Of a stretch of DNA of 64,000 bases, positions 1-64,000 are shown piece after piece. This stretch comes from a virus. Its lineage: Duplodnaviria > Heunggongvirae > Uroviricota > Caudoviricetes. Below the pieces are notes generated by a model, which saw only the letters and a program-made list of their open reading frames with translations, ran no database searches and was not told where the DNA came from. The stretch lies in IMG/VR virus record IMGVR_UViG_3300050821_010761, positions 104,808 through 168,807 of that record; one strand, written 5' to 3'. The position numbers and the translations under genes were made by a program. The number at the start of each line of letters is the position of its first letter. Positions within the stretch are counted from its first letter, which is position 1.

Positions 1-948
1 AATGAGTGGCTCATTGACGATATGCTAAGTAGCCTCACTATCAATCCATATATAGCTGATCGTTACGGTAAAGCCAACATAGAAGCTTGCAAGGAATGGT
101 TCAGAAATCAAAAAATTGACGTCTACATGAGACCTCGCAATGACAAAGATGTGCCGCCGTGTATCACGATTCAACCTGGTCCAACTCCTGAAAAATCGGA
201 CATGAAGCACATGGCCGATCTTTCCCCTTTCACGCAGCTTCTTTTACCGTTGGAAATTGGTAAACCAATTCCTTTTGTCGTAAAACCTTTCATACCTACT
301 AGCTACGATGCTTCGACTGGCGAAGTAGGCATAGATCCAAATACTTCTGGCTTTATCTCAATCTCACCTGGAATGATTCTTGTAAATCCTGCAAATTCTG
401 TTGGCTATAAGATCTTGGATGTAACAGACGGAATTATCACCATTGAAGACGGCATAAATCTAGACGCAACGCAATTAGCTGTTTTACCTCAGTTTGCCTA
501 TTATGAAGCCAGAATCGAACATATGTTCTCTCAGGATTCGTATACAATTTCCTGTTATGCACATGGGGACCCTCAGACACTCATTTGGCTACATAGCATC
601 GTTATTTACACAATTTTGAGATATCGCGAAAGTCTCTTGGAAGGTAGTGGATTCGCTGAAAGTGTCGTTAGTAGCGGTGAAGTTCTAGAAGATCCACAAT
701 ATGAGGGACCTGGTGGAGAACTGGGATGGGTTAGAATGATCAACCTAACTGGCCAGGTCGAAAATACTTGGATCAAGCAACCAAGGCGTTTTATAGAAAC
801 TGTGGTGGTTGAGGATGTCGATTGTAACGAAATGTCTGGTGGAATCAAGATCTTAAGTAATCTTGACGCTCCGCCTATAATTGATACTGCAGAAGAAACA
901 TGGTATACGGTTCAGGATCCTTCCAATCCAGATCCAGAAGAGCCCTAA
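1..948 (+). CDS. virion/tail-associated structural protein, 5' end truncated by window edge
   Basis: Open frame runs from nt 1 with no upstream stop. It sits just upstream of the tail sheath gene in a co-oriented structural block. No recognisable catalytic motifs. Confidence 0.4.
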   Translation, partial: NEWLIDDMLSSLTINPYIADRYGKANIEACKEWFRNQKIDVYMRPRNDKDVPPCITIQPGPTPEKSDMKHMADLSPFTQLLLPLEIGKPIPFVVKPFIPTSYDASTGEVGIDPNTSGFISISPGMILVNPANSVGYKILDVTDGIITIEDGINLDATQLAVLPQFAYYEARIEHMFSQDSYTISCYAHGDPQTLIWLHSIVIYTILRYRESLLEGSGFAESVVSSGEVLEDPQYEGPGGELGWVRMINLTGQVENTWIKQPRRFIETVVVEDVDCNEMSGGIKILSNLDAPPIIDTAEETWYTVQDPSNPDPEEP

Positions 949-962
949 GCAATCTTTAGACT

Positions 963-1208
963 ATGCCATATTCTTCAGATCAACAACGTAAATGGGCTCA
1001 TACCGCAGCAGGCAAAAAAGCCTTAGGTGGCGAAGCCGATGTTCACGAGTGGGATGAAGCAAGCAAAGGTAAGAAATTACCTAAATATGCGAAAAACGAA
1101 GAATTGGGCTTAGAAAAAGAATCGGAAAAACAAGGACTTGTAAAAGTTTCAGGAGTGCAAAAACTTCATCAGTTTTTAGCCAATAGAAAGGGTCTGAAGC
1201 AATCTTAA
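963..1208 (+). CDS. small Lys-rich protein
   Basis: 81-aa ORF with GAGGA-like RBS context. Its C-terminal motif KLHQFLANRKGLKQ recurs in the next gene (GHIKLAHFLGHRKGKKQ). Confidence 0.4.
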   Translation: MPYSSDQQRKWAHTAAGKKALGGEADVHEWDEASKGKKLPKYAKNEELGLEKESEKQGLVKVSGVQKLHQFLANRKGLKQS

Positions 1209-1229
1209 AAGCATAAGAGGAATAAAACG

Positions 1230-2288
1230 ATGGCCGAAGAAAAGAAATACACAGCACGGGAAGCCGCTATAGCAGTTTTGGCTAAAGCGGAGGAAATGCT
1301 TAAGAGTTCGAAGCATAAGCACATCGGCTGGGATAAGCTTCATTCAAAATTGGAACATGAGGGTTATTCAAAGGATTCTGCAGATAAAATTGCAGGTTCT
1401 ATAAAGGCTAAAGTACAAAAATCTGAGCCTTTAAAAAAAGACGTAGTAGGTGCTACAGCCGCCAATCCCGTATCCAGAATGGATGCTGGTTTTGGTAAAG
1501 TCATCGTAAAGGGTGAAGGCGAAGGTAAAAAAGACGAATCGATGGCTGGTAATAAAAAAGCTCCAAGTAACTCCAATAAGCCAAGAATCAAAGAAGAGCC
1601 TACTGAAAGAGACTACAATAATTTTGAAACAGAACCTGGTAAAGCTAAAAATGATGATCATCGACAAGCTCAACAAGTTTCTCCTGGAAACAACATGCAT
1701 GAGCAAGCTGAAGGTAACAATAATGACTGGGGTACTGATCCTGGAGTAAAAGGGCACATTAAATTAGCTCATTTTCTTGGACACAGAAAAGGCAAGAAAC
1801 AGATGAGTGCTAGTGGTATGGCTCCTGCACAGGGTGCCAGCATGGAAAAGAACGAAGAAGACAGATCAAAAATGAGCGGTAAAAGCGGAATGGTACGAGG
1901 CACGACGGAATCCAATTTAAATCAGAAAGGCGTTGGCCAAATGGGCCATAAAGGATCTTCTGGTGGAATTAGTGAAGCTGGAGCTTATCATAGAGATAGC
2001 ATGCATGGTCTGAAAGGCGGAAAGGCTGCAGCTAAAGAGATTCATCATAATACGCTTAAAGATCTAAAATCCATGCCAAAGCCTAATCTGACTAAGAAGG
2101 AAAATCCTGATGAAAAACAGGATGCTCAACTGGGCGAAGACGTAGAACATTTGTGTGAAGATCATATGATGGCCAATAAATCTGCTGAAAGAAAAGAAGG
2201 TCATAAAATTGTTCAGAAATCGGAATGTTTTCAATGTTTAGGTAAATCTGAGAAGAAACAAATGAAAAAAGGTATTGCGCTAAGCTAA
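1230..2288 (+). CDS. Lys/Glu-rich low-complexity protein (352 aa), possible internal virion or nucleic-acid-binding protein
   Basis: RBS AAGAGGAATAAAACG-ATG. Extremely hydrophilic with no TM segment. Shares the KLxxFLxxRKGxKQ motif with the preceding ORF. Confidence 0.45.
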   Translation: MAEEKKYTAREAAIAVLAKAEEMLKSSKHKHIGWDKLHSKLEHEGYSKDSADKIAGSIKAKVQKSEPLKKDVVGATAANPVSRMDAGFGKVIVKGEGEGKKDESMAGNKKAPSNSNKPRIKEEPTERDYNNFETEPGKAKNDDHRQAQQVSPGNNMHEQAEGNNNDWGTDPGVKGHIKLAHFLGHRKGKKQMSASGMAPAQGASMEKNEEDRSKMSGKSGMVRGTTESNLNQKGVGQMGHKGSSGGISEAGAYHRDSMHGLKGGKAAAKEIHHNTLKDLKSMPKPNLTKKENPDEKQDAQLGEDVEHLCEDHMMANKSAERKEGHKIVQKSECFQCLGKSEKKQMKKGIALS

Positions 2289-2290
2289 GT

Positions 2291-2584
2291 ATGGCAAAAG
2301 AAAGAATTTCTAGAGTAAATAAGGCTAACGAAAAGCCAATGACACTGGAAGAAGCTAAAGCTTATCGTGCCTCTTTGTATGTTCCACGACAGATAAAGTT
2401 GTCGGATCAACAAAAGAGAGAACAGTTTAGGATTTTTTGGGCTCAAGCAAAACGTAAGTACGGAAAGACTAAAGATCTAGAAGAAATCTTATGGTTGCAT
2501 TTGAAAGCTTCAAAAATGGACGAACCAGACATGTTTGCTAAAGGGCTATTGCATTTTGGATTAAAGGAAATTAAGGGAGAATAA
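2291..2584 (+). CDS. hypothetical protein (97 aa)
   Basis: Tightly packed between flanking genes. Stop/start juxtaposed with the sheath gene. Confidence 0.4.
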   Translation: MAKERISRVNKANEKPMTLEEAKAYRASLYVPRQIKLSDQQKREQFRIFWAQAKRKYGKTKDLEEILWLHLKASKMDEPDMFAKGLLHFGLKEIKGE

Positions 2585-2585
2585 A

Positions 2586-4766
2586 ATGTCTCAAAGACTT
2601 GTAACATCATTCATCAATACGAATATTCCAGGCGCATATCCTAACGTTACGGTTCAAAGTCAACCTGTAGGTTTGGGTCAATCTGGAATCTTGGTAATCA
2701 TGGGCGAAGCCGATGGTGGTCCTAGCTATACTGAAGTTGCACTGAAAAACAACTCTTTTACGGTCGATCAACTCACAAAAGTTCAAAACATGTACATCAG
2801 TGGACAGATCGTTGATGCTTTCGCGGCTTTAACGGCTCCTTCAAATGATGCTAACATTACTGGATCTGCTAACCAAGTTTATATCGTAAAAACAAACACT
2901 AGCTCACAAGCTTCGGCTTCTGTTGCCGCAAACACTTCTTCTCCTTCTGTATATGGTATTTTGACCGATCGAAACTATGGTATCAATGGTAATAATTATA
3001 GTTATCAAGTTACTTCGATTCAAGCAGAAGCTCCTCCAGCCATCATCGGCGGGACAATCACTTCATTTAGTGGGCTCAGTGGAGATAGTTTCACAGTTCG
3101 TTTAAATGGTGGCGCTGCTATTGTGGTCACTTTGATGGGAACCATCACGAACGTTGCGACTTTGGTAACTTCGTTGAATAACGCATTTACTGCTGCTTCA
3201 ATCACTACTTTGACTGCTGCTCCAAATGCATTGTCCCCAACCACTAGCATTCAAATTACCGTTAATGCTGACCCACAAGCTTACAGCGAAGGGTTTGGTA
3301 AAGCAGTAGAACTCATCGATTCTACTCCTGGCGATTTGGCTGCTCTTGGATTAGTTGCAGGAATTACTTTTTCTGCTGCTGAGCCAGAAGTTGAAGTGCA
3401 AATCAGCAACGCTTCGACTGGTCTCAACTCTACTTTGGACGTCACTCCAAGTGTAGCCCTGATGATCGGTTATCAAGGAACTACGGCTACTTTAACTATT
3501 AATCAAGCAGCTGATACCTTGACTACTACTGTAACAGGTGGATCGGGCGCAAACTTGAGCCTGACGCTCAGCAACTATAAGACGGTCGCAGTTTTGGCTT
3601 CTTATATCGCTTCTCAACCAGGTTACAGTGCAGCTGCTTCACCTGCGGCTCAACAACAACCTACTAGCGCATTAGATGACGTTTCAGCAATCGGAATCGC
3701 TTCTACTGGTGCTGGCGACATGCCTGGAAGAGTAAAAAACTCTTTGGCGACGTTCGAGACTGTTCTTGGCACTTCCACTGCCTTGAGCTTTACCGCAACA
3801 GCTACTGCTGGTTTACCAGCTGTTATGGCTAGCCCAGCGTTCCTGACTGGTGGTGCTCGCGGTGGTACATTGGCCGCTGACATCGTTAATGCCCTACAAC
3901 TTATCGCTGGTATCCAGTGCAATATCATTGTTCCACTGTTCTCGGAAGATGCAACTGCGGATATCGAACTTGGTTTAACTGATCCAAGTTCTACTTATAC
4001 GATCGCAGCTATCAACGCAGCTGTTAAGAATCATTGCATTGAATTCAGCACTCCGTCACTTAAGAGAAATCGTATTTGTATCTTGTCTTACTGGACTAAC
4101 AACTATACGAATGCCGCTGCCGTTGCACAGGGATTAGCAAATTATCGCTGCTCGCTCACCATGCAGATGTCGACCCAGATCAATGCGCTTGGAGTTATCA
4201 CTAACTTCATGCCATGGTATACTGCCGTAATTGCAGCTGGTATGCAAGCTGGTGGATTCTATAAGTCCATCTGTAACAAATTAGCAAACGTTATCTCGTT
4301 CACTGATCCTTCGGGATTCGATTCTGGAAGTCCTGGTGACGTGGAAGCTGCATTATCAGCTGGTTTGTTGTTCTTGACTGCCAATACTGCAGGAAGCCTG
4401 TGGGTTAGCGATCAAACGACTTATGGCTTTGACACTAACTTCGTCTACAACAGTATCCAGGCCGTTTACGACTCGGATATCTTGGCTCTTGACCTGGCAG
4501 CTAGCTTCCAGGCGGCTTTCGTTGGTCAATCTTTGGCAGATGTCGATGCCGCTACCGCTTTGAGTTATTTGTCTCAAAAAATGGAAGGCTACAAGAAATT
4601 GAAACTCATCGCCGCTAGCGACGATGCTCCCCTTGGCTATAAAAACGCCAGCGTAAGCATCTTGGCTCCCACGATGACTATCCAGGTAGAGATCAAACTC
4701 GCTACTGCAATTTACTTCATCCCAATCAGCATCAACATCTCGCAAGTACAGCAGTCTGCGGGTTAA
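2586..4766 (+). CDS. contractile tail sheath protein
   Basis: 726 aa. N-terminus has a hydrophobic stretch plus GEADGG, as in P2 FI/T4 gp18-type sheath proteins. Immediately followed by a tail-tube-like gene, the classical sheath-tube gene order. Confidence 0.7.
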   Translation: MSQRLVTSFINTNIPGAYPNVTVQSQPVGLGQSGILVIMGEADGGPSYTEVALKNNSFTVDQLTKVQNMYISGQIVDAFAALTAPSNDANITGSANQVYIVKTNTSSQASASVAANTSSPSVYGILTDRNYGINGNNYSYQVTSIQAEAPPAIIGGTITSFSGLSGDSFTVRLNGGAAIVVTLMGTITNVATLVTSLNNAFTAASITTLTAAPNALSPTTSIQITVNADPQAYSEGFGKAVELIDSTPGDLAALGLVAGITFSAAEPEVEVQISNASTGLNSTLDVTPSVALMIGYQGTTATLTINQAADTLTTTVTGGSGANLSLTLSNYKTVAVLASYIASQPGYSAAASPAAQQQPTSALDDVSAIGIASTGAGDMPGRVKNSLATFETVLGTSTALSFTATATAGLPAVMASPAFLTGGARGGTLAADIVNALQLIAGIQCNIIVPLFSEDATADIELGLTDPSSTYTIAAINAAVKNHCIEFSTPSLKRNRICILSYWTNNYTNAAAVAQGLANYRCSLTMQMSTQINALGVITNFMPWYTAVIAAGMQAGGFYKSICNKLANVISFTDPSGFDSGSPGDVEAALSAGLLFLTANTAGSLWVSDQTTYGFDTNFVYNSIQAVYDSDILALDLAASFQAAFVGQSLADVDAATALSYLSQKMEGYKKLKLIAASDDAPLGYKNASVSILAPTMTIQVEIKLATAIYFIPISINISQVQQSAG

Positions 4767-4790
4767 TCTATAAGGTAATTAGGAGAAAAT

Positions 4791-5291
4791 ATGGCAGGAA
4801 ATCCTTCGAGTCCAAATCCGCTTCCAAAAGGTTATACAGCCACCACTGGTGGAAAAGTAGTAACTGGCGCACGAGCCCGAGTTTATGTGAATAATCAACT
4901 AATTGGCATCTTTGAAAGTTGCACAGTTTCGAGTTCTTTGGGAACTGAACCTATCTTTTTGTTGGGTCGTTATGCTCCTGATGAGATCTCAATCACTTCT
5001 AGCGAAGCTGTAAACGTTACATGCTCTGGATTCCGAGTGGTTGGCGCTGGCTTGCACACCTTGCCTGCTTACCCTCTAGTTTCGGACCTTTTGTTGTTTG
5101 ATCCCTTCACGATCACCGTCGTGGACAGGCAAACTGGCGAAACTCTTGAAACTATCCTTGGTTGTACGCCTAGCTCGCAAAATACGAACTACAACGCTAA
5201 AGCGACTAGCAAAGTCAATATCACTTACATCGGCACTCTTGGATTCAACGAAGACGCCAATGACAGTGATCCAGGCAATACGCTCCCTTAA
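4791..5291 (+). CDS. tail tube protein
   Basis: 166 aa with RBS AGGAGAAAAT-ATG. Pattern RVYVNNQLIGIFESCTVSS...E.I resembles the T4 gp19/Pvc tube family. Lies directly downstream of the sheath gene. Confidence 0.65.
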   Translation: MAGNPSSPNPLPKGYTATTGGKVVTGARARVYVNNQLIGIFESCTVSSSLGTEPIFLLGRYAPDEISITSSEAVNVTCSGFRVVGAGLHTLPAYPLVSDLLLFDPFTITVVDRQTGETLETILGCTPSSQNTNYNAKATSKVNITYIGTLGFNEDANDSDPGNTLP

Positions 5292-5343
5292 GTATTTTAA
5301 TTATGAGCATGAGTTAAAAGGTAAGCATTTTTATAATCTGATT

Positions 5344-5395
5344 GGGTAGTTCTATCTACCCCAAAGGGTAGTTTCATCTACCCTTTTTATTTTTG
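5344..5395 (+). terminator. tandem-hairpin rho-independent terminator after the sheath-tube operon
   Basis: Two copies of the GGGTAG-N6-CTACCC hairpin. The second is followed by TTTTTATTTTT. Confidence 0.65.
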
Positions 5396-5545
5396 AGACC
5401 GTCGTTTCAATTGCTTAAGACTCCGCTATAGCGGCAATGTGGGTGCAAATCCCATCGGTCTCGCTACCGCTTAAATTCTTTCTGAGCCAATCTTCATATA
5501 GTTCGCATGGGCGAATATATGCAAATAGCATAGGGTAGGGTTAAA

Positions 5546-6454
5546 TTGGCTATAGAGAAGGCGTGGGCGGCGGTTCCACCACAATTATTCACGGCTGACG
5601 GAACTACATTAGGCGTTGTAACAGTTGCAAATACTTCAGGTTTCAAGGTCAAACAACTAGTCACTATAGCCAATGGCGCTCCTTCCACTTTATCTGTACA
5701 AGTCCAAGTTAGAAGAGTCTTATCCTCGACACAATTGATCGTAGGTCCAAATCCAGCTACGCTCCAACCTCCATTCAAACAAGAAGGCGCTTCGTTATTA
5801 TCTAAGCGTTATGATATTTCGGCATTTACCGTTGCCGCTGGAGCCTACATATACGCTGGAGAACTCCCTAAAGTAATCATACCGATTCCAGATGTGGTTG
5901 CTGCAGTTTACGATCAAGAACCCACAGTCGCTATTCGTACAACTGGCGTAGACCAATTTGGTAATTATTATAGCGATACGAATCCTCTTCCAGTAGCTTT
6001 TGATGGTACCGTAGAAATTGGCGATGTTTCCATCGTAGAAGGTGGCAACACTATGACCGTCAATTCTGACGGCTCAATCAATGTAAATGTAATTGAAACC
6101 CCCATTTCTGGACAAACCGTAATAAGTGTTTATAATCAAGTACTTAATATCGCCTCTGGAATAGAAACCACATTAATAAATTACACCGTACCTCCTGGCT
6201 ATACCGCTGTTTTGGAAAGAATCAGTGTGTCTGGTGAGAATATAGCCAGATATGACGTATTGTACAATAGTAATCCATTTGATACTCGTAGGACCATGTT
6301 TGGCGGTAATCTGACCACTGATTTCGATTACACGACTGGCACATCGAATGGTTTCGTGCTAAATGCTGGCGACACCCTAATAGTACAAGTTTTACATGAA
6401 AGACCGTACACTGGAACCTTTAACGCTAGACTTCAAGTTCTTCAAATTGCTTAA
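5546..6454 (+). CDS. fiber-like/virion structural protein (302 aa, TTG start)
   Basis: Long ORF with no ATG near its 5' end, so a TTG start is used. C-terminal YTVPPGYTAVLERISVSGENI motif is shared with the 490-aa protein. Confidence 0.45.
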   Translation: MAIEKAWAAVPPQLFTADGTTLGVVTVANTSGFKVKQLVTIANGAPSTLSVQVQVRRVLSSTQLIVGPNPATLQPPFKQEGASLLSKRYDISAFTVAAGAYIYAGELPKVIIPIPDVVAAVYDQEPTVAIRTTGVDQFGNYYSDTNPLPVAFDGTVEIGDVSIVEGGNTMTVNSDGSINVNVIETPISGQTVISVYNQVLNIASGIETTLINYTVPPGYTAVLERISVSGENIARYDVLYNSNPFDTRRTMFGGNLTTDFDYTTGTSNGFVLNAGDTLIVQVLHERPYTGTFNARLQVLQIA

Positions 6455-6504
6455 TAAAAACACACTCTAAGGCTGCCAAAGCAATCTTAGATATAGAGGT
6501 ATCC

Positions 6505-6690
6505 ATGACCCCTTACGAACTTAAAAAAATTCAAGTTGAGCTAAAGCGAGTTAACGCTGGGCGAGAAGAACAAGAACTAAAAATTCTTGAGCTTCAAGAT
6601 ACCATCAAACGAATAGAAGCTAGCATAGATTCATCTATGGCTAAAGAAAAAGAATTAGAAGAAAAAATTAGAAACGCAAAGGTTGAATAA
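6505..6690 (+). CDS. small coiled-coil protein
   Basis: 61 aa with heptad-like KE-rich sequence, between fiber-like genes. Confidence 0.3.
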   Translation: MTPYELKKIQVELKRVNAGREEQELKILELQDTIKRIEASIDSSMAKEKELEEKIRNAKVE

Positions 6691-6702
6691 GGAAATTAAA
6701 TT

Positions 6703-8175
6703 ATGGCAGACTACAATTCAGAACTCCCAATAAGGTCATCATTACCTGGTCAGGTATTGCCTGATGACGTAATTATAAAAATTGGTGATGGTACAAATCC
6801 CACTACACAATTAGCTTCGGTGGACGTACACGGAAGTGTTCAGTCGAGAATCGCAGATGCTTCTGGCGATGTAATGGGAAGTCAGCTTCTAAGCGCGACC
6901 TATTGGCTACAAATTGTAGAGCCTTCTAACGGCCCGACTGCTCCTGGTACTGCAGCCGCATATTCTTCACTCATTGGCGGTCAGTACAACTCAACATTAC
7001 CTACGCTGACTACTGGCCAACAATCCGCCATACAAGTAAATGCAAATGGTATTCTTTTAACTGCTCCAACACCCGATCAATACCCGTCTACTCAATCAAT
7101 TACTGCACAAGACACGGCCACTACTAGTACCGCTGCATTCAACCAAACTTGGTACACTGGTACGCCGACCGCTGGATCGGCTGCAACTTTTACTCTATTA
7201 TCAGATGAAACAGCCATGTTCGAAATCAGCGGAACGTGGACTGGCACTTTACAGTGCGAGATATCAGTAGATGGTGGGACCACTTGGGTAGCCAACTCCT
7301 TACATATTTCGGCTTCTCCAATAAATACTGCACAATTTACTGGTAACGTTATAGGTTTTACAAATATAGCCGCAAAGACACAAATACGAATTAGAGCTAT
7401 TTCTGCGTGGACTGGTACTGCTACTGTTAGGATAAATCTATCAGTAAACTCAGAATCTATCTACGTTGCTAATCCAATTAAGTTGTTGGATGGTTCTTCT
7501 TCAACTTCGACGGTTGAAGCTAACATATTAGCTGCTTCAACAGCAGCATCTGCTACAAACACATCATTGGTTGTCGCTTTATCTCCTAATACTCCACTGC
7601 CATCTGGCACTAATGCATTGGGTACAGTAAATGCTTCAAACTTCCCCACTACCGTAGATACGAACTACGGCACTGTTGATTCAAGCACTATTAGAACTGC
7701 TTCCCAAATCGGCAATGCCGCAGGTGCTGCAGATTTTAATAATGGTGCGACCGATGCACAAACTTTACGAGTTGCCGCAAACCTTGCAGTTGCTGGAGCA
7801 AACGTAACCGTTAGTAACCCCGTACCTGTCACCATTACTTCTGCATCGGCTGGCACACCAATTCAACAATATCTAACATCGGCGAACTTAGCATCTGGTG
7901 CTTCTGCTACTTTAACTTACACTGTTCCAGCAGGACATACATTTAGCTTAGAGAGAATTTGGGCTAGCGCATCTGGAAAAATTAAAGTAGTAGTTCAAAA
8001 TGGTGCAACAACCATCTACGCAGCTTTTAATAGCACAGCTAATCCGAACATAGATATTACAGTTACTGCTCCCCCAACCATAGCTGCTGCTGGAACAGTC
8101 AACGTAACTATTACCAACGAAGACAAGGCGGCGTTTGACGTATACGCCACCGTCGAAGGTAACCAAATCACCTAA
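6703..8175 (+). CDS. Ser/Thr-rich fiber-like structural protein (490 aa)
   Basis: RBS AAGGAAATTAAATT-ATG. T/S/A/N-rich beta-type composition. C-terminal LTYTVPAGHTFSLERIWASASGKI is paralogous to the 302-aa protein. Confidence 0.5.
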   Translation: MADYNSELPIRSSLPGQVLPDDVIIKIGDGTNPTTQLASVDVHGSVQSRIADASGDVMGSQLLSATYWLQIVEPSNGPTAPGTAAAYSSLIGGQYNSTLPTLTTGQQSAIQVNANGILLTAPTPDQYPSTQSITAQDTATTSTAAFNQTWYTGTPTAGSAATFTLLSDETAMFEISGTWTGTLQCEISVDGGTTWVANSLHISASPINTAQFTGNVIGFTNIAAKTQIRIRAISAWTGTATVRINLSVNSESIYVANPIKLLDGSSSTSTVEANILAASTAASATNTSLVVALSPNTPLPSGTNALGTVNASNFPTTVDTNYGTVDSSTIRTASQIGNAAGAADFNNGATDAQTLRVAANLAVAGANVTVSNPVPVTITSASAGTPIQQYLTSANLASGASATLTYTVPAGHTFSLERIWASASGKIKVVVQNGATTIYAAFNSTANPNIDITVTAPPTIAAAGTVNVTITNEDKAAFDVYATVEGNQIT

Positions 8176-8195
8176 TAGGTGAAAGTAGGTACGGG

Positions 8196-10466
8196 TTGGC
8201 TGATTTACCATATATACAACAGCGTCAAGAGGTTTCCATCGCTGGTCAGGATTCGACTGGCGATCAAGTCAATTACGTAAGTGCCGACGCTAATGGCAAC
8301 ATGTTCGTTAAGGATTATGCGGACGGTGCTACTGGCTCTGCTGTTCCATCTGTTACCACGCAAATAGGTGGTTCGGATGGCACTGATCTCAGAACTTTAT
8401 CTACGGATACATCTGGCAAACTTAAGGTTAATCTCAACGACGGCGCTGGCAATCCCATAACTTCTGCTTCAAACGGAAATGCGGGAAATCAACTATTACA
8501 TGTTCAAGTTCCAGATACTACGACTACTGTCGTAGCACTGGGTGCATTAAACGCCACTATTTCTATTCAAATGGCTGGTCTTCCTGGCGTGGGTTTTCAG
8601 CTTGCAGCTGGCACATTCATAGGAACCATAACTCCACAGTGTTCTTTGGATGGCGGAACATCGTGGGTTAATTGTGCGTTTTATAATCCAATAAGCACAT
8701 CGGCCTCCTCCAATTATTCTTTTTTTACAAGCAATACACTTACGGTACTTTCGATATTACCTATCAATGGATCGTCAAACGTCAGAGTAATAGTTACAAG
8801 CTATGTTAGCGGTACTGCAAATGCCATCATGCGAGCTTCAGAGATTTTAGGACCAGTAGCTTCGTCGGCGTCATTACAAGATCCTCAGACCTATAACTAT
8901 TCTAATGTGACAGTTAGAAATGAACTTAGAAACGCTACCTCTATACGCTTAAGAGGTGCAGATTTTATTGGAACTATTTTAGATACCAACATGTGGTCTG
9001 CAACATTGACTGGTAGTGGTTCAGACGTTATATCTGACGGCGTAATCAATTTGTCAACTGGCACTACAGCTAATTCATCATCTTTTCTGGCTTCTGTTCA
9101 TAGATCTAGATATGTTGCTGGTACGGTGAACGCTTTTCATGGAGGAATTCGACTTGGGGATACGGGAGTAGCTAACAACGTTAGAAGGTGGGGTGCATAC
9201 GATAGCCAAGACGGCGTGTATTTTCAACTTAATGGTACTACTCCAGGTGTAGGAATAAGAAATGCTGGCGTAGATACTATAATCACGAGTTTTAACGGTC
9301 CGCATCCATTAGTACTAGATACAAATTTTCATATCTGGGAGATTCAATATTCATTTGCCGCAGGAACCGCTTATTTCTATCAAGATAATAATTTAATACA
9401 TACATATACTTCACCCACTTCTAGCTTATCCTCAAATCCAAATTATCATCTAGGATTTGAAAGTACTAATTCAGGCGGCGGGACTACTAACGCTTCTCTG
9501 TATATTCGCGGTACGTCCATCATGAGATATGGTGAGGCCGATGTCAAGCCTAGATTCTTTCATCCGATGTTTTCGTCTAGGGTGCAGAATACTACAGGTA
9601 CTACTACTGGATCTGCATCAACTTTAGTTATTCCCATTAGTGCTACAAAAGCTGGGGATTTAATTGTTGTTACTGCCGCTGCCTTAGCGAGTACTCTAAC
9701 AATCACAGATAGTGCATCTCAAACGTATTCCACTGCTACTAGTCAAACTTCCAGTGCAATTCACTTTTATACATTTTATGTGGCAAATACTGCAGCTGGT
9801 GTTACTTCTATTACGTTGACTCCTGGAGCCAGTACTCCTGTTGTAGCTATTGTTACAGAATATGCTAATGTTATTGCTTCTTCTCCTTTAGATCAAATTT
9901 CCACTAACACAAATTTAACCGCAACTTCTTGGACTAGTAATAATACTCCATCAACAACTCAGGCCGTAGAACTTTTAGTTGGTTCTGCTCTAGATTTCGC
10001 GCATAATAACGACGTATTCACAGCAGGTTCTGGATGGCTGGCAACCAATACTGTGAATGGCGTCGGTGGCGGCAATAACTTGACGGCTTTCCAAGAAGAT
10101 ATGTACGTAACTTCAATTGGCACATATGCGGCTACAGGAACAAATACTACATCAACTACTATATTGGCTGCTATCGCGACATTTAAATTTTCTAGTACCA
10201 TTTTATCCAATGGGCTGACTATACTAAATGCACCTACCGTGATTAATATCGGTGCAGGAACACTTCGCAGAGTAATAATAAATACTCCTGGGACTGGATC
10301 GGCGAGTATGACTTTTTATGACAACACCACCAATTCAGGTCAGGTCATAGCAGTTGTTTCTCTTACGTCTGGACAAAATGAACTTGATTATGATTTAGAT
10401 TATGATAACGGGCTAACTATGGTTGTTAACTCAAGCACCGCAGATTTTACGGTGATCTATGATTAA
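8196..10466 (+). CDS. large fiber/receptor-binding-like protein with concanavalin/LamG-like central domain (756 aa, TTG start)
   Basis: Central segment (SSFLASVHRSRYVAGTVNAFHGG...WEIQYSF...YFYQDN) has a jelly-roll lectin-like pattern. C-terminal module is paralogous to the end of the 184-aa protein. Confidence 0.5.
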   Translation: MADLPYIQQRQEVSIAGQDSTGDQVNYVSADANGNMFVKDYADGATGSAVPSVTTQIGGSDGTDLRTLSTDTSGKLKVNLNDGAGNPITSASNGNAGNQLLHVQVPDTTTTVVALGALNATISIQMAGLPGVGFQLAAGTFIGTITPQCSLDGGTSWVNCAFYNPISTSASSNYSFFTSNTLTVLSILPINGSSNVRVIVTSYVSGTANAIMRASEILGPVASSASLQDPQTYNYSNVTVRNELRNATSIRLRGADFIGTILDTNMWSATLTGSGSDVISDGVINLSTGTTANSSSFLASVHRSRYVAGTVNAFHGGIRLGDTGVANNVRRWGAYDSQDGVYFQLNGTTPGVGIRNAGVDTIITSFNGPHPLVLDTNFHIWEIQYSFAAGTAYFYQDNNLIHTYTSPTSSLSSNPNYHLGFESTNSGGGTTNASLYIRGTSIMRYGEADVKPRFFHPMFSSRVQNTTGTTTGSASTLVIPISATKAGDLIVVTAAALASTLTITDSASQTYSTATSQTSSAIHFYTFYVANTAAGVTSITLTPGASTPVVAIVTEYANVIASSPLDQISTNTNLTATSWTSNNTPSTTQAVELLVGSALDFAHNNDVFTAGSGWLATNTVNGVGGGNNLTAFQEDMYVTSIGTYAATGTNTTSTTILAAIATFKFSSTILSNGLTILNAPTVINIGAGTLRRVIINTPGTGSASMTFYDNTTNSGQVIAVVSLTSGQNELDYDLDYDNGLTMVVNSSTADFTVIYD

Positions 10467-11142
10467 GATATCCTGGACACAATTAAAACAAATCGTAAAT
10501 GCCAATGGTACTGTAGTACAATGGTTTTCAGATGATAACTCTTATACTATATTTGATAGTTCTTTTACTTTTCAGGCAATAATTCCTATAACTATTCCTT
10601 CATCTGCAACTCAAGCAGATTTTGAAAATAATTATAAAACTCCTGCTTTTTCGTCTAAATTCAGCTACTCATGTTCAGGAGTAATTCAAACAGGAACATC
10701 AGCTACTGATATAGCAACACTATCTGGGAATGCTAACACCACAGTTAGACTGTCAAGAATAATCATAAGCGGACGAAATGCGTTGCCTACGAGCTCTACT
10801 GTTTCTTTAGTATTGAGATCCAGCCCCGATAGCGGAGGGACCACTTCCACGCCCGTAATTACTCCACACGATTCCAACACTCCCGCTGCTTCATCAGTAG
10901 TGAACGTTTACACAAGCAATCCAACACTTGGATCTAGCGTTGGGGTTTTAAGAGTAGCTAATTTAGAATTTGCAAATACTGGAGGAAGCCCCGTGCCGTT
11001 GCTAGTATGGGAATTTGGTCCCAATGATTCGCAAAAACCTGTATTGAGAAATACCAACCAACAGCTATGCATAAGTTTAAATGGAATGCAGATCTCAGTA
11101 GTACATATATCATTTGAATGGACGGAAGAACAAAATGTCTAA
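10459..11142 (+). CDS. fiber-associated structural protein (227 aa)
   Basis: Start overlaps the stop of the upstream gene. S/T/N-rich. Confidence 0.45.
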   Translation: MIKISWTQLKQIVNANGTVVQWFSDDNSYTIFDSSFTFQAIIPITIPSSATQADFENNYKTPAFSSKFSYSCSGVIQTGTSATDIATLSGNANTTVRLSRIIISGRNALPTSSTVSLVLRSSPDSGGTTSTPVITPHDSNTPAASSVVNVYTSNPTLGSSVGVLRVANLEFANTGGSPVPLLVWEFGPNDSQKPVLRNTNQQLCISLNGMQISVVHISFEWTEEQNV

Positions 11143-11689
11143 TATCACTTTATTCACATTACAAAATAATACGTCCAGCACTGTAGGTCCCTACGGTCTT
11201 AATCAAGTGACGGTTCCTGCAAATTCGCAACTCGCAATAAATCCACCTCTAAACGGAATGTTATGCGATAATGCTTTCATCGCAGATTTGTTGGCACAAA
11301 ACGTAAGTGTATTCATTGCTGGTCAACAAGTTCAAGGTGGAATACTTTTTGAATTTTTTGCATTGCTTTCTCAAGCTCCTTTATCGAATAATTACACGAA
11401 TGTAACTGGCAATTCTACGGTTACGGCAAAAACTGGCTCTGGATTGTTACACGCCATAATTATAGGGAACAACACAACTGCTGGAACCGTCACCATATAC
11501 GACAATACGGCAGGTTCAGGAACAGAAATAATCAGCTTAACCCTCGGTTCTCCAACTGGTGGATTGTTGAGCAGTTCTGGTCAACCAGGTCCTATGTATC
11601 TAGATACTCTTAATGTAAAATTTTTGACTGGACTTACTATAGTTACAACTGGCTCTACGAGTAATAATGTGACTGTAATTTATCAGTAG
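11135..11689 (+). CDS. fiber-associated protein sharing a C-terminal module with the 756-aa protein
   Basis: C-terminus TVTIYDNTAGSGTEIISLTLG...NNVTVIYQ resembles MTFYDNTTNSGQVIAVVSLTSG...DFTVIYD in the 8196-10466 gene. Confidence 0.45.
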   Translation: MSNITLFTLQNNTSSTVGPYGLNQVTVPANSQLAINPPLNGMLCDNAFIADLLAQNVSVFIAGQQVQGGILFEFFALLSQAPLSNNYTNVTGNSTVTAKTGSGLLHAIIIGNNTTAGTVTIYDNTAGSGTEIISLTLGSPTGGLLSSSGQPGPMYLDTLNVKFLTGLTIVTTGSTSNNVTVIYQ

Positions 11690-11698
11690 GATTAAAAA

Positions 11699-12127
11699 AT
11701 GCCATCTAATACAACTTACAATCCACCTAACATAGACGCATTCATTAAGACTGCTTTGAATTACGATGCTGTAGGCGTGACTGGTACGGCTGCCGCTGGC
11801 AATACGACAAACATCGATTATGCCCTTACAAACGATACGCTTATTACTGGAGCACAAGTTCTAACGAATACTGCTGCCTTTGGAGATTCCATTAGTTTTC
11901 AAGTTGTAGACGTAAATAACATTTTGGGATATGGGGCAAATGTGGTGCTCAATCAATTCGTAACAAATTGGCAACTTAGGGCTGATTCCCAGGAGCAAAT
12001 AGATCTTAAAGTAAATTATCCAGCAAAAATAATAACTGGTCTTTATCTTCGACTAATTTATGTGTCCACGGGAACTTCACCAGTAGCTGTCGCGATTAAT
12101 TATTCGCTTCACAAGGTATTGCTCTAA
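11699..12127 (+). CDS. hypothetical virion-associated protein (142 aa)
   Basis: Co-oriented and tightly spaced at the end of the structural block. Confidence 0.4.
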   Translation: MPSNTTYNPPNIDAFIKTALNYDAVGVTGTAAAGNTTNIDYALTNDTLITGAQVLTNTAAFGDSISFQVVDVNNILGYGANVVLNQFVTNWQLRADSQEQIDLKVNYPAKIITGLYLRLIYVSTGTSPVAVAINYSLHKVLL

Positions 12128-12657
12128 TGAAACAAATCACAATAGGATTCAGTAGGGCCTGCACAGTACTGCCGATTTTTTCTTGGATCATAATGGCAGT
12201 TCAACGAACATCATATTCCCATGTTTACTTGAAATATGAGGATGAATACCTTGGTCAGACCATGTACTACCAAGCATCACACACTCTAGTAAACTCAATG
12301 AGTGAGGCCGTCTTTCTTTCTCAGGAAACTGTGATCCAAGAATTCACTTTTAATGTTTCTGATGCATCGTTTCTTTCGTGTATGAAATTTGCGGCGAACC
12401 AAGCTGGTAAACCATACGGAATCATGGAAATTTGTGGACTAGCGCTGGTAGAATTAGCTTCTTTTGTTGGTTTGAAAGTTCATAACCCATTTAAAGATGC
12501 TGGACAAACTTGGATATGCGATCAGTTGATAGCGGAATTACTGGTTACATGTGAGAATGTAAAACTTCTAATGCCTCTGGATGATATGAATCCAAAAGAC
12601 ATGAATGCGTTGGTGTCTACTTTGCCATCAACGTTATCGGTAGACGTTGCAGTATAA
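12127..12657 (+). CDS. hypothetical protein, possible Cys/His peptidase (endolysin-like candidate)
   Basis: 176 aa with a conserved-looking Cys (WICDQ) and His (SHVYLKY). Last gene of the + block, next to membrane-protein genes. Weak. Confidence 0.35.
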   Translation: MKQITIGFSRACTVLPIFSWIIMAVQRTSYSHVYLKYEDEYLGQTMYYQASHTLVNSMSEAVFLSQETVIQEFTFNVSDASFLSCMKFAANQAGKPYGIMEICGLALVELASFVGLKVHNPFKDAGQTWICDQLIAELLVTCENVKLLMPLDDMNPKDMNALVSTLPSTLSVDVAV

Positions 12658-13056
12658 TTACTTTAAGTGTGCAACCTGATTGGCGGCGATACCAGCAGCA
12701 ACTACACTAAGCACACCAAGCGCAAAATACATCCAATTCGAAGTGCTCTTATAAGAATCCATCTTTTGGATATTATCTTCCAATTTTAAATCTGTATCCT
12801 GCCAAAGTTGAGCGCGAGCGTCCGATTTTTGTATTGCGAGATCCTTCAGGGTAATTGCCTTATTTAGATCCTGGACTTGCTGCGCTTTTACCTTATCGTC
12901 CTGTACTAACTGACCAACGCAGATATGATCAGCTTTGGTGTAAGTCACAGTGCCATCTGGATTGTGTACTAAGTCATTAAAGGCGCAGTCAGCAAAAGCA
13001 ACATTGGATAACAGCGAAAAAGCGGCAACCAAAGAAACGATTCTGTTCATGGACAT
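12658..13056 (-). CDS. secreted protein with N-terminal signal peptide and C-terminal TM anchor
   Basis: Signal-like N-terminus (LLSNVAFA/DC). C-terminal hydrophobic WMYFALGVLSVVAAGIAA. Topology resembles spanin-like or lysis accessory proteins. Confidence 0.45.
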   Translation of the reverse strand: MSMNRIVSLVAAFSLLSNVAFADCAFNDLVHNPDGTVTYTKADHICVGQLVQDDKVKAQQVQDLNKAITLKDLAIQKSDARAQLWQDTDLKLEDNIQKMDSYKSTSNWMYFALGVLSVVAAGIAANQVAHLK

Positions 13057-13337
13057 TTTACTTCCTCTCCTAATCGATATCTCAGATAAGAAAAACTAGT
13101 TTTTGAATCAGCCCTGAAACTTATAAATTCCAATTCAATGTCTGAATAGCCTTCCAAAATGTGATTTTTTACGATTTTAACCACTAATTCTGTAGATTCT
13201 TTATCTGCGTAACAAGTTCCTTCTCTGAATGGTGGAACTCGTTGGTAGATGAATTCGCCAAGTCTAATAGCGGCTAGTGCCAAACAGACTAGTATGGCTA
13301 ATTTTAACATTTTCAGTTTCATTTGATACCCCGCCAT
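13047..13337 (-). CDS. small signal-anchor membrane protein
   Basis: N-terminal hydrophobic LKLAILVCLALAAIRL. Overlaps the downstream gene start. Confidence 0.4.
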   Translation of the reverse strand: MAGYQMKLKMLKLAILVCLALAAIRLGEFIYQRVPPFREGTCYADKESTELVVKIVKNHILEGYSDIELEFISFRADSKTSFSYLRYRLGEEVKCP

Positions 13338-13376
13338 TTTGGCAATATTCGAATATTATCACGCGGCCGTTGATTG

Positions 13377-13592
13377 TCAATCATTTGGCATTCCGTCAAT
13401 CATATAACGAACCATTATTTCAGCTTGAGTACAGTCGAACAAATTAGTCCCCCACGGTTCATGCTTTTGAGGTTTTGGCAGATGTTCATTGAAGAATTTC
13501 TTAAAACTAATGCCAGCATCTGGACTAAAATCATCTGGTAATTTCCATGATAGAAATCGATCGATCATATATTTAATTTGTTTTTCAGTCAC
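13377..13592 (-). CDS. hypothetical protein (71 aa)
   Basis: Small ORF co-oriented in the - strand block. Confidence 0.3.
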   Translation of the reverse strand: MTEKQIKYMIDRFLSWKLPDDFSPDAGISFKKFFNEHLPKPQKHEPWGTNLFDCTQAEIMVRYMIDGMPND

Positions 13593-13971
13593 CGCGCACC
13601 AACCTTTCGGCTTCCTTCAATGTATGTTCAGCCCAATAATGAGTCATTTTGCCGCTTTGTTCATGATCGCTATAATCAAGCAGACATTTCCTCATCACTT
13701 CCACAACCTTGATCAGCTTGGCGAGGTCAGTTGGGGCTGAGGCGATGAGTTTCGCGTTGGACGATTGGCGGTTCTCTGTTTCTTCAATATCTGGATGATC
13801 ATCAAACGTATTTAGATCCGCCAAGAAAAATCCTTTATGTGGATCTGGATCTCCAGCAATTATTCCTAAATCATTGGAACCAAACCACGGATGTTGAAGT
13901 GTGTGCCAAGGCCCAGGAGTCGCTTTCTCCAGCCTGCTTTTGACTTGGGTTAAGTATTCAGTGAGAGTCAC
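13585..13971 (-). CDS. hypothetical protein (128 aa)
   Basis: Overlapping start/stop with neighbours in an operon-like array. Confidence 0.4.
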   Translation of the reverse strand: MTLTEYLTQVKSRLEKATPGPWHTLQHPWFGSNDLGIIAGDPDPHKGFFLADLNTFDDHPDIEETENRQSSNAKLIASAPTDLAKLIKVVEVMRKCLLDYSDHEQSGKMTHYWAEHTLKEAERLVRGD

Positions 13972-14432
13972 AATTCACCTCGCCATTTTGAAAGAGTGTC
14001 TTTCGCTAGATCCTTCATATCTCGATATTTTTCGAAAAACTCAAGCGCCTCCACCAATGCCAGCACCTCAGGGGAATTCTTCACGGCCCACGAGGCTCCA
14101 GATTTAAACGCCAACTTTCTGCGTGTTTGATTCAATCCTTTGCGCGTCTTTAAAAAAGACAAGGCATATATTTCAGCTGCTTCATCGAGAGTTTTGCCCT
14201 CGTATTCAGCAAGCGTGTCAAAAAGATGTTCCTCAATGCGCCTTAATGAAGAAAATGGCAGTTCCACAAAACCTTCGATTCCTTCGACTTTGCACGCTAG
14301 CCCAGAGTCGGTGATGCATCCATACGTATATCCACCATATTCTTCAACTACGGTACCTTTCATAACAACAGCGATCAACCAGTAGCATTCTTCTGGAGTG
14401 ATATCGCGCTTAACAACGTATCGATTATTCAT
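13968..14432 (-). CDS. hypothetical protein (154 aa)
   Basis: ATGA-type overlap with the upstream gene. Confidence 0.4.
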   Translation of the reverse strand: MNNRYVVKRDITPEECYWLIAVVMKGTVVEEYGGYTYGCITDSGLACKVEGIEGFVELPFSSLRRIEEHLFDTLAEYEGKTLDEAAEIYALSFLKTRKGLNQTRRKLAFKSGASWAVKNSPEVLALVEALEFFEKYRDMKDLAKDTLSKWRGEL

Positions 14433-14601
14433 AAACCACTCGCATTTTGATTGTTTTCGTTAAACGGCTTTAAATATCCACATGTACAGAAATCTATTCG
14501 TCTATCTGGATATTGATAGAAGTGAGCAACGTGTCTGTGTTCCCTATCAAGCTGTAGAGTCAAGAGTTTAAATAGGCAATGAAAATTGACTTTCAACCAG
14601 C

Positions 14602-14940
14602 TCATTTGCTTCCTTTCGGTCGATCCCAATTCTCGTCAACCTTCGTTTCTTTGCCTGGCAAGGCGTCAGCCTGCTGGATCAATGAATCAGCCTGCTTGTC
14701 GTCAGCATTCTCCTGGGCTTGCAAGACTGCGTTTTCCTTAGTGGCAGCATCCATTTCTTTTTTGCTCTTGTTGGCATAATAATCGACCATAAAGCTTGCT
14801 CCCTTGGCAAGCACTATAATCACGCCAAAGACAAATAGGAAGATGCGGTCTTTTTCCCACAAAGATCCTAAATCGGCGGTTAAACGAGCCCAGAGGGCAC
14901 CTAAAGAGGCTTTGATGCTGGCTACAGTTGGTAGTGTCAC
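14602..14940 (-). CDS. membrane protein (holin-like candidate)
   Basis: One TM segment (IFLFVFGVIIVLA) plus a charged C-terminal tail. Confidence 0.4.
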   Translation of the reverse strand: MTLPTVASIKASLGALWARLTADLGSLWEKDRIFLFVFGVIIVLAKGASFMVDYYANKSKKEMDAATKENAVLQAQENADDKQADSLIQQADALPGKETKVDENWDRPKGSK

Positions 14941-15230
14941 GGGTCATTTCCTTTCGCTGGCGAGGGTGTTGGTGCGTCTGCTGCGACGACTGTGGTATCA
15001 TCTGGCAGGTTCTTATTGTTGTAGTAGGCATTCATCGTAGCTACGATATGCTGCGTAGCGTGTACGGCGAAGAAAGCGATTACGGTATTCTTAAGTAAAT
15101 CCACGAAGTTATCACCAGAAATAAGATTTTCTACCCTGAAAACAATACCTAAGAGAATCAATAGAAGCATAACTAATGCCTTCTGTAAATTCACGAAAAC
15201 ATTGAGGAAATCAATTAATTTTTGTTTCAT
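14937..15230 (-). CDS. small two-TM membrane protein (holin-like candidate)
   Basis: Hydrophobic segments LVMLLLILLGIVF and VIAFFAVHATQHIVA. Start overlaps the stop of the neighbour. Confidence 0.4.
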   Translation of the reverse strand: MKQKLIDFLNVFVNLQKALVMLLLILLGIVFRVENLISGDNFVDLLKNTVIAFFAVHATQHIVATMNAYYNNKNLPDDTTVVAADAPTPSPAKGNDP

Positions 15231-15278
15231 AATTCTCCTTGAATAGCACTTTCAGTTCACGCTTACGACCAATATAGC

Positions 15279-15701
15279 ATGTTTTTACGATTTTGCAATG
15301 GGTCAAGTAATCTTTTAATTATGATGGATTTTTTAGACCCCCAAGTGAGTATTCCTGTCGGATTAGTTGTAGCTGTAAGCGGATTGGTACTAACATGGCA
15401 GAAAATTGTTAAGAATGCTAAACGTGACCGTGAAGAACATGCAGCTAGGATCCTACAGGCAGCCAAGGAGGAGGATAGCCTGCTTAAAGCAAAACTTGAA
15501 GCCAGGATTGAGAAATTCGGAGCCGAGTTGAAAAATCTCGAATTCAACATCAATAAGGACATTTCTCACGTAAGAGAATCTTACAACACAGAACTAAAGA
15601 ATCTTGGAGAAAAAATTGAAAACCTAAGGACCGAACTCTCGAATCAACATAGTTCCTTGTTAGCACTTCTTACAAAATTGGTAGACAAAAACAAAAAATA
15701 A
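15279..15701 (+). CDS. N-terminal TM plus coiled-coil protein (i-spanin-like topology)
   Basis: TM segment VGLVVAVSGLVLTW followed by a long charged coiled-coil region. Confidence 0.4.
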   Translation: MFLRFCNGSSNLLIMMDFLDPQVSIPVGLVVAVSGLVLTWQKIVKNAKRDREEHAARILQAAKEEDSLLKAKLEARIEKFGAELKNLEFNINKDISHVRESYNTELKNLGEKIENLRTELSNQHSSLLALLTKLVDKNKK

Positions 15702-15913
15702 GCGCTTTTAGTTCATAATCAAAACCTCACTATAACACAGAAAAATCATTTTGCAATACTTTTAACTCATGCTCGTAAAAAATCGTCGGCAAAAAATAAT
15801 AGGACCAGGCGTACTGACGTGCCGATTGCGGGACGCATGTCATCGTTTCTGGTTTCTCTGGCTCAAGGCAATCTCGGAGCCGCCTATTATTCGGACCTTC
15901 CAGCTGAATTCGC

Positions 15914-16360
15914 TTACTTCGATCCTTTTCCAATTCTCATAATTAAACTAAAGATTCCAGTAAATTTCAAAAATCGATAAAAAATCTCTTTAAAGAATGA
16001 ATTTTTCTTATAGTTATTGTGTAATTTTTCTAATGTAGTTCTTTGCCCAATTAGATTCACGATCTGCTGAACGGCGCGGGAAGGGGCTTTAGTAGCATGA
16101 AGCATTTCTTGTTCATCAATAGAGGGCATAGGAATCGGAGAAATACCGATTGGCGTTGCTCGTTTTTGAAATCTTTCCTTAATGCCCTTGTTATACTCAA
16201 CCAATTCATAGCGGGTCATTTGCAATGGGTCAACACTTAAAGTTACTGGCGTGTGATTGGCTGGACTATCATTGAAATAACTATTAACTTTTAAATCAAA
16301 CTCAGCAGCGACTGCCACTTCTTCACGATGCTTTTCGTTTTCTTCTTTTCTGTCTTTCAT
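15914..16360 (-). CDS. hypothetical protein (148 aa)
   Basis: ORF in the - block. No recognisable motifs. Confidence 0.4.
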   Translation of the reverse strand: MKDRKEENEKHREEVAVAAEFDLKVNSYFNDSPANHTPVTLSVDPLQMTRYELVEYNKGIKERFQKRATPIGISPIPMPSIDEQEMLHATKAPSRAVQQIVNLIGQRTTLEKLHNNYKKNSFFKEIFYRFLKFTGIFSLIMRIGKGSK

Positions 16361-16370
16361 TTTATCTCCC

Positions 16371-16712
16371 TTATCTTAAAAAATCATTTTCAATTAATGC
16401 AATGTCCAAAAGATCGGCAAGTTCTTGAAAATTCAAACCTCCATCTACGGCGCTCGATGCATCACTATCGTTTAATCCTGCAAGATACCTTCCTAGAAAA
16501 GATGGATAACTGATCAAGCCAAGGAGTTTGGCAGTCTTGTGTGTAAGAGAATAGGTGCCAAATTCATCTAGAGGAGTTCTGCCGACTTCTTTCTCTGCTA
16601 CTCCCAGTACACAAAAAGATTTGGTCGCGCTATTGTAACAAAATTTTCTACCTTGCGTATATTTTTCAGATCGTAATGCATTGCGCCATTTTTTCACAGC
16701 TGTTTTATTCAT
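16371..16712 (-). CDS. hypothetical protein (113 aa)
   Basis: Start overlaps the stop of the downstream gene (ATGA). Confidence 0.4.
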   Translation of the reverse strand: MNKTAVKKWRNALRSEKYTQGRKFCYNSATKSFCVLGVAEKEVGRTPLDEFGTYSLTHKTAKLLGLISYPSFLGRYLAGLNDSDASSAVDGGLNFQELADLLDIALIENDFLR

Positions 16713-16900
16713 TTTATCTCCTCACACACGTAGCCATTTGGGCCATGGGATAACTGGGTTTTCATTGAATCGCACGCTTCTTTTGTTTCAAAACGATTAA
16801 GAGTATAACACGTTATGGCATCGCATTCAGTAAGTTTGAATTTACCATCTTGACAGCCACATAGCGTCATAAAAGCGCTAATGAATAGAATTTTTTGCAT
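16709..16900 (-). CDS. small Cys-rich secreted/lipoprotein-like protein
   Basis: Internal start MQKILFISAFMTLCGC preferred. It gives a signal peptide and avoids overlap with the next gene. Confidence 0.3.
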   Translation of the reverse strand: MQKILFISAFMTLCGCQDGKFKLTECDAITCYTLNRFETKEACDSMKTQLSHGPNGYVCEEIK

Positions 16901-17164
16901 GCTTTTCAACCTTTTCGAATGTGAACATAAAACGACGCATGATACCATAAATTGCGCCATTATGGAAGTTCTTCCTCATTTCTTGGCGACCAACGTCAAT
17001 CTCTGATTCCGTAAAACCAAGTTCTATAATAGCATAAGTTTTAACTTGATGGAAGTTTCCCGTAAAGGAACCAAAGTCGCCAGTGATTCCCCAATGCGTG
17101 CCATGATCACAAAGATGATAACCAGACATTCCATGTTTCTTTTTCTCTGTTAGTTGTAACATGT
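16878..17164 (-). CDS. hypothetical protein (95 aa)
   Basis: RBS GGAGGAAAC-ATG at 17164. First gene of a leftward operon. A divergent promoter region lies upstream. Confidence 0.4.
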
Positions 17165-17451
17165 TTCCTCCACTTTTTACAATGTAAGCCAAAAATGAAA
17201 AGATTGCAATAATTTATTTTTTAGCCAGAACGAATTAAATGGGTAGCCAAAAAATAAATCATATTTTTCTCATTTTCTTACGTTTAAAGTGTGGATTTTG
17301 TATTTAGTTATGATAGACACGTACGCGTGGTACTTTGTTTTGTGTAGGGAATAGGGAGCAACTCAGGCAGCGACCGTACTTCTTGACTTTGTCATCTTGA
17401 TTTAGTCATCTTTACTTAGTAAGAGAAATTGAAAATTTTTCAAGAGGAAAA

Positions 17452-17925
17452 ATGGAAGAAAGAGAAGACATAAAGATTGATGGAAATATTGCAACTTGGG
17501 AAATAAATACAGTTGGTGAAATTTTAGGCACTTATATTGGCACTTTCAGGTTCAAATGTTTTCTTACTCCATTGGAACAGATCGCTGCTGGTAAACTTGA
17601 AAGGGAATTAATTGGCCCAAACATGGCTCTTGCTAACGAACATGAGACATTTCTTGCTTTTGCCTTGGCTCAATTAAAGTTTAGAGTAGTTTCTGCCCCT
17701 CCTTTTTGGGCTTCCAGTAATCCAGGCAATATTCAAGGGGACATACCAGACGAGCCCATTATAAATATGGTCCTTTCGGCGGCAATCGATTCTGAGGCAA
17801 AGTATAAAAAACAGATAAAAGAAAGAAAAGAAAATGCTATCAAACGAGCTAAAGCGGTAAGTGAGGCTATCACCAAACAAGAAATCGCCGATAAAGAAGA
17901 AAACGAAAAACTTGAGAATGAATGA
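17452..17925 (+). CDS. hypothetical protein (157 aa)
   Basis: RBS AGAGGAAAA-ATG. Isolated + strand pair. Confidence 0.45.
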   Translation: MEEREDIKIDGNIATWEINTVGEILGTYIGTFRFKCFLTPLEQIAAGKLERELIGPNMALANEHETFLAFALAQLKFRVVSAPPFWASSNPGNIQGDIPDEPIINMVLSAAIDSEAKYKKQIKERKENAIKRAKAVSEAITKQEIADKEENEKLENE

Positions 17926-18389
17926 ATTTCTTACACATCTCAGAAATCATAGAATGCTGTCAAGTAGAAGCAATTGCTAATAAACTTGATCCCACAAATG
18001 CTGTCCGTTGGCAAAGATTCTGTCGTGATTATTCAAAAGTTTTCAATACTCCTTATCACCAGGTTTTGCAAATGGATCCCGAATTTGTAATTCTTGCAGT
18101 CTACGAAGAACAGCTTGATAATGTCGATGTAGAAGAAAAGATGGAAGAATTAATGGACCGTGTCCTTTCCATTGAAGATCCAGATTATGAGAAAACTAAG
18201 GAACAGGATATCCTTGAGTTCATGAGAATGTCCGAAGAAGAAGAAGAAGAAAGGATTAAAGCTGGTAAGCCTGTATTCCAAAAGAAGAAAAAATCGATTC
18301 CCAAAAAGGAAGAAAAATTACCAGAAAATTTACCCACTAGTGGTGGTATAAATTTATCATATCTTGAAAAACTGGATAGAGAAGAGTAA
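17922..18389 (+). CDS. acidic Glu-rich protein (155 aa)
   Basis: ATGA overlap with the upstream gene. EEEEEE tract. Confidence 0.45.
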   Translation: MNFLHISEIIECCQVEAIANKLDPTNAVRWQRFCRDYSKVFNTPYHQVLQMDPEFVILAVYEEQLDNVDVEEKMEELMDRVLSIEDPDYEKTKEQDILEFMRMSEEEEEERIKAGKPVFQKKKKSIPKKEEKLPENLPTSGGINLSYLEKLDREE

Positions 18390-18770
18390 TTATTTCACTT
18401 CCCTAAGAATAGTCTTCATTTTGAACTTCTTAAAACAATCGGTACACTGATGAATGGTACATTTGTCGGTAGCATATACCAACTCTTTATGTTTGCAATT
18501 TTTTGGCAATTTAGATTTAAATACGGACCACCATTCGTTATCGGATAATAATTTATTAGTTCTTGGGTGATACACTCTAAATGTTGATTCCATAGTATAG
18601 TAGCTAGAGCCTCCATTACCACTTCTGGAAACATAATGATAATATTGTTCTACCACATATCGCTTTCCTGGCACTAGACCTGTAGAATTGTTAGTGAAAC
18701 AATTAGCGTGTTCGCCTAACTTATTGGTGCAGGAAGTTATGTAGCCTGTGAAATACATTAATTTGTTCAT
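18390..18770 (-). CDS. Cys-rich hypothetical protein (126 aa)
   Basis: Convergent with the + pair. Multiple Cys residues (CTIHQCTDC). Confidence 0.4.
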   Translation of the reverse strand: MNKLMYFTGYITSCTNKLGEHANCFTNNSTGLVPGKRYVVEQYYHYVSRSGNGGSSYYTMESTFRVYHPRTNKLLSDNEWWSVFKSKLPKNCKHKELVYATDKCTIHQCTDCFKKFKMKTILREVK

Positions 18771-19004
18771 CTCAACTTCTCAATCTTAGCCAGCGTTTTC
18801 TTTAGATCCAAAGAAACCATCTCTTTAAAGACTTCTGGTCGATGTTTGAATTTTTCAGGCACTGCGCTACTGAGCCTTTGTTTAAGATGCTCAGCATATT
18901 TCATGAGTCTCGGAATTTGATCATTTGGTTTAGCCATTGTAGACCTACTTATCTTTCAATTCATGTTTGTAAAAATTTTATCACTTCTTTGTCATTATTT
19001 CAAC

Positions 19005-19457
19005 TTATAATCCAACTCGGTGGTATAGTACTATTGAGCCAGCAACCGCTACGTTCATCGAATAATCCCCTTTTAGTTTGATAACATATTGGCAAGATTT
19101 CAAGACTTCTTGTGGAATACCGCTATCTTCTGCGCCTACCAAATAAACAGCTCGACTAGGGTGAACAAACCCTTTTAAATCCCTAGCTTTACTGTCCAGT
19201 TCCAAACCAACAAGTTGACATCCCTCTGGCAAGTGTTCATGAAAGTCATCGAAATCTTTATATTCAAAAACTGGTAGATGTAGATGTGCTTTCGTAGTAT
19301 CGGTATGCTGTTCTTTGAATCTTTTTCCAATAGTAGCAATGAAATCGGCGCCCAAAATATTTGCGGTCCTAATCAATGATCCCCAATTATCTCTATTCTT
19401 TGGGTGGTACATTGCCAATCCAAAATAACCTCGATGGTCAGACATTTTCTTCTCCAA
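19005..19457 (-). CDS. SPOUT-class RNA 2'-O-methyltransferase, TrmL/TrmH-like
   Basis: All three SpoU motifs are present: NWGSLIRTANILGADF, LVGAEDSGIP and SMNVAVAGSIVLY. Size (150 aa) matches TrmL. Confidence 0.7.
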   Translation of the reverse strand: MEKKMSDHRGYFGLAMYHPKNRDNWGSLIRTANILGADFIATIGKRFKEQHTDTTKAHLHLPVFEYKDFDDFHEHLPEGCQLVGLELDSKARDLKGFVHPSRAVYLVGAEDSGIPQEVLKSCQYVIKLKGDYSMNVAVAGSIVLYHRVGL

Positions 19458-20226
19458 TCAACGGTATTCTAGATCTAAGGTATTCTTTATCTTGTGTGAA
19501 TATTGGTGGCTCAAAGGACGCCCATTTAAAACGCTCTACTTGTGCCTGGACTTCTCCATCTGGACGTTTAACGTCCACTTTTTCGATTTTCTCTTTGAGG
19601 ATAATACGACCACGCTTGAAACCCACTGGGTACTTATCCCAATTGACACCCTTTTGGAACATAAGTTCCTGAAGCTGTGATGTGTTTTTGCCATGCAGTT
19701 CTTTGTGACTATAGAGAGATTGGGCACCCATGTGTATACTGTTGCGCGTAGCATCCTGTTGACGCCAGATGAGCATGTTAATAACTTCTTCTCGATCAGG
19801 AATACTAAACACTCTGGAGTCGAAATATGCCACCTTATCCATACTGGCAAGGATTTCTTTATCCAGGTACATTCCATTGTTGAATGCTACCGTCGCCATA
19901 GATGCTGAAATAGAAGTTATTTTTTGAATGTTACCGTCAAACCACGCATCCGTGTGAATAGTCTCGAAATCCGTAAGAATTAGAGATATCTCATCCGATT
20001 GAACATAAGCAAGCTTAACTCCTTGAACGTCTTCGCACAGAGCTATAGCTGTCTTATCCATGATTCTCATCAAGTTGAGATCATATGGTCTAGAAAATGA
20101 TTTAGTATAAGTGTGGAATGATTTTCCGTCCAAACGAATGATAGTGTAAGTTCTACGAGGAATGAAGAACCTGGTACGATCTTCGTAATTGTTTTTCATT
20201 CTTGAGCCGAGTTCATCTTTTTTCAT
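19438..20226 (-). CDS. Thg1-like protein (tRNA-His guanylyltransferase family, tRNA 3'-5' polymerase)
   Basis: Matches hallmark Thg1 motifs: IIRLDGKSFH, YVQSDEISLIL and WRQQDATRNS. Start chosen at the internal ATG (MKKDEL) with RBS AGGGA. The longer ORF extends to 20337. Confidence 0.7.
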   Translation of the reverse strand: MKKDELGSRMKNNYEDRTRFFIPRRTYTIIRLDGKSFHTYTKSFSRPYDLNLMRIMDKTAIALCEDVQGVKLAYVQSDEISLILTDFETIHTDAWFDGNIQKITSISASMATVAFNNGMYLDKEILASMDKVAYFDSRVFSIPDREEVINMLIWRQQDATRNSIHMGAQSLYSHKELHGKNTSQLQELMFQKGVNWDKYPVGFKRGRIILKEKIEKVDVKRPDGEVQAQVERFKWASFEPPIFTQDKEYLRSRIPLIGEENV

Positions 20227-20425
20227 GTGAATCCCTAATTTTTTCATTAAAATCCGATGTCGGCAATTCACCTTCACCACATTTTGGACATTGAAAATTA
20301 TCCCAGCATCCCGTCCACGTAACCTTACAGTCATCACATAGCATTCCTCTAGAAAAAGCTGGGTCTACTGCTGAAAAATTACCAAGATATTCATATCCAA
20401 ATTCGTCTTTCATTAATCTCTCCAT
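20213..20425 (-). CDS. small zinc-ribbon protein
   Basis: 70 aa with CDDCKV...CPKCGEG cysteine pairs. Confidence 0.35.
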   Translation of the reverse strand: MERLMKDEFGYEYLGNFSAVDPAFSRGMLCDDCKVTWTGCWDNFQCPKCGEGELPTSDFNEKIRDSHEKR

Positions 20426-20874
20426 TTCGGATGAAATACGACATACGCTGCCTCGATAGGCCAGTTAAGAAACTCTAATGGCGGTAAAGCGCTTACGTCA
20501 GCAGAATGTGCAATCATATTTCCATATAGAACGCACCACGAGTTTTCCTCCCTAAAGCATTTTTGATCGATTAAAACCACATTTCTCTCAGTAATGCGTG
20601 GTTTACTAAAATCATTGACACTATGTCCTTCGACCATATTGCCCAGTGTTACTGGCAAAACTTCGTATCCATTATCCTTGAGATATTTCAACATCACATG
20701 TGTAGGCCAGCATTCGTCTTTGCGTAGTTTCTCGATTTCCTTGTAGGGTTTTTTGGTGATGGCATATAAAGCATAAGCACCGCATTGAACGCTGCCAGGA
20801 GGATCAGAAGGAAAATGGAACTGAGAAGTTCTATATTTTTTCCAATCAATTTTTTGTTGTCTACCTTTTCTCAT
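20413..20874 (-). CDS. hypothetical protein, possible papain-fold Cys peptidase
   Basis: VQCGAYALYA (Gln-Cys) and a downstream His (NMIAHSADV). Weak. Confidence 0.4.
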   Translation of the reverse strand: MRKGRQQKIDWKKYRTSQFHFPSDPPGSVQCGAYALYAITKKPYKEIEKLRKDECWPTHVMLKYLKDNGYEVLPVTLGNMVEGHSVNDFSKPRITERNVVLIDQKCFREENSWCVLYGNMIAHSADVSALPPLEFLNWPIEAAYVVFHPKWRD

Positions 20875-21152
20875 TTTTCCTCCAATCGCCTGTCGAGATC
20901 GGTTAGGGCTTGCCGAATGAGTTCATCCCCCGCTCGACCAAAATCATTATTAAAGTTCCATACGGTGTCCTCACACGCCGTGAGAATTGGCACCAGCAGT
21001 CGCGCTGCAGCGAGGAAGCCTGCCTTATATGCTTCTCTTACGTGGATATGATTAATATTAGCTGGCGGTCCAAAATATATGGATTCTTTTTTTGCTAATA
21101 TTTCCGCCAGCTTTCTGAGGGCGTCTTTTCTGGTCATTCTAATTCTCCGCAT
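20871..21152 (-). CDS. hypothetical protein (93 aa)
   Basis: ATGA overlap in an operon-like array. Confidence 0.4.
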   Translation of the reverse strand: MRRIRMTRKDALRKLAEILAKKESIYFGPPANINHIHVREAYKAGFLAAARLLVPILTACEDTVWNFNNDFGRAGDELIRQALTDLDRRLEEK

Positions 21153-21328
21153 CTACAAGTAGTATCGTCTTCCATGCAAGACGGGCATATTCCGTTTTTG
21201 ACTAGATCAAAAGTGACTGCATCTAAGTGATCTAGGTTCTTACCCTTGTGTATTTGTGGCTTTTTTGGTTCTCCACAGTCACAACAACCAACAGGACAAT
21301 CACATGAGTTTACATGATACCGTGCCAT
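21134..21328 (-). CDS. small Cys-rich zinc-finger-like protein
   Basis: CDCPVGCCDCGEP...CPSC...CRCGE. Confidence 0.35.
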   Translation of the reverse strand: MARYHVNSCDCPVGCCDCGEPKKPQIHKGKNLDHLDAVTFDLVKNGICPSCMEDDTTCRCGELE

Positions 21329-21330
21329 TA

Positions 21331-21609
21331 TTACCCACCTCCCGAGGCGAGTCTCTCTAGCTCTTTGGCGTTGGCGTTAAATGCATCACTTTGATCTACG
21401 CAACCATTGCATGCTTCGGTCAATGCAGAGGTGAGCCGCTCGTTTTGCTCAAGTAAACTAGAGATGATTGGGAGCAGTTTTTGGTTCTCCCTGCCTCTAC
21501 CAGCATTACCAGCAATGACACATTGTGCGAAGTTCACATCGCCACCATCATACTCTTCATCTGGAATAACCTGGCACTTCTCCAATATCTTTTTGTGAAG
21601 GGGAGTCAC
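21331..21609 (-). CDS. hypothetical protein (92 aa)
   Basis: Packed array. No recognisable motifs. Confidence 0.35.
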   Translation of the reverse strand: MTPLHKKILEKCQVIPDEEYDGGDVNFAQCVIAGNAGRGRENQKLLPIISSLLEQNERLTSALTEACNGCVDQSDAFNANAKELERLASGGG

Positions 21610-21833
21610 TTTTCCTCCTTGAATCCATAGAGGATGGAATCTTGCGTTTGGTCCACTACAGTAGCTTCGTGTCGTTTTCCAAACTCCACTTCTTGTACCA
21701 AATCTCTTTTGTGGTGATCGCTACCGCGAAATTCCTTAATATAGCGAGATCTTTCTTTTTCAGTTTCGAATCGCTCAATATGTGGCCCTAACATCCAATT
21801 ATCGGAATGATGAATAACGCCGTATTTTTTCAT
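21606..21833 (-). CDS. hypothetical protein (75 aa)
   Basis: Overlapping start/stop with neighbours. Confidence 0.35.
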   Translation of the reverse strand: MKKYGVIHHSDNWMLGPHIERFETEKERSRYIKEFRGSDHHKRDLVQEVEFGKRHEATVVDQTQDSILYGFKEEK

Positions 21834-22171
21834 ACTTCCTCCACATTAGTTTGTATCCATTTGACCATACATTCAAGAATATTATTCTCATGCTCATAGT
21901 CATGAATACCTTGTAATGTACTCATTCCCAGTAGTTTCAGTGGCATTGAAGAAGCGAGTGTTGGATGAAGTTTTAAAAGACTACTTACAACAGTGTTCTC
22001 CATACTTTTTGAGTACTTATCATCTGGAATAAACATGCCTACTGCGCATTTTGCTCCATTGTCACCGCGATAACAACAAACTTTATCAGGACCACTCACA
22101 CTCTTACCTTTAAAATTATTCCTGATATGATCGATTATACCCTGCTTAGTCCACCCGTTTATTGGTTTCAT
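21830..22171 (-). CDS. hypothetical protein (113 aa)
   Basis: Overlapping start/stop with neighbours. Confidence 0.4.
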   Translation of the reverse strand: MKPINGWTKQGIIDHIRNNFKGKSVSGPDKVCCYRGDNGAKCAVGMFIPDDKYSKSMENTVVSSLLKLHPTLASSMPLKLLGMSTLQGIHDYEHENNILECMVKWIQTNVEEV

Positions 22172-22494
22172 CTTGCCTCCAAAAATAAAAGCTTACAGAT
22201 TTGTAATTTATACTTTATCATCTGATCTATATATTTTACAAGCGATTCTTTATACAGAGGATTATCTCCTGGATAATTTACCCACATCATTGCGTAGAAT
22301 CGATTCTCGATCAATCTTGGTACGTCGCTGTCGTTACTTATGATAAACCTAGCCTCTGCCTTATTAGCTCTCTCCATCCAATCCACATCCTTTTCGGCTG
22401 GCTTAGCTACGACTACTACCTCGTAGCCAATGTTTGAAAGATCGTGGATTCTTTTATTGCCTATATTGCTGTCAACTGCAATTTTGATTTTCAT
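22168..22494 (-). CDS. PIN-like (Mut7-C/DUF5615-type) domain protein
   Basis: N-terminal MKIKIAVDSNI with acidic residues spaced as in PIN-like nuclease domains. Weak. Confidence 0.35.
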   Translation of the reverse strand: MKIKIAVDSNIGNKRIHDLSNIGYEVVVVAKPAEKDVDWMERANKAEARFIISNDSDVPRLIENRFYAMMWVNYPGDNPLYKESLVKYIDQMIKYKLQICKLLFLEAR

Positions 22495-22688
22495 ATCTTA
22501 AACATCCATCCATAGGTTAATGCGGGCACCCATCCTAGATCATCCAAATGCTTTGCGTCCTCATCGCTTATGTCCCTGTGATTCCTAGGACCAGCAATTA
22601 CTCCACCTATCTCAGCTGTAGTCAAAATGCTTCCGTCGTATGCTCTGAGAATAATAAGTCCTTTAATTAAGGCGTCTATTCGACTCAT
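22491..22688 (-). CDS. hypothetical protein (65 aa)
   Basis: Packed array. No recognisable motifs. Confidence 0.3.
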   Translation of the reverse strand: MSRIDALIKGLIILRAYDGSILTTAEIGGVIAGPRNHRDISDEDAKHLDDLGWVPALTYGWMFKI

Positions 22689-22893
22689 GTGCCTCCCTCA
22701 TTAGCATCTTTTTAAGATCACGCATCTGAAAAAACACTTCTTTAAAGCCATAAGCGTGGCCATGTTTCCAGGCCATTCCCCATATCCATTCAGCCTTCTC
22801 GTGTCCGATGAGCGCCAATTCCTTCATGGCATCCACACGAAAGTGCTCAATCATTATGGCACTGTGCATGTTCCAATATTTACTGAAGTCCAT
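22663..22893 (-). CDS. hypothetical protein (76 aa)
   Basis: Packed array. No recognisable motifs. Confidence 0.3.
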   Translation of the reverse strand: MDFSKYWNMHSAIMIEHFRVDAMKELALIGHEKAEWIWGMAWKHGHAYGFKEVFFQMRDLKKMLMREAHESNRRLN

Positions 22894-23092
22894 TTGGAGT
22901 CTCCTTTTTGCTGTCTGCTACTGCTCGCATCAATATGTGCCTGACGTACTCGTATTCCAGGCCCTCCACAATAACTTCGCCGTCACATAAGCCTTGAAAT
23001 TTAATGCTACCTTGTTCTGTGTCCGCTACAATGACGCCTCTTAAGGTAAACGACGGCTTACCGCGTCCTGGATTAACTGTGAAGAGATTCAT
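22880..23092 (-). CDS. hypothetical protein (70 aa)
   Basis: Packed array. No recognisable motifs. Confidence 0.3.
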   Translation of the reverse strand: MNLFTVNPGRGKPSFTLRGVIVADTEQGSIKFQGLCDGEVIVEGLEYEYVRHILMRAVADSKKETPNGLQ

Positions 23093-23390
23093 TGTTTTTC
23101 TCCTTTATTTTTTCGCCATCGTCATCATACTCAGATTCTTCCGCAACTATAGTTGCTAGGCGGTATAGTTCCTCGCTAATCGGCTTATCGTGTAATAGGT
23201 GCAATTTAATCAAACGCGGGCTCTCAGTTTTTCTGGCTTTTTGCAAAATCCTTTCGAATCTTACTTGACTGGCAGGGTTCGCCAATGTAACATCCAGGAT
23301 GCCAAGAGCTATGTTGTCTACTATCTCATAGATTTCCATATCAATTGCATCCTGTTTTTGTGTTTTGGTCAATTGTTCGAAGGTTTTCAT
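23073..23390 (-). CDS. hypothetical protein (105 aa)
   Basis: Packed array. No recognisable motifs. Confidence 0.35.
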   Translation of the reverse strand: MKTFEQLTKTQKQDAIDMEIYEIVDNIALGILDVTLANPASQVRFERILQKARKTESPRLIKLHLLHDKPISEELYRLATIVAEESEYDDDGEKIKEKNNESLHS

Positions 23391-23653
23391 AACTTACCTT
23401 CAAGTTCGGCAAATAGTGTAAGAAGTAGAATTCTTTCCATGCGTCCGCTGGAAGATACTGATAGACCTTCCCAACATCTAGTGGGCGATTGATCAAAAAA
23501 ATCAGCATATCTAAGCCTAAGATCAAATGTGTCAAATCCTAATTCTTGTTGTGCGCGTAAGAGTGCGTTACATGAGAATATTTCAAGACCGTGCTCAAGT
23601 CTGCGGATAGCCAAATCTACGGTCTCCAATTCTTTTTTGGTTAATTTTTTCAT
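23387..23653 (-). CDS. hypothetical protein (88 aa)
   Basis: Packed array. No recognisable motifs. Confidence 0.35.
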   Translation of the reverse strand: MKKLTKKELETVDLAIRRLEHGLEIFSCNALLRAQQELGFDTFDLRLRYADFFDQSPTRCWEGLSVSSSGRMERILLLTLFAELEGKL

Positions 23654-23928
23654 GTCTGTTTCCTTGCCAATAACTTCTTTCGTTCTTTAGCGCCTAAGTG
23701 TGGTTGAGCAAGCTTTTGTTCAATCGTCAGTTTGGAATACTTAGCTTGACGTTCTTCCGCTTCCTGACGCTTTTGTAATTTCTTCGCTGTGGCTGCACCA
23801 CTCTTGCGATTATTTAATTTCTTACCTCTAGGACGTAAATCTTCGGTAGCCATATTTTCTCCTACTTTTAATGATGTTTTAGTAAATATGTAATATATTC
23901 TAACAGATATACTCTCGGAGCTAACCAA
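23650..23928 (-). CDS. basic Lys/Arg-rich small protein
   Basis: Start probably at the internal MATEDL. Highly basic C-terminus (KERKKLLARKQT). Confidence 0.35.
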   Translation of the reverse strand: MVSSESISVRIYYIFTKTSLKVGENMATEDLRPRGKKLNNRKSGAATAKKLQKRQEAEERQAKYSKLTIEQKLAQPHLGAKERKKLLARKQT

Positions 23929-24233
23929 ATTTTCAATACATCCAATCCATTTGTAATCAACATTGTAGATCCTACAATGAACATGCTAATGGGAAGCAAC
24001 CACGACGGACCATATTCCAAGTCCTTTTTGACGGCCTCATTTACTGGCCTAATAAGAGCTAAACTGCCTCCCAGAAATAACATAGCAATGATTAACCACA
24101 CAATATCCTTAGCCATATTGTAACTAAGGATTTCCTTAGCTACTATGGGCAGTTGTTGCAAGCTAAAATCTTTAGCTTCCTTAAGTGTGTCTGCCATGGA
24201 AGATAAGAATTTGGTAACGATTTCGCTGTCCAT
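23868..24233 (-). CDS. membrane protein (121 aa)
   Basis: Two hydrophobic segments (VWLIIAMLFLGGSLALI, LLPISMFIVGSTMLI). Confidence 0.35.
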   Translation of the reverse strand: MDSEIVTKFLSSMADTLKEAKDFSLQQLPIVAKEILSYNMAKDIVWLIIAMLFLGGSLALIRPVNEAVKKDLEYGPSWLLPISMFIVGSTMLITNGLDVLKIWLAPRVYLLEYITYLLKHH

Positions 24234-24242
24234 TTATTACTC

Positions 24243-24494
24243 CTATTTGTTTAAAAAATCTAGAACCATCTGTGCTAAATTTTGGTGAAAGAAATACATT
24301 ACGGCACCGATCAGGAAGGGTGCTGGCTCTACCAATAGAACCACGATGCCCAAGACAAAAGACGCGCTGAACGCTAGATAGAGGCCATAGATCATCATAG
24401 AGATACAAAATATCACCCATGCAACGATTAGGATCACGCCTAGGACGCCCAAACTCGTCAGGAAAGGCATCAACGTTTTAGTCAAGAGTTTCAT
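24243..24494 (-). CDS. small multi-TM membrane protein
   Basis: Almost entirely hydrophobic 83-aa ORF. Confidence 0.35.
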   Translation of the reverse strand: MKLLTKTLMPFLTSLGVLGVILIVAWVIFCISMMIYGLYLAFSASFVLGIVVLLVEPAPFLIGAVMYFFHQNLAQMVLDFLNK

Positions 24495-24775
24495 GTTAAA
24501 CCTTCTTTCTTTGATTGTTTTTCTTTTTCTTCCATGCGTTTCAACATACTAGTGGGTTCCTCGTTAAAGTGATTGGACCATTGCACCGATCCCTCGAGTG
24601 GCCCTATGCCCATGAAATCCACGATTACTCCTAGATTCCTCAATGTCTGTCCAAATCTAATATCTGGGTTCAGCATAACATGTTCTGTAATTTTTGCAAG
24701 TATTTGCAAATTAGCTTCTTTTCGTGTCATTTTGACTCTCCCACTTTTTTGTCTCGTAAGTGCCATATGTGCCAT
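24491..24775 (-). CDS. hypothetical protein (94 aa)
   Basis: Packed array. No recognisable motifs. Confidence 0.35.
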   Translation of the reverse strand: MAHMALTRQKSGRVKMTRKEANLQILAKITEHVMLNPDIRFGQTLRNLGVIVDFMGIGPLEGSVQWSNHFNEEPTSMLKRMEEKEKQSKKEGLT

Positions 24776-25005
24776 ATATAGGACATCAATAGCCTTTGGG
24801 GCATGGCAGTGGAACCCAAAAGAAATCTTTGATTTTCATTGTCTGAACACGTAGCCATCCACATGCGAATGATGGAATTATCCCATTCGATGATGCCATT
24901 CATTACAATTTTATCTGCAACGCGGTAGCATTCTTCGGCTTCCTCATCTGTCATTCCTGTTACCAACATTGACGTTTTATCTACTTTCATGCGTTCTCCT
25001 GACAA
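24727..25005 (-). CDS. hypothetical protein (92 aa)
   Basis: First gene of the leftward array after an intergenic gap. Confidence 0.35.
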   Translation of the reverse strand: MSGERMKVDKTSMLVTGMTDEEAEECYRVADKIVMNGIIEWDNSIIRMWMATCSDNENQRFLLGSTAMPQRLLMSYIWHIWHLRDKKVGESK

Positions 25006-25240
25006 TTGTTATTGCGATTAGTGTGCCAACCATAAGTATGCGGAACCATTGACTTCTCATGATGGGAAAGCGTTTAACTTATGGTCATTTTCATTGCGTT
25101 AAATGAATTTTCCAAGTATCGCAATAAGTTAGGTAAGCGAATAACTTATTTACAATGTCAACGACGTAGACAGCCGATGACCTTAGCAATGCGTGATTTA
25201 AGAAAACGATATTTGTGGTAGCACCACGTAGAACAGAAAA

Positions 25241-25261
25241 CGGGACCCACTAGGGGTCCCG
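25241..25261 (-). terminator. rho-independent terminator for the - strand PA14 lipoprotein gene
   Basis: Perfect 8-bp stem CGGGACCC/GGGTCCCG with a 5-nt loop. On the - strand transcript it is followed by UUUUCUGUUC. Confidence 0.55.
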
Positions 25262-25324
25262 AGTAAACAACCGTTGAACAGTGGTAACACCGCCTTGAGT
25301 GCGGTACTTGATAAGTGTCGTTCA

Positions 25325-26017
25325 TTAGTGGTATAAATTCGCTGCTGGTAGCAGCGCTCCATCCATATTCAAGACCATAGCAATATTACCACCACCGCTC
25401 TGTGCGTAATAAAGCTGAAACGTGTGAGTGATAGCCGACTCAAGAAGTTTGGTTCCATTAACAGTTGCAATGCCATGAGAACCATCGTTGTCCGCGACCA
25501 AAGCACCATCGATGTAAAGGAGTGAGCCGTCGTCGCTAGATGTGGAAAAATTGTAATAACCATCCTCAGTTACTACAAGTTGTCCAGTACAAACGATGCG
25601 GTAGTTGTTATTCAAAAACAGTGATGCAATCTCAGGGTTAATCAGGCTATTACCAGCGTTACCCGCTACGTTTGGTTGATTGATTACTGTAGACAATAGA
25701 TAAGAATAAGCATTACCCGTTAATACTATGGCTTGCGCTGCCGTGTATCCAGGACTACTGCTTGATAGATAGATGCCAGAGGCAATAGCCTGCACGGTAC
25801 AAAATAAACCTGGCGTCAACGGCGCTTCGCCTTGCGATTCGCGGTAAGCGTTCTCGGAATCTACAATCTGCTGAATAGCGGTAGGCTGTGGCGTGGTTGC
25901 AGCTGGACCTTGTGGGCCAGGTTTCCCTGGAACGCCCTGTTCTCCAGTCCCGCCAGTGTTTCCTTTAGCACATCCGATCAGTAACAATACAAGCGTAGCA
26001 AAAAAACAGTTTTTCAT
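25325..26017 (-). CDS. lipoprotein with collagen-like Gly-X-Y repeats and a PA14/GLEYA-like carbohydrate-binding domain
   Basis: Internal start with RBS GGAGAA gives MKNCFFATLVLLLIGC (lipobox). Followed by GEQGVPGKPGPQGP, then GYYNF...DDGSLLYIDGALVADNDGSHG...YYAQSGGG typical of PA14. Confidence 0.6.
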   Translation of the reverse strand: MKNCFFATLVLLLIGCAKGNTGGTGEQGVPGKPGPQGPAATTPQPTAIQQIVDSENAYRESQGEAPLTPGLFCTVQAIASGIYLSSSSPGYTAAQAIVLTGNAYSYLLSTVINQPNVAGNAGNSLINPEIASLFLNNNYRIVCTGQLVVTEDGYYNFSTSSDDGSLLYIDGALVADNDGSHGIATVNGTKLLESAITHTFQLYYAQSGGGNIAMVLNMDGALLPAANLYH

Positions 26018-26030
26018 AAAAATTCTCCAT

Positions 26031-26249
26031 TTAAGTTTTATCAACCCAGTCCCCATCTTCTTCTTTAAATCTCTCACGCCTCAGATGTCCTTCCGCGCAC
26101 TCAACACAGGATAGACAGCCCTCGACTTCGTACAGGTTTGGCGCATTTGACGTACCACAGTTTACACATACCAATCCTTTACAGTCGTCGTTGTTTACCT
26201 CCACGATAGAAAGTTTCTTCGGTCGAAATAGTTTTTCTAGCAGGTCCAT
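26031..26249 (-). CDS. zinc-ribbon protein (72 aa)
   Basis: CVNCGTS...CLSCVEC. Confidence 0.35.
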   Translation of the reverse strand: MDLLEKLFRPKKLSIVEVNNDDCKGLVCVNCGTSNAPNLYEVEGCLSCVECAEGHLRRERFKEEDGDWVDKT

Positions 26250-26445
26250 AATTTCCTACCATCCTACGTATTGAATATATTACAACCTCATCTGTCTTGT
26301 CAACGGCAATCGGTAATTTTTTCATACCGATTCTGGTCCCGTCTTTGTATACATCCATACGTGTGTACAAAGAAAAGTCCCAGAACATGTACGAGTATAG
26401 GACGCCATCAACTTCAATAGTGGTCAATTTAGGATTTTCGAGCAT
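26179..26445 (-). CDS. hypothetical protein (89 aa)
   Basis: Internal start MLENPKL with RBS GAAAGG preferred. The longer ORF (to 26712) would overlap the rIIB-like gene by 280 nt. Confidence 0.35.
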   Translation of the reverse strand: MLENPKLTTIEVDGVLYSYMFWDFSLYTRMDVYKDGTRIGMKKLPIAVDKTDEVVIYSIRRMVGNYGPARKTISTEETFYRGGKQRRL

Positions 26446-27427
26446 TCTTATTGCCTTTCTTCTTTTTCCTGGCGATGAATTTGCCATCTGGTCCCCGCAC
26501 CGCGTGATTGTTAGCATAGCGCTTTTTAAATGCCCGTTCAATGACCTTGGTTTCTTCGACTTCCTCTGCTTCGAAATCGTGGTAGTATGGCTCAAGAGAG
26601 CGTTCATATGCATCGTCGTTTTCGTGGTCGAAGTCATTGCTCGTAATGCTAAGCCATCCACATTCGTCACTCTCTTCCCCAGCTTTCGCAAATTCATGAT
26701 TGGCATCGTCATCCAATGGCTTTACATCGCCGAATACCACGCCGTCCAGCATGTCTGTAGTTTCTTTGATCACCTCGAAACGACATACGCGCATCTTTTG
26801 ACCGTTGTAGTCGTTTGGCACTGCCACCACGTCCTTGGGATTTACTTTTACTAATACAAGCTTGGGACCAAATTCTTTGGCGTATTGATATCCACCGACG
26901 TGCAAGCCGTAGGAGCATGTATTGTCTGGATTGTCGTCGACCTGTTCACGCGGAATCTCACAGATTTTACCTGGACTATTGTCAAATTTACCAGTGTGTT
27001 TATCCTTGAAATCTTCGGTAACACCGCGATAGCCGATAAAGCATCCGTCCTCTGTCAAGCTGTGACCTTTGTTTTCGAGGAAGCGAAATAATTGTTTTCG
27101 AGAATTGAATGAGGGATTTTTTCTGAGGTTTTCCCAGAATGACAACAAAGAAGTGATGGGCAGATTCTCTTCTTTGTAAGCCATGATGCGATCCGATAAT
27201 TCAATTGGCATTTCTTCGTTGCCAAGTTTCAAGATGCCGTCTTGGAGTTCGAGTCCTTGTTTCTGAAAGAATGCTTCATTATCTGCAATCGAAGGGATTG
27301 CGGATAAACGATTTTCTCTAATCGCACTTAGCACTTTCTCAAATCGCCCATCCCCACTGGCAATAACTTTCGTTTTACCATCGTAATGCAGTGTCACAGA
27401 TCCTTTTGTCAGCATGAACGTTACCAT
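26429..27427 (-). CDS. rIIB: rIIB-like protein
   Basis: 332 aa, immediately downstream of and co-oriented with a 707-aa GHKL-ATPase gene (rIIA-rIIB architecture). Segment FDNSPGK...GLHVGG...VKVNPKDVVAVPNDYNGQKMRVCRFEV resembles conserved rIIB blocks as I recall them. Confidence 0.5.
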   Translation of the reverse strand: MVTFMLTKGSVTLHYDGKTKVIASGDGRFEKVLSAIRENRLSAIPSIADNEAFFQKQGLELQDGILKLGNEEMPIELSDRIMAYKEENLPITSLLSFWENLRKNPSFNSRKQLFRFLENKGHSLTEDGCFIGYRGVTEDFKDKHTGKFDNSPGKICEIPREQVDDNPDNTCSYGLHVGGYQYAKEFGPKLVLVKVNPKDVVAVPNDYNGQKMRVCRFEVIKETTDMLDGVVFGDVKPLDDDANHEFAKAGEESDECGWLSITSNDFDHENDDAYERSLEPYYHDFEAEEVEETKVIERAFKKRYANNHAVRGPDGKFIARKKKKGNKNARKS

Positions 27428-27430
27428 AAA

Positions 27431-29554
27431 TCACTTTCCTTTCACTTTCTTGTTAATATACCAAATCAATTCGTCAACTTGTTCCGTTGAAACCCGCCAC
27501 TCGCCACCATTTTCAACTGCCTTAACTAAAAGATACTTGTTTTCCAGCAGGTTTGTCAATTTTTCATCGTCTGACACAAATTGAGCCAAATCATCTTTGC
27601 ACCATTCCACTATGGCAGCGGGAACTGAGATGCTGAGCCTGGTTATCAAGGGTTTATACTCTACCATCATATGAGCTACATGGGCATCTTTTACTTCTTG
27701 TTTTGAGCGACGTAATAGACTCATATACTTAATATTCTTGGATTTTATGAATTTCATATCCAGCAATAATTCATTGGATGCTTTGAAATTTTTCTTGTAT
27801 TCCAAGAATGAAACAAACTTCTTTGATCCTTGCACCATTTTGATAGAATCATCGGTTAATGCGCACGGGATTATTTTCATTCCATCCAGATATTTGGAAA
27901 TACCTTGCAACATGGCCGCGTATTTCTCGTATTCTGCAAAAGAAACATACAAATAAGTCTGTGACTCCTGTTCTACAGCCTGAATAGTAGTCGTGTTGGG
28001 CGATTTTCCGCTATTGTGAACTTCGTGAATAGTAAACATCTCCTTGGTGCGGTCACGTTTAGCTTTTGGCACGCGAACGACTGGAGTGTAGGAAAGACAA
28101 GATAAACCCGTAGCATTGAAATCCTTGATAACTTTTGTTAAGGTTTTTTTGCTATCTGCCAAACTTGTTTTGATGACCATTTTTGGCATTGCTGGAGTGC
28201 TGCCAGGACTAGGAGTTGGATCTTTTTGATACGTTTCTTTTGCGCTAATAAGGATAATACTTGCTAAATTTGATTTCTCTAAATATTCGCGCAGTCTTCT
28301 ATTTTGTGTGACTACGGGCTCAGTAACATCCAACCAAAATACGTGGTCTACTGAATCCAAGCCAATGAATTGATAATTGGTTCCACGTTCCAATACCATA
28401 TTACCAGAGCGACGTTTTCTTTTGATGCATACGTGTTCTATTTCGATTTCGCTAAACTTAGGATGCTCAATCCCTCCGCGATTTACCCGATAATCATTGA
28501 ATTTAGAATATTCTTCGATATTAGCTAGTTTAGAGAGGGTTTTAAATGATTTAATCCATTCTGCATTTGTTTTCGCTGATTTGAAGGTATTTTTCACATG
28601 CTCAGCCAATGCATCTGTAGCATTTTTTGCCAATGTTGCAAGAGCCTTAGTTGTAATACCACCGCTATCGTTTGAAACCCTCTCGCGATCGGCACCAACT
28701 TCTACAATACCATTACCGATGTGAAAAATCGCTTTTCCGTTCAATTTACCTAGTAATTCTTCCAATGCAGGAATTTTCTCTACTAAATCGCGGTTGACCT
28801 CATAAGGTATGCCGTCGATTGCCAACACGCAGGTGTCATCGTATTGATGGATACCGATGAAATCTGGTAATGAAAATTCGTTGATTTCAAATTCTTTACC
28901 AAACATCTGGCCGACGTTATGCCATTGTTTAACGACGTTTTGATTGAGCCCACGAAATTCTGGTTTCTCTTTTTCGTTCCAAAAATAGGAAGCACGAAAA
29001 ATCGATTTTCTGAATTCTGAGCAATCCTGCGGATTTATTGCTATTTGAATTTCAGTACCAGCTTGTTCGTCTGTATTTACTTCACTTAGTAAATCACATC
29101 GTCCTTCCTTGTTAGCGCCGATATGGGCTACATACGTACGTTTAACTCCGCCAGTGATCGAAACAATTGTAAAGGAATCTGTGTACGCCCATGCTGACTT
29201 GGCACCGATACCAAATCCACCAGTTTGTCCATTGGTCTTGCGTTTGGTGGACGATCCATATTTGCAGAATACGTTAGCCATACGATCTGGCGTGATACCT
29301 GGACCGAAGTCGCGAACCTTAAAGACGGGACTTAATTCATTTGGGACGCTAACAATTATGCTTTGTTTAGTGTTTTTCTCCCTATGAGAATCTCTCGCAT
29401 TACACATGTATTCCTGGATTAGTGTGCGGACCTTGTGCTGGTACAGTCTATTGCGCAAAATATCAATAATTACCGAAGCATCGCCAATGGTGAAATCTTG
29501 TGAAACAACTTGAGCATTCGTTTCAAGTGCATTGTCGTAAGCATTGAGTTTCAT
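27431..29554 (-). CDS. rIIA: rIIA-like protein with N-terminal GHKL (Hsp90/MORC-type) ATPase domain
   Basis: N-box LIQEYMCNARDS, G1 box DFGPGIT, G2 box GQTGGFGIGAKSAW. 707 aa is close to T4 rIIA (725 aa), which has a HATPase_c N-domain. Followed by the rIIB-like gene. Confidence 0.55.
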   Translation of the reverse strand: MKLNAYDNALETNAQVVSQDFTIGDASVIIDILRNRLYQHKVRTLIQEYMCNARDSHREKNTKQSIIVSVPNELSPVFKVRDFGPGITPDRMANVFCKYGSSTKRKTNGQTGGFGIGAKSAWAYTDSFTIVSITGGVKRTYVAHIGANKEGRCDLLSEVNTDEQAGTEIQIAINPQDCSEFRKSIFRASYFWNEKEKPEFRGLNQNVVKQWHNVGQMFGKEFEINEFSLPDFIGIHQYDDTCVLAIDGIPYEVNRDLVEKIPALEELLGKLNGKAIFHIGNGIVEVGADRERVSNDSGGITTKALATLAKNATDALAEHVKNTFKSAKTNAEWIKSFKTLSKLANIEEYSKFNDYRVNRGGIEHPKFSEIEIEHVCIKRKRRSGNMVLERGTNYQFIGLDSVDHVFWLDVTEPVVTQNRRLREYLEKSNLASIILISAKETYQKDPTPSPGSTPAMPKMVIKTSLADSKKTLTKVIKDFNATGLSCLSYTPVVRVPKAKRDRTKEMFTIHEVHNSGKSPNTTTIQAVEQESQTYLYVSFAEYEKYAAMLQGISKYLDGMKIIPCALTDDSIKMVQGSKKFVSFLEYKKNFKASNELLLDMKFIKSKNIKYMSLLRRSKQEVKDAHVAHMMVEYKPLITRLSISVPAAIVEWCKDDLAQFVSDDEKLTNLLENKYLLVKAVENGGEWRVSTEQVDELIWYINKKVKGK

Positions 29555-29699
29555 TTTCCCTCTCCTTGTTACGTATATCTAATGCATTTGCGATGCCAGC
29601 GTGTAGTAGCGCTATATTCGATTTGGCAGAGGTATGGTGTCAATGATTTATACGATAATTTGAATTGCTCAGTAATTTTAGATGTAAAACTTATAGACG

Positions 29700-29734
29700 G
29701 TGAAAAGAAGTTGGACGCGTCTATTCGCGACGCG
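29700..29734 (-). terminator. putative rho-independent terminator upstream of rIIA gene (ends preceding operon)
   Basis: On the - strand, CGCGTC-GCGAATA-GACGCG hairpin followed by UCCAACUUCUUUUCAC. Overlaps the stop codon of the 29721-29915 gene. Confidence 0.45.
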
Positions 29735-29915
29735 CCACTCTGATAATGCCATCACCGAGGCATAGACCAGCGACAATAAGCAATGGAGTATAGATAGCAG
29801 ATTCTGTTATGGAAAGTCCAATAACAGTAAGAAACAATCCGATGATGATCAAATATAGACCTTTCATATTAAAACAAATCCTCGTCATATTCATTGGCTT
29901 CGTCATTTGCGGCAC
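29721..29915 (-). CDS. small membrane protein
   Basis: Hydrophobic LYLIIIGLFLTVIGLSI and LLIVAGLCLG segments. Confidence 0.3.
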   Translation of the reverse strand: MPQMTKPMNMTRICFNMKGLYLIIIGLFLTVIGLSITESAIYTPLLIVAGLCLGDGIIRVARRE

Positions 29916-30192
29916 TTTCCCAATCCCATTCGCCTTCGTAGACTAATTCCTCAACTATTCCATCTATTTCCGACTCTTCATCGTCCGTTAGCGTCTCCTC
30001 TGTATCAATAACATACGAATGGCTATCAATGAGCCAACGTCCAACACCACGACCGCCATCTCCATCAGCACCATAGTGAGAATCGTATATACCCTCTACT
30101 TCGATATCCACTGTTACCGTTTTGCCAGACAATAACTCTATCTCACGTTCTCTGTGAATGTTAGCCATGTTATACTCCCGACAATCGAGCAA
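29869..30192 (-). CDS. acidic hypothetical protein (107 aa)
   Basis: D/E-rich. Packed array. Confidence 0.35.
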   Translation of the reverse strand: MLDCREYNMANIHREREIELLSGKTVTVDIEVEGIYDSHYGADGDGGRGVGRWLIDSHSYVIDTEETLTDDEESEIDGIVEELVYEGEWDWESAANDEANEYDEDLF

Positions 30193-30475
30193 TAGTCTGT
30201 ATGCCGTTTACGTACTTTATCAGGCCACCAGCTCGCAGTATATCCATTAAGGTGCTAGTATCAATAGTGCCTTCCTCAGTCTCGACCAGTGCGCCCAGGA
30301 GCGTTGTAGCCGTAATATCTAATTTTGATACATTATCTAGTACTTGGACAGTACGTCCAGCTGCAATTTCTTCCACAATCTTTTTAAGAGTGGTATAAGT
30401 ACTTGTTTCACAATCATACAGTTTGACATCCACGTATCGGCGAATAATTTTAGTTTCAGTTTGAGTCGTTGTCAC
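30170..30475 (-). CDS. hypothetical protein (101 aa)
   Basis: Packed array. No recognisable motifs. Confidence 0.35.
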   Translation of the reverse strand: MTTTQTETKIIRRYVDVKLYDCETSTYTTLKKIVEEIAAGRTVQVLDNVSKLDITATTLLGALVETEEGTIDTSTLMDILRAGGLIKYVNGIQTIARLSGV

Positions 30476-30495
30476 AAAAAATCCTTTCCTTAGAT

Positions 30496-30828
30496 TTAAG
30501 CTAATCTCATGTTTTTGAGGTACGCAGTACTGATTGAGTTTCGCTTGAAGAATTTTGCCACGCGATCGCGAAATTTCTTAGTACCCGTCACGCCCACATT
30601 ACCAGCTATACCACGATCACTTCGAGTACCATTCATGAACGTGCCAGTCAATGGGCAATTGGTAGTTACGATGTAACCATCTGCAAAACCCCAGACGAAT
30701 TTGCCATCCATCAGTTTGCGATTAGTGAATGTGAGTTTGTTTAAGGCCAGCAGTTTTGCGAATTTGGGCGCTTCAATCACTGCCTCTTCGAATCCACATT
30801 GATAGTCTTTGCGTTGTTTTTTTGCCAT
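30496..30828 (-). CDS. hypothetical basic protein (110 aa)
   Basis: Start at MAKKQRK preferred. Confidence 0.35.
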   Translation of the reverse strand: MAKKQRKDYQCGFEEAVIEAPKFAKLLALNKLTFTNRKLMDGKFVWGFADGYIVTTNCPLTGTFMNGTRSDRGIAGNVGVTGTKKFRDRVAKFFKRNSISTAYLKNMRLA

Positions 30829-30892
30829 TTTCTCTCCCTTGACCATTTAGGTCTTTTGTAAACATTACCACAAATAAAACGCATTGCAACAA

Positions 30893-31186
30893 TTATCTTA
30901 AATCCTTAGAAATTTTATAAATGCCCGTTATCTTATAGTAACCGTGGTATTCATTTAAATATAATCCAACGAAAGCGTCTTGTATATCTTGAGGATAGTT
31001 TCTCAGTTTACCAGTGTGATACATATATTTTCCACTATCGCGCATGTCAATAAAACACACGTAAGAATCTGGTTCAATCTCATAATCTGGTATGATCAAT
31101 TTGAGTTCAACCATTTTCTTGACGTCTTCTAGTAGTTCTTTTATGTGACGTTCAATCATGCCGATAACTTTCGTTTGGCTTGACAT
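30893..31186 (-). CDS. hypothetical protein (97 aa)
   Basis: Packed array. No recognisable motifs. Confidence 0.35.
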   Translation of the reverse strand: MSSQTKVIGMIERHIKELLEDVKKMVELKLIIPDYEIEPDSYVCFIDMRDSGKYMYHTGKLRNYPQDIQDAFVGLYLNEYHGYYKITGIYKISKDLR

Positions 31187-31650
31187 TTTTCACAATATTC
31201 ATCATCAAAACTAAAACCTCTGTAGATTTTCCAATGATGATCGCACTCTCCTTGGCTTGTAGAATTTTCAGGTTTATAGAAGTACTTAGAATGCCAACCA
31301 TTTTCCGTGCCTCGATCATTCGCTTTCACGTATATCGTTTCGTTATCCCCAGTTAAACCCACTATTCTCGCTACCGTGTACGCTCGACCTTTAGTAAATT
31401 GATTGGGATAGTCTGCGTTGCATATCACAATATCGCCGACCTTAAATTCTGTTTTGTTTTCCGTGGCCAGTTCAAAATACATAGAATCCCATCCGTCTGG
31501 AAGACCTCTGTCGTCGGCTAAGATATCAACTCTAATTTTTGAATCGCCACAATAGCGGTACTTGTGGATGCTTGCAACCGTGTATTGTTTGCCCTTAGTG
31601 AGTTGAACACCGTAGTCTTTCTTGCAAATTACTTTATCGCCCGCTTTCAT
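31156..31650 (-). CDS. protein with internal tandem duplication of a ~70-aa domain
   Basis: GDKVICKKDYGVQLTKGKQYTVASI...DGWDSMYFE repeats as GDIVICNADYPNQFTKGRAYTVARI...NGWHSKYFY. Confidence 0.45.
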   Translation of the reverse strand: MKAGDKVICKKDYGVQLTKGKQYTVASIHKYRYCGDSKIRVDILADDRGLPDGWDSMYFELATENKTEFKVGDIVICNADYPNQFTKGRAYTVARIVGLTGDNETIYVKANDRGTENGWHSKYFYKPENSTSQGECDHHWKIYRGFSFDDEYCEKCQAKRKLSA

Positions 31651-31835
31651 GCTGCCTCCGATTTATATTCGAATGATCCTATCTTAATGTAAAAAATATC
31701 CTTAGTAAAGAGCCAATCAAAGAATCGATTTTTCGATTTTGCAGTTGATAGTTTGGCTCTGGGAATTCCATCGCCCTGGCATCCACCTTCAATACAATGC
31801 AAGTAAACACCAGTTTTTGTCTTATAGTGTTTCAT
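31647..31835 (-). CDS. hypothetical protein (62 aa)
   Basis: Packed array. No recognisable motifs. Confidence 0.3.
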   Translation of the reverse strand: MKHYKTKTGVYLHCIEGGCQGDGIPRAKLSTAKSKNRFFDWLFTKDIFYIKIGSFEYKSEAA

Positions 31836-32056
31836 TTTGGTTTGTCCTTTTCCTGGATGAAAGTCTGATGGTGAGATGCGTCGTTTAACGCATCTGATAA
31901 CATTACGATATCCTCTTTGTTTAGGTACACCACAAATGATTTTTTACCATCCAGTTCGGCAACCTCCATAGTTATTCCTTCCAATGTGCTGCTAATTTTC
32001 AATGACTGATCACACACTGAGATGAATTGCAACGTCAAATCGACACCTTTAATCAT
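31832..32056 (-). CDS. hypothetical protein (74 aa)
   Basis: Packed array. No recognisable motifs. Confidence 0.3.
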   Translation of the reverse strand: MIKGVDLTLQFISVCDQSLKISSTLEGITMEVAELDGKKSFVVYLNKEDIVMLSDALNDASHHQTFIQEKDKPK

Positions 32057-32059
32057 AAA

Positions 32060-32260
32060 TCACCACCACCCAAATATGCGACCAAATATTGGTAATAGCA
32101 TTATGCCACCCAGCAATGCCGTAATGCGCTGTTCATCGGTACCAAATGTCATTCCAAGTGCTCTCAGGCTCAATAACACTATGCAATAGGTGATCATGGT
32201 TTCCCCTTTCCCCTTGGATAAAAAGCCGCGATGGTACACTTTTGTAGTCCCATGTACCAC
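32060..32260 (-). CDS. small membrane protein (66 aa)
   Basis: Two hydrophobic segments. Confidence 0.3.
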   Translation of the reverse strand: MVHGTTKVYHRGFLSKGKGETMITYCIVLLSLRALGMTFGTDEQRITALLGGIMLLPIFGRIFGWW

Positions 32261-32573
32261 CGCGACACAAGGGGGTTACTAGATAACAATGCACATAGGA
32301 TGCCAAGGTATAACCTGTTGAATTAATTGAAGTCTAGCAATGAGAATACGTCAAACTTTTATGCAAAATTCATAAAATGTTTCTATTAGCAAATGATCTT
32401 AATAACTTATTCATCTGCATAACTTCTATGCGAATGTCAATAGTTCGACGGTCAGAATGAGGCATGCGAAAAAATAGTTCTGAAAAAAGAGTTTTGTAAA
32501 AATTCGATTTTGAGGGGACTGGGTTAGCCACTCCCCACTGAACCCACTGGTGGGGCATCAACATGTATTTGAA

Positions 32574-32909
32574 TTACCAAGGTTTCCAGTCAGACCATTT
32601 CTTAGTATCGTCCCAGGACATTGGATCATTTTGCTCTAGCTCGTAGAATCGTTTGCATCCACAATCCGAACATTGCTCGCAATTGATATAAGGCACGACT
32701 CTTGCAGACTGGTCATGCGGGCAAGACAGGATGTTTTGCTCAATCTCGCGTGCGATCACTCTGAAATCTCCCATTATTTGTGCCTTCCACTGCGGTGGTA
32801 GCGTTTTCACGGCATCCTTGAGATTTGGTGTCGTATAGGTAGTATCAACTGCGCTGCGGTCCTTATAGAACGCCTCGAACACTATTTTTAATGCCTCGCC
32901 ATACTTCAC
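32574..32909 (-). CDS. Cys-rich hypothetical protein (111 aa)
   Basis: CPHD...CEQCSDCGC motif. A hairpin pair lies downstream at 32514-32565. Confidence 0.4.
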   Translation of the reverse strand: MKYGEALKIVFEAFYKDRSAVDTTYTTPNLKDAVKTLPPQWKAQIMGDFRVIAREIEQNILSCPHDQSARVVPYINCEQCSDCGCKRFYELEQNDPMSWDDTKKWSDWKPW

Positions 32910-32918
32910 AGTTCAACC

Positions 32919-33179
32919 CTATCGTGTTATTGGATTTTTGTCAAAATTCTCAGAATGAGACAGTCTCATATTGAGAATCTCAGATTGATAATCTCGAATT
33001 GGGACTGGCTTGAATCTTGCATGCATCTCAGCTCGATACGTCTCACAATGAGACGTTGGCTCGTTTATTGCATATAGAACCAATTTCTTAATAAATTCAA
33101 TAGATTGCACGTTGGCATGATTCTCCATCGAAATATAATGGAATTGGTTGATTTTGATGCGTATTTTTTTGGACCGCAT
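32919..33179 (-). CDS. hypothetical protein (86 aa)
   Basis: RBS AGGAG plus ATG (MRSKK). Coding sequence carries two perfect GAGAC-type palindromes. Confidence 0.4.
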   Translation of the reverse strand: MRSKKIRIKINQFHYISMENHANVQSIEFIKKLVLYAINEPTSHCETYRAEMHARFKPVPIRDYQSEILNMRLSHSENFDKNPITR

Positions 33180-33346
33180 TTTCTTTGCCTCACTCCTAGA
33201 ATATCCTGCTTGACGCTCTAATCGCCCCGCCATTGCACGCATGCCAAGTGACGCGATGCAGCATATGCGACCCGCAAACCCTCAAACCGTCCCATTTTGA
33301 GACAAATTTCGCCTCAATACAATGCCTTAGTCACGCCGCGCGACGC

Positions 33347-33595
33347 TTAGCCTTGGTTAGCGCCACGTGGCAGTGTCACTGGACACTGGTGTTTGGTTAC
33401 ATCAAGGCATGCATCGGTCAAGGTCCCGTTTGGCCTAACCAATTCAATGAGACCACTTAGGACCGATACGCCTAGCCCACCGTCTAATAACGTCTCGACT
33501 AAGTAAACTTGTCCGCGTTGCAACGTGCCCGTCTCGGTCTCGACGTCGCATAGTGCCTTGACAAAATCACCACGTCTCAATATGAGATTCTCCAT
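33347..33595 (-). CDS. hypothetical protein (83 aa)
   Basis: RBS GGAAGGAAACGT-ATG (MENLIL). A palindrome overlaps the start codon region. Confidence 0.4.
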   Translation of the reverse strand: MENLILRRGDFVKALCDVETETGTLQRGQVYLVETLLDGGLGVSVLSGLIELVRPNGTLTDACLDVTKHQCPVTLPRGANQG

Positions 33596-33658
33596 ACGTT
33601 TCCTTCCGTTTGGCATAATAATTGCATGCATTATTGCATATATGTAATTATTATGCAA

Positions 33659-33923
33659 TTGTTTTAATTCAATACAATCTCAATTCAATACACTAACCCA
33701 TTTCTGTCTCATTTTGAGACAACTAACCCATCTCCGTGTTACTCCAAAACAATGTCTCAATTCGAGATTAGCCTTAGCGTAGTAAAATAGTCCATCTCAA
33801 ATTGATCATTGGTCTGCAATTTCTGTGCCACCACTCTATACGTATCCCTTTGATACACGAATATTTGTCCTATCCTGAGACGCTCCCTCAAAATCAAACG
33901 TTTGATAAGTTTTACATGATTCA
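33659..33923. promoter_or_regulatory. operator-like regulatory region with perfect 17-bp palindrome TGTCTCATTTTGAGACA flanked by ACTAACCCA and AATTCAATACA direct repeats
   Basis: Palindrome at 33705-33721. Direct repeats at 33666-33692 and at 33692/33722. Intergenic region upstream of the 33347-33595 gene. Confidence 0.4.
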
Positions 33924-34844
33924 TCAATGCACTACCGTGCCAACGTCCCTAACAAAACCCGACGTGTCTCGCTTAGCAATGCCCTTGGCCTTGAGACCGA
34001 CGATCAATCCAACGGTCTCGCGAGCATCCAAAAAGCGAAAATCATGCTTGTCACCGTCAATCACCTTAAAACCCTGATAAGTCTCGGGCAATGCCGACGT
34101 CCTAAACACGGTCGCAACGTTGACGCCTAAATTCAGTGCCTTAAGGCAATCGTCCCAATTTGATTCACTGGCACTAAATGTGACATGATAGTTCGGTATC
34201 GAAACAATACGCTCTAAACGCTTGAATACTTTGGTATAATCGTAGAACGTCACGTTTGGATACAGTTCAAAAATGTTCTTGCCTGTATCACCGACCTTGA
34301 ATAACTCCCATGCCAAGTCCGAAGTCCCATTGAGTCTCACAATGACACGGTTGCTGGTCTTGGCACAGATTTTGCCTATTTCGCGACTCAAACGCGTCAA
34401 AAACGTCTGTCTAAATTTGAGAAAATATAGCGTTTTGCGAAGTCTTGGCATCTGGACACCGTCGAATAGCCCGCGTCCCGCACCGTTGAGGCATGCCGCG
34501 CGACACCCCGCCGATGCGTTAGGGCATATATTTACACCGCTAAGGTCGGATGGACTAAGGTGCAAAATCCAATTCGAGACGTCGCCTAACCCCGCGTCCT
34601 TAGCCGTTTTTGGATTGATCATGCCGTTAGACAGGATTGACACCTTAGTTAGACGCTGTTCCAAAGCAAGACGATCGTTTTGACTCAACTCTTCGAAATT
34701 GATCAGGTCCCAAAGGTCTGTCTCAAGTGGAGACAACTCCTGTTTGGCACGAATTTTGCTTTGCAATTGGTCTTTAACTTGTCTCAATAAGAAACCCTTA
34801 CCCGCATCTGTCCCAGTATGGAGCGATTGAATGATTTGTTTCAT
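33924..34844 (-). CDS. Cys-motif protein, possibly phage Gp37/Gp68 (DUF5131)-like
   Basis: Start at MKQ with RBS AAGGAATCAAA-ATG. Cys-x6-Cys-x3-Cys cluster (NICPNASAGCRAAC). 307 aa. Confidence 0.4.
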   Translation of the reverse strand: MKQIIQSLHTGTDAGKGFLLRQVKDQLQSKIRAKQELSPLETDLWDLINFEELSQNDRLALEQRLTKVSILSNGMINPKTAKDAGLGDVSNWILHLSPSDLSGVNICPNASAGCRAACLNGAGRGLFDGVQMPRLRKTLYFLKFRQTFLTRLSREIGKICAKTSNRVIVRLNGTSDLAWELFKVGDTGKNIFELYPNVTFYDYTKVFKRLERIVSIPNYHVTFSASESNWDDCLKALNLGVNVATVFRTSALPETYQGFKVIDGDKHDFRFLDARETVGLIVGLKAKGIAKRDTSGFVRDVGTVVH

Positions 34845-35038
34845 TTTGATTCCTTTAGTTCTGCATTCCATCTCATTATAAGACTGTCTATTTTCCTTAT
34901 CAATCTGGGACACTGGTCTACGTTGTCTCGAAACAATGCATTTCGTAGACGCTCCAAGTCTCGCTTCGAGAACTCCACTTGGTCTTGAAACGAGCCGTCT
35001 ACATTCAAGACGGCATCGAGTACTATTTTTGGTCTCAT
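34841..35038 (-). CDS. hypothetical protein (65 aa)
   Basis: GGGGTTATCAAA-ATGAGAC start context. ATGA overlap with the downstream gene. Confidence 0.35.
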   Translation of the reverse strand: MRPKIVLDAVLNVDGSFQDQVEFSKRDLERLRNALFRDNVDQCPRLIRKIDSLIMRWNAELKESK

Positions 35039-35062
35039 TTTGATAACCCCTTTTATCTCGTT

Positions 35063-35377
35063 TTAATTCAAACCCTGTTCGAAATCCCATAATGATACTT
35101 CGTGTGTATCACCCTCAGTCTGCTGGCATGACTCACAATGATCCAAGCAATCGTCTCCAAATGAGACAACTTGAATTTCATCCAAGCAATGCGAACAAAC
35201 TCTAACCGTCTCAATTTGAGGCTGACTCACACTGAGACTAAGTTTGCCCCAAACCAAATGCCTATAAAACCCTTGATGAGACCTATAGGTTGGTCGGTGT
35301 ATCTTAAAGTGAGTCCAGTCCCACCGTGCTGTCAAGCCAATCTCAATATAATACGCGAAAAACCAAAAGCGTTTCAT
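35063..35377 (-). CDS. Cys-rich hypothetical protein (104 aa)
   Basis: RBS GAGGAG. CSHCLDE...CLDHCESC. Confidence 0.4.
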   Translation of the reverse strand: MKRFWFFAYYIEIGLTARWDWTHFKIHRPTYRSHQGFYRHLVWGKLSLSVSQPQIETVRVCSHCLDEIQVVSFGDDCLDHCESCQQTEGDTHEVSLWDFEQGLN

Positions 35378-35378
35378 T

Positions 35379-35585
35379 TTAATACTCCTCGTTTGAGTCG
35401 TCGGACCGTATCTCAGCTAAGTGTATCTCGAACAGGTCTCGTCCGTACAGTGCAATATACGCGGTTGCGTATATTTGAGACAAAGGATCATTGGTCTCAT
35501 CCAATACGTATTGAAAGAAGTCGTCTCCTTCTGAGTCAATTATGTATTGAGCACACTCTAGTAAATTTGGTAAATCATGTCTCAT
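35379..35585 (-). CDS. acidic hypothetical protein (68 aa)
   Basis: ATGAGAC start with GGGTGG RBS. Confidence 0.35.
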   Translation of the reverse strand: MRHDLPNLLECAQYIIDSEGDDFFQYVLDETNDPLSQIYATAYIALYGRDLFEIHLAEIRSDDSNEEY

Positions 35586-35586
35586 T

Positions 35587-36051
35587 TTAAGCCACCCGTG
35601 CCCGTTCTTTAATTGTTAGAGGGATGCGTAGCGTTTTGAGGCCAAGGATTTTTTGTGCCAAAATGAGACCGTCAGCCCATTCTGAGACAAAACCATCGGA
35701 CTTGACCTCAATTGAATCACCTAGATAGTGTTTCAAAATGATCAGACATGCGGTCACGACTGTATCATATGGATACTGTCTAGTTTTGCAAAAACTAAAT
35801 GTCTCATTCTCGGACAAGTGTTCACGCATAATGAAGTCTTCGCATTGACCGACGCGTGCCGAACCATTGACCTTGAGACCGCCATATTGAAACGTCTTAT
35901 CGTGGGCCGTGTAACCAGATAAGCCACCAAATGTCTCAGAATAATATCGTACCACTTTGGCACATTTGCGAATCGCAATTTGATACTTCTTCTCCATTTG
36001 AGACGTTTTGCCTCTATTCGAAGTAAACGACCAGTAGTGAGTGTGTCCCAT
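35587..36051 (-). CDS. hypothetical protein (154 aa)
   Basis: AAAGGGGTTCAAAA-ATG start context. Confidence 0.4.
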   Translation of the reverse strand: MGHTHYWSFTSNRGKTSQMEKKYQIAIRKCAKVVRYYSETFGGLSGYTAHDKTFQYGGLKVNGSARVGQCEDFIMREHLSENETFSFCKTRQYPYDTVVTACLIILKHYLGDSIEVKSDGFVSEWADGLILAQKILGLKTLRIPLTIKERARVA

Positions 36052-36143
36052 TTTTGAACCCCTTTGTTTTGGTCTCGCGACCTATATACATCCTATCGTC
36101 AATCCGTGACAAAACTTAAGTAAAAAATGCAATGCGTATCAAA

Positions 36144-36764
36144 TTAAGACGAACATAGACCGCCGATAAGCCAACGTGTCTCGCGTTGTTTTTTATTAGC
36201 CTTAGTCTGCAATGCATCGCGATGCTCGGTGATTTTGGTCTGGACGTCCTTAAGTTTTGCCCGCAACGCGTCTCGTTTTTTTGCGTCTGTTTTTGAGACA
36301 AAGCTACCGTCACAGACTGGACATTTGAGTGTTTTGGTCCTAAATCTGGTGTCAAGTCTAGACCGACACGTCGGGCAACTAACAAACTCAATTGACTTAA
36401 GTTTTTGGTCAATCGCGGTGGATAGGTCGCGTTCTAAGGCATTGAGTTTGTTTTGCAATTCAGTGGACGTCGCTAACAGTTTGGTTAGCTTAGCATCTGG
36501 CTCAAAACGATTCGTCTCTTTATAACGCACTGCAATGGCATTCTCCCATTTTTGGCACGTCTCAGAAAGATACTCGGACGCCTCGTGGTGGCTATTGAAT
36601 TCTTTAGAATGTTTAATTTCGAGACCACGGCACATATTGAGACGACCAGAATACGACTGTCCCGACTCATGGTCGCATTCGTCCTGATAGGCTTTAAAGC
36701 GTTTCTCAAGTTGAGACTCGGTCAACTTGCCGTCTAAATCTAACTCATCAAAACAAGCGCCCAC
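36144..36764 (-). CDS. zinc-ribbon-containing protein (206 aa, GTG start)
   Basis: AAAGGGGTTTTT-GTG start context. CPTCRSRLD...CPVCDG. Confidence 0.4.
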   Translation of the reverse strand: MGACFDELDLDGKLTESQLEKRFKAYQDECDHESGQSYSGRLNMCRGLEIKHSKEFNSHHEASEYLSETCQKWENAIAVRYKETNRFEPDAKLTKLLATSTELQNKLNALERDLSTAIDQKLKSIEFVSCPTCRSRLDTRFRTKTLKCPVCDGSFVSKTDAKKRDALRAKLKDVQTKITEHRDALQTKANKKQRETRWLIGGLCSS

Positions 36765-36836
36765 AAAAACCCCTTTGTTTTATTTTGGTACACCAAAAGA
36801 CTGCCCCATTATGAGGCAGCCCTAACTGTATCAAAA

Positions 36837-37640
36837 TTATGCAGTGAGTAGCTTAGTCGCCTCGTCCCAGATTGACGCATTAAGGTCAATCGACTTGACC
36901 GACTGTTCACTGATACGTCGAGCGGTACCGTTGCGGACCGTTGCAATGCCGTTTTGATCGGTGGTGGTGGTTTGATAGCGGATGCCAAAACGAATTGCAT
37001 TCTCTTGTATCACGTTGAGAACACTAAATAAATCCGATGCCTTATCGTCGGCACGTCTAACCCTAAGCAGGTCTTGTGCCTCAATTTTGGTCACATTCTC
37101 AGTTTGAGCCAAACGAATTTGAGCTACGTTTGTCGCTAATTGAGACAGTTCAATAGCACTAACTTGACGTGCCATCATGGAACGTACCATATTGGACAAC
37201 GCTTGACGTTGCGCGACTAGTTGAGGGATGAGTGTGTTCAATTCTGATACAGGATCACCTAAATGTTTCACTTTGACTGTCTCAAAATCCCTTACACCGA
37301 CAACTAGACCGTTCTTGCAAACCAAGCGATATAAGCCTAACATGCCAACTAGGGAGCCGTAGAGATGAGGGACCTTAAAGACGATACGGAAGTCTAGACC
37401 GTCAATGCCTAGACCGTTGTCGCGTGCCTGATAGACTGCAACGGTGTTTTGAAAATCGGCGCGGTCTGGATTGCGTGCCTTGCCCGTTTTGAGACCGATA
37501 AGGTCAAAACCGTGTCCATCCAAGACTTGAGCAATTTGAGATGGTTGGATCACTTTGAAACGTTCCGACTTATCGGCGTGCCGTTGGTCTTGAATGAAAC
37601 TAGTTGAGATGCTCGGTGCCGTGTTTTGATTATAACGCAT
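36837..37640 (-). CDS. DUF932/TIGR03299-like phage-plasmid protein
   Basis: Start MRYNQNTAPS with RBS AAAGGGGAATAT. Size and N-terminal pattern resemble the DUF932 family seen on plasmids, ICEs and phages. Confidence 0.45.
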   Translation of the reverse strand: MRYNQNTAPSISTSFIQDQRHADKSERFKVIQPSQIAQVLDGHGFDLIGLKTGKARNPDRADFQNTVAVYQARDNGLGIDGLDFRIVFKVPHLYGSLVGMLGLYRLVCKNGLVVGVRDFETVKVKHLGDPVSELNTLIPQLVAQRQALSNMVRSMMARQVSAIELSQLATNVAQIRLAQTENVTKIEAQDLLRVRRADDKASDLFSVLNVIQENAIRFGIRYQTTTTDQNGIATVRNGTARRISEQSVKSIDLNASIWDEATKLLTA

Positions 37641-37693
37641 ATATTCCCCTTTGTTTTGGCACTGCAACGTTGCCGTGCCTTATATACATCTTA

Positions 37694-37873
37694 TCGTCAC
37701 TTTCGCAAAATACTAAAGAACATTTTGCAAAATATTCAAATCGTCTCGAATTAATACGTTATGAGTGGCAAAACCGATAAGACTCATCCAAAACAGCGTT
37801 TGATTGCATTGGTCGAAATGTATGGATAAGTCCCAAATCACCTTGAGCAAAATTATATGTCTCATAATGATAC
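37694..37873 (-). CDS. hypothetical protein (59 aa, below ORF-track cutoff)
   Basis: GGAGTATCATT-ATGAGAC start context identical to its neighbours. Confidence 0.3.
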
Positions 37874-38059
37874 TCCAAACTCATTCGTTTTGATCTGTTT
37901 CAATTTAAGACGTAGCTCAATCTCAATGCGAGCCACGGCAGTCTCAATACAAGAGTGTATCCCGTCCCATTCAATGGTAAGCGTACCAAAACGAGACCCT
38001 TTGCTAACTACCTCAATGATTCTATAACCATAGCTACGTTGTCTTATAATGAAACGCAT
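37862..38059 (-). CDS. hypothetical protein (65 aa)
   Basis: GGGGTGCCTA-ATG start context. Confidence 0.3.
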   Translation of the reverse strand: MRFIIRQRSYGYRIIEVVSKGSRFGTLTIEWDGIHSCIETAVARIEIELRLKLKQIKTNEFGVSL

Positions 38060-38472
38060 TAGGCACCCCGCTGTAAAATGATCTGAATAGCACCGTTAGT
38101 AAACCCGAGACGTTTTGCCTGATCAAGGGAAATCTCAAAATGAAACGTCACCGTCTTAAAACCACGCTTAGCACGGTCCCTCAAACCACCGACACTAGGG
38201 ACGCCGCCTAAGCCAAACCGTCCATATAACCAGTTCTTGCAGTCAATCACCACGCCGTCGAAATAACCGTGTCGTTTCAATAGTTTGGCATCAAGTTTTA
38301 CCTCAACTAGTAACTCAATGACGTCGGCGCCGATATAGTTTTGTCTCAAAACCGCGACCTTAGCTTGATCAAATAAAGAGCCCGTCTCGTTTGGTCCAAC
38401 CAGTCTCAATTTGGCACGTGGTATACCATCGCCCAAACCCTCGCCCTGTATCAGTGTCAATAGATGTCTCAT
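38059..38472 (-). CDS. hypothetical protein (137 aa)
   Basis: Start at MRHLL with GGGGGTTATT-ATGAGAC. Confidence 0.4.
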   Translation of the reverse strand: MRHLLTLIQGEGLGDGIPRAKLRLVGPNETGSLFDQAKVAVLRQNYIGADVIELLVEVKLDAKLLKRHGYFDGVVIDCKNWLYGRFGLGGVPSVGGLRDRAKRGFKTVTFHFEISLDQAKRLGFTNGAIQIILQRGA

Positions 38473-38536
38473 AATAACCCCCAAGTAATAGTTTGATACA
38501 CCAGCTAGCGTCCCAAAATGAGACGCTAAAGCTGTA

Positions 38537-38740
38537 TCAATTCAATTCGATCACTTCTGATACACTAAGGATTTTGCCCCAAATTGGAGCGTCGTCCCCG
38601 ATCTCAGCACCGACCATCTCATAATAGATCACTTTGGCTTCGCAAATAGCTAACTCAATCGTTTTTGCCTCAACCTGATACGTTTTGGTGTGGTGGTTAG
38701 CCATGCGTCCTAGACCTAGAGTAACTGAAAATTGTCTCAT
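38537..38740 (-). CDS. hypothetical protein (67 aa)
   Basis: GGGAGTATCATT-ATGAGAC start context. Confidence 0.35.
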   Translation of the reverse strand: MRQFSVTLGLGRMANHHTKTYQVEAKTIELAICEAKVIYYEMVGAEIGDDAPIWGKILSVSEVIELN

Positions 38741-38763
38741 AATGATACTCCCTTGTAAATGTT

Positions 38764-38988
38764 TCATTCGTGTTTCATTTTAATAACAGATAAGGCGGAC
38801 CGCCATTTAGGCAGACACTCGTCAAAACGCTCGAAAATGGCATCGCTCGGTGTTTCAAGTCCTAACTCCATATAAAGTCCAGTCTGGTTCAATCGTCCCG
38901 ACTCAAGGGCCTCGAATGTCTCAATTATGGAATCTTCTTGCATACCGATCTGAAACATATAGTTGATCACTTGCATGAGTCTCAACAT
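38764..38988 (-). CDS. hypothetical protein (74 aa)
   Basis: AAGGAGTTTATT-ATG start. The shorter start avoids overlap with the lipoprotein ORF. Confidence 0.3.
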   Translation of the reverse strand: MLRLMQVINYMFQIGMQEDSIIETFEALESGRLNQTGLYMELGLETPSDAIFERFDECLPKWRSALSVIKMKHE

Positions 38989-39071
38989 AATAAACTCCTT
39001 GGTTTGGTCGAGACTTATTCCCGACTCATACCATCTTATCGGACGATCAAAACAAAACTTTAGTAAAATTT

Positions 39072-39221
39072 TCACTCCTCAAATAAAGAGCATTCGTGCA
39101 TATTTGATACAACCTGCATCATTTTGATACAGTCGTCATGCTTAGCCTGTTCTAAATCCGTGTCAACGGACGCGCAACCGACTAAGCTAAGTGAAAATAA
39201 TACAATAAAAATGTATCTCAT
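39072..39221 (-). CDS. mini-lipoprotein (49 aa)
   Basis: GAGGTATCATT-ATGAGAT start context. MRYIFIVLFSLSLVGC signal peptide with lipobox. Confidence 0.35.
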   Translation of the reverse strand: MRYIFIVLFSLSLVGCASVDTDLEQAKHDDCIKMMQVVSNMHECSLFEE

Positions 39222-39676
39222 AATGATACCTCACCCAAAATTGCCTCAAGTTCTCGAAATAATAGACTTTTTGCTACGTCTAACATTTTGCGTTCACCAA
39301 ACGACAGCTCTCTAAGACCGCGCCACGCCTCTAGGTCCGCGTAGACGTGAGCCATCTCAATTAGAGATCCCGTTTTGATACGCTCCATCAAGTCGCGGTA
39401 CCTCATATTCCAAGTCTGGTCTGAAACGTTTGGCTTAGGTCTATTTGCCTGTATTATTTGCAATGCCTTTATAGCGTCTTGTTTAGATGCCACGTGCCTC
39501 AAACCCAACTTCTCGGCACCGTTCATCGGTACCATAATAACCATGCCGCTGTCTTTAATTGAGACATTCAAAAATTTGTGCTTAGCACCAAGCATCTGTT
39601 TTGTCTCAATCGAGACGATCTGACCAACACCGTGTCCAGGATAGACGACGAACTGTTTCACTTTAAAGCGTTTCAT
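39218..39676 (-). CDS. CarD/CdnL-family RNA polymerase-binding transcription factor
   Basis: MKRFKVKQFVVYPGHGVGQIVSIE...VPMNGAEKLGLRH...MAHVYADLEAW...LSFGERKMLD matches the CarD_CdnL_TRCF pattern. AAAAGGGGTTATT-ATG start. Confidence 0.7.
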   Translation of the reverse strand: MKRFKVKQFVVYPGHGVGQIVSIETKQMLGAKHKFLNVSIKDSGMVIMVPMNGAEKLGLRHVASKQDAIKALQIIQANRPKPNVSDQTWNMRYRDLMERIKTGSLIEMAHVYADLEAWRGLRELSFGERKMLDVAKSLLFRELEAILGEVSL

Positions 39677-39861
39677 AATAACCCCTTTTCTTTTGCCTCA
39701 ATTTTATATACTTCGTTTGCGATCAATTCGAATATGGTCCAGCTATATCTAAGTGCCTCAGAACGAGAAACAGCTGGTTGGGTGGCACGGATTTTGCGTC
39801 CATCCCAGAATGTAACAGTTACAACGAATTGTTTCATTTCTAGACATCTTATCGTTAGCAT
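39673..39861 (-). CDS. hypothetical protein (62 aa)
   Basis: Start overlaps the stop of the upstream mini-ORF (ATATGCTAA). Confidence 0.3.
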   Translation of the reverse strand: MLTIRCLEMKQFVVTVTFWDGRKIRATQPAVSRSEALRYSWTIFELIANEVYKIEAKEKGLL

Positions 39862-40022
39862 ATAATAACCTCAATTGGAAAATTGCGGTATATCATTCGA
39901 GCGGTCTCTTCGAACATAGCGCCTAGAACCATGCCGTCAATAGTGTGAACCATATAAACAATGCGTCTCGATTTGAGATCAGTCCACCGTGGCGTCAATC
40001 GAATAGGATATAGGTGTCTCAT
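39855..40022 (-). CDS. hypothetical protein (55 aa, below ORF-track cutoff)
   Basis: AAAGGGGTTATA-ATGAGAC start context. Confidence 0.3.
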   Translation of the reverse strand: MRHLYPIRLTPRWTDLKSRRIVYMVHTIDGMVLGAMFEETARMIYRNFPIEVIIC

Positions 40023-40043
40023 TATAACCCCTTTGTAAACGTT

Positions 40044-40499
40044 TCAAAACATGACAGAATCACCGTTAGCTAAGAATGTCTCACGCGCCTCAATAGCCTT
40101 AATAACTTCTTCGTGTGTCTCACAATCAGTCGGACAGATATAGAACGTACCACCTGAGACGTATCCATATGAGAATTTTTGATCACCATAATAACGTAGC
40201 GTCCAATAGACCAAACCACTAACAGTCTCGCGTATCCATTCGATACAATAGAACTCATCCCCGAACGTCTTGGCATCAATAGCCTTGGTATCACCGTTGA
40301 ATAGCTTCATCTCATTTTGGCACGTTTCTAGTTCGTCTCGTTCTACCTCAAGGCTACATTCTAAGGACCTTATCTCGCGTTTGAGGTCTTCGATCTGTCT
40401 ATAGGTGTCGTCAACGCGGTTTTGCAAGTTAGCCTCAAGGGTTTGGAGTAACTCAAAATGATTCATCTGGTTATTTGGGAATACAGAAGTCCGTTTCAT
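40044..40499 (-). CDS. coiled-coil-containing hypothetical protein (151 aa), first gene of island operon
   Basis: AAGGGGTTTTGG-ATGAAAC start context. Preceded by a 1.1-kb non-coding leader. Confidence 0.4.
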   Translation of the reverse strand: MKRTSVFPNNQMNHFELLQTLEANLQNRVDDTYRQIEDLKREIRSLECSLEVERDELETCQNEMKLFNGDTKAIDAKTFGDEFYCIEWIRETVSGLVYWTLRYYGDQKFSYGYVSGGTFYICPTDCETHEEVIKAIEARETFLANGDSVMF

Positions 40500-41636
40500 C
40501 CAAAACCCCTTGGTTAGCGTTATACCATCTTATCGGTCGATCAAAACAAAACTCAAGTGAATTTTGAATTATTTTCACTGTATCATAATGAGTCAAGGCG
40601 TAGCCGACCAATGTCTTGCAATCTTTACACCGACAGTCCGTGGTTCTCTAGGATAACAACTTAGCATGCCATTGGAACGTCCTAACCCCGATAAGACAAG
40701 AATACGTCTATTTGGCATGTTAGGACACGTCTAGGCAAAACCGTCGCTTAGCGCTGTCAATAGTTGCGTCTCAATAGGAGACGAATAGGCTTGTGTCAGG
40801 CTGAGACACCAATTCAGCCATGAAGTCTCATAGTGAGACCTTTATACGCGCCTCACCCTCCCTTGGCGCCATTCTCGCCTAGTGTAAACGCACTGGGCAC
40901 TGTCTCGTCCTGAGATATCCTGACTAAACTATTGAAACAACTAAATAATTTCGTTATTGGACCAGTGTACTGTTGTTAGACTGAGCTAAGTGACACGGCG
41001 CCGATGACTGAGCTAGTGACTGTATCGGTGTGACACAACTAGTAGTGAGCCAAATTGAAACGTTTACATGTTACGGCACGATTCTTGCAAGGGGACATAG
41101 CTTAGTCTCGTTTTGATGCGGGTGGCTAAGGACTTGGACTAGTGGGATAGGTGTGTCATTTTGCTACGTCACTAAGCTATGTCTCAGTTTGGGACTGGGC
41201 ACGAATATTGCATCCCTGCAAGCGTCCATGCCAACGGTGTCTAAGGTATATACGTATCAGATGCGGCACTGTCATGAGTTTAGACAGCGTAAACATGCGA
41301 ATCCCCTAGGGAATCTCATATCGGGATATGGCATATGGATTGCACCCATGCCCTGAGCTACTTGCTCCCAGTGTTTTAACAAAAGTGTAAATTTTATAAA
41401 TACAACAAAAAAATTTCCAAAAACTGAATTAAATTTTTTCCGAGAAATTTTTACACAAAATCGCGTCACCACAGATGCATTGTATTGCTTCCAATGGCCT
41501 CTATACGCCCTCTAATGACTGCCCCATTATTGCCCACAATCACAGCCCATTTCTCACACAGCGCAGATGAGAACCTTTGGGACGTGCATCTAAACGGACG
41601 CTGGACAAACTATTGTAAACAGTGATATAATCCAAT
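40500..41636. promoter_or_regulatory. 1.1-kb non-coding divergent control region (candidate promoters, iteron-like repeats, possible ncRNA)
   Basis: No credible ORF. Repeats GACTGAGCTAAGTGAC (40981) and GACTGAGCTAGTGAC (41007), inverted copy GTCACTAAGCT (41170). 8-bp inverted repeat GTCCTAAC...GTTAGGAC at 40680-40730. AT-rich right-hand end. Confidence 0.5.
41602..41631 (+). promoter_or_regulatory. sigma70-like promoter with extended -10 (TGGACA-N18-TGaTATAAT)
   Basis: -10 element ends 5 nt before the ATG of the HNH gene, implying a leaderless or very short-leader transcript. Confidence 0.45.
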
Positions 41637-42380
41637 ATGGACAGCATTTTAAAAACATTTAAAAAAGGTTATAAATTTTGCAGTCAGTGTAAAATTGGAA
41701 AACCCTTCTCGGAATTTAAACCTCATAAAGTCGGTCCCTTTGGTTGGTATTCTAGGTGCCTAGCGTGTTCTACTAAGAAACAAAAAGAAGTATTACCCGT
41801 GGGATTTTGTCGATGCATCAAATGTAAAGAAATAAAAGAATTGACGACTAAACATTTTCAAAAGAGTAGCAGAGCGAAATCTGGATTTGACTCAAGATGT
41901 AAAATTTGCATAGTACAAATTCGTGCTGAATATGACACATCGTACAAGAGGGAATATGCAAAAGAATATAATCGTATCCACAAAAAGGAAAGAGCCGCCT
42001 ATATAGCAAAAAGACGAAAGGAAGACCCCGCCTTCAGAGCGCGAAGTAACGTTGGTCAATGGACCAGACAATTACTAAGGGCAAATAAGCTGAAATATTC
42101 AAAAATTATAGGTTGTACGCAGGGGCAATTCGTAAGACATTTAGAGAGTTTATTCGAACCAGGAATGACTTGGGAAAATTACGGAAACGGTCCTGGAAAA
42201 TGGCAAATTGATCACATTAAATCTTTAGCGTTAGCGATTCTTGAAGGAAGTGAAAGTTTTTCAAAAGCTTGCAATTATAAAAACTTACAACCATTGTGGC
42301 ACAGCGATCATGCAATAAAAACCGCGAAAGATGTTCTTTTGATCAGATCGTTTAAGGCACCTTTTAACGCACTGTCCTAA
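41637..42380 (+). CDS. HNH-family endonuclease with N-terminal Cys-rich region
   Basis: C-terminal WQIDHIKSLA...NLQPLWHSDH (His-Asn-His spacing). Multiple CxxC pairs at the N-terminus. No SD. Confidence 0.5.
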   Translation: MDSILKTFKKGYKFCSQCKIGKPFSEFKPHKVGPFGWYSRCLACSTKKQKEVLPVGFCRCIKCKEIKELTTKHFQKSSRAKSGFDSRCKICIVQIRAEYDTSYKREYAKEYNRIHKKERAAYIAKRRKEDPAFRARSNVGQWTRQLLRANKLKYSKIIGCTQGQFVRHLESLFEPGMTWENYGNGPGKWQIDHIKSLALAILEGSESFSKACNYKNLQPLWHSDHAIKTAKDVLLIRSFKAPFNALS

Positions 42381-42501
42381 TAAAAACCCTTTTACCCCTT
42401 ATGAAAATGCAGCCATAAAAACACTTGCGTTTAGCCTTTTGGTTGTGATAGTATTGGTTTAAACAAAGCGCCAAAAGCGTTAAATCCCAAAAGGAGTCAT
42501 T

Positions 42502-42846
42502 ATGCCAATAATCACCGCCGCCCAGGCTCGTGCTCTAACTAAACGAAAAGAAGAAGTTCTAAAAAAGAAAGTTGAAGAAGAACTCGTTTGGCTTAATGAG
42601 CAAATCGTTAAGCAGACTGAAGAGGGGTATTTCGACTATACAACTGGCACCTATACCGATAAAGCCATAGTAGATCTGACAAAAGAAAATCTTGAAAAAT
42701 TGGGTTTTAGCGTTCTTCTTATAGAGACTGGCACGAATCGCATGGTTTCACGGATTGAGCGTTTTCCAGATGGTAGCAAGGACCTGTGCGCAGAATCTAC
42801 TTACGTGAGACAAGATTTGTATAAATTATACATCAATTGGGCATAG
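42502..42846 (+). CDS. hypothetical protein (114 aa)
   Basis: RBS AAAGGAG plus ATG. Confidence 0.4.
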   Translation: MPIITAAQARALTKRKEEVLKKKVEEELVWLNEQIVKQTEEGYFDYTTGTYTDKAIVDLTKENLEKLGFSVLLIETGTNRMVSRIERFPDGSKDLCAESTYVRQDLYKLYINWA

Positions 42847-42847
42847 T

Positions 42848-43156
42848 ATGAGCAAACCTAAAGAATGGTGGATCAAGAAAAATCAATACGTCAGCATGGA
42901 TCCCAACTTCTATGAAGAATTTGATCCAGTAGTGTCTGAAACGGAATTAAAGACTGGCATCCACGTTATTGAAAAATCTGCATACGATGAAGTAGTGGCG
43001 GCTCGGGATCGCTGGTATAATGAACACCAAAAAGTTCTGGATGTAAAAAATGCATTGGTAGATGAACTTGAAAAAGTTAAAACTGAATTAAAAGAACAAG
43101 GTCAAAAACAATGGCACGAAGGTTACGAGCAAGGACGAATTGATTCACTAAAATAG
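42848..43156 (+). CDS. hypothetical protein (102 aa) sharing a HVIEKSAYD block with the 47607-48023 gene
   Basis: A 27-nt stretch is near-identical at the DNA level to one in the distant gene. Confidence 0.4.
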   Translation: MSKPKEWWIKKNQYVSMDPNFYEEFDPVVSETELKTGIHVIEKSAYDEVVAARDRWYNEHQKVLDVKNALVDELEKVKTELKEQGQKQWHEGYEQGRIDSLK

Positions 43157-43199
43157 TCGGTGCGTGATAGAAACTCTATAATTCGAATAATAGTCCGTA

Positions 43200-43541
43200 A
43201 TGGACATAGAGGCTAAAATGAAGTTCACAGAAGACGACGGTATTATTACTGCCAAACAAGCTACTAAAAGAAGCCAGAATGGCACAGAAGATTCCCTTAC
43301 CCGCGAAGCAGTTCGCGGGATTATGGCTTATGTTAAGCGAAGCTCAGAATATGGATACTGGAACACAACCATATGGAATAATCCAGTTATGTCGGATGAG
43401 ATCAAAGATATTCTAACTGACCTGGGCTATAAGTTCTATTTTAAACCATGCGGAACTAGTCGTCCAGATTGGGTTCGTTGGGATTGGATTATCAGCTGGG
43501 GTCCAGAAGCCTACGGCGATAATTGGCCCATTAAGAAATAG
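43200..43541 (+). CDS. Trp-rich hypothetical protein (113 aa)
   Basis: ORF followed by the hairpin CAGGGACC-TTTT-GGTCCTG. Confidence 0.4.
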   Translation: MDIEAKMKFTEDDGIITAKQATKRSQNGTEDSLTREAVRGIMAYVKRSSEYGYWNTTIWNNPVMSDEIKDILTDLGYKFYFKPCGTSRPDWVRWDWIISWGPEAYGDNWPIKK

Positions 43542-44072
43542 TTTTTAGACGTGAATGCGTGGAAGCTGTGTAATTCGCAGGGACCTTTTGGTCCTGTCGG
43601 TATCGATTCCGACCACTAGAACACGCGCTGATGATGGATAGGCGAAAACTGGTGCAAATTCCTATTCATGTCACCTTAGGCAGACGAAAGGTATCTGCAT
43701 CGGGGCACTTGAGTCATTTCGCGAATGACCACGTCTTTTCTTTGTAGATTCAATTATTTACATTTTTACAAACCATTTTCATAAATTTCTGAAATCACTT
43801 TGAAGAAATTACCTTGACTCACCTTTGGTTTGTGTTATCCTGATTCTGCAGTAAAGAACTGGTCGCTGGCATGCCAAGAGCGATTGCGGGTACATGTCCC
43901 GCCTTATTTTGTGACCTGCTCTGGGACGAAAACGTGAAAAGTAGTCTGGGGTCACGCGATTAGGAGAAATGATGCACGATTTCGAGAAGCCTAGGATTTC
44001 AAAGGACGAAAGGACGATTTATACACACGATTTCACCATCCTCGCAATGATCAGAAAAGAATTGGGATTATA

Positions 44073-44336
44073 ATGAAACGTTTAGATGGATACCAATGTG
44101 AGAATTGTAAGCAAATCCACATGACAGAGCGCGCAGCTATTGAATGTGAAAACGCCCACGTTATGCGCATGGAAAATGCTAAGGTAGTAGGTTTTTTTCG
44201 TAATGCAGATGAAACTTATGGCATAGATCGACATATTGCGCGTCAAATTCCTCAAACTATTTTCATAAGATTTTCCAAAGAATATGCTGATAATGCCACC
44301 TATGAACTAGTCCGCGTAGGACCGAAGGGAATGTAA
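44073..44336 (+). CDS. zinc-ribbon hypothetical protein (87 aa)
   Basis: CENCKQ...C motif. Confidence 0.4.
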   Translation: MKRLDGYQCENCKQIHMTERAAIECENAHVMRMENAKVVGFFRNADETYGIDRHIARQIPQTIFIRFSKEYADNATYELVRVGPKGM

Positions 44337-44339
44337 AAA

Positions 44340-44765
44340 ATGGGATATTCAGATGGCGTAAACTTCGACGTACTCGTTGGACAAACTTTATATTTTATTC
44401 AAGAAGACTCTGAGGAGATTATTTTTGAAACTGACACTGGTAAGAAATACAAAATGTACCACGGTCAGGATTGCTGTGAAAGCGTTTCGGTTGAGGAAAT
44501 CGTTGGCGATTTGGAAGATCTAATCGGCAGCCCCATTCTTTTAGCTGAAGAAGTATGCAACGATGATCCGCCAGCACATGTACAGGCTGAAAGAGAAGCA
44601 GAAAAATTAAAAGCTGAAGCTGAAGGTCGAACTTACTGGGGTCACGGAATTGAGACCTGGACATTTTACAAGCTTTCGACCATCAAGGGCTCCGTTACGA
44701 TTCGCTGGTATGGAACTTCAAATGGCTACTATTCAGAAGGTGTAGATTTTGAGGAAATAAAATAA
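44340..44765 (+). CDS. hypothetical protein (141 aa)
   Basis: RBS AAAAA-ATG tight spacing. Stop overlaps the next ATG (TAATG). Confidence 0.4.
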   Translation: MGYSDGVNFDVLVGQTLYFIQEDSEEIIFETDTGKKYKMYHGQDCCESVSVEEIVGDLEDLIGSPILLAEEVCNDDPPAHVQAEREAEKLKAEAEGRTYWGHGIETWTFYKLSTIKGSVTIRWYGTSNGYYSEGVDFEEIK

Positions 44766-44863
44766 TGGCGATCACGGGCGATAGACCAGGATTCATTATA
44801 GATGTGAATGGCAATCACGGGCGATAGACCAGGATTCATTATAGATGTGAATGGCAATCACGG
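44765..44863 (+). repeat. 43-bp tandem duplication (2.3 copies) at the 5' end of a gene, creating a 20-codon decoy mini-ORF
   Basis: Copy 1 at 44765-44807 and copy 2 at 44808-44850 differ at one base. Partial copy 3 at 44851-44863. Each copy begins ATGGC(G/A)ATCACGG. Confidence 0.8.
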
Positions 44864-45056
44864 ATTTGGTCCTAGTTTAAGATATGAAAATGACGGTCGC
44901 ATCGCAGTCTTTACTAAAGAAGAGGCTTATTTAGTTTTATCTCCTGGTATGCCAAGCGATCTAAGAGTGCTGTGCGTCAGAGAATCTGATATGACTTGCG
45001 AGTGGGTGACGAACTGTGCTCAAGCGGAACAGTTTTACGAAACGGAAATAAAATAA
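44808..45056 (+). CDS. hypothetical protein (82 aa) starting inside the tandem repeat
   Basis: ORF starts at the ATG of copy 2. The copy-1 ATG reads the same 19 residues, then terminates at 44827. Confidence 0.4.
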   Translation: MAITGDRPGFIIDVNGNHGFGPSLRYENDGRIAVFTKEEAYLVLSPGMPSDLRVLCVRESDMTCEWVTNCAQAEQFYETEIK

Positions 45057-45406
45057 TGGGCGTTTACACTTGGGTATCAAAATATTGCTGTGACGAGGAG
45101 CTTGACTTTCAGAGCAAGTCACACCCAACTCAAGACTGGGGTGCAGTAGACATTGATTCGGTTCCAGTGGAAATGGCACGCGATATAGAAAACGACGTTA
45201 AAGAGTGCCCCCATTGTGGTAGACGTTATAGGATTCAGGTTAGACCTAGAAATTACGAGACCGTGCCAATGGAGATCGTTTGCGAAAACGAAGATGAGAT
45301 TGTGGAACCCGATGAAATCGAGGAAATGGAAGAATCAAACGAAGCTCAAGACGATTTAGGACGCAGAATAACCAAATTGTATAGAAATATTGGAGTAAAA
45401 CGATGA
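45056..45406 (+). CDS. Cys-containing hypothetical protein (116 aa)
   Basis: TAATG overlap start (MGVYTW). CPHCGRRYR zinc-ribbon-like. Confidence 0.4.
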   Translation: MGVYTWVSKYCCDEELDFQSKSHPTQDWGAVDIDSVPVEMARDIENDVKECPHCGRRYRIQVRPRNYETVPMEIVCENEDEIVEPDEIEEMEESNEAQDDLGRRITKLYRNIGVKR

Positions 45407-45600
45407 TGACCTTCTGGCGTTTCGAGATAGGTCTATGGCGATCTCCTAATGAAGTCCTTAAGCTTAAGGACTATTTTGAATTGAGCTACACGATGGCTCC
45501 GTGTGGCTGCCGAATTTTAACCGTTAGCAGAATATACTTTATTTTCTTTGGTGATGAGTGCTACTATGAAATTAAGAAAGCTTCAAAGGAATCAAAATGA
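45403..45600 (+). CDS. hypothetical protein (65 aa)
   Basis: ATGA overlaps on both sides. Confidence 0.3.
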   Translation: MMTFWRFEIGLWRSPNEVLKLKDYFELSYTMAPCGCRILTVSRIYFIFFGDECYYEIKKASKESK

Positions 45601-46622
45601 GTGATCAAGAAAATGGTTCTACAGATGAATCAAGCGATTGGGCAGAGTTTGCTAGTAAGTCATACGAATATAACGATTCAAGAAAATTTGGCCAAACGCC
45701 TCTTAAGGAACAGCCAATTCCGACTTCAAGTGAAAATAAAGAAAAACCAGTAGGAACTCCTACTCAGTATGCACTCCATGGAGACGGTTTTACTGCAACT
45801 ACCTCTACGGTACCTTCCCTGCCAGCTGGATGCTATGACATAAATGTCGATACTCACTGCGTATTCGCTACTCCAGCACTCAAGCAATCAGGAATACTTC
45901 TGGAATTACCAGAAATGCGTTCGGAAGAAGTGATAAAGATCGTTGATACTTTTTGGGATTCAGAAAAAGATTATAAAGAAGGCAATGAATTTGTGGTTGG
46001 TGGAGCGGCCTATAAAGCTGGCATTATGGTCTACGGTCCTCCAGGATCTGGTAAATCCTGTACATTAAAATTAGTATCGAATAAACTAGTAGCTCGCGGT
46101 GGAATAGTTTTTTATGCCAGTGGGCATCCATCAAATGCCATGGTATTTTTGTCCGATTTTGCCAAGATAGAAGAAAATAGAAAATGTATCGTAATTCTTG
46201 AAGATTTCGATAGTCTGATTCAGAATTGGGGTGAAAGCCAATATCTAGAAATGCTAGATTCCGCAAAATCAATCAATAACGTTTTATTCATTGCTACAAC
46301 AAATTATCCAGAGCGTTTGGATCCTAGAATTTATAATCGTCCAGGGAGATTTAGCCATGTAGTAAAGATTGGATTGCCAGGACCAAAGACTAGAGAAGCT
46401 TACCTTAAGGCTATCCTGAAAAACCATCGCGATATCTCAGAGATCGTCGAAAAATCTCAAGGATTCACAATTGATCATTTGACTGCATTGGTTAACGCAG
46501 TTTATAGGGAAAAGAAAGATTTACAAAAAGAATTGAAGCGATTAAGAATTCTTTTTAATCCACCGCAGGTAGACAATAAAGGCATGGGCTTTGCGGCTCT
46601 TCAAGAAGACGCCAATGAATGA
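45597..46622 (+). CDS. classical AAA-family ATPase
   Basis: Walker A GPPGSGKS, Walker B IVILEDFD, sensor-1 ATTN, second region of homology YNRPGRFSHVVKIGLP (FtsH/Cdc48-type). Confidence 0.75.
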   Translation: MSDQENGSTDESSDWAEFASKSYEYNDSRKFGQTPLKEQPIPTSSENKEKPVGTPTQYALHGDGFTATTSTVPSLPAGCYDINVDTHCVFATPALKQSGILLELPEMRSEEVIKIVDTFWDSEKDYKEGNEFVVGGAAYKAGIMVYGPPGSGKSCTLKLVSNKLVARGGIVFYASGHPSNAMVFLSDFAKIEENRKCIVILEDFDSLIQNWGESQYLEMLDSAKSINNVLFIATTNYPERLDPRIYNRPGRFSHVVKIGLPGPKTREAYLKAILKNHRDISEIVEKSQGFTIDHLTALVNAVYREKKDLQKELKRLRILFNPPQVDNKGMGFAALQEDANE

Positions 46623-46791
46623 CGTGAGGTCGATAGCAAATGTGGCTTTTATAGTAATGGCATTCTTGGATATATTGATGGCGAAGGTTTTTGGATTAAG
46701 CCATCTTTTCTTCTTTATTCCTTGTGGAATATTGGCATTTGTGGTAGGATTGTTTTGTTTCATCATAACTTTAATTAAGGATATGGACTAA
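46615..46791 (+). CDS. small two-TM membrane protein
   Basis: Hydrophobic IANVAFIVMAFLDILMA and ILAFVVGLFCFIITLI. Confidence 0.3.
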   Translation: MNDVRSIANVAFIVMAFLDILMAKVFGLSHLFFFIPCGILAFVVGLFCFIITLIKDMD

Positions 46792-46792
46792 T

Positions 46793-46987
46793 ATGTCAAG
46801 AAATAAGAAATGTGGTATCACGAAAGAAGGTTCCAAGGCATGTTACGATTGCAATGTCGTGATTAAAGATACGGTTGTTGAACCAATTGTAGAGGCAGTT
46901 TCCGTGACAGTTTCAGAACCCCCAGTTGAGTCCGTCCAAGAACTTCTCAAGAAAAGTCCTTGGTGGAAAAAGATGCTTGGCAAATGA
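46793..46987 (+). CDS. hypothetical protein (64 aa)
   Basis: Packed array. No recognisable motifs. Confidence 0.3.
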   Translation: MSRNKKCGITKEGSKACYDCNVVIKDTVVEPIVEAVSVTVSEPPVESVQELLKKSPWWKKMLGK

Positions 46988-47355
46988 TAAATTTTACTGG
47001 AACGATTTTAAGGCTTGATGGGATCCCAGATGCTTCTGGTGACATCTTTGATGAGAACACTACGATTGAACTGCCAAGCCGTGAAGTCCCAGTAACGTTT
47101 GAATTTCACAAAGAACCAGAGTTTCATCTTGGTTGGGCTAGACTTTATTTTCGTCCAGGAGAATTGAAGTACGACATGCGCCTGGATGAAACTCGTTTGC
47201 CGAAATATGCACTCGACGATTTGACGCCAGCCATTTGTGGCTCATGCAAAGGTCGAAATGGGAAAAAGATAGAATACGCGTCTATAAGTTCAATTGGTTT
47301 AAGTACATCTAAAAATATGGATTTAAGAATTAAATCTTTGAAAGATCAAAAATGA
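46984..47355 (+). CDS. hypothetical protein (123 aa)
   Basis: Start at MINFTG after the upstream stop. Confidence 0.35.
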   Translation: MINFTGTILRLDGIPDASGDIFDENTTIELPSREVPVTFEFHKEPEFHLGWARLYFRPGELKYDMRLDETRLPKYALDDLTPAICGSCKGRNGKKIEYASISSIGLSTSKNMDLRIKSLKDQK

Positions 47356-47597
47356 CAATCCGTGAGATAGAAAAATTTTTTCTAGATGCTGGAATCCAAG
47401 CTGACGTGCGTGAGGAAAGCGATGGCAACGTTCGTGTTATTACCGAAGAAACGGTTTCGGATGATGTTAAATTTGCTCTCGAATTGATCACGCCTCCTGG
47501 TGTCCGTTTTCTTTTTTCTGTTCAATCTAAAAATAGAATGCCAATTCCATCGGTTTTGAAAAATTGGTACAAGCAAACCGATAAGTACTTAAAATGA
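47352..47597 (+). CDS. hypothetical protein (81 aa)
   Basis: ATGA overlap. Confidence 0.3.
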   Translation: MTIREIEKFFLDAGIQADVREESDGNVRVITEETVSDDVKFALELITPPGVRFLFSVQSKNRMPIPSVLKNWYKQTDKYLK

Positions 47598-47606
47598 GGA
47601 GGAATA

Positions 47607-48023
47607 GTGGGTCTTTATCCTATTGATTGTCCTGCCTGCAAGAGACCGCATATATGGTTCAGCGGCAATATGGACCAACGATGCGTGGAGTGCCAAAAAC
47701 CAAAAGAATGGTACATTCAAGAAGCATCAGAAGGATATCAAGAATTCGTGACCAAGTTGAATCCAGATGAATTAGAAGAACATCATCCAGAATTAGTTGC
47801 CGAACGAGACAACGCTGGACCATGGCATCACGTTATTGAGAAATCTGCATACGATTTTCAATGTAAGCTGTTAAGCGATGCGTTAAAATCCCTTACTAGA
47901 TCAGCGCATTACTATCAAGTAATGATCCAAGATTTGGAATCTCAAATAGCAATAGAAAAGGCTGAAGTTTCCAGACTTTTGGCTTTAAATAAACGCACTA
48001 GAGTTAAAAAAAGAAAAGGTTAA
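47607..48023 (+). CDS. zinc-finger protein (138 aa, GTG start) sharing HVIEKSAYD block with 42848-43156
   Basis: RBS GGAGG plus GTG. CPACKRPH...CVECQ. Confidence 0.4.
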   Translation: MGLYPIDCPACKRPHIWFSGNMDQRCVECQKPKEWYIQEASEGYQEFVTKLNPDELEEHHPELVAERDNAGPWHHVIEKSAYDFQCKLLSDALKSLTRSAHYYQVMIQDLESQIAIEKAEVSRLLALNKRTRVKKRKG

Positions 48024-48412
48024 ACTGGTTCGTCTTCGGGAAAATCGCGAAATTGAATGAACGGAGCCCAGTTAATTATGATTCTGACTGGATTTTTCTG
48101 AAATGGCGGCAAAAGGGTGTGGTTCCAGAATTCGATCCAGAATTGTCCAAACAAATCAACTGGTTGGAATGCTGTACCCTGTCTGAAATCGGGAAAATCC
48201 ACGTTGTAGCCCAAGTTTGTGTAATATTTATAAATATCATGGGGATTAACGTATCTTTGCGCAGTGGTACTTATCTCAGTTCTTCCCAGGGCTATAGCGG
48301 CTTGAATTTGCTTGTCAGCGTCAGCTATAAATAATGCGTTATCAGCTGCGACTAACGCTTCTTCAGTTGCTTTCTGGGCTGCCAAGGCGGCAGATGCTGG
48401 TATGGATGACAT
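48020..48412 (-). CDS. hypothetical protein (130 aa), lone - strand gene in + block
   Basis: Convergent with the upstream gene. Ala-rich N-terminus. Confidence 0.4.
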   Translation of the reverse strand: MSSIPASAALAAQKATEEALVAADNALFIADADKQIQAAIALGRTEISTTAQRYVNPHDIYKYYTNLGYNVDFPDFRQGTAFQPVDLFGQFWIEFWNHTLLPPFQKNPVRIIINWAPFIQFRDFPEDEPV

Positions 48413-48998
48413 ACTTATAAGATTGTTTCAAACCGTGATAATGAAGGATATGTTTAAGAAATCTGGCAACCCCAAAGTAGAAGAGCTTACCAAATCCCAC
48501 AGGGAGAGGTCTTACAATTTAAGTTCTCTAGGTGTCATTAAAAAGGTTTTGGAAGAGGGTCTAAAGCCAGCCAGATTTTGCGCTTGGTGTGCCGAAGGCA
48601 AACTGGCTCATGGCAATCAGAAATATTGCTCTACGGAGTGTTCAAGAAGTGCAATGGCTTGGAGCTACCCGCAAAAGGAAGAGAATTTAGCCCAGCTTCT
48701 CATAAGACAAAATTACAAGTGCAATGCGTGTCAGTTTGATTATACACCATTCATGGATGCCATCGCCGCCAAGGATAAGCCTCGCGGTTCTCTGCAGTGG
48801 GACTGGCGTAACGAATATATTTGGTATTTTTATAAAAGGCTTAAAAATCAGGTACCGCCAGAGCGTAAACCAGAAGTGGACCATGTAATCCCTATTTATA
48901 AGGGTGGTACCTCTTTGGGGATGGACAACCACTGCGTCCTATGTTATTCTTGCCATAAAGTAAAGACAGGAAAAGACCTGTCTGGAAAGCGTAAATAA
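48402..48998 (+). CDS. HNH endonuclease
   Basis: EVDHVIPIYKGG...NHCVLCYSCHKVKT canonical HNH motif with Cys4 zinc knuckle. Start approximate, since the longer ORF overlaps the - gene. Confidence 0.55.
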   Translation: MDDILIRLFQTVIMKDMFKKSGNPKVEELTKSHRERSYNLSSLGVIKKVLEEGLKPARFCAWCAEGKLAHGNQKYCSTECSRSAMAWSYPQKEENLAQLLIRQNYKCNACQFDYTPFMDAIAAKDKPRGSLQWDWRNEYIWYFYKRLKNQVPPERKPEVDHVIPIYKGGTSLGMDNHCVLCYSCHKVKTGKDLSGKRK

Positions 48999-49124
48999 GT
49001 GAAACATTTTATAATTCATACGATCGAATGCGGCATCTATTGTCTTGGTTTTCATTTGCTTGACGCCAAGTTTGAGTTAACGCAGCGTCTCATTCACATA
49101 TTGATCTGGGCACACCTTTGGTAG

Positions 49125-49153
49125 TTGACTTTATTTTGAAAATGTTTTACAGT
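49125..49153 (+). promoter_or_regulatory. putative sigma70-like promoter (TTGACT-N17-TACAGT) for the flotillin-like gene
   Basis: -10 element lies about 27 nt upstream of the ATG. RBS AAGGAG. Confidence 0.35.
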
Positions 49154-49179
49154 TACTTAATTCTTTAAGGAGAAAAATA

Positions 49180-50997
49180 ATGGAATTGCTTTTGTTTTAT
49201 GGTCTTTATGCACTTGGCTTTTTGACGTTGCTCGTTGCAACTTACAAAGCCCTCGGTATCGTTGTTGTAGGGGATTCTGAAGTTGGCATCGTAACAAAGA
49301 AGATCTCTCGCAAGAGTCTTCCCCCAGGTCAAGTTATCGCCCAAAACGGCGAAGCAGGCGTTCAAGCAGAAACGCTATCTCCTGGATGGCACCTAGGATT
49401 TTGGCCCGTAGTCTTCAAGGTTGATAAGGTCCCTCTCACTAATATCGAACCTGGAAACATCGGTCTCGTTATGGCTATCGATGGACAACAGATCGCTAGT
49501 AATCGAATCCTTGCAAAAGAAGTCGATTGTAATAACTTCCAGAGCGCTGGAGCATTTCTTAAAAACAACGGCGAAAAGGGTAAACAGCTTGCAATTCTTA
49601 CGGCTGGTAAGTACCGTATTAATACTTCACTTTTCAAGGTCACAACTGCTCCCGTGACTGTTATTGGCTCAAACACGGTCGGCGTTGTAACGACTTTCGA
49701 CGGAATTCCTCTCGATGGAGGAGAAATCGCTGGTGCCACGATCACTGGTCACAACTCCTTTCAAGACATCCAAAAATTCATTGATGCAGGTGGCAAACGC
49801 GGCCTCCAAGAACAAGTCATATTGGCTGGTCAATGGAACCTCAATCCTTGGTTCGTAAATGTAAAAGCGGTCGAAATGACCACGGTTCCGATTGGTCACG
49901 TGGGCGTAGTGACTTCTTACGTAGGCAAGGCTCACCTTGACATCTCTGGCGACACTTTCAAACACGGCGATCTGGTCGAACAAGGGCATAAAGGTGTGTG
50001 GGCAACTCCCCTTTATCCTGGAATGCACCCAATCAATACGGCTACAATGAAAGTGGATTTGATCCCGACCACTAACGTGGTCCTGAACTGGGCAACAAAC
50101 CGCAATGAAGCCCACCAGTTGGATAAAAATCTGTCCAGCATCACGGTCCGTTCTAAAGACGGTTTCTCTTATAATCTAGATGTTTCTGTGGTTATCCATA
50201 TTGGTGCCAAAGAGGCTGCTCGCGTGATCTCACGCATGGGCTCTATGTCTGGTCTTATCAGCCAGGTCCTTGAACCCACAATCGGCAACTACTTCCGTAA
50301 TTCCGCTCAAGAAACGGCAGCGCTGGATTTCTTGAAATCGCGTACCCAGATGCAACAAAGCGCCGCCAAATATGTTGGCGAAGCCTTGACTACATATGAT
50401 GTTGAAGCCGTCGATACTCTGATTGGTGATATTGTTCTGCCGCAAGCTTTGCTTGAAACCCAAACTCAGCGTAAATTGGCGGAAGAGATGCAGAAAACTT
50501 ATGAGGTTCAACAAGAATCTCAGAAACAAAAAGAAGCTTTGAATCGTCAGACTGCCATCACTGAAATGCAGACTAGCGTTGTTCAGTCAGAACAGAACGT
50601 TAAGATTGCTCAACAGGAAGCTGAAGCTAAGGTCAAAGCCGCAGAAGGTGATACTAAGGTAGCAGAGCAGAAATCCTTGCAGACTATCCGTTTGGCTGAA
50701 GCGTCTGCCTCTGAGATCAAGCAAAAAGCGGTCGCAGAAGCCGAAGGTATCAAAGCCAAAGGTAACGCGCAAGCTGAAGCCTACAAGTCTGGTGTTAATG
50801 CTATGGGCGAAAACAACTTTACTCTGCTTGAGACCATGACAGCGATTGGTCGCGAAAAGATCAAGATTATCCCAGATTTAGTCGTTAATGGTGGTGGCAG
50901 TGGTCAAGACGGTGGTGCAAATGGTATCTTGTCAGTCTTGATGGCTTCGATGCTCAAAGACAAGATGGCGGCAGAAAAGACCCTTAAACAGCAGTAG
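49180..50997 (+). CDS. flotillin-like SPFH/band-7 protein (YqiK/FloT-like)
   Basis: N-terminal TM, SPFH-like core and a long Ala/Glu/Gln-rich flotillin-type coiled coil (AEAEGIKAKGNAQAEAYKSG). 605 aa. Confidence 0.75.
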   Translation: MELLLFYGLYALGFLTLLVATYKALGIVVVGDSEVGIVTKKISRKSLPPGQVIAQNGEAGVQAETLSPGWHLGFWPVVFKVDKVPLTNIEPGNIGLVMAIDGQQIASNRILAKEVDCNNFQSAGAFLKNNGEKGKQLAILTAGKYRINTSLFKVTTAPVTVIGSNTVGVVTTFDGIPLDGGEIAGATITGHNSFQDIQKFIDAGGKRGLQEQVILAGQWNLNPWFVNVKAVEMTTVPIGHVGVVTSYVGKAHLDISGDTFKHGDLVEQGHKGVWATPLYPGMHPINTATMKVDLIPTTNVVLNWATNRNEAHQLDKNLSSITVRSKDGFSYNLDVSVVIHIGAKEAARVISRMGSMSGLISQVLEPTIGNYFRNSAQETAALDFLKSRTQMQQSAAKYVGEALTTYDVEAVDTLIGDIVLPQALLETQTQRKLAEEMQKTYEVQQESQKQKEALNRQTAITEMQTSVVQSEQNVKIAQQEAEAKVKAAEGDTKVAEQKSLQTIRLAEASASEIKQKAVAEAEGIKAKGNAQAEAYKSGVNAMGENNFTLLETMTAIGREKIKIIPDLVVNGGGSGQDGGANGILSVLMASMLKDKMAAEKTLKQQ

Positions 50998-51003
50998 GAA
51001 GTC

Positions 51004-51672
51004 ATGCGCGTCATAAGTAAGTTTAAGGACTACTACGATGGCGTTATGAAAACGGGCATGGACAGAGAAGTTGTCTATGTCCGCGAGAACAAAGAGATAG
51101 AATTAGAAGAAAGTTATGGGGTAGATTTTTCTACCCAAAACTCCCCGAGATACAGCAACATTGAACTGGTGATTCTTGGCTATTGCGGTAAAATCTACAA
51201 AATTTATACCGTAACTACCTCTCTTAATACAGAAAAAGAAAAACACGTTTTTCACGACTTTGAATCCTTCAGAAAGTTCATGATGCGTTATCAAATTGCC
51301 AGCAAATGGGATTTTGAAAAGCGTAGATATTACCCTAGCGATTATCAGAAATTCGAAGCTTTAGATGGTAGCAGACTAATAGAACTTTTTCATAAATATC
51401 AGACGCCCTTATTTATAGTCTCGCACATCCATAGATATCGAACCAAAAGCAAAACGACTCTGACACTTGGTCCATGTTTGAAGGATCTGGAATTTTACCA
51501 AATCAAGGACACTTATGCCGCCTATCAAGATATTTTTCAATATGTTGCTGGTACATTGAATAGGCCAGAAAATAAGATGGTGGAAATTTCTGATGAAGAC
51601 AAGGTATCCAAACACGGTTTTGACAAATGGTCATTCCGTAAATTGCCTACTAAGAAAAAGGATAAAAAATGA
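51004..51672 (+). CDS. hypothetical protein (222 aa)
   Basis: RBS GGAAG. Basic C-terminus. Confidence 0.45.
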   Translation: MRVISKFKDYYDGVMKTGMDREVVYVRENKEIELEESYGVDFSTQNSPRYSNIELVILGYCGKIYKIYTVTTSLNTEKEKHVFHDFESFRKFMMRYQIASKWDFEKRRYYPSDYQKFEALDGSRLIELFHKYQTPLFIVSHIHRYRTKSKTTLTLGPCLKDLEFYQIKDTYAAYQDIFQYVAGTLNRPENKMVEISDEDKVSKHGFDKWSFRKLPTKKKDKK

Positions 51673-51914
51673 ATAATGCCGATGATTTAAATTCAAAAAC
51701 TACCGATGAACTGGTTCAAATATTTATCGATAGCGTTCAAAACGCCTATGATCGCATATGGGTTGAATCTGCCACCGAAGAACAGCTGGACAAACTGGGG
51801 AAAACTAGTGGACTGGTCCGTCAGTGTGATCACGAATGGGTGACATGGACTGGTCTTCATGGTACCATCACAGACTGCACTAAATGCAAACAGGTCAAAG
51901 CGGATGGTATATGA
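51669..51914 (+). CDS. hypothetical Cys-containing protein (81 aa)
   Basis: ATGA overlap both sides. Confidence 0.35.
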   Translation: MNNADDLNSKTTDELVQIFIDSVQNAYDRIWVESATEEQLDKLGKTSGLVRQCDHEWVTWTGLHGTITDCTKCKQVKADGI

Positions 51915-52435
51915 AAGTCCTATTTCTCGATTTCGATGGAGTTCTGAATTCTCAACAATCAGAGATTTTCTGGCACAATAAACGTGACCAATCGCTGTGG
52001 GAAAATGAGATGTACAAGTCTTGGCACGGTACTCTTAAAGAATATATTGCACATGAATTTTGTCCCATTGCTATGTCCAATGTGGAAGAGTTGATTCGGA
52101 GAGTTCCAGATCTCAAAATCGTGATTTCTTCTTCTTGGCGCCATGGAGAAACTATCGAAACATTGAAGAAAATTCTTCACCCTTCCAAACTCATTGCCGA
52201 TGCCATAATTGACGTCACTCCGTATTTTCGCGGAGATAAGCCGCGTGGTGCTGAAATTCAAGATTGGCTTGATAGGCACACAGAAGTGTCGCACTATGTG
52301 ATATTAGATGATGATCGCGATATGTTAGAAAGTCAGAAAGATAATTTTATTAACACGTCCCCTTTCCATGGATTCCAATACGGAGACATGCTTTGGGCCT
52401 TAAGAATACTTGGCCACGCGGATAGGCAATATTAG
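51911..52435 (+). CDS. small HAD-superfamily phosphatase, paralog A (HAD_SAK-like)
   Basis: HAD motif I LFLDFDGVLN, motif II VISSSWR, motif III R-G-EI, motif IV VILDDD. Paralogous to 55912-56454 and 62682-63107. Confidence 0.6.
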   Translation: MKVLFLDFDGVLNSQQSEIFWHNKRDQSLWENEMYKSWHGTLKEYIAHEFCPIAMSNVEELIRRVPDLKIVISSSWRHGETIETLKKILHPSKLIADAIIDVTPYFRGDKPRGAEIQDWLDRHTEVSHYVILDDDRDMLESQKDNFINTSPFHGFQYGDMLWALRILGHADRQY

Positions 52436-52442
52436 GAGGAAA

Positions 52443-52655
52443 ATGATTACATTAGTTTGTTCCATCTTGATTACCGTTAATGGCGGCGGATTTGGTATAG
52501 CATCCAAGGCTGACGTTGAAGGGAAACTCATCAGTCAATCGGATACTAAATACCTTGTAGATTTCAGCGATGGTGTCAAAAAATTTGATATTTTCGGAAA
52601 ACCAAGTAATTATGACGAAGTCTTAGTTGACAAGTCTGATTGCGTAAAGAAGTAA
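52443..52655 (+). CDS. small secreted/membrane protein
   Basis: Start at MITLVCSILITVNGGG, hydrophobic N-terminus. Confidence 0.3.
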   Translation: MITLVCSILITVNGGGFGIASKADVEGKLISQSDTKYLVDFSDGVKKFDIFGKPSNYDEVLVDKSDCVKK

Positions 52656-52656
52656 T

Positions 52657-52866
52657 ATGCTACATTATTTAGTGGAATGGGGCCACATCTATCTGATTCA
52701 TGTCGGCGTACTAACTGGTTTATTGATGATTGATAATGTGCGTCGAGAAGGGTTACCATTTCCCAACAAAATGCTGATATTCAAACCCTTGGTATGGGCG
52801 CTCATATTGGCAGTCTTCTCCAGTCATAGTCACGCGCACTACCTTAATCACTTTGTTTCAAAATAG
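52657..52866 (+). CDS. small two-TM membrane protein
   Basis: Hydrophobic VLTGLLMI and VWALILAVF segments. Confidence 0.3.
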   Translation: MLHYLVEWGHIYLIHVGVLTGLLMIDNVRREGLPFPNKMLIFKPLVWALILAVFSSHSHAHYLNHFVSK

Positions 52867-52868
52867 TA

Positions 52869-52897
52869 TTGACAATGCAATTTTTATACTATAGTAT
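52869..52897 (+). promoter_or_regulatory. consensus-like sigma70 promoter (TTGACA-N15/17-TATAGT/TAGTAT) for Fis-type regulator gene
   Basis: Perfect TTGACA -35 hexamer. Gene start 21 nt downstream with RBS AAGGAAGG. Confidence 0.45.
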
Positions 52898-52917
52898 GTG
52901 TAAATAAGGAAGGTAAA

Positions 52918-53124
52918 ATGGAAAATCAACAAACAACAGTTATCGATGTAACCAATCTCCCCACTTTGCAGGAATTGGAACGTCAGTATTTGAACTTGGT
53001 CTTGGGCAGAACCTCTGGAAGCAAGGCAGAAGCCGCCAAAATCCTTGGCGTTAGCGTAAAGACGGTTTACAATAAACTTGACGCATACAAAGAGCAAATG
53101 ACGTCTACTGTCACACAGTCGTAA
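52918..53124 (+). CDS. Fis-family helix-turn-helix DNA-binding protein
   Basis: C-terminal KAEAAKILGVSVKTVYNKL matches the Fis/NtrC-type HTH. Confidence 0.5.
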   Translation: MENQQTTVIDVTNLPTLQELERQYLNLVLGRTSGSKAEAAKILGVSVKTVYNKLDAYKEQMTSTVTQS

Positions 53125-53345
53125 TGAAACATGATAAAAAAGACGAACCTGTCATTAGGTTGGACGTCACTGGCAATCTAACCCAGGAAATCATAGAAGA
53201 AGCTGCTCTTAGGTCCGCTCAAAATATGGGTCCAGCCCAAGACATGTGGATACCTGGAGTTGGTTGGATCATGAGGCATGGCGAGATTACTCAAGCTGGT
53301 TACGATTGGCTTGAACAGGAATACGGCAATAAAGAGGATAGGTAG
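53124..53345 (+). CDS. hypothetical protein (73 aa)
   Basis: TAATG overlap start. Stop TAG at 53343-53345. Confidence 0.35.
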   Translation: MKHDKKDEPVIRLDVTGNLTQEIIEEAALRSAQNMGPAQDMWIPGVGWIMRHGEITQAGYDWLEQEYGNKEDR

Positions 53346-53347
53346 TT

Positions 53348-53977
53348 ATCATCTACTTCACATCAGACACACATTTTTGGCACAAGAATGTTATCAGACT
53401 GTGTAGCCGTCCATTTGCACATCTGCACGAGATGCATGAGTACATGATCGATGAATGGAATAAGCGCGTCAGAAAGCCTACGGATAAAATTTATGTTTTG
53501 GGAGACTTCTCGTTTGCCAATGGCACAATGACAAGGCCCATACTTGAACGTCTAAACGGCTATAAAATATTGATTGCTGGCAATCATGATAGGCATGCCA
53601 AGCATATGTTGGATATGGGTTTTCAAGAAGTACACGAGAACATTTGGATTGAGATTGGTAATAAACAGAAAGTTTTCTTGAGCCATTTTCCTTTCCATCC
53701 GATGAATGCTTATGGCAAATATCCAGATGGCCGTATTGAAATTGGTTATCCATATGAGAAGATAGACACGCGCTACATGCATAAGCGTATTGTAGACGAT
53801 GGTACGCAGTGGTTGATCCACGGACATGTCCACGGTGCATGGAAACAGAATGGTCGTCAAATTAATGTTGGTGTGGATGTTTGGGATTTTAAGCCAGTTT
53901 CACATGAAAAGATTCTACAGATTATTAAAGCTGGACCAAAATTTGAGGGAAAATCCACAGACGATTACGGAGATTAA
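53348..53977 (+). CDS. calcineurin-like metallophosphoesterase (start codon unresolved)
   Basis: Motifs GDFS, GNHD and HGHVHG are present. Motif I (IIYFTSDTHF) lies in-frame upstream of the first ATG (53432), in a stretch with no ATG/GTG/TTG after a TAG at 53339. Confidence 0.55.
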   Translation: MIYFTSDTHFWHKNVIRLCSRPFAHLHEMHEYMIDEWNKRVRKPTDKIYVLGDFSFANGTMTRPILERLNGYKILIAGNHDRHAKHMLDMGFQEVHENIWIEIGNKQKVFLSHFPFHPMNAYGKYPDGRIEIGYPYEKIDTRYMHKRIVDDGTQWLIHGHVHGAWKQNGRQINVGVDVWDFKPVSHEKILQIIKAGPKFEGKSTDDYGD

Positions 53978-53978
53978 T

Positions 53979-54260
53979 ATGGAAAAAGAACTTAGTGCAG
54001 AACAAAGGAAACAATTAAGTAAAGTAGGAAGAACGTTTTTTCTAAAATCGTTTTTTAATGGAGTGCAGCACGCCATAATGCTGATGCTGGTAAATTTTAT
54101 TTTGGTTATGTCTGCACAAATTTTCGATATTCCAGAACCACTCGCTTTCATTGTAGCACTTGTTGGGGGCTTTTTTGTTATCCGCAGAATGTTCTCGATT
54201 AACTTTGAAAATTATGATAGATTCAAGAACGAAATCAAAGCAATCTTAGAACCAAAATAA
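53979..54260 (+). CDS. membrane protein (94 aa)
   Basis: TAATATG overlap start. Two TM segments. Confidence 0.35.
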   Translation: MEKELSAEQRKQLSKVGRTFFLKSFFNGVQHAIMLMLVNFILVMSAQIFDIPEPLAFIVALVGGFFVIRRMFSINFENYDRFKNEIKAILEPK

Positions 54261-54276
54261 AAATTAGGAGACATCG

Positions 54277-55905
54277 GTGAAATCCGCCTTTGATGTATTT
54301 TCAAGTAAATTTGCTCAAGATATTTATTTGCAGAAGTATTCAAAAGATGGAGTTGAAAACTGGGCTGATACAGCGCGAAGAGTCGTAGAAGCTGTATGCT
54401 CTCAACTTCTAGATAGTAAAACAAAAGAAAAAATTTATAACGCAATTGTAGATAGAAAATTTATTCCTGGCGGTCGATACCTCTACTCTGCTGGCAGAGA
54501 ATTTCACCAGACAAATAACTGTTTTCTCTTCCGTGCGGAGGATTCCAGGGAAGCTTGGGCAGAAAATATGCACAAGATCACCGCTTCTTTAATGACGGGC
54601 GGCGGTATTGGAGTTGACTACAGTAGGTTAAGACATGAAGGCGCCGTAATTAAGCGCACTGGTGGCACATCGACTGGTCCTATAGCTTTGATGAATATGA
54701 CTAATGAAGCAGGGCGTTATATTATGCAAGGTGGCCAACGGAGATCGGCAATCTGGGCTGGACTTCTTTGGTCTCATCCCGACATATTCAAATTCATGAA
54801 TCAAAAGAATTATTCAGAAGATATGAAAGCGATGAAGCTTAAAGATTTTAATTTTCCTCTGCCGATGGAATTGACAAACATCTCCATAATTTACGATACA
54901 GAATTCTTTATCGCCATAGACAATCTAGAGCACGCAAAACATGAATTAGCTAATCGTGTATGGTTGGAAAACTGCAAACAAGCATTTGCTACGGCTGAAC
55001 CTGGAATGAGTTTCAATTTCCGAAAAGATAATGAGTCACTGCGCAATGCCTGCACTGAAGTTGTCAGTGAAGACGATTCAGATAAATGTAATCTTGGTAC
55101 GATTTGGATCAATCGCATCAAGACAAAGAACGAGATGGCTGAAATGACGAAACTTTCAACGCTTTTTCTTCTTTGTGGTGGTATTTATAGTCACACTCCC
55201 ACTGATAGGATCAAAGAAGTAGGAAACAAGAATAACAGGATCGGTCTTGGTCTTGGCGGCATTCATGAATGGCTAATGACGCGCAACCATGACTATGAGG
55301 TCGTACCAGAATTGCACAAATGGTTGTCTGTTTACGAGCAAGAATCGGATTCCGCAGCCTTCATTGGTGCTAAGCAGTTGGGAGTTTCGGTGCCTAAGGG
55401 CGTAAGGGCGATTGCTCCTACTGGAACTATAGGAATTATTGCAGAAACTACCACGGGAATCGAACCTTTGTTTTGTAAATCATACAAAAGACGTTATAGG
55501 AATTCCGAGGGCGAGTGGGTATTTCAATATGTGGTGGACGGTACCGTAAAACGACTGCTCGATCAGGGCGTGAAACTAGATGCGGTGAAAGATTCTTATG
55601 ATCTGAACTTTAAACAGCGCGTTAAATTCCAAGCGGATGTGCAAAACTACGTGGATATGGCCATTTCCAGTACTTGCAATATGCCACAATGGGGATCGGA
55701 TGCAAATAATGAGCAAAATTACGAGAAAAATGCCAAAGTCTTACTTAAATATGCAAAAAGACTGCGCGGATTTACTGTCTATCCCAATGGATCGCGCGGG
55801 GGACAACCTCTGACGAGCGTTCCTTTAGAAGAAGCTCTCAAAGATGAAGGAAAAGTATTCGAGGAGACGGAGAATACTTGCTTGAATGGAGTTTGCGGGC
55901 TATAA
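54277..55905 (+). CDS. nrdJ: ribonucleotide reductase, probably class II (adenosylcobalamin-dependent, monomeric)
   Basis: RBS AGGAG plus GTG. RNR signature segments SLMTGGGIGVDYSRLR, RNACTEV, CNLGTI and APTGT. C-terminal Cys pair CLNGVC. No beta-subunit gene nearby. Confidence 0.7.
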   Translation: MKSAFDVFSSKFAQDIYLQKYSKDGVENWADTARRVVEAVCSQLLDSKTKEKIYNAIVDRKFIPGGRYLYSAGREFHQTNNCFLFRAEDSREAWAENMHKITASLMTGGGIGVDYSRLRHEGAVIKRTGGTSTGPIALMNMTNEAGRYIMQGGQRRSAIWAGLLWSHPDIFKFMNQKNYSEDMKAMKLKDFNFPLPMELTNISIIYDTEFFIAIDNLEHAKHELANRVWLENCKQAFATAEPGMSFNFRKDNESLRNACTEVVSEDDSDKCNLGTIWINRIKTKNEMAEMTKLSTLFLLCGGIYSHTPTDRIKEVGNKNNRIGLGLGGIHEWLMTRNHDYEVVPELHKWLSVYEQESDSAAFIGAKQLGVSVPKGVRAIAPTGTIGIIAETTTGIEPLFCKSYKRRYRNSEGEWVFQYVVDGTVKRLLDQGVKLDAVKDSYDLNFKQRVKFQADVQNYVDMAISSTCNMPQWGSDANNEQNYEKNAKVLLKYAKRLRGFTVYPNGSRGGQPLTSVPLEEALKDEGKVFEETENTCLNGVCGL

Positions 55906-55911
55906 TGAATT

Positions 55912-56454
55912 ATGAAAGTAATTTTTTTAGACTTTGATGGCGTTTTAAATTCAGCTACCTCCTTTCTTTACGAAGTGAATCGCCGTAATAAACACAAAGA
56001 ACAGGGCGTAAAGGGTCCAGTCAACGAAACTCTATCTTTACATTGCTGCGCAGCATTCCAATTTGTATTAGATCAGTATCCAGACGTTAAAGTAGTGCTT
56101 TCCACTACCTGGCGCACTATGTTCACCATAGATTGGTTAAAAGCCAAGCTTGAAGAGTATCACATTGATTCATCTCGCGTTATCGATAAGACACCACAGA
56201 CTTTTGGCGGTAATAGAGGTCGCGAGATCGAAATTTGGCTACGTGATCATCCAGAAATCACGCATTTCGTGGCCATTGATGACAATGACGATGGCATATC
56301 TGCCTATTTCGGCAAGGATCGTTTCGTCCAGACGGATTGGGAACGTGGCATGGGCGTACAACATGCTGCCGAACTATGCGAAAAACTTTCTGCCAAAAAT
56401 CTTAAAAAAGTTAAAGAAAGACTGAAAAAAGAAGCCAAGGAAGATGAGGAATAG
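55912..56454 (+). CDS. small HAD-superfamily phosphatase, paralog B (HAD_SAK-like)
   Basis: VIFLDFDGVLNS, VVLSTTWR, RG-EIEIWL and VAIDDNDD motifs. Confidence 0.6.
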   Translation: MKVIFLDFDGVLNSATSFLYEVNRRNKHKEQGVKGPVNETLSLHCCAAFQFVLDQYPDVKVVLSTTWRTMFTIDWLKAKLEEYHIDSSRVIDKTPQTFGGNRGREIEIWLRDHPEITHFVAIDDNDDGISAYFGKDRFVQTDWERGMGVQHAAELCEKLSAKNLKKVKERLKKEAKEDEE

Positions 56455-57338
56455 TGGACTTAATCGACCGCCTATCTAGCAAGGGTCTCATTAAACCTCC
56501 GCCCCATGTTTTAGGTGGCACGCATTATTTGACCATAATGGGTTCCCAAGCTTATGCTGTAAATACTGATGACTCCGATCTAGACATTTATGGGTGGTGT
56601 ATTCCTGCCAAGGACATGATTTTTCCGCACCTGCGCGGCGAGATACTTGGTTTTGGTTACCAAACTCAGAGATTCGAACAATTTCAACAGCATCATGTCC
56701 AAGAAAAAGATCACAATAAAGAATACGATCTTAATATCTACAATATTGTCAAATACTTCCAGTTGGTAATGGATAATAATCCGAATATGATTGATTCTCT
56801 GTTCACTGATGAAACTTGCGTAATCAAATCCACAAAACTGTCCAATCACGTTCGCGATAATAGAAAAACTTTCCTTTGCAAAAAAGCCTGGCACACTTTT
56901 AAGGGTTATGCCTACGCTCAGATGAAGAAAATGCGTACCAAGGAGCATAACAAAGAAGGTGTAAGATACCACATGATCGAGAAGTACGGGTATGATGTAA
57001 AATTTGCTTATCATGTAGTTCGTCTACTGAATGAAGTAGAAATGATTCTAACTGAGCACGATCTGGATTTACGTCGCAACAACGATCAGCTGAAAGAGAT
57101 CCGTGCTGGTCAATGGACTATGGATCAGATCGAACAATATTTCCTCATTAAGGAACGATCTTTAGAGGAAACGTACGCCAAATCTACTCTTCGCAATCGA
57201 CCAGATGAGCCAGCTATCAAGAAAATCCTTCTTGAGGTTTTAGAGGAACATTTTGGGACGTTGCAGGGTATGGTTGAGACTGCCGATTATTACAAAGATA
57301 TGCTGAGACAAATCCAGCAGATTGTGAGCAAAGTATGA
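56454..57338 (+). CDS. Pol-beta-superfamily minimal nucleotidyltransferase
   Basis: GS...DSDLD motif (GSQAYAVNTDDSDLDIYGW) typical of the NTase fold. Embedded in the RNA-repair gene neighbourhood. Confidence 0.5.
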   Translation: MDLIDRLSSKGLIKPPPHVLGGTHYLTIMGSQAYAVNTDDSDLDIYGWCIPAKDMIFPHLRGEILGFGYQTQRFEQFQQHHVQEKDHNKEYDLNIYNIVKYFQLVMDNNPNMIDSLFTDETCVIKSTKLSNHVRDNRKTFLCKKAWHTFKGYAYAQMKKMRTKEHNKEGVRYHMIEKYGYDVKFAYHVVRLLNEVEMILTEHDLDLRRNNDQLKEIRAGQWTMDQIEQYFLIKERSLEETYAKSTLRNRPDEPAIKKILLEVLEEHFGTLQGMVETADYYKDMLRQIQQIVSKV

Positions 57339-57453
57339 CAAAAGAAGCTGTGATGTTTTCTAGCTCTGTAATCATTTCAACGTTGTTATTTGGTCTTGGG
57401 ACCACGCCAGCCCTATTTATTTTCGGCTTCATTTGGTTACTTTGGGGCGAACC

Positions 57454-57834
57454 ATGAAGTTCATCGTGGCAGGCAGCAGGACCATTCAGGAAATTACGGC
57501 TTATGGTCAGCTGGTAGAATTGCGTATTGCTAAAACGCATCCATTTTGTAATGCAACAGAGATCGTTTCTGGTACCGCCAAAGGACCAGACAAAGCTGGC
57601 GAGATCTATGGTGATTTCTATGGTATCTCCGTTACTAAATTTCCTGCAGAATGGGATAAGTATGGCAAACGTGCTGGTCCGATAAGAAACAATAAGATGG
57701 CAGTCTATGCCGATGCCCTACTTTTGATTTGGGACGGTCAGTCAAAAGGATCTAGACATATGAAACAAGCCATGCTAACATTGAATAAACCAGTGTTCGA
57801 GCTTATTTTGGAGCCATACAATGAAACGAAGTGA
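57454..57834 (+). CDS. SLOG-superfamily (DprA/LOG-like, DUF2493-type) protein
   Basis: N-terminal VAGSRTI Gly-Ser-Arg motif, SGTAKGPDKAGE and WDGQSKGSRH pattern. Confidence 0.4.
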   Translation: MKFIVAGSRTIQEITAYGQLVELRIAKTHPFCNATEIVSGTAKGPDKAGEIYGDFYGISVTKFPAEWDKYGKRAGPIRNNKMAVYADALLLIWDGQSKGSRHMKQAMLTLNKPVFELILEPYNETK

Positions 57835-58024
57835 AATGTTAAAAATCATTGAAGGTTTATTCAATTTGGCACCTAGGTTTGACAATGAAACTAACGCAGA
57901 GAATCTTTTGTCTACCTTGGAAGAAATAGGAATGCGTCCTCCATATAATGCCAGTGAAGATGATGGAGTAGATAGTTTTGAGTGGGAATCGGAAGAAGAA
58001 TTTCCTAGAAGTGGAGCGGTGTAA
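57821..58024 (+). CDS. acidic hypothetical protein (67 aa)
   Basis: Overlapping starts/stops with neighbours. Confidence 0.3.
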   Translation: MKRSEMLKIIEGLFNLAPRFDNETNAENLLSTLEEIGMRPPYNASEDDGVDSFEWESEEEFPRSGAV

Positions 58025-58941
58025 TGCCAACCCTATTCCTTTTGGTCGGTCCTCCAGGATCTGGTAAATCCACTTTTGCTAAGAACCAGATCGAAAATGG
58101 CGGCGATTTAGGTGCTGAATGCACATACGTAAATCAAGATTCTCAAGGCAAGCTTCAGCACATGGAGAATTTTCGAGAAGCGCTTCGTAATGAAAAAGAT
58201 GTATTTGTTGATCGCATGAATTTCAATCGCGCACAACGCCTTGGATACATCGAGCAAGCAAGAAAGGCTGGTTACGATGTCAAGATCCACGTTTTCCATG
58301 TTCCCTACTCGGAATGCTTGAAGCGTGCGTCTGAGAGAATTGGACACGAAACCATCCAGGATGCCGCCACAGCAGAAAAGGCAATACGATTTTTCTTCAA
58401 GTCTTATGAGAGAGTAGAAGACTGGGAAGCCGATGAAGTGATTCGCCATTATATGGAGGGCGATAAACCTAGTGCAATCTGGGTAGACCTAGATGGTACT
58501 CTATGTAATTGCGATCATAGAAGACATCATGTGCGCACCGAGAATAAGAAGAAGGATTGGTTAGCATTTTTTGGGGGCATCAAGGACGATACGGTAAACG
58601 AACCCGTGGCCAGTGTTCTAAGATCTATGAGTTGTGAGCGTGCCATAGTTTACTGTTCTGGACGGGGAGAAGAATACAGAAGCGCAACAGAACAATGGCT
58701 CAATAAACATCATCTGGATCGTTTTTATGATCCGTTGTTTGAAAGCTATACGTATGCTCATCTTTATATGAGACTTGCTGGAGATTCCAGGCAAGATTTT
58801 ATTGTAAAAGAAATTCTTTTGGACTTTGAGATACTTCCTAGATTTGCAATAGATTTTTGTCTTGATGATAGAGATCAGGTTGTGAAGATGCTTAGGGGCA
58901 GAGGATTGACAGTCTTTCAGGTAGCATATGGAGATTTTTAA
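58024..58941 (+). CDS. pseT: polynucleotide 5'-kinase/3'-phosphatase (T4 PseT-like)
   Basis: P-loop LVGPPGSGKST kinase domain plus HAD phosphatase IWVDLDGTL. C-terminal FQVAYGDF matches T4 Pnk VASGDF. Confidence 0.85.
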   Translation: MPTLFLLVGPPGSGKSTFAKNQIENGGDLGAECTYVNQDSQGKLQHMENFREALRNEKDVFVDRMNFNRAQRLGYIEQARKAGYDVKIHVFHVPYSECLKRASERIGHETIQDAATAEKAIRFFFKSYERVEDWEADEVIRHYMEGDKPSAIWVDLDGTLCNCDHRRHHVRTENKKKDWLAFFGGIKDDTVNEPVASVLRSMSCERAIVYCSGRGEEYRSATEQWLNKHHLDRFYDPLFESYTYAHLYMRLAGDSRQDFIVKEILLDFEILPRFAIDFCLDDRDQVVKMLRGRGLTVFQVAYGDF

Positions 58942-59135
58942 TGGCACCCATTGTTTTGTATCATTCTAAAACCAACAATATTGTAGTCCTAGAACCCAAT
59001 GTAGGCGAATATTGGATGAATTTTAGGATTATAACTCGTTCAGAATACGAATACCCTACTGCGTGCAGCGGATATTACGATGGTAATTTGGCTTCTTTTC
59101 TAGATGCTGGATATGAGATTGTAGGAGATTTTTAA
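58941..59135 (+). CDS. hypothetical protein (64 aa)
   Basis: TAATG overlaps. Confidence 0.3.
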   Translation: MAPIVLYHSKTNNIVVLEPNVGEYWMNFRIITRSEYEYPTACSGYYDGNLASFLDAGYEIVGDF

Positions 59136-59434
59136 TGCTTAAGATCAGAGAAGCCAAAAAAGAACTAGCAGAGAAATCGTACAGGGATATTCAAGAATCT
59201 ACAGCATGGACCTGGGCATCTCGGGGCGTGGCAAGTTATCAAAATGTCATGATCGTAAGCAAAGACAAGAAAATGGCTTATTATTTATTGGCTGAGGAAT
59301 ATTCTCATGAGGCTCGCGAACACGCTGCTCTGGTAGAAGCTGGTGCATCCAGTCTTTTGAGCCAGGTACAAGCTGCTATAGTGCCACATGCTCTAAAAGC
59401 ATGGAATCACATCGAAGATGAGTTTGGCATATGA
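59135..59434 (+). CDS. hypothetical protein (99 aa)
   Basis: ATGA overlap with the RNA ligase gene. Confidence 0.3.
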   Translation: MLKIREAKKELAEKSYRDIQESTAWTWASRGVASYQNVMIVSKDKKMAYYLLAEEYSHEAREHAALVEAGASSLLSQVQAAIVPHALKAWNHIEDEFGI

Positions 59435-60507
59435 AATACGAGATCGAAGCCTTTGAAGTTTTGGTGAAAGATGGTTATTTGAAAAGGGCTGAAAAGGGCG
59501 ACCTAGTTCTTTACGGCTATACTGATAAGACAACTTTCGAGCGAGCTTGGCAAACCAAGTACACACGCGATGCCCGTGGCATCATATTGAACAAAAATAC
59601 TGGCGAAGTCGTCGCTAAGACATTCAAAAAATTCTTCAATCTTAACGAGATGGAAGAAACACAATTGAAAAATTTACCAAATGAGCAATACGAAGTTTTT
59701 GAGAAATACGACGGCTCCATGGGTACAGCCTTCTTCCATGACAATGACTGGCACATGGCCACTCGTGGAAGTTTTACATCAGAACAAGCACTCCGTGGCC
59801 TTGCAATATTAAATAAAAACTATAATATTTCGAGACTTGATCCTAATTGCACCTATCTTGTAGAGATTATCTACCCAGAGAATAAAATAATCGTAGATTA
59901 TGGCGATAAAGAAATGCTTGTGCTGCTTGGCGTTTTCCACGTTCCCACGGGCGACGAATTGTCTTTTCAGACAGTTAGGTGCATAGCGCAAGTTACGGGA
60001 ATGCCATGTGCAGTGCAATATTTTCACACAATAGAACAGATGATCGAATTACAGAAAACGATGCCAAAAGACGAAGAGGGCTTCGTCGTTCGCTTTGAAT
60101 CTGGTTTGAGGGTAAAAATCAAAGGCGAAGAATATATGAAAATCGCCAAGATGATTTCTCAGATGTCTCCGATTTCCTTTTGGGAGTCCATGGAGAATGG
60201 TAAGGTTAAGAAAGATTATTTGCAACAGCTTCCAGAAGAGTTTAGAAAAGAATACGAGCCAATGGTAGAGAGACTCGAAAGTCTCTACGAGAAAACGTTG
60301 TTTGAAATTGCTACAGAACAGACTAAATTGCCTATTACGGAACTGAAAGATAGGAACGATCGTAAGAATCTTGGCTTGTACTTATCTAGTGGCAAGCACG
60401 ATCTTAAGCATGCTTCCGTTATGTTTGCTGTGGTCTTAAAGCAATGGGAAACGGTCAACTCATATATTATGAAGTTGATTAGGCCCACTGGAAACGTTTT
60501 GTCATGA
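59431..60507 (+). CDS. rnlA: ATP-dependent RNA ligase, T4 Rnl1-type
   Basis: Nucleotidyltransferase motif I KYDGSMG. The N-terminal RGIILNKNTGEVVAKTFKKFFNLNE block closely matches T4 Rnl1 (RGIMFE...KFFNLNE). Confidence 0.8.
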   Translation: MKYEIEAFEVLVKDGYLKRAEKGDLVLYGYTDKTTFERAWQTKYTRDARGIILNKNTGEVVAKTFKKFFNLNEMEETQLKNLPNEQYEVFEKYDGSMGTAFFHDNDWHMATRGSFTSEQALRGLAILNKNYNISRLDPNCTYLVEIIYPENKIIVDYGDKEMLVLLGVFHVPTGDELSFQTVRCIAQVTGMPCAVQYFHTIEQMIELQKTMPKDEEGFVVRFESGLRVKIKGEEYMKIAKMISQMSPISFWESMENGKVKKDYLQQLPEEFRKEYEPMVERLESLYEKTLFEIATEQTKLPITELKDRNDRKNLGLYLSSGKHDLKHASVMFAVVLKQWETVNSYIMKLIRPTGNVLS

Positions 60508-60878
60508 AGGTATTGTTTGTTGGTGATAGACCAAGCAGATTAAATAAGGACCCCAAAATCGCTTTTGTTGGCACTCCTTCTTATAAGAATTTGTTGAGAT
60601 GGATCAAAAGAATGGGAGGCATCACTGATTTCTCTGCCATCAACAGTCATGATGGTATAGATAGATCCGCAATAGCGGATTGCTGGCGTTCTGGTGGAAA
60701 AGTTGTTGCCTTGGGCAATAACGCTAGCAAAAGATTGACAAAAATTGGCATAGAACATTTTAAGCTTCCTCATCCAAGCCCATTGAATAGACAATTGAAT
60801 AATGAATATTTTATTGAGGAAAAACTGTGGGAGTGTTATTCTTATCTAAAGGAGACGTCTCGTGTGTATAATTTGTAG
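60504..60878 (+). CDS. miniature uracil-DNA-glycosylase-superfamily-like protein
   Basis: FVGDRPS (motif A-like) and HPSPLN (motif B) are present. Only 124 aa. Confidence 0.4.
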   Translation: MKVLFVGDRPSRLNKDPKIAFVGTPSYKNLLRWIKRMGGITDFSAINSHDGIDRSAIADCWRSGGKVVALGNNASKRLTKIGIEHFKLPHPSPLNRQLNNEYFIEEKLWECYSYLKETSRVYNL

Positions 60879-61062
60879 AAATCTGAATCATTTAACTTCT
60901 GAAGAAGCTATGCGCAATATTGGTGAAATGCTTATTGGGGCAAACAAAGAACATTCAAAACATTTGATGGATTTAGCTAGTAGAATTTTGGATAAGGACG
61001 TACCTATCGTCGATGCTGATTCAGACATGGATGAAAATTGGGAGAGGGAGCATAGGGAGTGA
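60862..61062 (+). CDS. hypothetical protein (66 aa)
   Basis: Packed array. No recognisable motifs. Confidence 0.3.
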   Translation: MCIICRNLNHLTSEEAMRNIGEMLIGANKEHSKHLMDLASRILDKDVPIVDADSDMDENWEREHRE

Positions 61063-61063
61063 A

Positions 61064-61387
61064 ATGAGCGTTTTGGATTCTTTAATAGTTTTCAGCTGTA
61101 TGAGTTTGTCTGGACAACAAAATATAGCTTGCAACAAAGCTCTTCAAGCTGGATCAAAACAAACACAAGTGGATCAGACTTTTAATGGCTACGAAGATCA
61201 TCAGCTGAAATTGATGGAAAAAGATGCCACTACGTTGGTTGGCCAAGATTCTTTGCAAACTATCGGAGGAACGGTGTGGTTAACCAAATCGATAGTGGAG
61301 AAAAAGGCTGATTTTGGTATAGCTAAAGATGTGGTAATGGAAATCAACATGCGCCTTGGGGAATTGATATTAAAATGGAAGTTTTGA
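61064..61387 (+). CDS. hypothetical protein (107 aa)
   Basis: RBS GGGAG plus ATG (MSVLDSL). Confidence 0.35.
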   Translation: MSVLDSLIVFSCMSLSGQQNIACNKALQAGSKQTQVDQTFNGYEDHQLKLMEKDATTLVGQDSLQTIGGTVWLTKSIVEKKADFGIAKDVVMEINMRLGELILKWKF

Positions 61388-61857
61388 AATTTCCACATCC
61401 AAATCTTTTCATTAAATGCAAAGAAGTCACCGTATTTGGTCCTGAACTGAAAGTTTTATTAGAATCGATGTGGGATACGATGATATCTAAGAACGGAATG
61501 GGTCTAGCCAGTAATCAGGTCGGTTTGGATTATCGCATGTTTACTATGAAGGGTCCAGAAGAAGAAAAACTATTCATCGTCAACCCAAAGATTTTGGTGA
61601 GCGGTCGTGCACAGGCAAATTTAAAAGAAGGCTGTCTCAGCGCTCCAGGCGAATTTCTGATTCTTGGTGAGCGTGCTATGTGGGTACAGATCCTCTATCA
61701 AGATGAAACTGGGGCACCTCACAGCCAAACGTTTGGCGGCATACACTCTGTTTGTGTGCAACATGAAATTGATCATTTAGATGGAAAATCGCATCTACAA
61801 TCAAAATCTCTTACTAGGCGCGTGAGGAGAGAAATGAAAAGAAAATGGGGCGTATGA
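61375..61857 (+). CDS. def: peptide deformylase
   Basis: All three PDF motifs: GMGLASNQVG, EGCLS and HEIDHLDG. Confidence 0.8.
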   Translation: MEVLKFPHPNLFIKCKEVTVFGPELKVLLESMWDTMISKNGMGLASNQVGLDYRMFTMKGPEEEKLFIVNPKILVSGRAQANLKEGCLSAPGEFLILGERAMWVQILYQDETGAPHSQTFGGIHSVCVQHEIDHLDGKSHLQSKSLTRRVRREMKRKWGV

Positions 61858-61999
61858 TGGAGAATTTAGATAAAAGGACCAGATCACAGCGATGGTCTGA
61901 TAATATTGCGGAATTCTGTGGCTCGTGGGGATTTGTTGAACGTGATAGAGAAAATGTGAATGGTATACATGCTAAATTAGACAAATTATTGGAGAAAAA

Positions 62000-62647
62000 A
62001 TGAAGGTTAGATTCGTTTCTTCTACTTCTGGCACAGTAGATGGCATAAGAGTCGACGCAGAAGATCTAATCGCCTATACGGCTAGAGTTTCCAATCCAGC
62101 CAATCAGATGAACCTTCAGAGTGCCCCAAAGCTTATAGAGTATCTGATCAAGAACAAACACTGGAGCCCATTTGAGATGGCTCACATGACCGTCGAGATT
62201 AAGACTTCCCGCGCTATCGCTCAACAAATCCTTCGCCATCGCTCATTCAGTTTCCAAGAATTCTCTCAGCGTTATGCTACTGCTACGGAATTTGAGCGCT
62301 ATCCCGCCAGACGACAAGACAATAAAAATCGACAAAATTCTATTGACGATCTTCCTGAGTTAACTAAGATCTGGTTCGATGAAGCTCAAAAAAGAAATGA
62401 AGAAGCTGCCTATGGCTATTACAAGCAGGCTTTGGATGCTGGCATTGCCAAAGAACAAGCGAGATTTCTTTTGCCTTTGTCCACTCAGACCACATTATAT
62501 ATGTGTGGATCAGTTCGCTCTTGGATCCACTATCTCGATCTAAGATGCGCAAATGGCACTCAACAAGAACATAAAGACATTGCAGACCAAATCAAAATCA
62601 TTTTTGGTGAGCAATTTCCAGACATCTATGTAGCTTTGGGTTGGTAA
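62000..62647 (+). CDS. thyX: flavin-dependent thymidylate synthase ThyX
   Basis: ThyX signature [14 protein letters not shown] (RHR-x7-S). Size 215 aa. Confidence 0.85.
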
Positions 62648-62681
62648 TTTTTACATTTGCCAGACAAGGAATCTTATACCA

Positions 62682-63107
62682 ATGAAGATCCTTTTCCTCG
62701 ATTTTGACGGCGTAATTAAGCCTTTATACAAAGACTTTTCGAAAGAGGCATGCAAACTAGTCAACGATCTTTTGATTAAAGAGCCAGGGCTACGCATAGT
62801 CGTATCATCAAGTTGGCGTGTGTATGGTCTTCAAGAGGTTCGTGGCATTTTGAGAGAACTGGGAATAGATCCTATCAAAGTAATTGACGTCACTCCTGGC
62901 TTTCCAGAGCACGGTTTAAAAACTCGCGATCACCATATTAAGGTGTGGCTTAGGAATCACCCAGTAGACAATTTCGTGATTTTGGACGATGAGGCAGAAA
63001 TGCCTGATTTCAAGAAAAAGTATGTCAATACTGATTCTAATATTGGCTTGACTGAAAAAGATGCCGAACGAGCGCTCAGCATCCTAGAAAAGTCCAGTAA
63101 ATACTAG
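62682..63107 (+). CDS. small HAD-superfamily phosphatase, paralog C (HAD_SAK-like)
   Basis: ILFLDFDGVI, VVSSSWR, TR-HHIKVWL and VILDDE motifs. Confidence 0.6.
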   Translation: MKILFLDFDGVIKPLYKDFSKEACKLVNDLLIKEPGLRIVVSSSWRVYGLQEVRGILRELGIDPIKVIDVTPGFPEHGLKTRDHHIKVWLRNHPVDNFVILDDEAEMPDFKKKYVNTDSNIGLTEKDAERALSILEKSSKY

Positions 63108-63556
63108 GTCTTACCTGTAGAGCCAAATCCACCAGCACCACGGTCGGTTGAAGATAGTTCCTCTACAACTTCAAATTCTGCTTGTACGATTGGACAAATG
63201 ACGCCTTGGGCAATGCGTTCGCCTTTTAGAATGAAAAATCTTTCTGTTGCATACCCAGGAACCAAAGGATCGGTGTTCGTCATGATTACGCAAATTTCCC
63301 CACGGTAATCGGAATCAACTGTTCCTGGTGAATTCGCTACTCTAAGAGGGGTTTTTAATGATGTACCAGAACGCGGTCGAATCTGAAGCTCATATCCCAT
63401 TGGAATTTCTACTGAAAGTCCCGTTTTTATGAGCAGGGTTTCACCTTGATAGATTATTACGTTCTCCAAGGCCACCAGATCGAATCCAGCAGATCCTTCC
63501 GTAGCATATTTTGGCACAACGGCATCTGGATGTAATTTTTTAATTTTTACCTTCAT
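63104..63556 (-). CDS. dut: dUTP diphosphatase
   Basis: AGFDL, RPRSG, GTVDSDYRGE and RGAGGFGSTG motifs. Start at MKVKIKK with RBS GGAGGAAAA. Confidence 0.85.
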   Translation of the reverse strand: MKVKIKKLHPDAVVPKYATEGSAGFDLVALENVIIYQGETLLIKTGLSVEIPMGYELQIRPRSGTSLKTPLRVANSPGTVDSDYRGEICVIMTNTDPLVPGYATERFFILKGERIAQGVICPIVQAEFEVVEELSSTDRGAGGFGSTGKT

Positions 63557-63758
63557 TTTTCCTCCATACGTCAATTTGTTTCTCAAGCCGAAAGGATTGA
63601 TCAATCAGCCACTTCTCGGATTCTCTGGGTGGATTGCTGATAAATTTGTCTGTAAATTTTACACACAGTTCCAACCATTCGCCGTGATCTTTGGGTAACC
63701 TATCGATCAGTGTCTGCCCTTTACGTTGTTTCTTGGGCCTCTTACTGGTTTTCTTCAT
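63540..63758 (-). CDS. basic hypothetical protein (72 aa)
   Basis: Upstream of dut in the same orientation. Lys/Arg-rich N-terminus. Confidence 0.35.
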   Translation of the reverse strand: MKKTSKRPKKQRKGQTLIDRLPKDHGEWLELCVKFTDKFISNPPRESEKWLIDQSFRLEKQIDVWRKNEGKN

Positions 63759-63873
63759 ATTTTTCCTTCGTGTAGATTTTATAATAGATCATTTGAGACG
63801 GTAGGTCAAGTGCCATTTATTCGCTAAGCCTGATATATACGGGTATGGCTTTCCCCTCAATCTTTACACTAAT

Positions 63874-64000
63874 ATGATGAAGAAAACTATCGAATTCATG
63901 ACTAAAATCGATACTGCCGACTTCGACAGGGCAGTAGCCGACATGCAGCGTAAATTGAAAGATATTTATCGTCCAGCCGATAACGTAGCCCAACAGAGAG
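63874..64000 (+). CDS. hypothetical protein, 3' end truncated by window edge
   Basis: ATGATGAAGAAAACT... open to the end of the window. Divergent from the - strand pair. Confidence 0.3.
   Translation, partial: MMKKTIEFMTKIDTADFDRAVADMQRKLKDIYRPADNVAQQR

Follow-up and report, generated by a model that had tools for sequence, protein, structure and literature searches.

Organization of the locus

The window, a 64-kb stretch of DNA, is part of a ~169 kb phage genome belonging to a myovirus of which Myxococcus phage Mx1 is a distant relative. A gene for a Thg1-like protein (TLP) and a gene for a SPOUT-domain methyltransferase are found side by side in it, as an initial annotation of this DNA had proposed. 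Both open reading frames (ORFs) were confirmed at their positions on the (–) strand (Table 1), with intact motifs in both products and with family matches far above chance in Pfam, PHROG and PDB comparisons.

The initial annotation had placed the two genes in one operon with an overlap of 20 nt. The overlap is real, but the figure of 20 nt requires the SPOUT gene to start at an upstream TTG at 19457 (ORF 19005-19457), whereas the ATG at 19445 gives an overlap of 8 nt, spanning the SPOUT start codon (19445-19443) and the Thg1 stop codon (19440-19438). The shorter overlap is the likelier one, because the N-termini of SPOUT homologues read M-x-x-RGYFG, the database gene call has 146 aa and a GGAG ribosome-binding site is placed at 19455-19452, 6 nt upstream of this ATG. 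The operon layout itself was upheld, as the genes share one orientation and overlap, and no terminator was found between them; Thg1 and SPOUT are probably co-transcribed and translationally coupled in this phage. The upstream ORF shares in turn its last 14 nt with the Thg1 gene, whose ATG is at 20226. A homologue of this small zinc-ribbon-like ORF (75%) was also observed 3 kb from Thg1 in another viral locus, L090.

Table 1. Features of the Thg1/SPOUT gene run and of the distal RNA-repair region in the window.
Feature	Position	Strand	Basis
SPOUT-domain-only SpoU-class RNA methyltransferase, 146 aa	19005-19445	(–)	PF00588, alignment invariants, AlphaFold2/Foldseek
Overlap of SPOUT start and Thg1 stop, 8 nt, ATGTCTGA	19438-19445	(–)	Direct sequence reading
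Thg1-like protein (TLP), 3′-5′ nucleotidyl transferase, 262 aa	19438-20226	(–)	PF04446, PHROG 4717, PDB 4kgk
70-aa ORF, CxxC...CxxC zinc-ribbon-like motif, overlaps Thg1 start	20213-20425	(–)	ORF list; weak zinc-finger Pfam matches only
153-aa ORF without family match, same tightly packed gene run as Thg1/SPOUT	20413-20874	(–)	ORF list, Pfam and PHROG searches
HAD_SAK_2, three paralogues	51884-52435 (+); 55912-56454; 62682-63107		PF18143 3e-29, 2e-27, 1e-24
Ribonucleotide reductase, intact	54277-55905		
RlaP, RNA ligase-associated Pol-beta nucleotidyltransferase	56454-57338	(+)	PF10127 5e-17; 294-aa gene call
YspA/YAcAr-type SLOG domain protein	57454-57834	(+)	PF10686 2e-4, under Pfam cutoff
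Pnkp, P-loop kinase + HAD phosphatase	58024-58941	(+)	HAD_PNKP 6e-33, AAA_33 5e-15
Rnl1-family (T4 RnlA-type) RNA ligase	59431-60507	(+)	RNA_lig_T4_1 4e-23

The Thg1-like protein

The profile search that had been proposed for the first gene placed its Thg1 domain well above the curated threshold (PF04446, E=5e-30, 104.5 bits, cutoff 29.2), and the protein also matched PHROG 4717, "tRNA-His guanylyltransferase" (E=2e-83), and PDB 4kgk, the TLP of Bacillus thuringiensis (BtTLP), over residues 4-252 (E=3e-53). The three catalytic carboxylates are all retained: D33, D78 and E79 align with D30, D75 and E76 of BtTLP and do not vary among five phage homologues. The BtTLP residues correspond to D29, D76 and E77 of hTHG1, which we take to be metal-binding or catalytic. 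The Thg1C domain (PF14413) scored 19 bits, under its cutoff of 26.3, while the BtTLP alignment extends to residue 252 of 262, and Thg1 homologues share the start residue used here. As read from these alignments, the window protein is an enzyme of the TLP type in which the two-metal active site is complete, and it looks active.

Phage Thg1-like proteins are already catalogued, being present in 164 isolated-phage records and often within RNA-repair or tRNA regions, and their sporadic occurrence in jumbo phages has been reported (PMC7824862). The Thg1 half of the pair is thus ordinary.

The SPOUT methyltransferase and its putative target

The identity of the second gene as a SPOUT methyltransferase was borne out by the proposed profile check, in which residues 14-145 matched the SpoU_methylase domain (PF00588, E=1e-22, 81 bits, cutoff 29.7), and by the knotted alpha/beta fold of its AlphaFold2 model (pLDDT 87, pTM 0.84), which Foldseek aligned to the SpoU-class structures of TARBP1, TrmH, TrmL and RlmB with TM scores of 0.72-0.80. 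Its motifs comprise N20 and R26 (motif 1), E106 (motif 2) and S129 and N131 (motif 3), all of which align to the TrmH motifs; the alignment of 35 family members shows no variation at N20, R26, E106 or N131, and at least 90% of them have S129. A family-specific motif, Q-x-S-D-T, is found in the segment after strand 2. With motifs 1-3 intact, the SPOUT protein looks active.

The enzyme had been described as TrmL-like, a label that fits its SPOUT-domain-only architecture and not its sequence. In fact, the TrmL model TIGR00185 gave 21.7 bits for the window protein against a cutoff of 190.6, and 26-32 bits for its homologues. The SPOUT family profile reached TrmL with E-values of 2e-6 to 2e-5, and its matches to TARBP1 (1e-14) and TrmH (6e-12) were stronger by six to nine orders of magnitude. 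Identity as TrmL was ruled out by this low score and by the affinity to TARBP1 and TrmH. By profile, TrmH-type Gm18 enzymes are the closest characterized group, although the window protein scored only 29.6 bits with the TrmH equivalog NF008295 (cutoff 227). As the TrmL match is weak, position 34 cannot be deduced as the methylated site, and both the wobble-nucleotide assignment and the argument that the anticodon is immunized by it lose their basis.

A methyltransferase of this class could also act on rRNA, for example on a ribose of the 23S A-loop or P-loop, as RlmB, RlmP and TsnR-type enzymes do, tuning or protecting host ribosomes, with its adjacency to Thg1 being incidental. The best NCBIfam match of the window protein and of its bacterial and phage homologues is indeed RlmB (TIGR00186, E 2e-10 to 2e-16), and 5l0z, AviRb, YsgA, RlmB and RlmR were among the top fold matches. 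However, these NCBIfam scores amount to 40-60 bits against a cutoff of 160, the window protein itself reaching 40.3 of 160.15 bits and covering only model positions 94-235, the C-terminal catalytic half; the N-terminal L30e-like RNA-binding domain of the rRNA enzymes is missing (250-290 aa versus 146 aa); tRNA Gm18 enzymes rank first in the profile search; and the SPOUT gene recurs beside tRNA-directed enzymes in several phages. An rRNA target is therefore considered unlikely. No NCBIfam model reached its cutoff for the window protein, and the bacterial orthologues likewise receive no name from this collection. Assignment of the target by fold was dropped, as TARBP1, rRNA methyltransferases, TrmL and TrmH scored alike in Foldseek.

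Distribution of the SPOUT family and conservation of the pair

The SPOUT protein is a member of an uncharacterized family that many Bacteroidota carry on their chromosomes and that is barely catalogued in phages. It was detected in at least 555 bacterial genomes, the best 80 being mostly of Bacteroidota, where its neighbors are housekeeping genes (AsnRS, RpoN, GyrB) and no repair genes. An alignment-based scan revealed the family in at least 193 IMG/VR viral contigs; a single-protein query of the viral contigs gave 0 loci. Otherwise, the family appeared in three isolated-phage records only, PHROGs v4 has no family for it, and the only two SPOUT folds in a viral structure library came from giant viruses of eukaryotes. 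A nucleotide search of isolated phages with the region gave 0 matches, and literature searches brought up no publication on SPOUT or TrmH-like tRNA methyltransferases of phages.

No conserved partner of the SPOUT gene emerged from neighbor clustering or a Pfam census in phages, nor among the bacterial loci. The census, covering 447 neighbor ORFs in 77 viral SPOUT loci, returned mostly DNA methylases, helicases, HNH endonucleases and terminase/portal proteins, and RNA-repair families in about 8 of the 77 loci, the latter figure being a tally from family counts, as the census does not list loci. Around 90% of the viral SPOUT loci had no repair gene within 4 kb.

The initial annotation had called the pair unusual among phages, which agrees with the counts obtained: of 80 viral SPOUT loci examined by tblastn, 2 have Thg1 at a distance of up to 10 kb, and of 80 viral Thg1 loci, 3 have SPOUT within that distance, both counts being lower bounds, since this search may miss divergent Thg1, SpoU or repair genes. 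In the same search, the 80 Thg1 loci presented 17 RNA-ligase matches (14 Rnl2-type and 3 Rnl1-type, with repeated matches in one locus counted separately) and 10 matches to Pnkp. In the syntenic relatives L002 and L007 both genes are present and are separated by two small ORFs, whereas the syntenic L090 keeps Thg1 and lacks SPOUT. By these low counts and the L090 arrangement, Thg1 and SPOUT are not co-conserved, which is largely what the initial annotation had said would refute its proposal. The pairing turned up again in just 3-4 lineages, and represents a rare, loosely recurring neighborhood with no fixed two-gene system.

In a minority of phages the SPOUT gene is repeatedly linked, more loosely, with RNA-repair modules. 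For example, the order Thg1-Rnl2-...-Metallophos-kinase-...-SPOUT was found in L003 and Thg1-RtcB-SPOUT in L105, Mycobacterium phage WXIN carries SPOUT with Pnkp 1.1 kb away, and SPOUT lies inside or adjoining RNA-repair clusters also in L064, L066 and L070. No Thg1 was found in the parts examined of Myxococcus phage Mx1 (42-92 kb) and of WXIN (58.7-115 kb), and none of the 40 isolated-phage Thg1 records listed among the 164 corresponds to the three that carry this SPOUT family.

tRNA genes

Both enzymes might alternatively serve the maturation of phage tRNAs, with no damage repair involved: the TLP would add or restore 5′ nucleotides (G-1 of tRNA-His, mis-processed ends) and SPOUT would provide a structural 2′-O-methyl group that the host would deliver too slowly. 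In agreement with this, the Thg1 gene of L115 is placed inside an array of 13 tRNAs and a tmRNA, with a different SpoU methyltransferase just downstream; tRNA genes occur within 4-7 kb in L105, L007 and L003; and the distant relative Mx1 has at least 25 tRNA genes. Against it, no tRNA gene was found in the 64-kb window, in ~10 kb to its left or in the <0.5 kb to its right up to the contig end, and 51 of the 60 viral SPOUT loci scanned had no tRNA gene nearby. Such a maturation role is judged improbable for this pair. Rfam RNAs were likewise absent from the 64-kb window.

The distal RNA-repair cluster

The Pnkp and Rnl1 genes to which the initial annotation had tied the pair are both present in the window, as verified by Pfam, and RlaP completes the set (Table 1). 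The SLOG domain protein and the three HAD_SAK_2 paralogues are counted with this RNA-repair kit. This cluster is ~38 kb off, Pnkp being 38.5 kb from the gene pair and on the opposite strand. A ribonucleotide reductase in this region that had seemed N-terminally truncated proved to be an ORF-calling artefact, the gene being whole.

It had been suggested that the phage both repairs and immunizes tRNAs in one coordinated pathway, in which a TrmL-type Nm34 SPOUT enzyme would protect anticodon loops in the role of Hen1, the TLP would mend 5′ ends and Pnkp/Rnl1 would reseal. The overlap of the Thg1 and SPOUT genes, the presence of Pnkp, Rnl1 and RlaP as a full set in this genome, the SPOUT-only architecture, which is a feature of TrmL (PMC9508554), and the SPOUT genes in or near the RNA-repair clusters of the few phages listed above (L003, L105, WXIN, L064, L066 and L070) are all consistent with this. 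On the other hand, the sequence affinity lies with TARBP1/TrmH, the fold comparison cannot tell targets apart, repair genes are missing from the vicinity of most viral SPOUT loci, the bacterial orthologues have housekeeping roles and no repair genes beside them, and L090 keeps Thg1 while dropping SPOUT. Moreover, Hen1 is a Rossmann-fold enzyme that methylates the 3′-terminal ribose of broken RNA while fused or bound to Pnkp and encoded in one operon with it, so that a Pnkp-coupled repair-and-methylate system does not describe a SPOUT enzyme with Pnkp at this distance. A coordinated immunization pathway is consequently regarded as very improbable.

Proposed roles and significance

The reading that we favor, with reasonable though far from complete confidence, is that Thg1 and SPOUT are separate accessory enzymes that share a tRNA-maintenance theme and form no obligate pair. 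The phage carries an unusually rich RNA/tRNA maintenance kit, two items of which are adjacent in one packed (–) gene run. In its relatives and in the majority of other phages, these two genes are apart or only one of them is present. Judging from characterized bacterial TLPs, the TLP most likely extends 5′-truncated tRNAs in the 3′-5′ direction, with the acceptor-stem 3′ strand serving as template. The SPOUT gene would have been captured from the family that many Bacteroidota keep as a housekeeping gene on the chromosome, and its product, by analogy with the SpoU class, most likely catalyzes SAM-dependent ribose 2′-O-methylation of a structured RNA. This RNA is probably tRNA, and the closest characterized relatives of the enzyme make Gm18. 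The methyl group would stabilize the RNA or shield one phosphodiester bond from nucleases that use the 2′-OH.

The methyltransferase half is the less ordinary of the two, given its absence from PHROGs v4 and its near absence from isolated phages, yet its presence in so many metagenomic viral contigs. If SPOUT methylates tRNA, a widespread and unstudied phage editing of the host or phage tRNA pool would be at hand, and identifying its target would also give a function to a Bacteroidota housekeeping methyltransferase. Its location inside RNA-repair clusters at times leads to a concrete, testable hypothesis, that 2′-O-methylation protects from tRNA-cleaving defenses. In its boldest form, which we consider quite improbable, the SPOUT-only family would be a phage counter-defense that 2′-O-methylates the nucleotide 5′ of the cut made by host tRNA nucleases, in intact or religated tRNAs, alongside TLP, RtcB, Rnl and Pnkp, thus being a SPOUT-fold analogue of Hen1 and the first phage tRNA "hardening" methyltransferase.

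Comparison with known systems

The bacterial Thg1-like protein BtTLP (PDB 4kgk; PMC3701042, PMC3061083) resembles the window TLP in its full-length alignment, length class, stand-alone nature and conserved carboxylates, SDE and RxDG motifs, and differs in that the window TLP is phage-encoded, with ~44-46% identity to known phage TLPs. Polynucleotide kinase is the usual neighbor of bacterial TLPs (PMC2904730), whereas the window Thg1 is far from the polynucleotide kinase gene. Among phages, the protein falls into the same PHROG family as Thg1 of the Bacillus phage Bcp1 group.

Like TrmL (YibK), the minimalist tRNA Nm34 methyltransferase, the window SPOUT protein consists of the SPOUT domain only, with ~150 aa and TM scores of about 0.72-0.77. 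TARBP1, TrmH and Trm3 (3e-10 for the last), the tRNA Gm18 enzymes, are its best sequence relatives and share motifs 1-3 with it, including the catalytic Arg, but the window protein has no N- and C-terminal tRNA-binding extensions, and its Q-x-S-D-T motif is its own family's. Since the C-terminal extension of Thermus TrmH is required for tRNA binding (PMC9508554), a TrmH-like core devoid of extensions may recognize another substrate. From RlmB-type enzymes it differs by its score below the cutoff and by having no L30e-like domain. Finally, its likeness to Pnkp-Hen1 is conceptual only, lying in a methyltransferase able to protect a repaired junction from re-cleavage, while the window enzyme has a SPOUT fold and is separated from a Pnkp gene on the other strand.

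Identity of the Thg1-like protein

The identification of a Thg1-like protein (TLP) in the initial annotation was borne out, since the ORF matched Pfam Thg1 (E=5e-30; score 104.5 bits, cutoff 29.2) and PHROG 4717, "tRNA-His guanylyltransferase" (E=2e-83). Its best solved relative was the Bacillus thuringiensis Thg1-like protein (BtTLP; 4kgk, E=3e-53, residues 4-252), whereas eukaryotic Thg1 enzymes matched more weakly (about 1e-13 to 1e-16), which groups it with bacterial TLPs. The BtTLP catalytic carboxylates D30, D75 and E76 (PMC3701042) were retained as D33, D78 and E79 in the HMMER alignment, and these residues were invariant across five phage homologues. By analogy with characterized TLPs, the enzyme would lengthen 5′-truncated tRNAs by templated 3′-5′ addition (PMC3061083, PMC3701042).

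Phage Thg1 has already been documented: it occurs sporadically among jumbo phages, and its published associations are with kinase, ligase and Macro genes (PMC7824862, PMC2904730). Homologues were found here in 164 isolated-phage records. Among the hosts of these phages, Caulobacter accounts for 13 records and Brevundimonas for 7. These genera belong to an alphaproteobacterial group with tRNA-His devoid of G-1, and, if this applies to the hosts concerned, their phages could be useful for studying the function of phage Thg1.

Gene arrangement and genomic context

The minus strand from 18.3 to 27.4 kb is densely packed with ORFs, most of them overlapping. The Thg1-like and SPOUT methyltransferase ORFs are both real and overlap, as had been claimed, but the proposed 20-nt overlap requires the first possible start of the latter, a TTG. 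The ATG at 19445 was preferred because SPOUT homologues begin with M-x-x-RGYFG, the identical database protein has 146 aa and a GGAG lies 6 nt upstream, which reduces the overlap to 8 nt, ATGTCTGA. No terminator-like site was found between the two genes. The reading moderately favored here is that each gene encodes an accessory enzyme of tRNA maintenance independent of the other, with co-transcription and translational coupling probable in this phage. A promoter-like site (19003-18975, minus strand; TTGAAA-17 nt-TAAAAT with an extended –10 TG, 10/12 matches) directly follows the SPOUT stop codon, ahead of a 56-aa ORF (18767-18937); such sites were no more numerous in the region than in shuffled sequence, and this one is a consensus match only.

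Features of the window and of retrieved loci
Feature	Position	Strand	Remarks
Thg1-like ORF	19438-20226	-	262 aa, ATG start; Pfam Thg1, PHROG 4717
SPOUT ORF, longest form	19005-19457	-	TTG start at 19457
GHKL/HATPase_c protein	27431-29554	-	707 aa
GP88-family protein	33924-35090	-	
DUF932 protein	36837-37640	-	
SPFH/Band-7 protein	49180-50997	+	605 aa
HAD_SAK_2 paralogues (3)	51884-52435, 55912-56454, 62682-63107	+	PF18143; E 3e-29, 2e-27, 1e-24
Metallophosphatase	53432-53977	+	weak match
Ribonucleotide reductase (RNR)	54277-55905	+	
RlaP	56454-57338	+	
SLOG protein	57454-57834	+	
Pnkp	58024-58941	+	
Rnl1-family ligase	59431-60507	+	
Peptide deformylase, ThyX, dUTPase	downstream of Rnl1-family ligase	+	
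Bacterial SPOUT-family example	L229 7962-8435		among bacterial genome loci L167-L246
Thg1-RtcB-SPOUT compact run	L105 9995-12339		viral locus; same contig as L077

The distant Pnkp and Rnl1-family ligase genes reported earlier are present. The genes for the GHKL/HATPase_c, GP88-family, DUF932 and SPFH/Band-7 proteins are further accessory genes with annotation. Three stand-alone proteins of PF18143 ("HAD domain in Swiss Army Knife RNA repair proteins") are scattered among the genes for RNR, RlaP, Pnkp and Rnl1; in two retrieved viral loci (L140, L141), HAD_SAK_2 homologues were likewise seen 2.5-6 kb away from Thg1.

Both enzymes might instead serve the maturation of phage-encoded tRNAs. In viral locus L115 (4776-14919), Thg1 is surrounded by 13 tRNA genes and a tmRNA forming an array, with a different, 199-aa SpoU 3.6 kb downstream, and Myxococcus phage Mx1, whose tail sheath makes it the closest isolated relative (42% identity), is rich in tRNAs. 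Mx1 also has TROVE and SLOG proteins and a peptidyl-tRNA hydrolase. No tRNA genes or Rfam RNAs were found in the 64-kb window, which lies at one end of a contig of 168,757 bp, and this alternative is considered improbable. A hemerythrin-domain ORF also lies just downstream of the L115 array.

The minimal CRISPR polymerase (mCpol) domain is a palm domain akin to those of Thg1, GGDEF and Cas10. An mCpol domain (PF18182) was observed in a 622-aa protein (L250 5878-7746) encoded about 1-2.9 kb past the window's left end on the same contig, among unannotated neighbors, with the tail-sheath and tail-tube genes of the window immediately downstream.

Conservation of the pair

Co-conservation of the two genes in related phages was contradicted by neighbor counts, census and synteny. 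In the best 80 loci per query (tblastn), Thg1 lay within 10 kb of viral SPOUT in 2 and SPOUT within 10 kb of viral Thg1 in 3, one of these a different SpoU with 24% identity; the same 80 Thg1 loci gave 17 RNA-ligase hits (14 Rnl2-type and 3 Rnl1-type, not deduplicated by locus) and 10 Pnkp hits. The most frequent SPOUT neighbor cluster reached at most 7 of 84 viral loci. A Pfam census of 447 neighboring ORFs, each of 140 aa or more and no further than 4 kb away, from 77 viral SPOUT loci comprised mostly DNA methylases, helicases, HNH endonucleases and terminase/portal proteins; members of RNA-repair families (Thg1, RtcB, Rnl1, Rnl2, AAA_33, HAD_PNKP, HAD_SAK_2) occurred in about 8 of the 77 by our own tally, the census giving family counts rather than locus lists.

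Synteny analysis identified L002 and L007 as true relatives, with 18-21 ORFs common in the same order, retaining Thg1 and SPOUT with two small unannotated ORFs in between; the more distant syntenic L090 kept Thg1 and lacked SPOUT. Locus L003, whose ribonucleotide reductase is 76% identical to the window's, presented a single cluster (AAA - Thg1 - Rnl2 - ... - Metallophos - kinase - ... - SPOUT). In an otherwise unrelated phage (L105/L077), Thg1 was followed by RtcB and then SPOUT, the latter two overlapping by 4 nt; this RtcB is spread over two ORFs that differ in frame (HMM positions 11-85 and 216-425) and lacks the central part of the domain; a split gene, a degenerate one or a frameshift from sequencing could each account for it. 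The pairing recurs in three or four lineages, by a rough judgement above expectation for two independently placed rare genes, and its putative link to RNA repair is testable.

Distribution of the SPOUT family

The SPOUT family had 164 homologues in the database, about 145 aa in length, and matched at least 555 bacterial genomes, the best 80 being mostly Bacteroidota (Flavobacterium, Brumimicrobium, Maribacter, Bacteroidales). Neighborhoods of the best matching genomes held housekeeping genes (asparaginyl-tRNA synthetase, RpoN, GyrB) and no RNA-repair genes; in Flavobacterium, the gene adjoins either GyrB or asparaginyl-tRNA synthetase and RpoN. No NCBIfam model reached cutoff for the window protein or its bacterial and phage homologues, and the family is thus a common bacterial RNA methyltransferase outside every curated NCBIfam model, without a name on the chromosomes of many Bacteroidota. 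At least 193 IMG/VR viral contigs carry it, but only three isolated-phage records do, the best match being Mycobacterium phage WXIN (45% identity), where a Pnkp gene follows 1.1 kb downstream. The family is absent from PHROGs v4, and the BFVD viral structure library held only two SPOUT folds, both of giant eukaryotic viruses. Literature searches turned up no account of a phage-encoded SPOUT or TrmH-like tRNA methyltransferase.

Target of the methyltransferase and comparison with known enzymes

Assignment to the SPOUT methyltransferases was confirmed by Pfam SpoU_methylase (E=1e-22, 81 bits against 29.7). A 35-member family alignment revealed invariant N20, G22, R26, E106 and N131 (SpoU motifs 1-3) and a family-specific segment, Q46-x-x-D49-T50...H56-x-P58. 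The AlphaFold2 model (pLDDT 87, pTM 0.84) was a bare SPOUT domain without appendages, and its Foldseek matches in the PDB (TARBP1, several rRNA methyltransferases, Thermus TrmL, TrmH) were near-equal (TM 0.72-0.80), so that the fold confirms the class and not the target. An rRNA target, consistent with these rRNA enzymes and with RlmB giving the highest of three NCBIfam scores (40 bits against 160), is nevertheless judged unlikely; the family profile against PDB sequences placed tRNA Gm18 enzymes at the top (TARBP1 1e-14, E. coli TrmH 6e-12, Aquifex TrmH 3e-10).

The enzyme would place a ribose 2′-O-methyl on structured RNA, probably tRNA. Since this modification takes away the nucleophile of metal-independent ribonucleases, a putative protective role is plausible. 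The specific proposal that TrmL-type Nm34 methylation immunizes tRNAs appears very doubtful.

The description "TrmL-like" holds for architecture only. The window protein resembles TrmL in being a SPOUT domain alone, and the characterized domain-only SPOUT enzymes in a review are TrmL and RlmH, Thermus TrmH without its C-terminal extension being inactive (PMC9508554). It differs from TrmL in sequence (22 bits against 191; profile 2e-6 to 2e-5), whereas TARBP1 and TrmH are nearest by profile search, although the TrmH score is still 30 bits against a cutoff of 227.

Follow-up and report, generated by a model that had tools for sequence, protein, structure and literature searches.

One 8.4-kb gene module in the analyzed stretch of phage DNA (64,000 nucleotides, hereafter the window) is filled with copies of a 15-bp palindrome. 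We put the odds at about even (probability around 0.5) that selection has made the DNA of this module a hyperdense array of binding sites for a dimeric, sequence-specific DNA-binding protein, which would switch the early module as a block. Judged by gene content and promoter type, the region is probably the early small-gene module of an uncultured myovirus of about 169 kb, 73 kb of which were covered. A preliminary description of the same region had reported a compositionally distinct island rich in GAGAC/GTCTC, and had read it as a horizontally acquired cassette or a separately regulated gene class; its observation is partly confirmed and its interpretation partly supported.

A palindrome array with sharp limits

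The pentamer GAGAC/GTCTC was counted 87 times in 32.9-41.4 kb, where base composition predicts about 14, and 46 times in the remaining 55.5 kb of the window. With 10.25 copies per kb in 33-41 kb versus 0.89 per kb elsewhere, the enrichment is real and stronger than initially noted, and the hexamers TGAGAC/GTCTCA show a similar contrast (56 in the island, 17 elsewhere). The unit that is actually repeated is the 15-bp palindrome GT(C/A)TCA-www-TGA(G/T)AC (with flanks, nGT(C/A)TCA-www-TGA(G/T)ACn), so that GTCTCA-N3-TGAGAC, previously put forward merely as something to test, proved to be the real unit. A PWM was built for this unit and used for scanning, with a score of at least 10 bits as the cut-off for counting sites:

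32954-41320, no strand assigned: palindrome array, 95 copies of at least 10 bits

Dinucleotide-preserving shuffles contain 0.9 ± 1.0 such sites, and the frequency in the array is about 100 times that expected by chance. The median spacing is 61 bp, with about one site per 90 bp over 8.4 kb, and the centres of sites tend to be 16 or 27 bp apart. Both edges are sharp: the first site lies at 32954 and the last at 41320, only 8 sites are found in the other 55.5 kb, and sites of at least 14 bits fall exclusively within these limits (38/38). In the window phage, the pentamer is also depleted four-fold in 6-33 kb (9 versus 40, P = 4e-9) and absent from 6-17 kb. This depletion was not seen in the flanks of relatives (ratios 0.7-1.5), so that an argument from the cost of the motif elsewhere is confined to one genome; for the full site, the chance expectation of about 1-2 per region makes depletion outside the array unmeasurable. 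The reported difference in GC content (47-52% versus 35-42%) was overstated. The island has 43.9% GC (1-kb bins 42-46%, 500-bp bins 39-49%) and the rest of the window 41.0%; it is the 8.5-kb stretch with the highest GC in the window, by less than 3 points.

Genes and expression signals of the module

All credible genes in 32.9-40.5 kb are encoded on the minus strand, as had been described. The features of the module and of its downstream neighbourhood are listed below; the promoter cassettes are predictions based on sequence reading and alignment of the four copies.

40500-41400, minus strand: non-coding leader (about 900 bp, no credible ORF) in front of the module genes; contains long inverted repeats as well as 10 of the palindromes
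40519-40557, minus strand: promoter cassette 1 (CTTGAGTTTTGTTTTGATCGACCGATAAGATGGTATAAC), extended -10 type
39218-39676, minus strand: CarD/CdnL-type RNA-polymerase-binding protein, 152 aa (Pfam CarD_TRCF_RID and CarD_C)
39026-39060, minus strand: promoter cassette 2
37679-37720, minus strand: promoter cassette 3
36837-37640, minus strand: DUF932 protein, module core gene (Pfam, 4e-16)
36144-36764, minus strand: 206-aa protein with a coiled coil and a CxxC...CPVC ribbon, N-terminus MGAC (sub-threshold zinc-ribbon matches, alignment)
36081-36120, minus strand: promoter cassette 4
35587-36051, minus strand: 154-aa core protein without assigned function, 9 sites in 465 nt
33924-34844, minus strand: GP88-family protein (PF17338), module core gene (Pfam 2e-41; PHROG 1617)
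26429-29554, minus strand: rIIA-like (GHKL ATPase, 707 aa) and rIIB-like genes

The leader may represent a long 5' UTR, a regulatory region or an origin; its equivalent in the relative L056 combines a strong predicted promoter with iterons and a stretch rich in AT. Regarding the atypical gene content noted earlier, the CarD-type, DUF932 and GP88-family proteins were recovered, whereas the zinc-ribbon matches stay below Pfam thresholds. The best named relative of the CarD-type protein comes from a Bdellovibrionales MAG (52% identity). Since the gene tables of L159 and L161 record no CarD domain, this gene is considered accessory. The DUF932 gene was found in L055, L056, L063, L068, L159 and L161, and the 206-aa protein is kept in relatives but evolves fast according to the alignment. 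A T4-like backbone, as previously proposed, agrees with the rIIA/rIIB-like genes, which flank the module on its downstream side as a conserved anchor wherever this side is visible in a relative, but not with the tail sheath, whose sole match is Myxococcus phage Mx1 (42%).

The module also has its own translation-initiation context, as claimed before. GGGG precedes 9/19 island starts versus 1/70 elsewhere, where GGAG/AGGA prevail; AAGGGGTT occurs six times in the island and nowhere else in the window, and the AAGGGG signature defines a distinct SD type. Furthermore, the palindrome centre lies exactly 1 nt 5' of the ATG (aTGAGAC or aTGAAAC) at nine of the 20 island starts, and the same register recurs in four phages (9/20, 9/14, 5/11 and 7/14 module starts). 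This overlap may be a by-product, with the SD-ATG spacer and the second codon offering cheap site positions, or it may have a function of its own. Together with the location upstream of rIIA/rIIB and this SD type, the four near-identical predicted extended -10 cassettes repeated across the module (GATAAGATGGTATAA) speak for an early module.

Selection on DNA and the nature of the sites

The motif is present in all three reading frames and both orientations, at similar densities in coding (10.5 per kb) and non-coding DNA (9.3 per kb), which upholds the earlier view that codon usage does not explain it. Coding sequences contain 72 pentamers, compared to 34 ± 4 after synonymous-codon shuffling and 15 ± 4 after shuffling of codon order. 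Both codon choice and amino-acid order have thus been altered to create sites, and selection acts on the DNA rather than on the protein. About 85-90% of the sites are intragenic, while only about 10% are located at gene starts. Where one arm deviates (TGAGGC, TGAGAT, TGGGAC or TGAAAC), its partner remains GT(C/A)TCA instead of changing to the complement; the sites act as two independently conserved half-sites and not as a hairpin.

These data bear on the possibility that the motif works in early mRNAs, as the target of a sequence-specific endoribonuclease or a translational repressor, whereby early messages would be inactivated and later genes would avoid the motif. T4 RegB cuts GGAG in early Shine-Dalgarno sequences, and this motif is disfavoured in later genes. 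Similarly, a short motif here marks early-gene translation starts as a class, comprising about half of the module starts in four phages and accompanied by a module-specific SD type. Every site is transcribed because the module is encoded on one strand, 6-33 kb of the window phage contains fewer pentamers than expected, and a few perfect sites fold strongly (-8 to -10 kcal/mol), some of them in terminator-like positions. However, the RegB target is a single-stranded RNA tetramer at the SD, whereas the array consists of 15-bp DNA palindromes with non-compensating arms that mostly lie far from starts and are equally dense in the non-coding leader. The sense strand shows no excess of G-U within sites beyond composition (282 versus 232, background 0.49-0.55), and half-sites have no strand preference that holds across phages, the bias being reversed between the window (31 TGAGAC, 25 GTCTCA) and L063 (8 and 29). 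The nine sites at start codons fold at 0 to -3.9 kcal/mol (z-scores -1.35 to +0.79) and are no more stable than shuffles. We regard action at the RNA level as unlikely; uncompensated variant arms and the lack of RNA folding of typical sites favour a dimeric protein that recognises double-stranded DNA.

Conservation of the array in divergent relatives

Using the 154-aa core protein as a marker, the same palindrome at the same density was found in six divergent metagenomic relatives (L019, L055, L056, L063, L159 and L161), in which the module is likewise located upstream of rIIA/rIIB-like genes and shared proteins are 27-76% identical. Five islands were compared for the density of sites of at least 9 bits: L055 has about 7 per kb and the other four have 12-14 per kb. 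In L056, the sites per kb follow a step profile (0-1, then 9-18, then 0-2). The order of the core genes differs between relatives, and orthologous genes share some of their sites and differ in others. Hence, seven phages have retained the array as such, although its individual sites come and go.

A further phage, L068, has the closest DUF932 and GP88 genes, with 60-68% identity to their window counterparts. It has no palindrome sites and instead carries a short non-palindromic motif, (C)GTCTA, at 8 per kb. Identical V-R-L residues are encoded by GTG AGA CTC in the window and by GTG CGT CTA in L068. As the phage with the closest core genes lacks the sites, the motif does not travel with the genes, and the array is maintained lineage by lineage rather than imported by transfer. 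The proposal of a horizontally acquired cassette also conflicts with the same place and array in divergent relatives and with the GC offset of less than 3 points. A separately regulated class recognised through the GAGAC motif, by comparison, fits the 15-bp palindrome, its imposition on codons and residues, the sharp edges, and the module's own promoter cassettes and SD type.

Alternative roles of the array

A phage or host methyltransferase, nicking enzyme or restriction-type enzyme could read GTCTC/GAGAC, and the cluster would then act via its modification state or as a decoy. Precedents for the former are the GATC cluster of oriC, which acts via SeqA, and the methylated hexamers in the P1 pac site. 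The core is a word of 5-6 bp typical of such enzymes (GTCTC is the BsmAI/Alw26I site), it is depleted in part of the window genome, and the motif of L068 resembles an enzyme specificity more than an operator. Nevertheless, the unit shared by seven phages is a 15-bp palindrome whose arms are degenerate and always 3 nt apart, which is atypical of a 5-bp asymmetric recognition site, and the Pfam matches in about 73 kb include no DNA methyltransferase or restriction domain. GTCTC as a restriction target, suggested earlier, finds little agreement with a depletion that is regional and absent from the flanks of relatives, unlike restriction avoidance, and we consider a role in modification or cutting quite improbable.

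To the same degree doubtful is a role as recombination joints: short palindromes common to co-infecting relatives, at gene junctions as well as at other positions, would help these phages to swap and reshuffle their small genes. This was proposed for PeSL, the promoter/stem-loop cassettes located between small variable early genes in the hyperplastic regions of T4-type phages, for which such shuffling is documented (PMC2839356, PMC4122927). The four GATAAGATGGTATAA cassettes are comparable repeated regulatory units between small early genes, core genes vary in order among relatives, and a site underlies about half of all gene junctions, often in the form of ATGA stop/start overlaps. In contrast to the intergenic promoter-plus-terminator units of PeSL, however, the palindromes form a separate and far denser layer through coding sequences, where exchange would break genes. 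Selection for evolvability is weak, and this explanation accounts neither for the two-fold excess over synonymous shuffles and the site-creating amino-acid changes nor for the 16- and 27-bp spacing.

Still less probable is a function in replication or segregation, with the leader as an iteron-containing origin and the dense sites loading or handcuffing an initiator, partition or histone-like protein. The small protein p6 of phi29 covers DNA over kilobases with a regular pitch and contributes to switching off early promoters. The regular 16/27-bp spacing of the array is reminiscent of this pitch and suggests a multimeric complex, but p6 recognises the bendability of DNA and not a particular sequence, and it nucleates at genome ends. 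The cumulative GC-skew minimum at about 41 kb lies beside the 0.8-0.9 kb non-coding leader, and the leaders of L056 and L063 combine an AT-rich stretch with repeats that resemble iterons (TTGACC, GCTATCCGYTGA). Yet the coding strand changes at the same point as the skew, and this alone accounts for the skew switch; upstream genes in L056 are co-oriented, so that the module is not bound to a divergence point; the iterons of relatives are other words than the palindrome; and known origins and centromeres are non-coding and shorter than 1 kb, compared to 8 kb of genes here.

Finally, a relic of a motif-rich donor genome that has not yet blended, as the slightly higher GC, plasmid/ICE-typical content such as DUF932 and the different SD type might indicate, is largely refuted, since seven phages keep module, position and motif at divergences where synonymous sites would be saturated, L068 has no sites, and the non-coding leader is equally dense.

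Candidate binders and comparison with known systems

For the operator array, which we prefer, two candidate binding proteins were predicted from their domains:

30170-30475, minus strand: 101-aa protein, PhaR-type DNA-binding domain (PHB_acc_N; Pfam 3.8e-14)
52918-53124, plus strand: 68-aa protein, Fis/NtrC-type HTH_8 domain (Pfam HTH_8 2.4e-10, full model length)

The PHB_acc_N protein is the leading candidate. Its gene lies between the array and rIIA, is part of the same run of leftward genes, and occupies the same position in L019, L159 and L161 (four phages with the window); it was not found in the 20 kb examined of L056, which bears the array. This protein family is clade-restricted (8 clusters in 5.8 billion proteins), and two of the eight sites outside the array fall inside the protein's own gene. 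The PhaR family recognises a palindrome whose arms are 3 nt apart, CTGCNNNGCAG (PMC12542648), and the inner part of the array site is CTCA-NNN-TGAG. Unlike cellular PhaR, with few operators at phasin promoters, the phage protein shows the N-terminal domain alone and would face about 100 sites inside genes. The HTH_8 protein, which aligns weakly with Fis residues 54-95, is the second candidate. As L068 uses a different motif with related core genes, the binder is most likely phage-encoded.

Genome-wide words such as HIP1 (GCGATCGC) of cyanobacteria and the uptake sequences of Neisseria and Haemophilus occur about once per 0.3-1 kb. Like these, the palindrome is a short word forced on coding sequences in every frame at far more than chance frequency; unlike them, it is limited to 8.4 kb, at one per 90 bp, and rare elsewhere in the genome. 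Stoperators are 13-bp asymmetric sites of prophage immunity, oriented with transcription and located mostly in short intergenic gaps, with about 24-36 per 50-kb genome. In cluster A mycobacteriophages (L5, Bxb1), they provide many repressor sites that block elongation. Common to both systems would be one DNA-binding protein, putative here, with tens of sites through transcribed DNA, acting on transcription units and not on single promoters (for stoperators, PMC9283540, PMC6550527). In contrast to stoperators, the array site is palindromic, mostly intragenic, about 50 times denser and confined to one module, and no signs of lysogeny were seen in 73 kb of the window phage.

Against operators, about 100 of them far exceed the need of a handful of promoters, and the exact start-codon register in four phages fits action on mRNA or gene junctions more naturally. 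If the array is nonetheless an operator array, a putative dimeric sequence-specific protein, possibly the PHB_acc_N candidate, whose gene follows a short way downstream in the same run, would occupy it, and the whole module would be handled as one unit. The likeliest effect would be block repression or a roadblock, by which the early genes would be shut off once the binder accumulates.

A palindromic site concentrated in one gene module

The enrichment of the pentamer GAGAC/GTCTC that had been proposed for the island holds over its full length, with 87 occurrences between 32.9 and 41.4 kb of the window against 46 in the other 55.5 kb (composition predicts about 14). Counted in 1-kb bins, GAGAC and GTCTC together reach 6–16 per kb at 33–41 kb and 0–2 per kb almost everywhere else in the window. 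When k-mers of the island were contrasted, without prior bias, with those of the remaining window, this word ranked first at every k, and the extended form TGAGAC/GTCTCA showed a 21-fold difference (56 in the island versus 17 in the rest of the window).

Alignment of all pentamers on GAGAC revealed an inverted copy conserved 5 nt upstream, in which each of the GTCTCA positions was present in 47–60% of cases, with an A/T-rich centre of 3 nt. A symmetric matrix of 17 columns was refined on the island, giving nGT(C/A)TCA-www-TGA(G/T)ACn, and was then scanned over the window.

Palindromic sites found by the matrix scan
Sites of at least 10 bits: 103 in the window, 95 of them inside the array (32954-41320)
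Sites of at least 14 bits: 38 in the window, 38 of them inside the array (32954-41320)

Only 8 of the sites of at least 10 bits thus lie outside the array, and 95/103 are concentrated in 13% of the window. Shuffling the island with its dinucleotides preserved left 0.9 ± 1.0 sites of at least 10 bits, compared to the 95 observed in 8.4 kb. The median spacing of sites in the array is 61 bp, and across five phages, site centres are preferentially 16 and 27 bp apart. A single palindrome site was found in L136, a 21-kb locus that overlaps the first 12 kb of the window and extends 8.8 kb beyond its start. The enrichment concerns one specific word and not hairpins in general, since inverted repeats whose arms are neither GTCTC nor GTATC are no commoner in the island than elsewhere.

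Composition of the module and its flanks

The array covers a module of about 20 small co-oriented genes that lies behind a non-coding leader of 0.9 kb and upstream of rIIA/rIIB. The elements referred to below are:

26429-29554, rIIA/rIIB-like genes
30170-30475, - strand, 101-aa protein with a PHB_acc_N domain
32954-41320, array of palindromic sites
33924-34844, - strand, GP88-family protein
35587-36051, - strand, 154-aa protein
36837-37640, - strand, DUF932 protein
52918-53124, + strand, 68-aa protein with an HTH_8 domain

Of the other features in the preliminary description, the strong GC contrast did not stand: the island has 43.9% GC versus 41.0% in the rest of the window, which makes it the highest 8.5-kb stretch, yet by less than 3 points. 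The distinct ribosome-binding signature was recovered, with GGGG upstream of 9/19 island starts against 1/70 of the other starts, which use GGAG/AGGA, and the presence of CarD, DUF932 and GP88-family proteins was confirmed. Searches against PHROGs returned only "unknown function" labels for the island proteins. Four near-identical, aligned extended -10 promoter cassettes with 5'-UTR hairpins were found in the module, while a generic promoter scan gave 28 hits, not above the 22 ± 5 in shuffles. Judging by this architecture, the module has the look of an early, variable and host-directed gene set.

The stretch at 40500-41400 comprises 0.9 kb without a credible open reading frame and contains two long inverted repeats (41094-41111 with 41166-41183, and 41227-41244 with 41280-41297). 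It may represent a structured leader RNA. No Rfam match was obtained for it or elsewhere in the window, and a tRNA scan of the window likewise found nothing.

One family of module genes, represented by a 206-aa gene in the window (36144-36764) and by L056:10566-11168, L068:5412-6017 and L019:2856-3164 in related metagenomic loci, encodes proteins starting with MGAC (MGSD in L019). The relatives end in G-(L/W)-G-A-C and the window copy in GGLCSS; a GYSGDFQTV block and a CxxC...CPVC ribbon are conserved, as are the termini, with the middle diverged to about 30% identity. Adjoining the module, a 247-aa protein (41637-42380) without a Pfam hit has a C-terminal part common to many unrelated phages, a distribution that looks like the pattern of mobile nucleases. 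A separate HNH endonuclease of 228 aa is encoded at 48312-48998.

The array is written over genes

The word is as dense in coding as in non-coding DNA of the island (10.5 versus 9.3 per kb). Altogether, 72/87 island pentamers lie inside coding sequence, and all three frames are used, as stated in the preliminary description, in both orientations. Synonymous-codon shuffling with proteins and pooled codon usage held fixed yielded 34 ± 4 coding pentamers, and codon-order shuffling 15 ± 4, compared to the 72 observed. Since both fall short, codon choice and residue order have both been bent toward making sites.

In four phages, about half of the module genes have their start codon inside a site and in exact register (9/20, 9/14, 5/11 and 7/14), often as ATGA stop/start overlaps. 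A function acting on mRNA or on gene junctions finds its best support in this register. A site is cheaply fitted into the spacer between Shine-Dalgarno sequence and ATG and into the second codon, however, and this is possibly the whole explanation.

Relatives and a change of motif

Neither the island nor a structural block had a nucleotide match to deposited phages in a megablast search of 50,697 phage records. With regard to T4-type core genes, the window gave a Pfam hit for rIIB, an rIIA-like GHKL ATPase and a T4-type RNA ligase; its tail sheath matches only that of Myxococcus phage Mx1, at 42%. The window makes up the first 64 kb of a metagenomic contig of 168,757 bp, for which at least two independent assemblies exist. 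The best named relative of the CarD gene comes from a Bdellovibrionales MAG (52% identity) and can be taken as a weak hint at the host; searching the 154-aa alignment against genome contigs gave no host, as it recovered only relatives of 24–46% identity in unrelated bacteria.

Related phages were identified with the rIIA-like protein (IMG/VR), with the 154-aa alignment (metagenomes) and by exact-protein look-ups. IMG/VR searches with the GP88, DUF932, 154-aa, HNH-like 247-aa and HTH_8 proteins returned distant or irrelevant loci or nothing, and longer composite palindrome patterns were too insensitive on known islands. The same palindrome was found in six other metagenomic phages (L019, L055, L056, L063, L159 and L161); in the five islands measured, its density is 7–14 sites per kb at a threshold of 9 bits. 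Their array also sits in a module with the DUF932, GP88 and 154-aa proteins upstream of rIIA/rIIB-like genes. Shared proteins are 27–76% identical, gene order varies, and orthologues have some sites in common and others that are lineage-specific. In L056, the array begins in a non-coding leader after co-oriented genes and ends at rIIA; because the upstream genes are co-oriented, the array domain is not a by-product of a strand switch.

The related locus L068 has DUF932 and GP88 proteins 60% and 68% identical to those of the window, closer than in most array-bearing relatives, but it contains no palindrome site and instead shows (C)GTCTA with a density of 8 per kb. The residues V-R-L at one aligned position are encoded by GTG AGA CTC in the window, which makes TGAGAC, and by GTG CGT CTA in L068, which makes CGTCTA. 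By this contrast, the motif is set by the resident genome and is not carried by the genes. Across L068:1-6799 (Ga0181531_10006654), (C)GTCTA(A) occurs in both orientations without a dyad partner, and GTCAA reaches 9 per kb, as if this sister lineage followed a motif regime of its own.

CTTGAC(C)/TTGACC iterons are clustered in non-coding parts of the modules of L056 (6370-6600), L063 (480-620 and 3240-3300) and the L161 island, and could mark an origin or control region. The L056 leader contains GCTATCCGYTGA three times, an AT-rich stretch and a TTGACA-17-TATATA promoter; the repeats of the window leader differ.

Several further genes of this phage deserve mention. An RNA-repair-like set at 19005-20337 and 56454-60507 comprises a Thg1-type tRNA-His guanylyltransferase, a SpoU methylase, a PNKP-like kinase/phosphatase, a T4-type RNA ligase and RlaP, which suggests defence against tRNA-cleaving host systems. 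Three paralogous HAD_SAK_2 proteins (51884-52435, 55912-56454 and 62682-63107) all start with MK(V/I)(L/I)FLDFDGV. A 605-aa SPFH/Band_7 protein (49180-50997), a peptide deformylase (61375-61857) and a PA14-domain protein downstream of rIIB (25325-26077; conserved in L159 and L161) are also encoded. Structural genes that precede window position 1 on its contig surround a gene for a protein of 622 aa with an mCpol (minimal CRISPR polymerase) domain (L136:5878-7746).

DNA or RNA as the target

The strongest competitor of a DNA-binding site is an RNA target of a RegB-like activity, which would accommodate the start-codon register. Hairpin selection would require a changed arm to be matched by its complement, and this is not borne out: in 196 + 300 half-sites from five phages, the consensus of the arm opposite TGAGGC, TGAGAT, TGGGAC or TGAAAC stays GT(C/A)TCA. 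G-U pairs on the sense strand account for 55% of transition mismatches, no excess over the compositional background of 49–55%, and which strand carries the stronger half-site varies between phages, sense in some and antisense in others. With 0 to -3.9 kcal/mol, the nine start-codon sites fold no better than shuffles, and good folding is limited to the few perfect palindromes. The array therefore does not behave as a structured RNA element or translational operator hairpin, in which compensatory or wobble changes in the transcript would keep up the pairing. Two independently conserved half-sites at fixed spacing, on the other hand, are to be expected where duplex DNA is read by a dimeric protein, and this is the main reason why we prefer DNA; from the behaviour of the half-sites, we infer that the array consists of protein-binding sites.

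The sites could also be the target of a modification enzyme or nuclease, in line with the short core and the asymmetric word in L068; against this stands that the dyad spans 15 bp and that the word is not avoided genome-wide. The pentamer is fourfold depleted at 6–33 kb (9 versus 40 expected, P=4e-9), with no occurrence in the 11 kb that hold tail genes and their neighbours (6000-17000; 13–16 expected) and 9 at 17000-32900 (about 21–24 expected). It is not depleted at 41–64 kb (28 versus 34 expected) or in the relatives' flanks. Avoidance of GTCTC as a type IIS restriction site is not supported, as the depletion is regional in the window and missing from the relatives' flanks. Among the Pfam hits, covering about 73 kb of a genome of roughly 169 kb, there was no DNA methyltransferase or nuclease cognate to GTCTC. 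The depletion at 6–33 kb weakly suggests that sites are costly in later genes, a point weakened by the undepleted flanks of the relatives.

Recombination joints would fit the reshuffling of genes, but most sites are intragenic. Likewise, an origin or segregation complex would be in line with the iterons in the relatives' leaders and with the regular spacing, but hardly with 8 kb of coding DNA. A relic of transfer is essentially excluded, and the horizontally acquired cassette of the preliminary description is not supported, since L068 has close DUF932 and GP88 genes yet no palindrome; a motif set by the resident genome indicates a lineage-specific reader instead.

Candidate binding proteins and a possible mechanism

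Two small DNA-binding proteins are predicted in the window, of which the PHB_acc_N protein is the better candidate binder. Its residues 10–68 of 101 match PHB_acc_N (PF07879; E=3.8e-14, 52.9 bits versus a cut-off of 25); no second domain was reported, and the C-terminal PHB-granule-binding region of PhaR was not detected. The palindrome bound by cellular PhaR, CTGCNNNGCAG (PMC12542648), has a spacer of 3 nt like that of the array. The protein family comprises only 8 clusters among 5.8 billion proteins. The gene has the same place in the window, L019, L159 and L161, with the array on one side and rIIA on the other; as a point against the candidate, it was not found in 20 kb of L056, a phage with the array. 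A palindrome at its start is present in the window and L159 and absent in L161, where only an internal site near +150 is in common, and the L019 gene has no site. An autoregulatory site at the gene start is thus weak and was not relied on. A PDB sequence search with this protein gave nothing useful. The second candidate, the Fis-type HTH_8 protein of 68 aa, yielded only weak Fis/NtrC matches in PDB.

The array is read most economically as an operator field, in which about 100 sites would be occupied by a dimeric protein. The module would be handled as one unit, and occupancy would most likely shut it off or block transcription through it. A more specific version, to which we give roughly one chance in five, is that a small clade-specific PhaR-type protein and about 100 coding-embedded operators form a chromatin-like domain that switches the whole host-takeover module on or off as a block. 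Site and protein would then co-evolve between related phages (GTCTCA palindrome versus CGTCTA), each phage controlling only its own module.

Comparison with known systems and implications

The nearest known logic is that of the stoperators of Cluster A mycobacteriophages, with which the array shares many copies of one (inferred) protein-binding site in transcribed phage DNA. Stoperators, however, are asymmetric, fixed in orientation to transcription and placed in short intergenic regions, whereas the array site is a palindrome with no consistent strand bias of its half-sites across phages. The four promoter repeats may be explained as PeSL cassettes of T4-type hyperplastic regions, but the array, which is not intergenic, is not explained in this way. 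HIP1 and uptake sequences are coding-embedded as well, but spread evenly genome-wide, unlike the array, and the injection-stop signal repeats of T5 are confined to an untranslated region. Literature searches on TGAGAC palindromes, iterated phage palindromes and over-represented early-region repeats found no precedent. A module-restricted, coding-embedded palindrome of such density is therefore undescribed in the literature searched, while the kind to which it would belong, the multi-operator array, is known.

If the array is an operator field, the phage tolerates changes to codons and even to residues across some twenty genes for the sake of one site per 90 bp; this would imply strong selection for handling an early, probably host-takeover, module as one regulatory unit. 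Stoperator-like control would then exist in a much denser version, embedded in coding sequence and restricted to a module, and a very small DNA-binding protein would be matched to a defined site of 15 bp. K-mer islands could flag early or anti-host modules in uncultured phages where homology is silent. The lineage-specific change of motif between phages sharing module genes represents a natural experiment in which a regulator and hundreds of sites would co-evolve. A PhaR-type chromatin-like domain, if true, would add a novel level to gene regulation in phages and possibly also to the ways in which they exclude one another.

Follow-up and report, generated by a model that had tools for sequence, protein, structure and literature searches.

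A dense array of short palindromes over a hypervariable module of a T4-like phage, tentatively read as a domain-wide operator array

Bacteria and phages seldom have arrays of regulator sites within their genes, and the best-known array case, the stoperators of mycobacteriophages, is sparse, asymmetric, and intergenic. The short palindromes of the matS/MatP, SBS/SlmA, and parS/ParB systems define a chromosomal domain by their distribution and not by promoter position; matS is GTGAC-RNY-GTCAC (13 bp with an N3 centre), and these arrays comprise 10-50 sites over hundreds of kilobases. In Cluster A mycobacteriophages, an L5 gp71-type repressor has more than 20 stoperators at and downstream of promoters, and these are thought to halt elongating RNA polymerase, silencing gene blocks (PMC9283540). 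The PeSLs (promoter-early stem-loops) of T4-type phages are a short repeated motif that marks a hypervariable block of small early ORFs (PMC2839356, PMC4122927). The operators of cellular PhaR, a PHB-responsive repressor, are 17-bp degenerate palindromes with the core TGC-RNY-GCA, bound by a dimer (PMC12849132, PMC12542648).

We analysed a window of 64,000 nucleotides (the whole stretch of DNA studied) from an uncultured, roughly 169-kb T4-like phage and scanned it for GTCTCA-N3-TGAGAC at up to two mismatches. The matches are concentrated in one array.

32947-41195, unstranded: dyad array, 48 GTCTCA-N3-TGAGAC sites at ≤2 mismatches and 88 at ≤3

The boundaries of the array are sharp, with 48 dyads in 32,947-41,195 versus 2 in the remaining 55.7 kb of the window. 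Roughly 19 co-directional minus-strand genes and their leader lie under it, with 2-5 dyads per 500 bp throughout, or about one site per 95-175 bp. The 50 dyads of the window compare with 2.09 ± 1.38 in 100 dinucleotide-preserving shuffles, none of which reached 50, so a chance origin is excluded, as the first-pass annotation had argued. The spacer between half-sites in the window is always 3. Perfect sites are few (3/50), and most sites are sub-optimal. Sites occupy all three reading frames and non-coding DNA, and genes carry them at the same density as non-coding DNA. Of the 48 sites (≤2 mismatches) in this window, 37 are coding, and over ten arrays 351 of 460, or about 80%. Shuffling synonymous codons left 2.87 ± 1.56 coding sites, versus 32 observed. 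The intragenic sites are created by codon choice, and selection on them acts at the nucleotide level. Chance or composition as their source is ruled out by the dinucleotide shuffles, the synonymous-codon shuffles, and dinucleotide profiles. Some sites abut (15-18 bp centre to centre), and several overlap start codons (ATGAGAC). Helical phasing of neighbouring sites showed no clean periodicity.

The first-pass annotation had described four palindromes at the left end of this region. All four are present as it gave them: CGTCTCACAATGAGACG (33039-33055), a perfect 7-3-7 palindrome; TGTCTCATTTTGAGACA (33705-33721), perfect and intergenic; ATGAGACAGTCTCAT (32955-32969); and CGTCTCAATATGAGATT (33573-33589), which is imperfect. 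They do not form a left-end cluster but are the left-most members of the 8.3-kb array.

33039-33055, unstranded: perfect site inside ORF 32919-33242, one of the array's three perfect sites
33705-33721, unstranded: perfect site, within the first copy of a 30-bp tandem duplication (33692-33751)
32947-32977, unstranded: junction of the abutting one-mismatch dyads 32947-32961 and 32963-32977, the array's last sites
33574-33588, unstranded: one-mismatch dyad spanning MENLIL codons 3-8

The palindrome at 32955-32969 is thus an 'everted' one, arising where dyads starting at 32947 and 32963 meet. The site at 33573-33589 had been said to overlap the MENLIL start codon, but this ATG lies at 33595-33593 on the minus strand. 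The ACTAACCCA repeats (33692, 33722), seen earlier as flanking direct repeats, do exist but are part of the tandem duplication, and this 9-mer has no excess over its chance frequency in the window. The earlier idea of operators for a two-fold symmetric (dimeric) DNA-binding protein is supported, in that the sites have the properties expected of such binding sites; the immunity-like switch at the island boundary is not supported, as the dyads are equally frequent over the whole 8.3-kb island. Such an even spread had been expected if the dyads merely followed from general GAGAC enrichment. The spread is indeed even, but that explanation is also wrong.

The flank PWM showed that GAGAC sites inside the island give the full dyad and that those outside carry no flank information. 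Together with the spacer specificity, this rules out general GAGAC enrichment as the cause; GAGAC is enriched inside the island because of the dyad. The site is two-fold symmetric (a 6-3-6 dyad with a symmetric PWM), sequence conservation extends to both half-sites, and left and right mismatch counts reveal no orientation bias among imperfect sites. GTCTC is a known type IIS word, and a host or phage restriction-modification or DNA-modification enzyme acting on the GTCTC/GAGAC 5-mer could have enriched the island and depleted the rest. The 5-mer is indeed depleted at 6-33 kb of the window (9 observed versus 28-40 expected), and the island protein GP88 has a weak radical-SAM-like fold, for which nucleic acid modification may be possible in principle. 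However, the signal is not confined to the 5-mer, as information extends to the full dyad, with flank information and a fixed partner half-site inside the island only. Half-site depletion outside arrays is seen only in this phage and not in the flanks of relatives, a six-fold enrichment on the phage's own DNA would be senseless without protection, and the array-negative relative L014 also has GP88. We therefore regard a modification target as highly improbable.

The dyads could also be structural elements, either RNA hairpins in early transcripts or DNA cruciforms or hairpins read by shape. A stem of 6-7 bp closed by a 3-nt loop could form at perfect copies, the genes are all co-directional so that every site is transcribed, and several sites overlap start codons. 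A T-rich run follows the first perfect dyad in the related loci L022, L023, and L025. Against this, just 3 of the 50 sites are perfect, and at deviating positions the pairing is broken in 376 cases, G.U in 129, and compensated in 12. Opposite a perfect half-site, G.U on the sense strand (57) and on the antisense strand (56) showed no strand asymmetry, and no Rfam family matched. The hairpin reading is already largely refuted, and a structural role of any kind is barely credible to us. The fixed spacer, the presence of sites in all frames, and the unpaired deviations, equal on both strands, argue for a motif read as double-stranded DNA and not as a hairpin, and binding by a dimeric protein is predicted from these sequence features.

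At least ten further uncultured phages of T4 size have the same array, with the same consensus, on the homologous hypervariable block. Three genes form the core of this block in all of them.

36837-37640, minus strand: DUF932 protein (Pfam 4.6e-16), universal core gene 1, its dyads made by codon choice
35587-36051, minus strand: 154-aa protein, fold unassigned, universal core gene 2, in 11/11 array-positive lineages
33924-34844, minus strand: GP88 (PF17338), universal core gene 3, with an invariant C-x6-C-x3-C motif; 34844 is probably its true start

The consensus is unchanged over 11 lineages with protein identities of 50-77%. Sites arise and disappear through differences between orthologous codons, and no insertions are involved. 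That the dyads are kept with an unchanged consensus across lineages implies a strong DNA-level function on the whole module and not on promoters. No cultured relatives or published genomes were found: megablast against phages gave no match, protein matches were distant only, and a literature search for the motif returned cloning primers only. Apparent variants elsewhere were rejected. A specificity switch in L014 (CGTGGC-N3-GCCACG) is really an asymmetric word, GCCAC[GA]C, that occurs mainly within a stretch of tandem repeats, and the 'dyads' of the distant loci L065 (AATTGCAATTGTACCA) and L087 (AGAATATTCTGTCTGT) are promoter-like 16-mers, long and asymmetric, at intervals of about 1 kb, a different phenomenon.

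Gene content inside the arrays is highly variable, with the three core families as the universal ones, and the contigs of relatives often break inside arrays. Both observations would fit dyads that serve as endonuclease or recombinase targets, or as micro-homologies, and drive gene shuffling in the manner of PeSLs, at which recombination is documented (PMC4122927). The island is flanked by an ORF that looks HNH-like by eye but has no Pfam match, and the array of L012 by an Endonuclease VII gene. We compared HSP ends between related arrays with random positions. In this crude test, homology breakpoints fell near dyads in 12% versus 12% of cases (≤8 bp) and in 26% versus 22% ± 2% (≤15 bp). Moreover, the sites within genes include conserved genes and all frames, which brings no gain for cassette exchange, and second-order selection for evolvability is unlikely to hold 50-90 sites by codon choice. 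A role as recombination or nuclease hotspots is thus very unlikely. Contigs of relatives that begin or finish within an array had also raised the idea of a terminal repeat or genome end. It was rejected, as the breaks occur at varying depths inside arrays and genome-sized contigs hold the array internally; assembly fragmentation of a hypervariable region is the more likely cause of the breaks.

The upstream edge of the island has a distinctive anatomy.

40500-41636, minus strand: leader and AT-rich patch, ORF-free, about 1 kb; patch at about 41370-41465, up to 82% AT
40825-40839, unstranded: perfect dyad within the ORF-free leader, close to where the array begins upstream
36089-36133, minus strand: promoter-like element ACTTaAGTTTTG-N11-13-CGATAAGATGkAT, island-specific, one of four or five

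In every locus that includes the boundary, an AT-rich, promoter-like patch precedes the start of the array by roughly 200 bp, and L015, L017, L022, L023, and L025 share this leader anatomy. A perfect leader site opens the array in 4 of the 6 loci that include the upstream boundary; L017, L022, and L025 are among the loci with a perfect first site. The island is presumably transcribed leftwards from the leader and its AT-rich patch, whose promoter role we infer. In the other promoter-like elements the conserved CGATAAGATG core starts on the minus strand at 40535, 39041, and 37696, and at 39854 in an element without the upstream box. This island-specific motif travels with the array. At the downstream edge of the array we found no terminator, and the next co-directional gene follows after a 9-nt gap; therefore, the array is not simply a transcription unit.

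Two small proteins of the left end had been proposed as the regulator, and neither has a recognisable DNA-binding domain. The 86/107-aa ORF (32919-33242) has no homologue in any other array-bearing phage, and of the 17 array-positive loci only 7 have MENLIL, which array-negative L014 has as well. Other genes of the island and its neighbourhood deserve attention here.

30170-30475, minus strand: 101-aa PhaR-type protein (PF07879, E = 3.8e-14, residues 10-68), 2.5 kb beyond the array
36144-36764, minus strand: 206-aa zinc-ribbon/coiled-coil protein, the best co-occurrence with arrays (11/17 versus 4/79 loci)
39218-39676, minus strand: CarD/CdnL-like RNA-polymerase-binding protein (Pfam CarD_C 1.5e-18, RID 2.3e-13)

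The island proteins include no recognisable DNA-binding domain and no helix-turn-helix or RHH gene, and no ParB, MatP, or SlmA homologues were seen in the window. The PhaR-type domain is the only recognised DNA-binding domain in the window's ORFs (Pfam, almost all of 123 greedy ORFs), and outside the array no 306-bp stretch other than its gene contains three near-consensus sites. PhaR-like genes lie near the arrays of the window, L012, L019, L020, L021, and L101, and the mini-cluster of sites inside the gene is confined to the window, L012, L099, and L101. L022 and L025 showed no copy of the gene within 10 kb, array-negative L014, L027, L102, and L106 also have it, and no residue of the domain separates array-positive from array-negative phages. 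The zinc-ribbon protein is missing from array-positive L017, and we treat it as a weak candidate binder. The 154-aa protein is also found in many array-negative phages. Array-negative close relatives (L014, L024, L027, L102, and L106) are among the carriers of DUF932, 154-aa, GP88, and PhaR-like proteins, which counts against the operator reading given below.

We interpret the array as a domain-wide operator array that gates or silences an early-type hypervariable module, a reading to which we assign a probability of about 40%. About 50-90 sites for one dimeric, sequence-specific dsDNA-binding protein would be superimposed on an 8.3-kb module with a DUF932/154-aa/GP88 core and its own promoter class. 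The binder would first fill the perfect leader site or sites just downstream of the promoter zone and, as its concentration rises, the many weaker intragenic sites. Once the module is fully coated, initiation at internal promoters and elongation would be blocked, by roadblock or silencing, and the module would be switched off, or kept off, as a unit. We infer repression by binding rather than activation, protection, or titration. The binder would most likely be phage-encoded, with the PhaR-type protein (30170-30475) and the zinc-ribbon/coiled-coil protein (36144-36764) as candidates.

No phage gene co-occurs perfectly with the arrays, and this would suit an operator of a host dimeric regulator or nucleoid-associated protein that the array recruits or titrates. 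Such a host-protein sink could de-repress host genes, block division like SlmA, or couple the module to the host state. It would agree with a consensus that stays unchanged while phage proteins diverge, and with the sub-optimal quality of most sites, as expected of a sink. The array is absent from three close relatives, and relatives with the same core genes and no arrays would be expected after a host switch. Host-type regulators are also carried by these phages, namely the CarD/CdnL-like protein here and FlgM and a sigma-54 activator in relatives. The CarD/CdnL-like protein has no homologue in related arrays and is an accessory specific to this phage's island; its nearest cellular homologues are in Bdellovibrionota. 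However, a sink needs neither one sharply bounded block nor a perfect site at the promoter, the only hint at the host is to Bdellovibrionota, and we know of no host regulator with a GTCTCA-N3-TGAGAC motif. We consider a sink unlikely, although it has several observations in its favour.

A broader formulation, which we put forward only tentatively and with some doubt, is that a single dimeric protein, phage- or host-encoded, coats a 6-9-kb host-takeover module as a chromatin-like domain, or that the array is a decoy for a host regulator. If the former is true, a chromatin-like domain with one site per 100-170 bp would be an undescribed mode of phage genome organisation. The coated module would be silenced, protected, or released as a unit, and it may tie the early programme to the physiology of a Bdellovibrio-like host. 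If the decoy alternative is true, a multi-copy array would reprogram the host by sequestering one of its regulators. Whatever the binder, 50-90 copies of a 15-bp dyad are selected over about 19 genes in all frames and kept in at least 11 diverged lineages, indicating that an overlaid cis-code can dominate the codon usage of phage accessory regions. In a virus, the array would offer a clean natural setting in which to study the silencing or roadblocking of a whole domain, or transcription-factor titration. The dyad and the island promoter motif may further serve as a sequence tag for the early/host-takeover module in an uncultured clade of T4-sized phages.

Compared with known systems, the array resembles lambda/434/P22-type operators in site design: both are two-fold symmetric, 14-18 bp in the classical case, with a fixed spacer, read by a dimer, and partly abutting. 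Classical operators number 3-6 and overlap promoters in an immunity region beside the repressor gene. Here, in contrast, there are 48-88 sites, about 80% coding, with no adjacent helix-turn-helix gene, and the classical pattern of a few promoter-overlapping sites beside a repressor gene is not seen. Some of the matS, SBS, and parS palindromes are likewise short with an N3 centre, but the span here is far smaller, and this site density has no known counterpart. PhaR operators have the same length and geometry, with inner triplets three bases apart, and a PhaR-N-domain protein is encoded 2.5 kb away. However, the core differs (TCA-NNN-TGA here versus TGC-RNY-GCA), and a promoter has one to three sites for cellular PhaR, whose PHB-binding C-terminal domain is absent from the phage protein. 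PeSLs are also a repeated motif in a hyperplastic region of T4-like genomes, but they are composite terminator/promoter units between genes, at indel junctions. The dyads are intragenic, lack promoter or terminator character and conserved pairing, and lie off homology breakpoints; the true PeSL analogue may be the island's own promoter-like motif.

The stoperators share with the array the principle of many sites for one regulator on a phage genome. They are asymmetric 13-mers, monomer-bound and orientation-dependent, in short intergenic gaps genome-wide in temperate phages, whereas our site is a symmetric 15-bp dyad without orientation bias, mostly intragenic, with a density 5-10 times higher, and restricted to a single 8.3-kb block of a T4-like phage that is presumably virulent. 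Stoperators provide a precedent for multi-site repression by blocking elongation, as proposed for this module.

The four palindromes that the first-pass annotation reported at the left end of the island were found with the exact sequences given:

33039-33055, palindrome CGTCTCACAATGAGACG
33705-33721, palindrome TGTCTCATTTTGAGACA
32955-32969, ‘everted’ palindrome ATGAGACAGTCTCAT
33573-33589, imperfect palindrome CGTCTCAATATGAGATT

We scored the dyad GTCTCA-N3-TGAGAC over its 12 specified bases, counting mismatches with a cut-off of ≤2. Three perfect, 16 one-mismatch and 29 two-mismatch sites lie between 32,947 and 41,195, and the remaining 55.7 kb of the window holds two, both with two mismatches. 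These 50 matches compare with 2.09 ± 1.38 in dinucleotide-preserving shuffles of the window, bearing out the claim that the dyads exceed chance expectation. Density is even (2-5 per 500 bp) between two sharp boundaries. The proposed local cluster at the left end is thus refuted by the annotation's own criterion, as the dyads are evenly dense over the whole array; half-site counts across the whole window reveal that only the array's edge had been seen. Neither other spacers (0 to 8) nor the everted arrangement showed enrichment. The ‘everted’ palindrome exists as sequence but is the junction of abutting dyads at 32947 and 32963. The direct repeats ACTAACCCA flanking the 33705 site also exist but belong to a 30-bp tandem duplication (33692-33751), and as a 9-mer ACTAACCCA occurs at chance frequency. 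The 33573 site, said to overlap the start codon of the small gene MENLIL, instead spans codons 3-8 (ATG at 33595-33593, minus strand).

GAGAC/GTCTC occurs 87 times in 32.9-41.3 kb, against about 14 expected. Bases around GAGAC within this domain resolve to the full dyad, whereas the 46 copies outside it carry no flank information. It is the dyad that leaves the surplus of GAGAC as its footprint; the dyads are no side-effect of a general enrichment of that word. The pentamer is strongly depleted in window 6001-32900 (9 observed versus ~28 by an order-2 Markov model to 40 by mononucleotide expectation), with a count of zero in 6-16 kb. We regard a restriction or modification target as very improbable, as it is the dyad, not the 5-mer, that carries the information, and the array flanks of related phages lack such a depletion. 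Separately, TGCCA/TGGCA and GCCAA/TTGGC are 2.2-2.5-fold over-represented throughout the window.

The dyads occur in intergenic DNA and in all three frames of minus-strand genes (encoding LSxxE, xLxxR or VSxxD). Shuffling synonymous codons among island genes left 2.87 ± 1.56 sites versus 32 observed. Codon alignments of DUF932 and GP88 orthologues show identical peptides encoded with or without a site (for example LLKVRR, TTCTCAAAGTGAGAC in the related phage locus L012 versus TGCTTAGGGTTAGAC in the window), and no insertions accompany the sites; the motif is therefore selected at the nucleotide level. We rejected an RNA or DNA hairpin, which is scarcely credible: at deviating positions of 258 sites from four phages, pairing was broken 376 times, G.U 129 times and compensated 12 times, and G.U opposite a perfect half-site was in effect equally frequent on the sense (57) and antisense (56) strands. 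Rfam returned no family match for the motif. A spacer of fixed length, symmetry between the strands and independent conservation of both half-sites together bear the signature of a dimeric protein that would read double-stranded DNA.

The window lies at the end of the metagenomic contig ENA ERZ27253637 k141_5289317 (168.8 kb), which encodes rIIA/rIIB, class II ribonucleotide reductase, T4-type RNA ligase, ThyX, dUTPase and a set of RNA-repair genes. A search of 50,697 phage records gave no relative at the nucleotide level, nor was any close relative in culture found. The rich RNA-repair or tRNA-repair set (about 42-64 kb, e.g. 59431-60507, and elsewhere) comprises the T4-type RNA ligase, a PNKP-type HAD phosphatase, Thg1, RlaP, three HAD_SAK_2 domains and a SpoU methylase; the window further encodes peptide deformylase and UDG. 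The array spans about 19 co-directional minus-strand genes, of which three are recognisable (DUF932, GP88 and a CarD/CdnL-like RNA-polymerase-binding protein) and the others are ORFans. Upstream, a 1-kb ORF-free leader already carries dyads, including a perfect one at 40825, and beyond it lies an 82%-AT patch (about 41370-41465). Downstream, the array ends at 32947-32977; the next co-directional gene follows 9 nt on, with no terminator seen in that gap. The 154-aa protein (35587-36051, minus; MGYTHYW...GGLSGYTAH...FCKT..PYDTVVTACL...SDG) belongs to a widespread, highly conserved family of 329 IMG/VR loci; its structural model is confident, no structural relatives were detected, and it has the appearance of an enzyme or a protein that binds metal. 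A divergently transcribed 247-aa ORF at the right edge of the island (41637-42380, plus) has Cys-rich repeats and, by eye, a putative C-terminal HNH-like motif, with no Pfam match at E<0.01.

Homologues of GP88 and the 154-aa protein led us to related contigs. The same array is present in L012/13, L015/16, L017/18, L019, L020, L021, L022, L023 and L025, and partially in L026. Each is a sharply bounded 5-9 kb block of 27-64 sites (≤2 mismatches) with few outside, and the consensus (t)GTCTCA-N3-TGAGAC(a) is identical across arrays whose proteins are only 50-77% identical. Gene content is highly variable, DUF932, the 154-aa protein and GP88 alone being universal. Of the individual sites, some are orthologous and some have turned over. 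That the dyads mark a recombination or nuclease hotspot is improbable, as homology breakpoints are not enriched at them. The contigs of related phages (L012, L014, L015, L019, L020, L023 and others) very often have an end within the array region, at a depth that differs between contigs; the most likely cause is assembly fragmentation from strain-level hypervariability of the module, and not a true genome terminus.

In every locus that takes in the upstream boundary, the array begins roughly 200-250 bp past an AT-rich patch, and the first site is perfect in four of them (the window, L017, L022 and L025). A TTGACG...TATAAT promoter is common to L022, L023 and L025, where it precedes the first perfect site by about 170 nt. 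Their leader (about 6150-6380 in L022) consists of TTGACG-N15-17-TATAAT, ~170 conserved nt, the perfect dyad and a T-rich run. Possibly this is a short leader transcript or an attenuator. The window's own leader has diverged too far for alignment with it.

Three close relatives that have the same core genes, L014, L024 and L027, lack the array, and so does every more distant member of the 154-aa family. L014 is alone among the close relatives in having DUF932 and GP88 while lacking both the 154-aa gene and dyads; its island (1-6600, especially 4650-5260) is enriched in an asymmetric, strand-biased word, GCCAC[GA]C, and has roughly 55-bp tandem repeats. Two distant phages with 154-aa homologues carry perfectly conserved 16-mers on one strand about every 1 kb (AATTGCAATTGTACCA, 17 copies in L065; AGAATATTCTGTCTGT, 16 copies in L087), probably phage-specific promoters.

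The island has a second element, ACTTaAGTTTTG-N11-13-CGATAAGATGkAT (coding strand), which sits 20-75 nt ahead of the starts of four or more genes, including the 151-aa, DUF932 and 154-aa genes, and which the remainder of the 64-kb window lacks:

Window, 36089-36133, 37652-37696, 38997-39041 and 40491-40535, minus strand, promoter-like element
L012, about 650-700, 1175-1225 and 1975-2025, promoter-like element
L022, about 8545-8595, promoter-like element
L023, about 9900-9947, promoter-like element
L026, about 1015-1065, promoter-like element

It is probably a dedicated promoter class. A 44-nt repeat (39028-39071, 40522-40565 and 36085-36128), with 89% identity between two copies, holds the motif. 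In two copies the repeat also encodes one and the same N-terminal peptide, FCFDRPIRWY, each time in another ORF, which suggests a duplicated promoter-plus-gene-start cassette.

The earlier proposal of operators for a dimeric regulator stands as to a dimer-type double-stranded DNA dyad, but not as to the two small proteins suggested to read it. The 86/107-aa ORF has a homologue in none of the other array-bearing phages, and MENLIL is found in a minority of them and also in array-negative L014. Best co-occurrence was shown by a 206-aa zinc-ribbon/coiled-coil protein (11/17 array-positive versus 4/79 array-negative loci, confounded by shared ancestry), which is absent from the fully covered, array-positive L017. 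A 101-aa PhaR-type protein (30170-30475, minus) consists solely of a PF07879 DNA-binding domain (E = 4e-14), the only recognised one in four Pfam runs over nearly all of the window's 123 greedy ORFs. Cellular PhaR dimers bind 17-bp degenerate palindromes, YTKN-TGC-RNY-GCA-NMAR (PMC12849132, PMC12542648), of the same geometry as the dyad. Outside the array, three near-consensus sites fall within 306 bp only in the gene of the phage's PhaR-type protein (P about 5e-4), and L012, L099 and L101 have similar clusters at the gene. The gene also occurs, with unchanged DNA-binding-domain residues, in array-negative L014, L027, L102 and L106, and no sites flank it in L100 and L103. Its protein type makes it a candidate; the evidence does not.

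The most economical reading, to which we give a probability of roughly 40%, is a domain-wide operator array that gates or shuts off the module. What the data establish is the array, its boundaries and conservation, the selection on it and its character as a double-stranded dyad; repression by a bound dimer is our inference, as is who that binder would be. The dimer would initially occupy the perfect site or sites in the leader and then fill the dozens of weaker intragenic ones. The coated module would be blocked in initiation at internal promoters and in elongation through its genes, so that an early-type hypervariable module could be gated or switched off as a unit. A sink for, or hijack of, a host protein would fit the unchanged consensus and the lack of a phage gene with perfect array co-occurrence, but we consider it unlikely given the sharp, promoter-anchored domain. 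As to the host, the CarD/CdnL-family protein (39218-39676, minus; RID plus C-terminal domain), an accessory gene unique to this phage's island, has its nearest cellular homologues almost all in Bdellovibrionales/Bdellovibrionota (46-55% identity), and related phages encode FlgM and a sigma-54 activator. Together these weakly suggest a Bdellovibrio-like host, which, if true, would make a host-state-coupling variant of the operator-array mechanism attractive.

Our literature search found no report of the motif. The array belongs with multi-site regulator arrays; there is a real, though less than even, chance that it amounts to a new way of controlling a whole domain or of sequestering a host factor. 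Classical operators share the dyad but differ in number and location. PeSL cassettes likewise stand in hyperplastic regions of T4-type phages (PMC4122927) but are intergenic promoter/terminator units at recombination junctions, and their true analogue here is possibly the ACTTaAGTTTTG-type element. The closest concept is the stoperators of Cluster A mycobacteriophages, where many repressor sites stop elongation (PMC9283540). Unlike the array, however, stoperators are asymmetric, monomer-bound, orientation-dependent and intergenic, and they are scattered sparsely across the whole genome.
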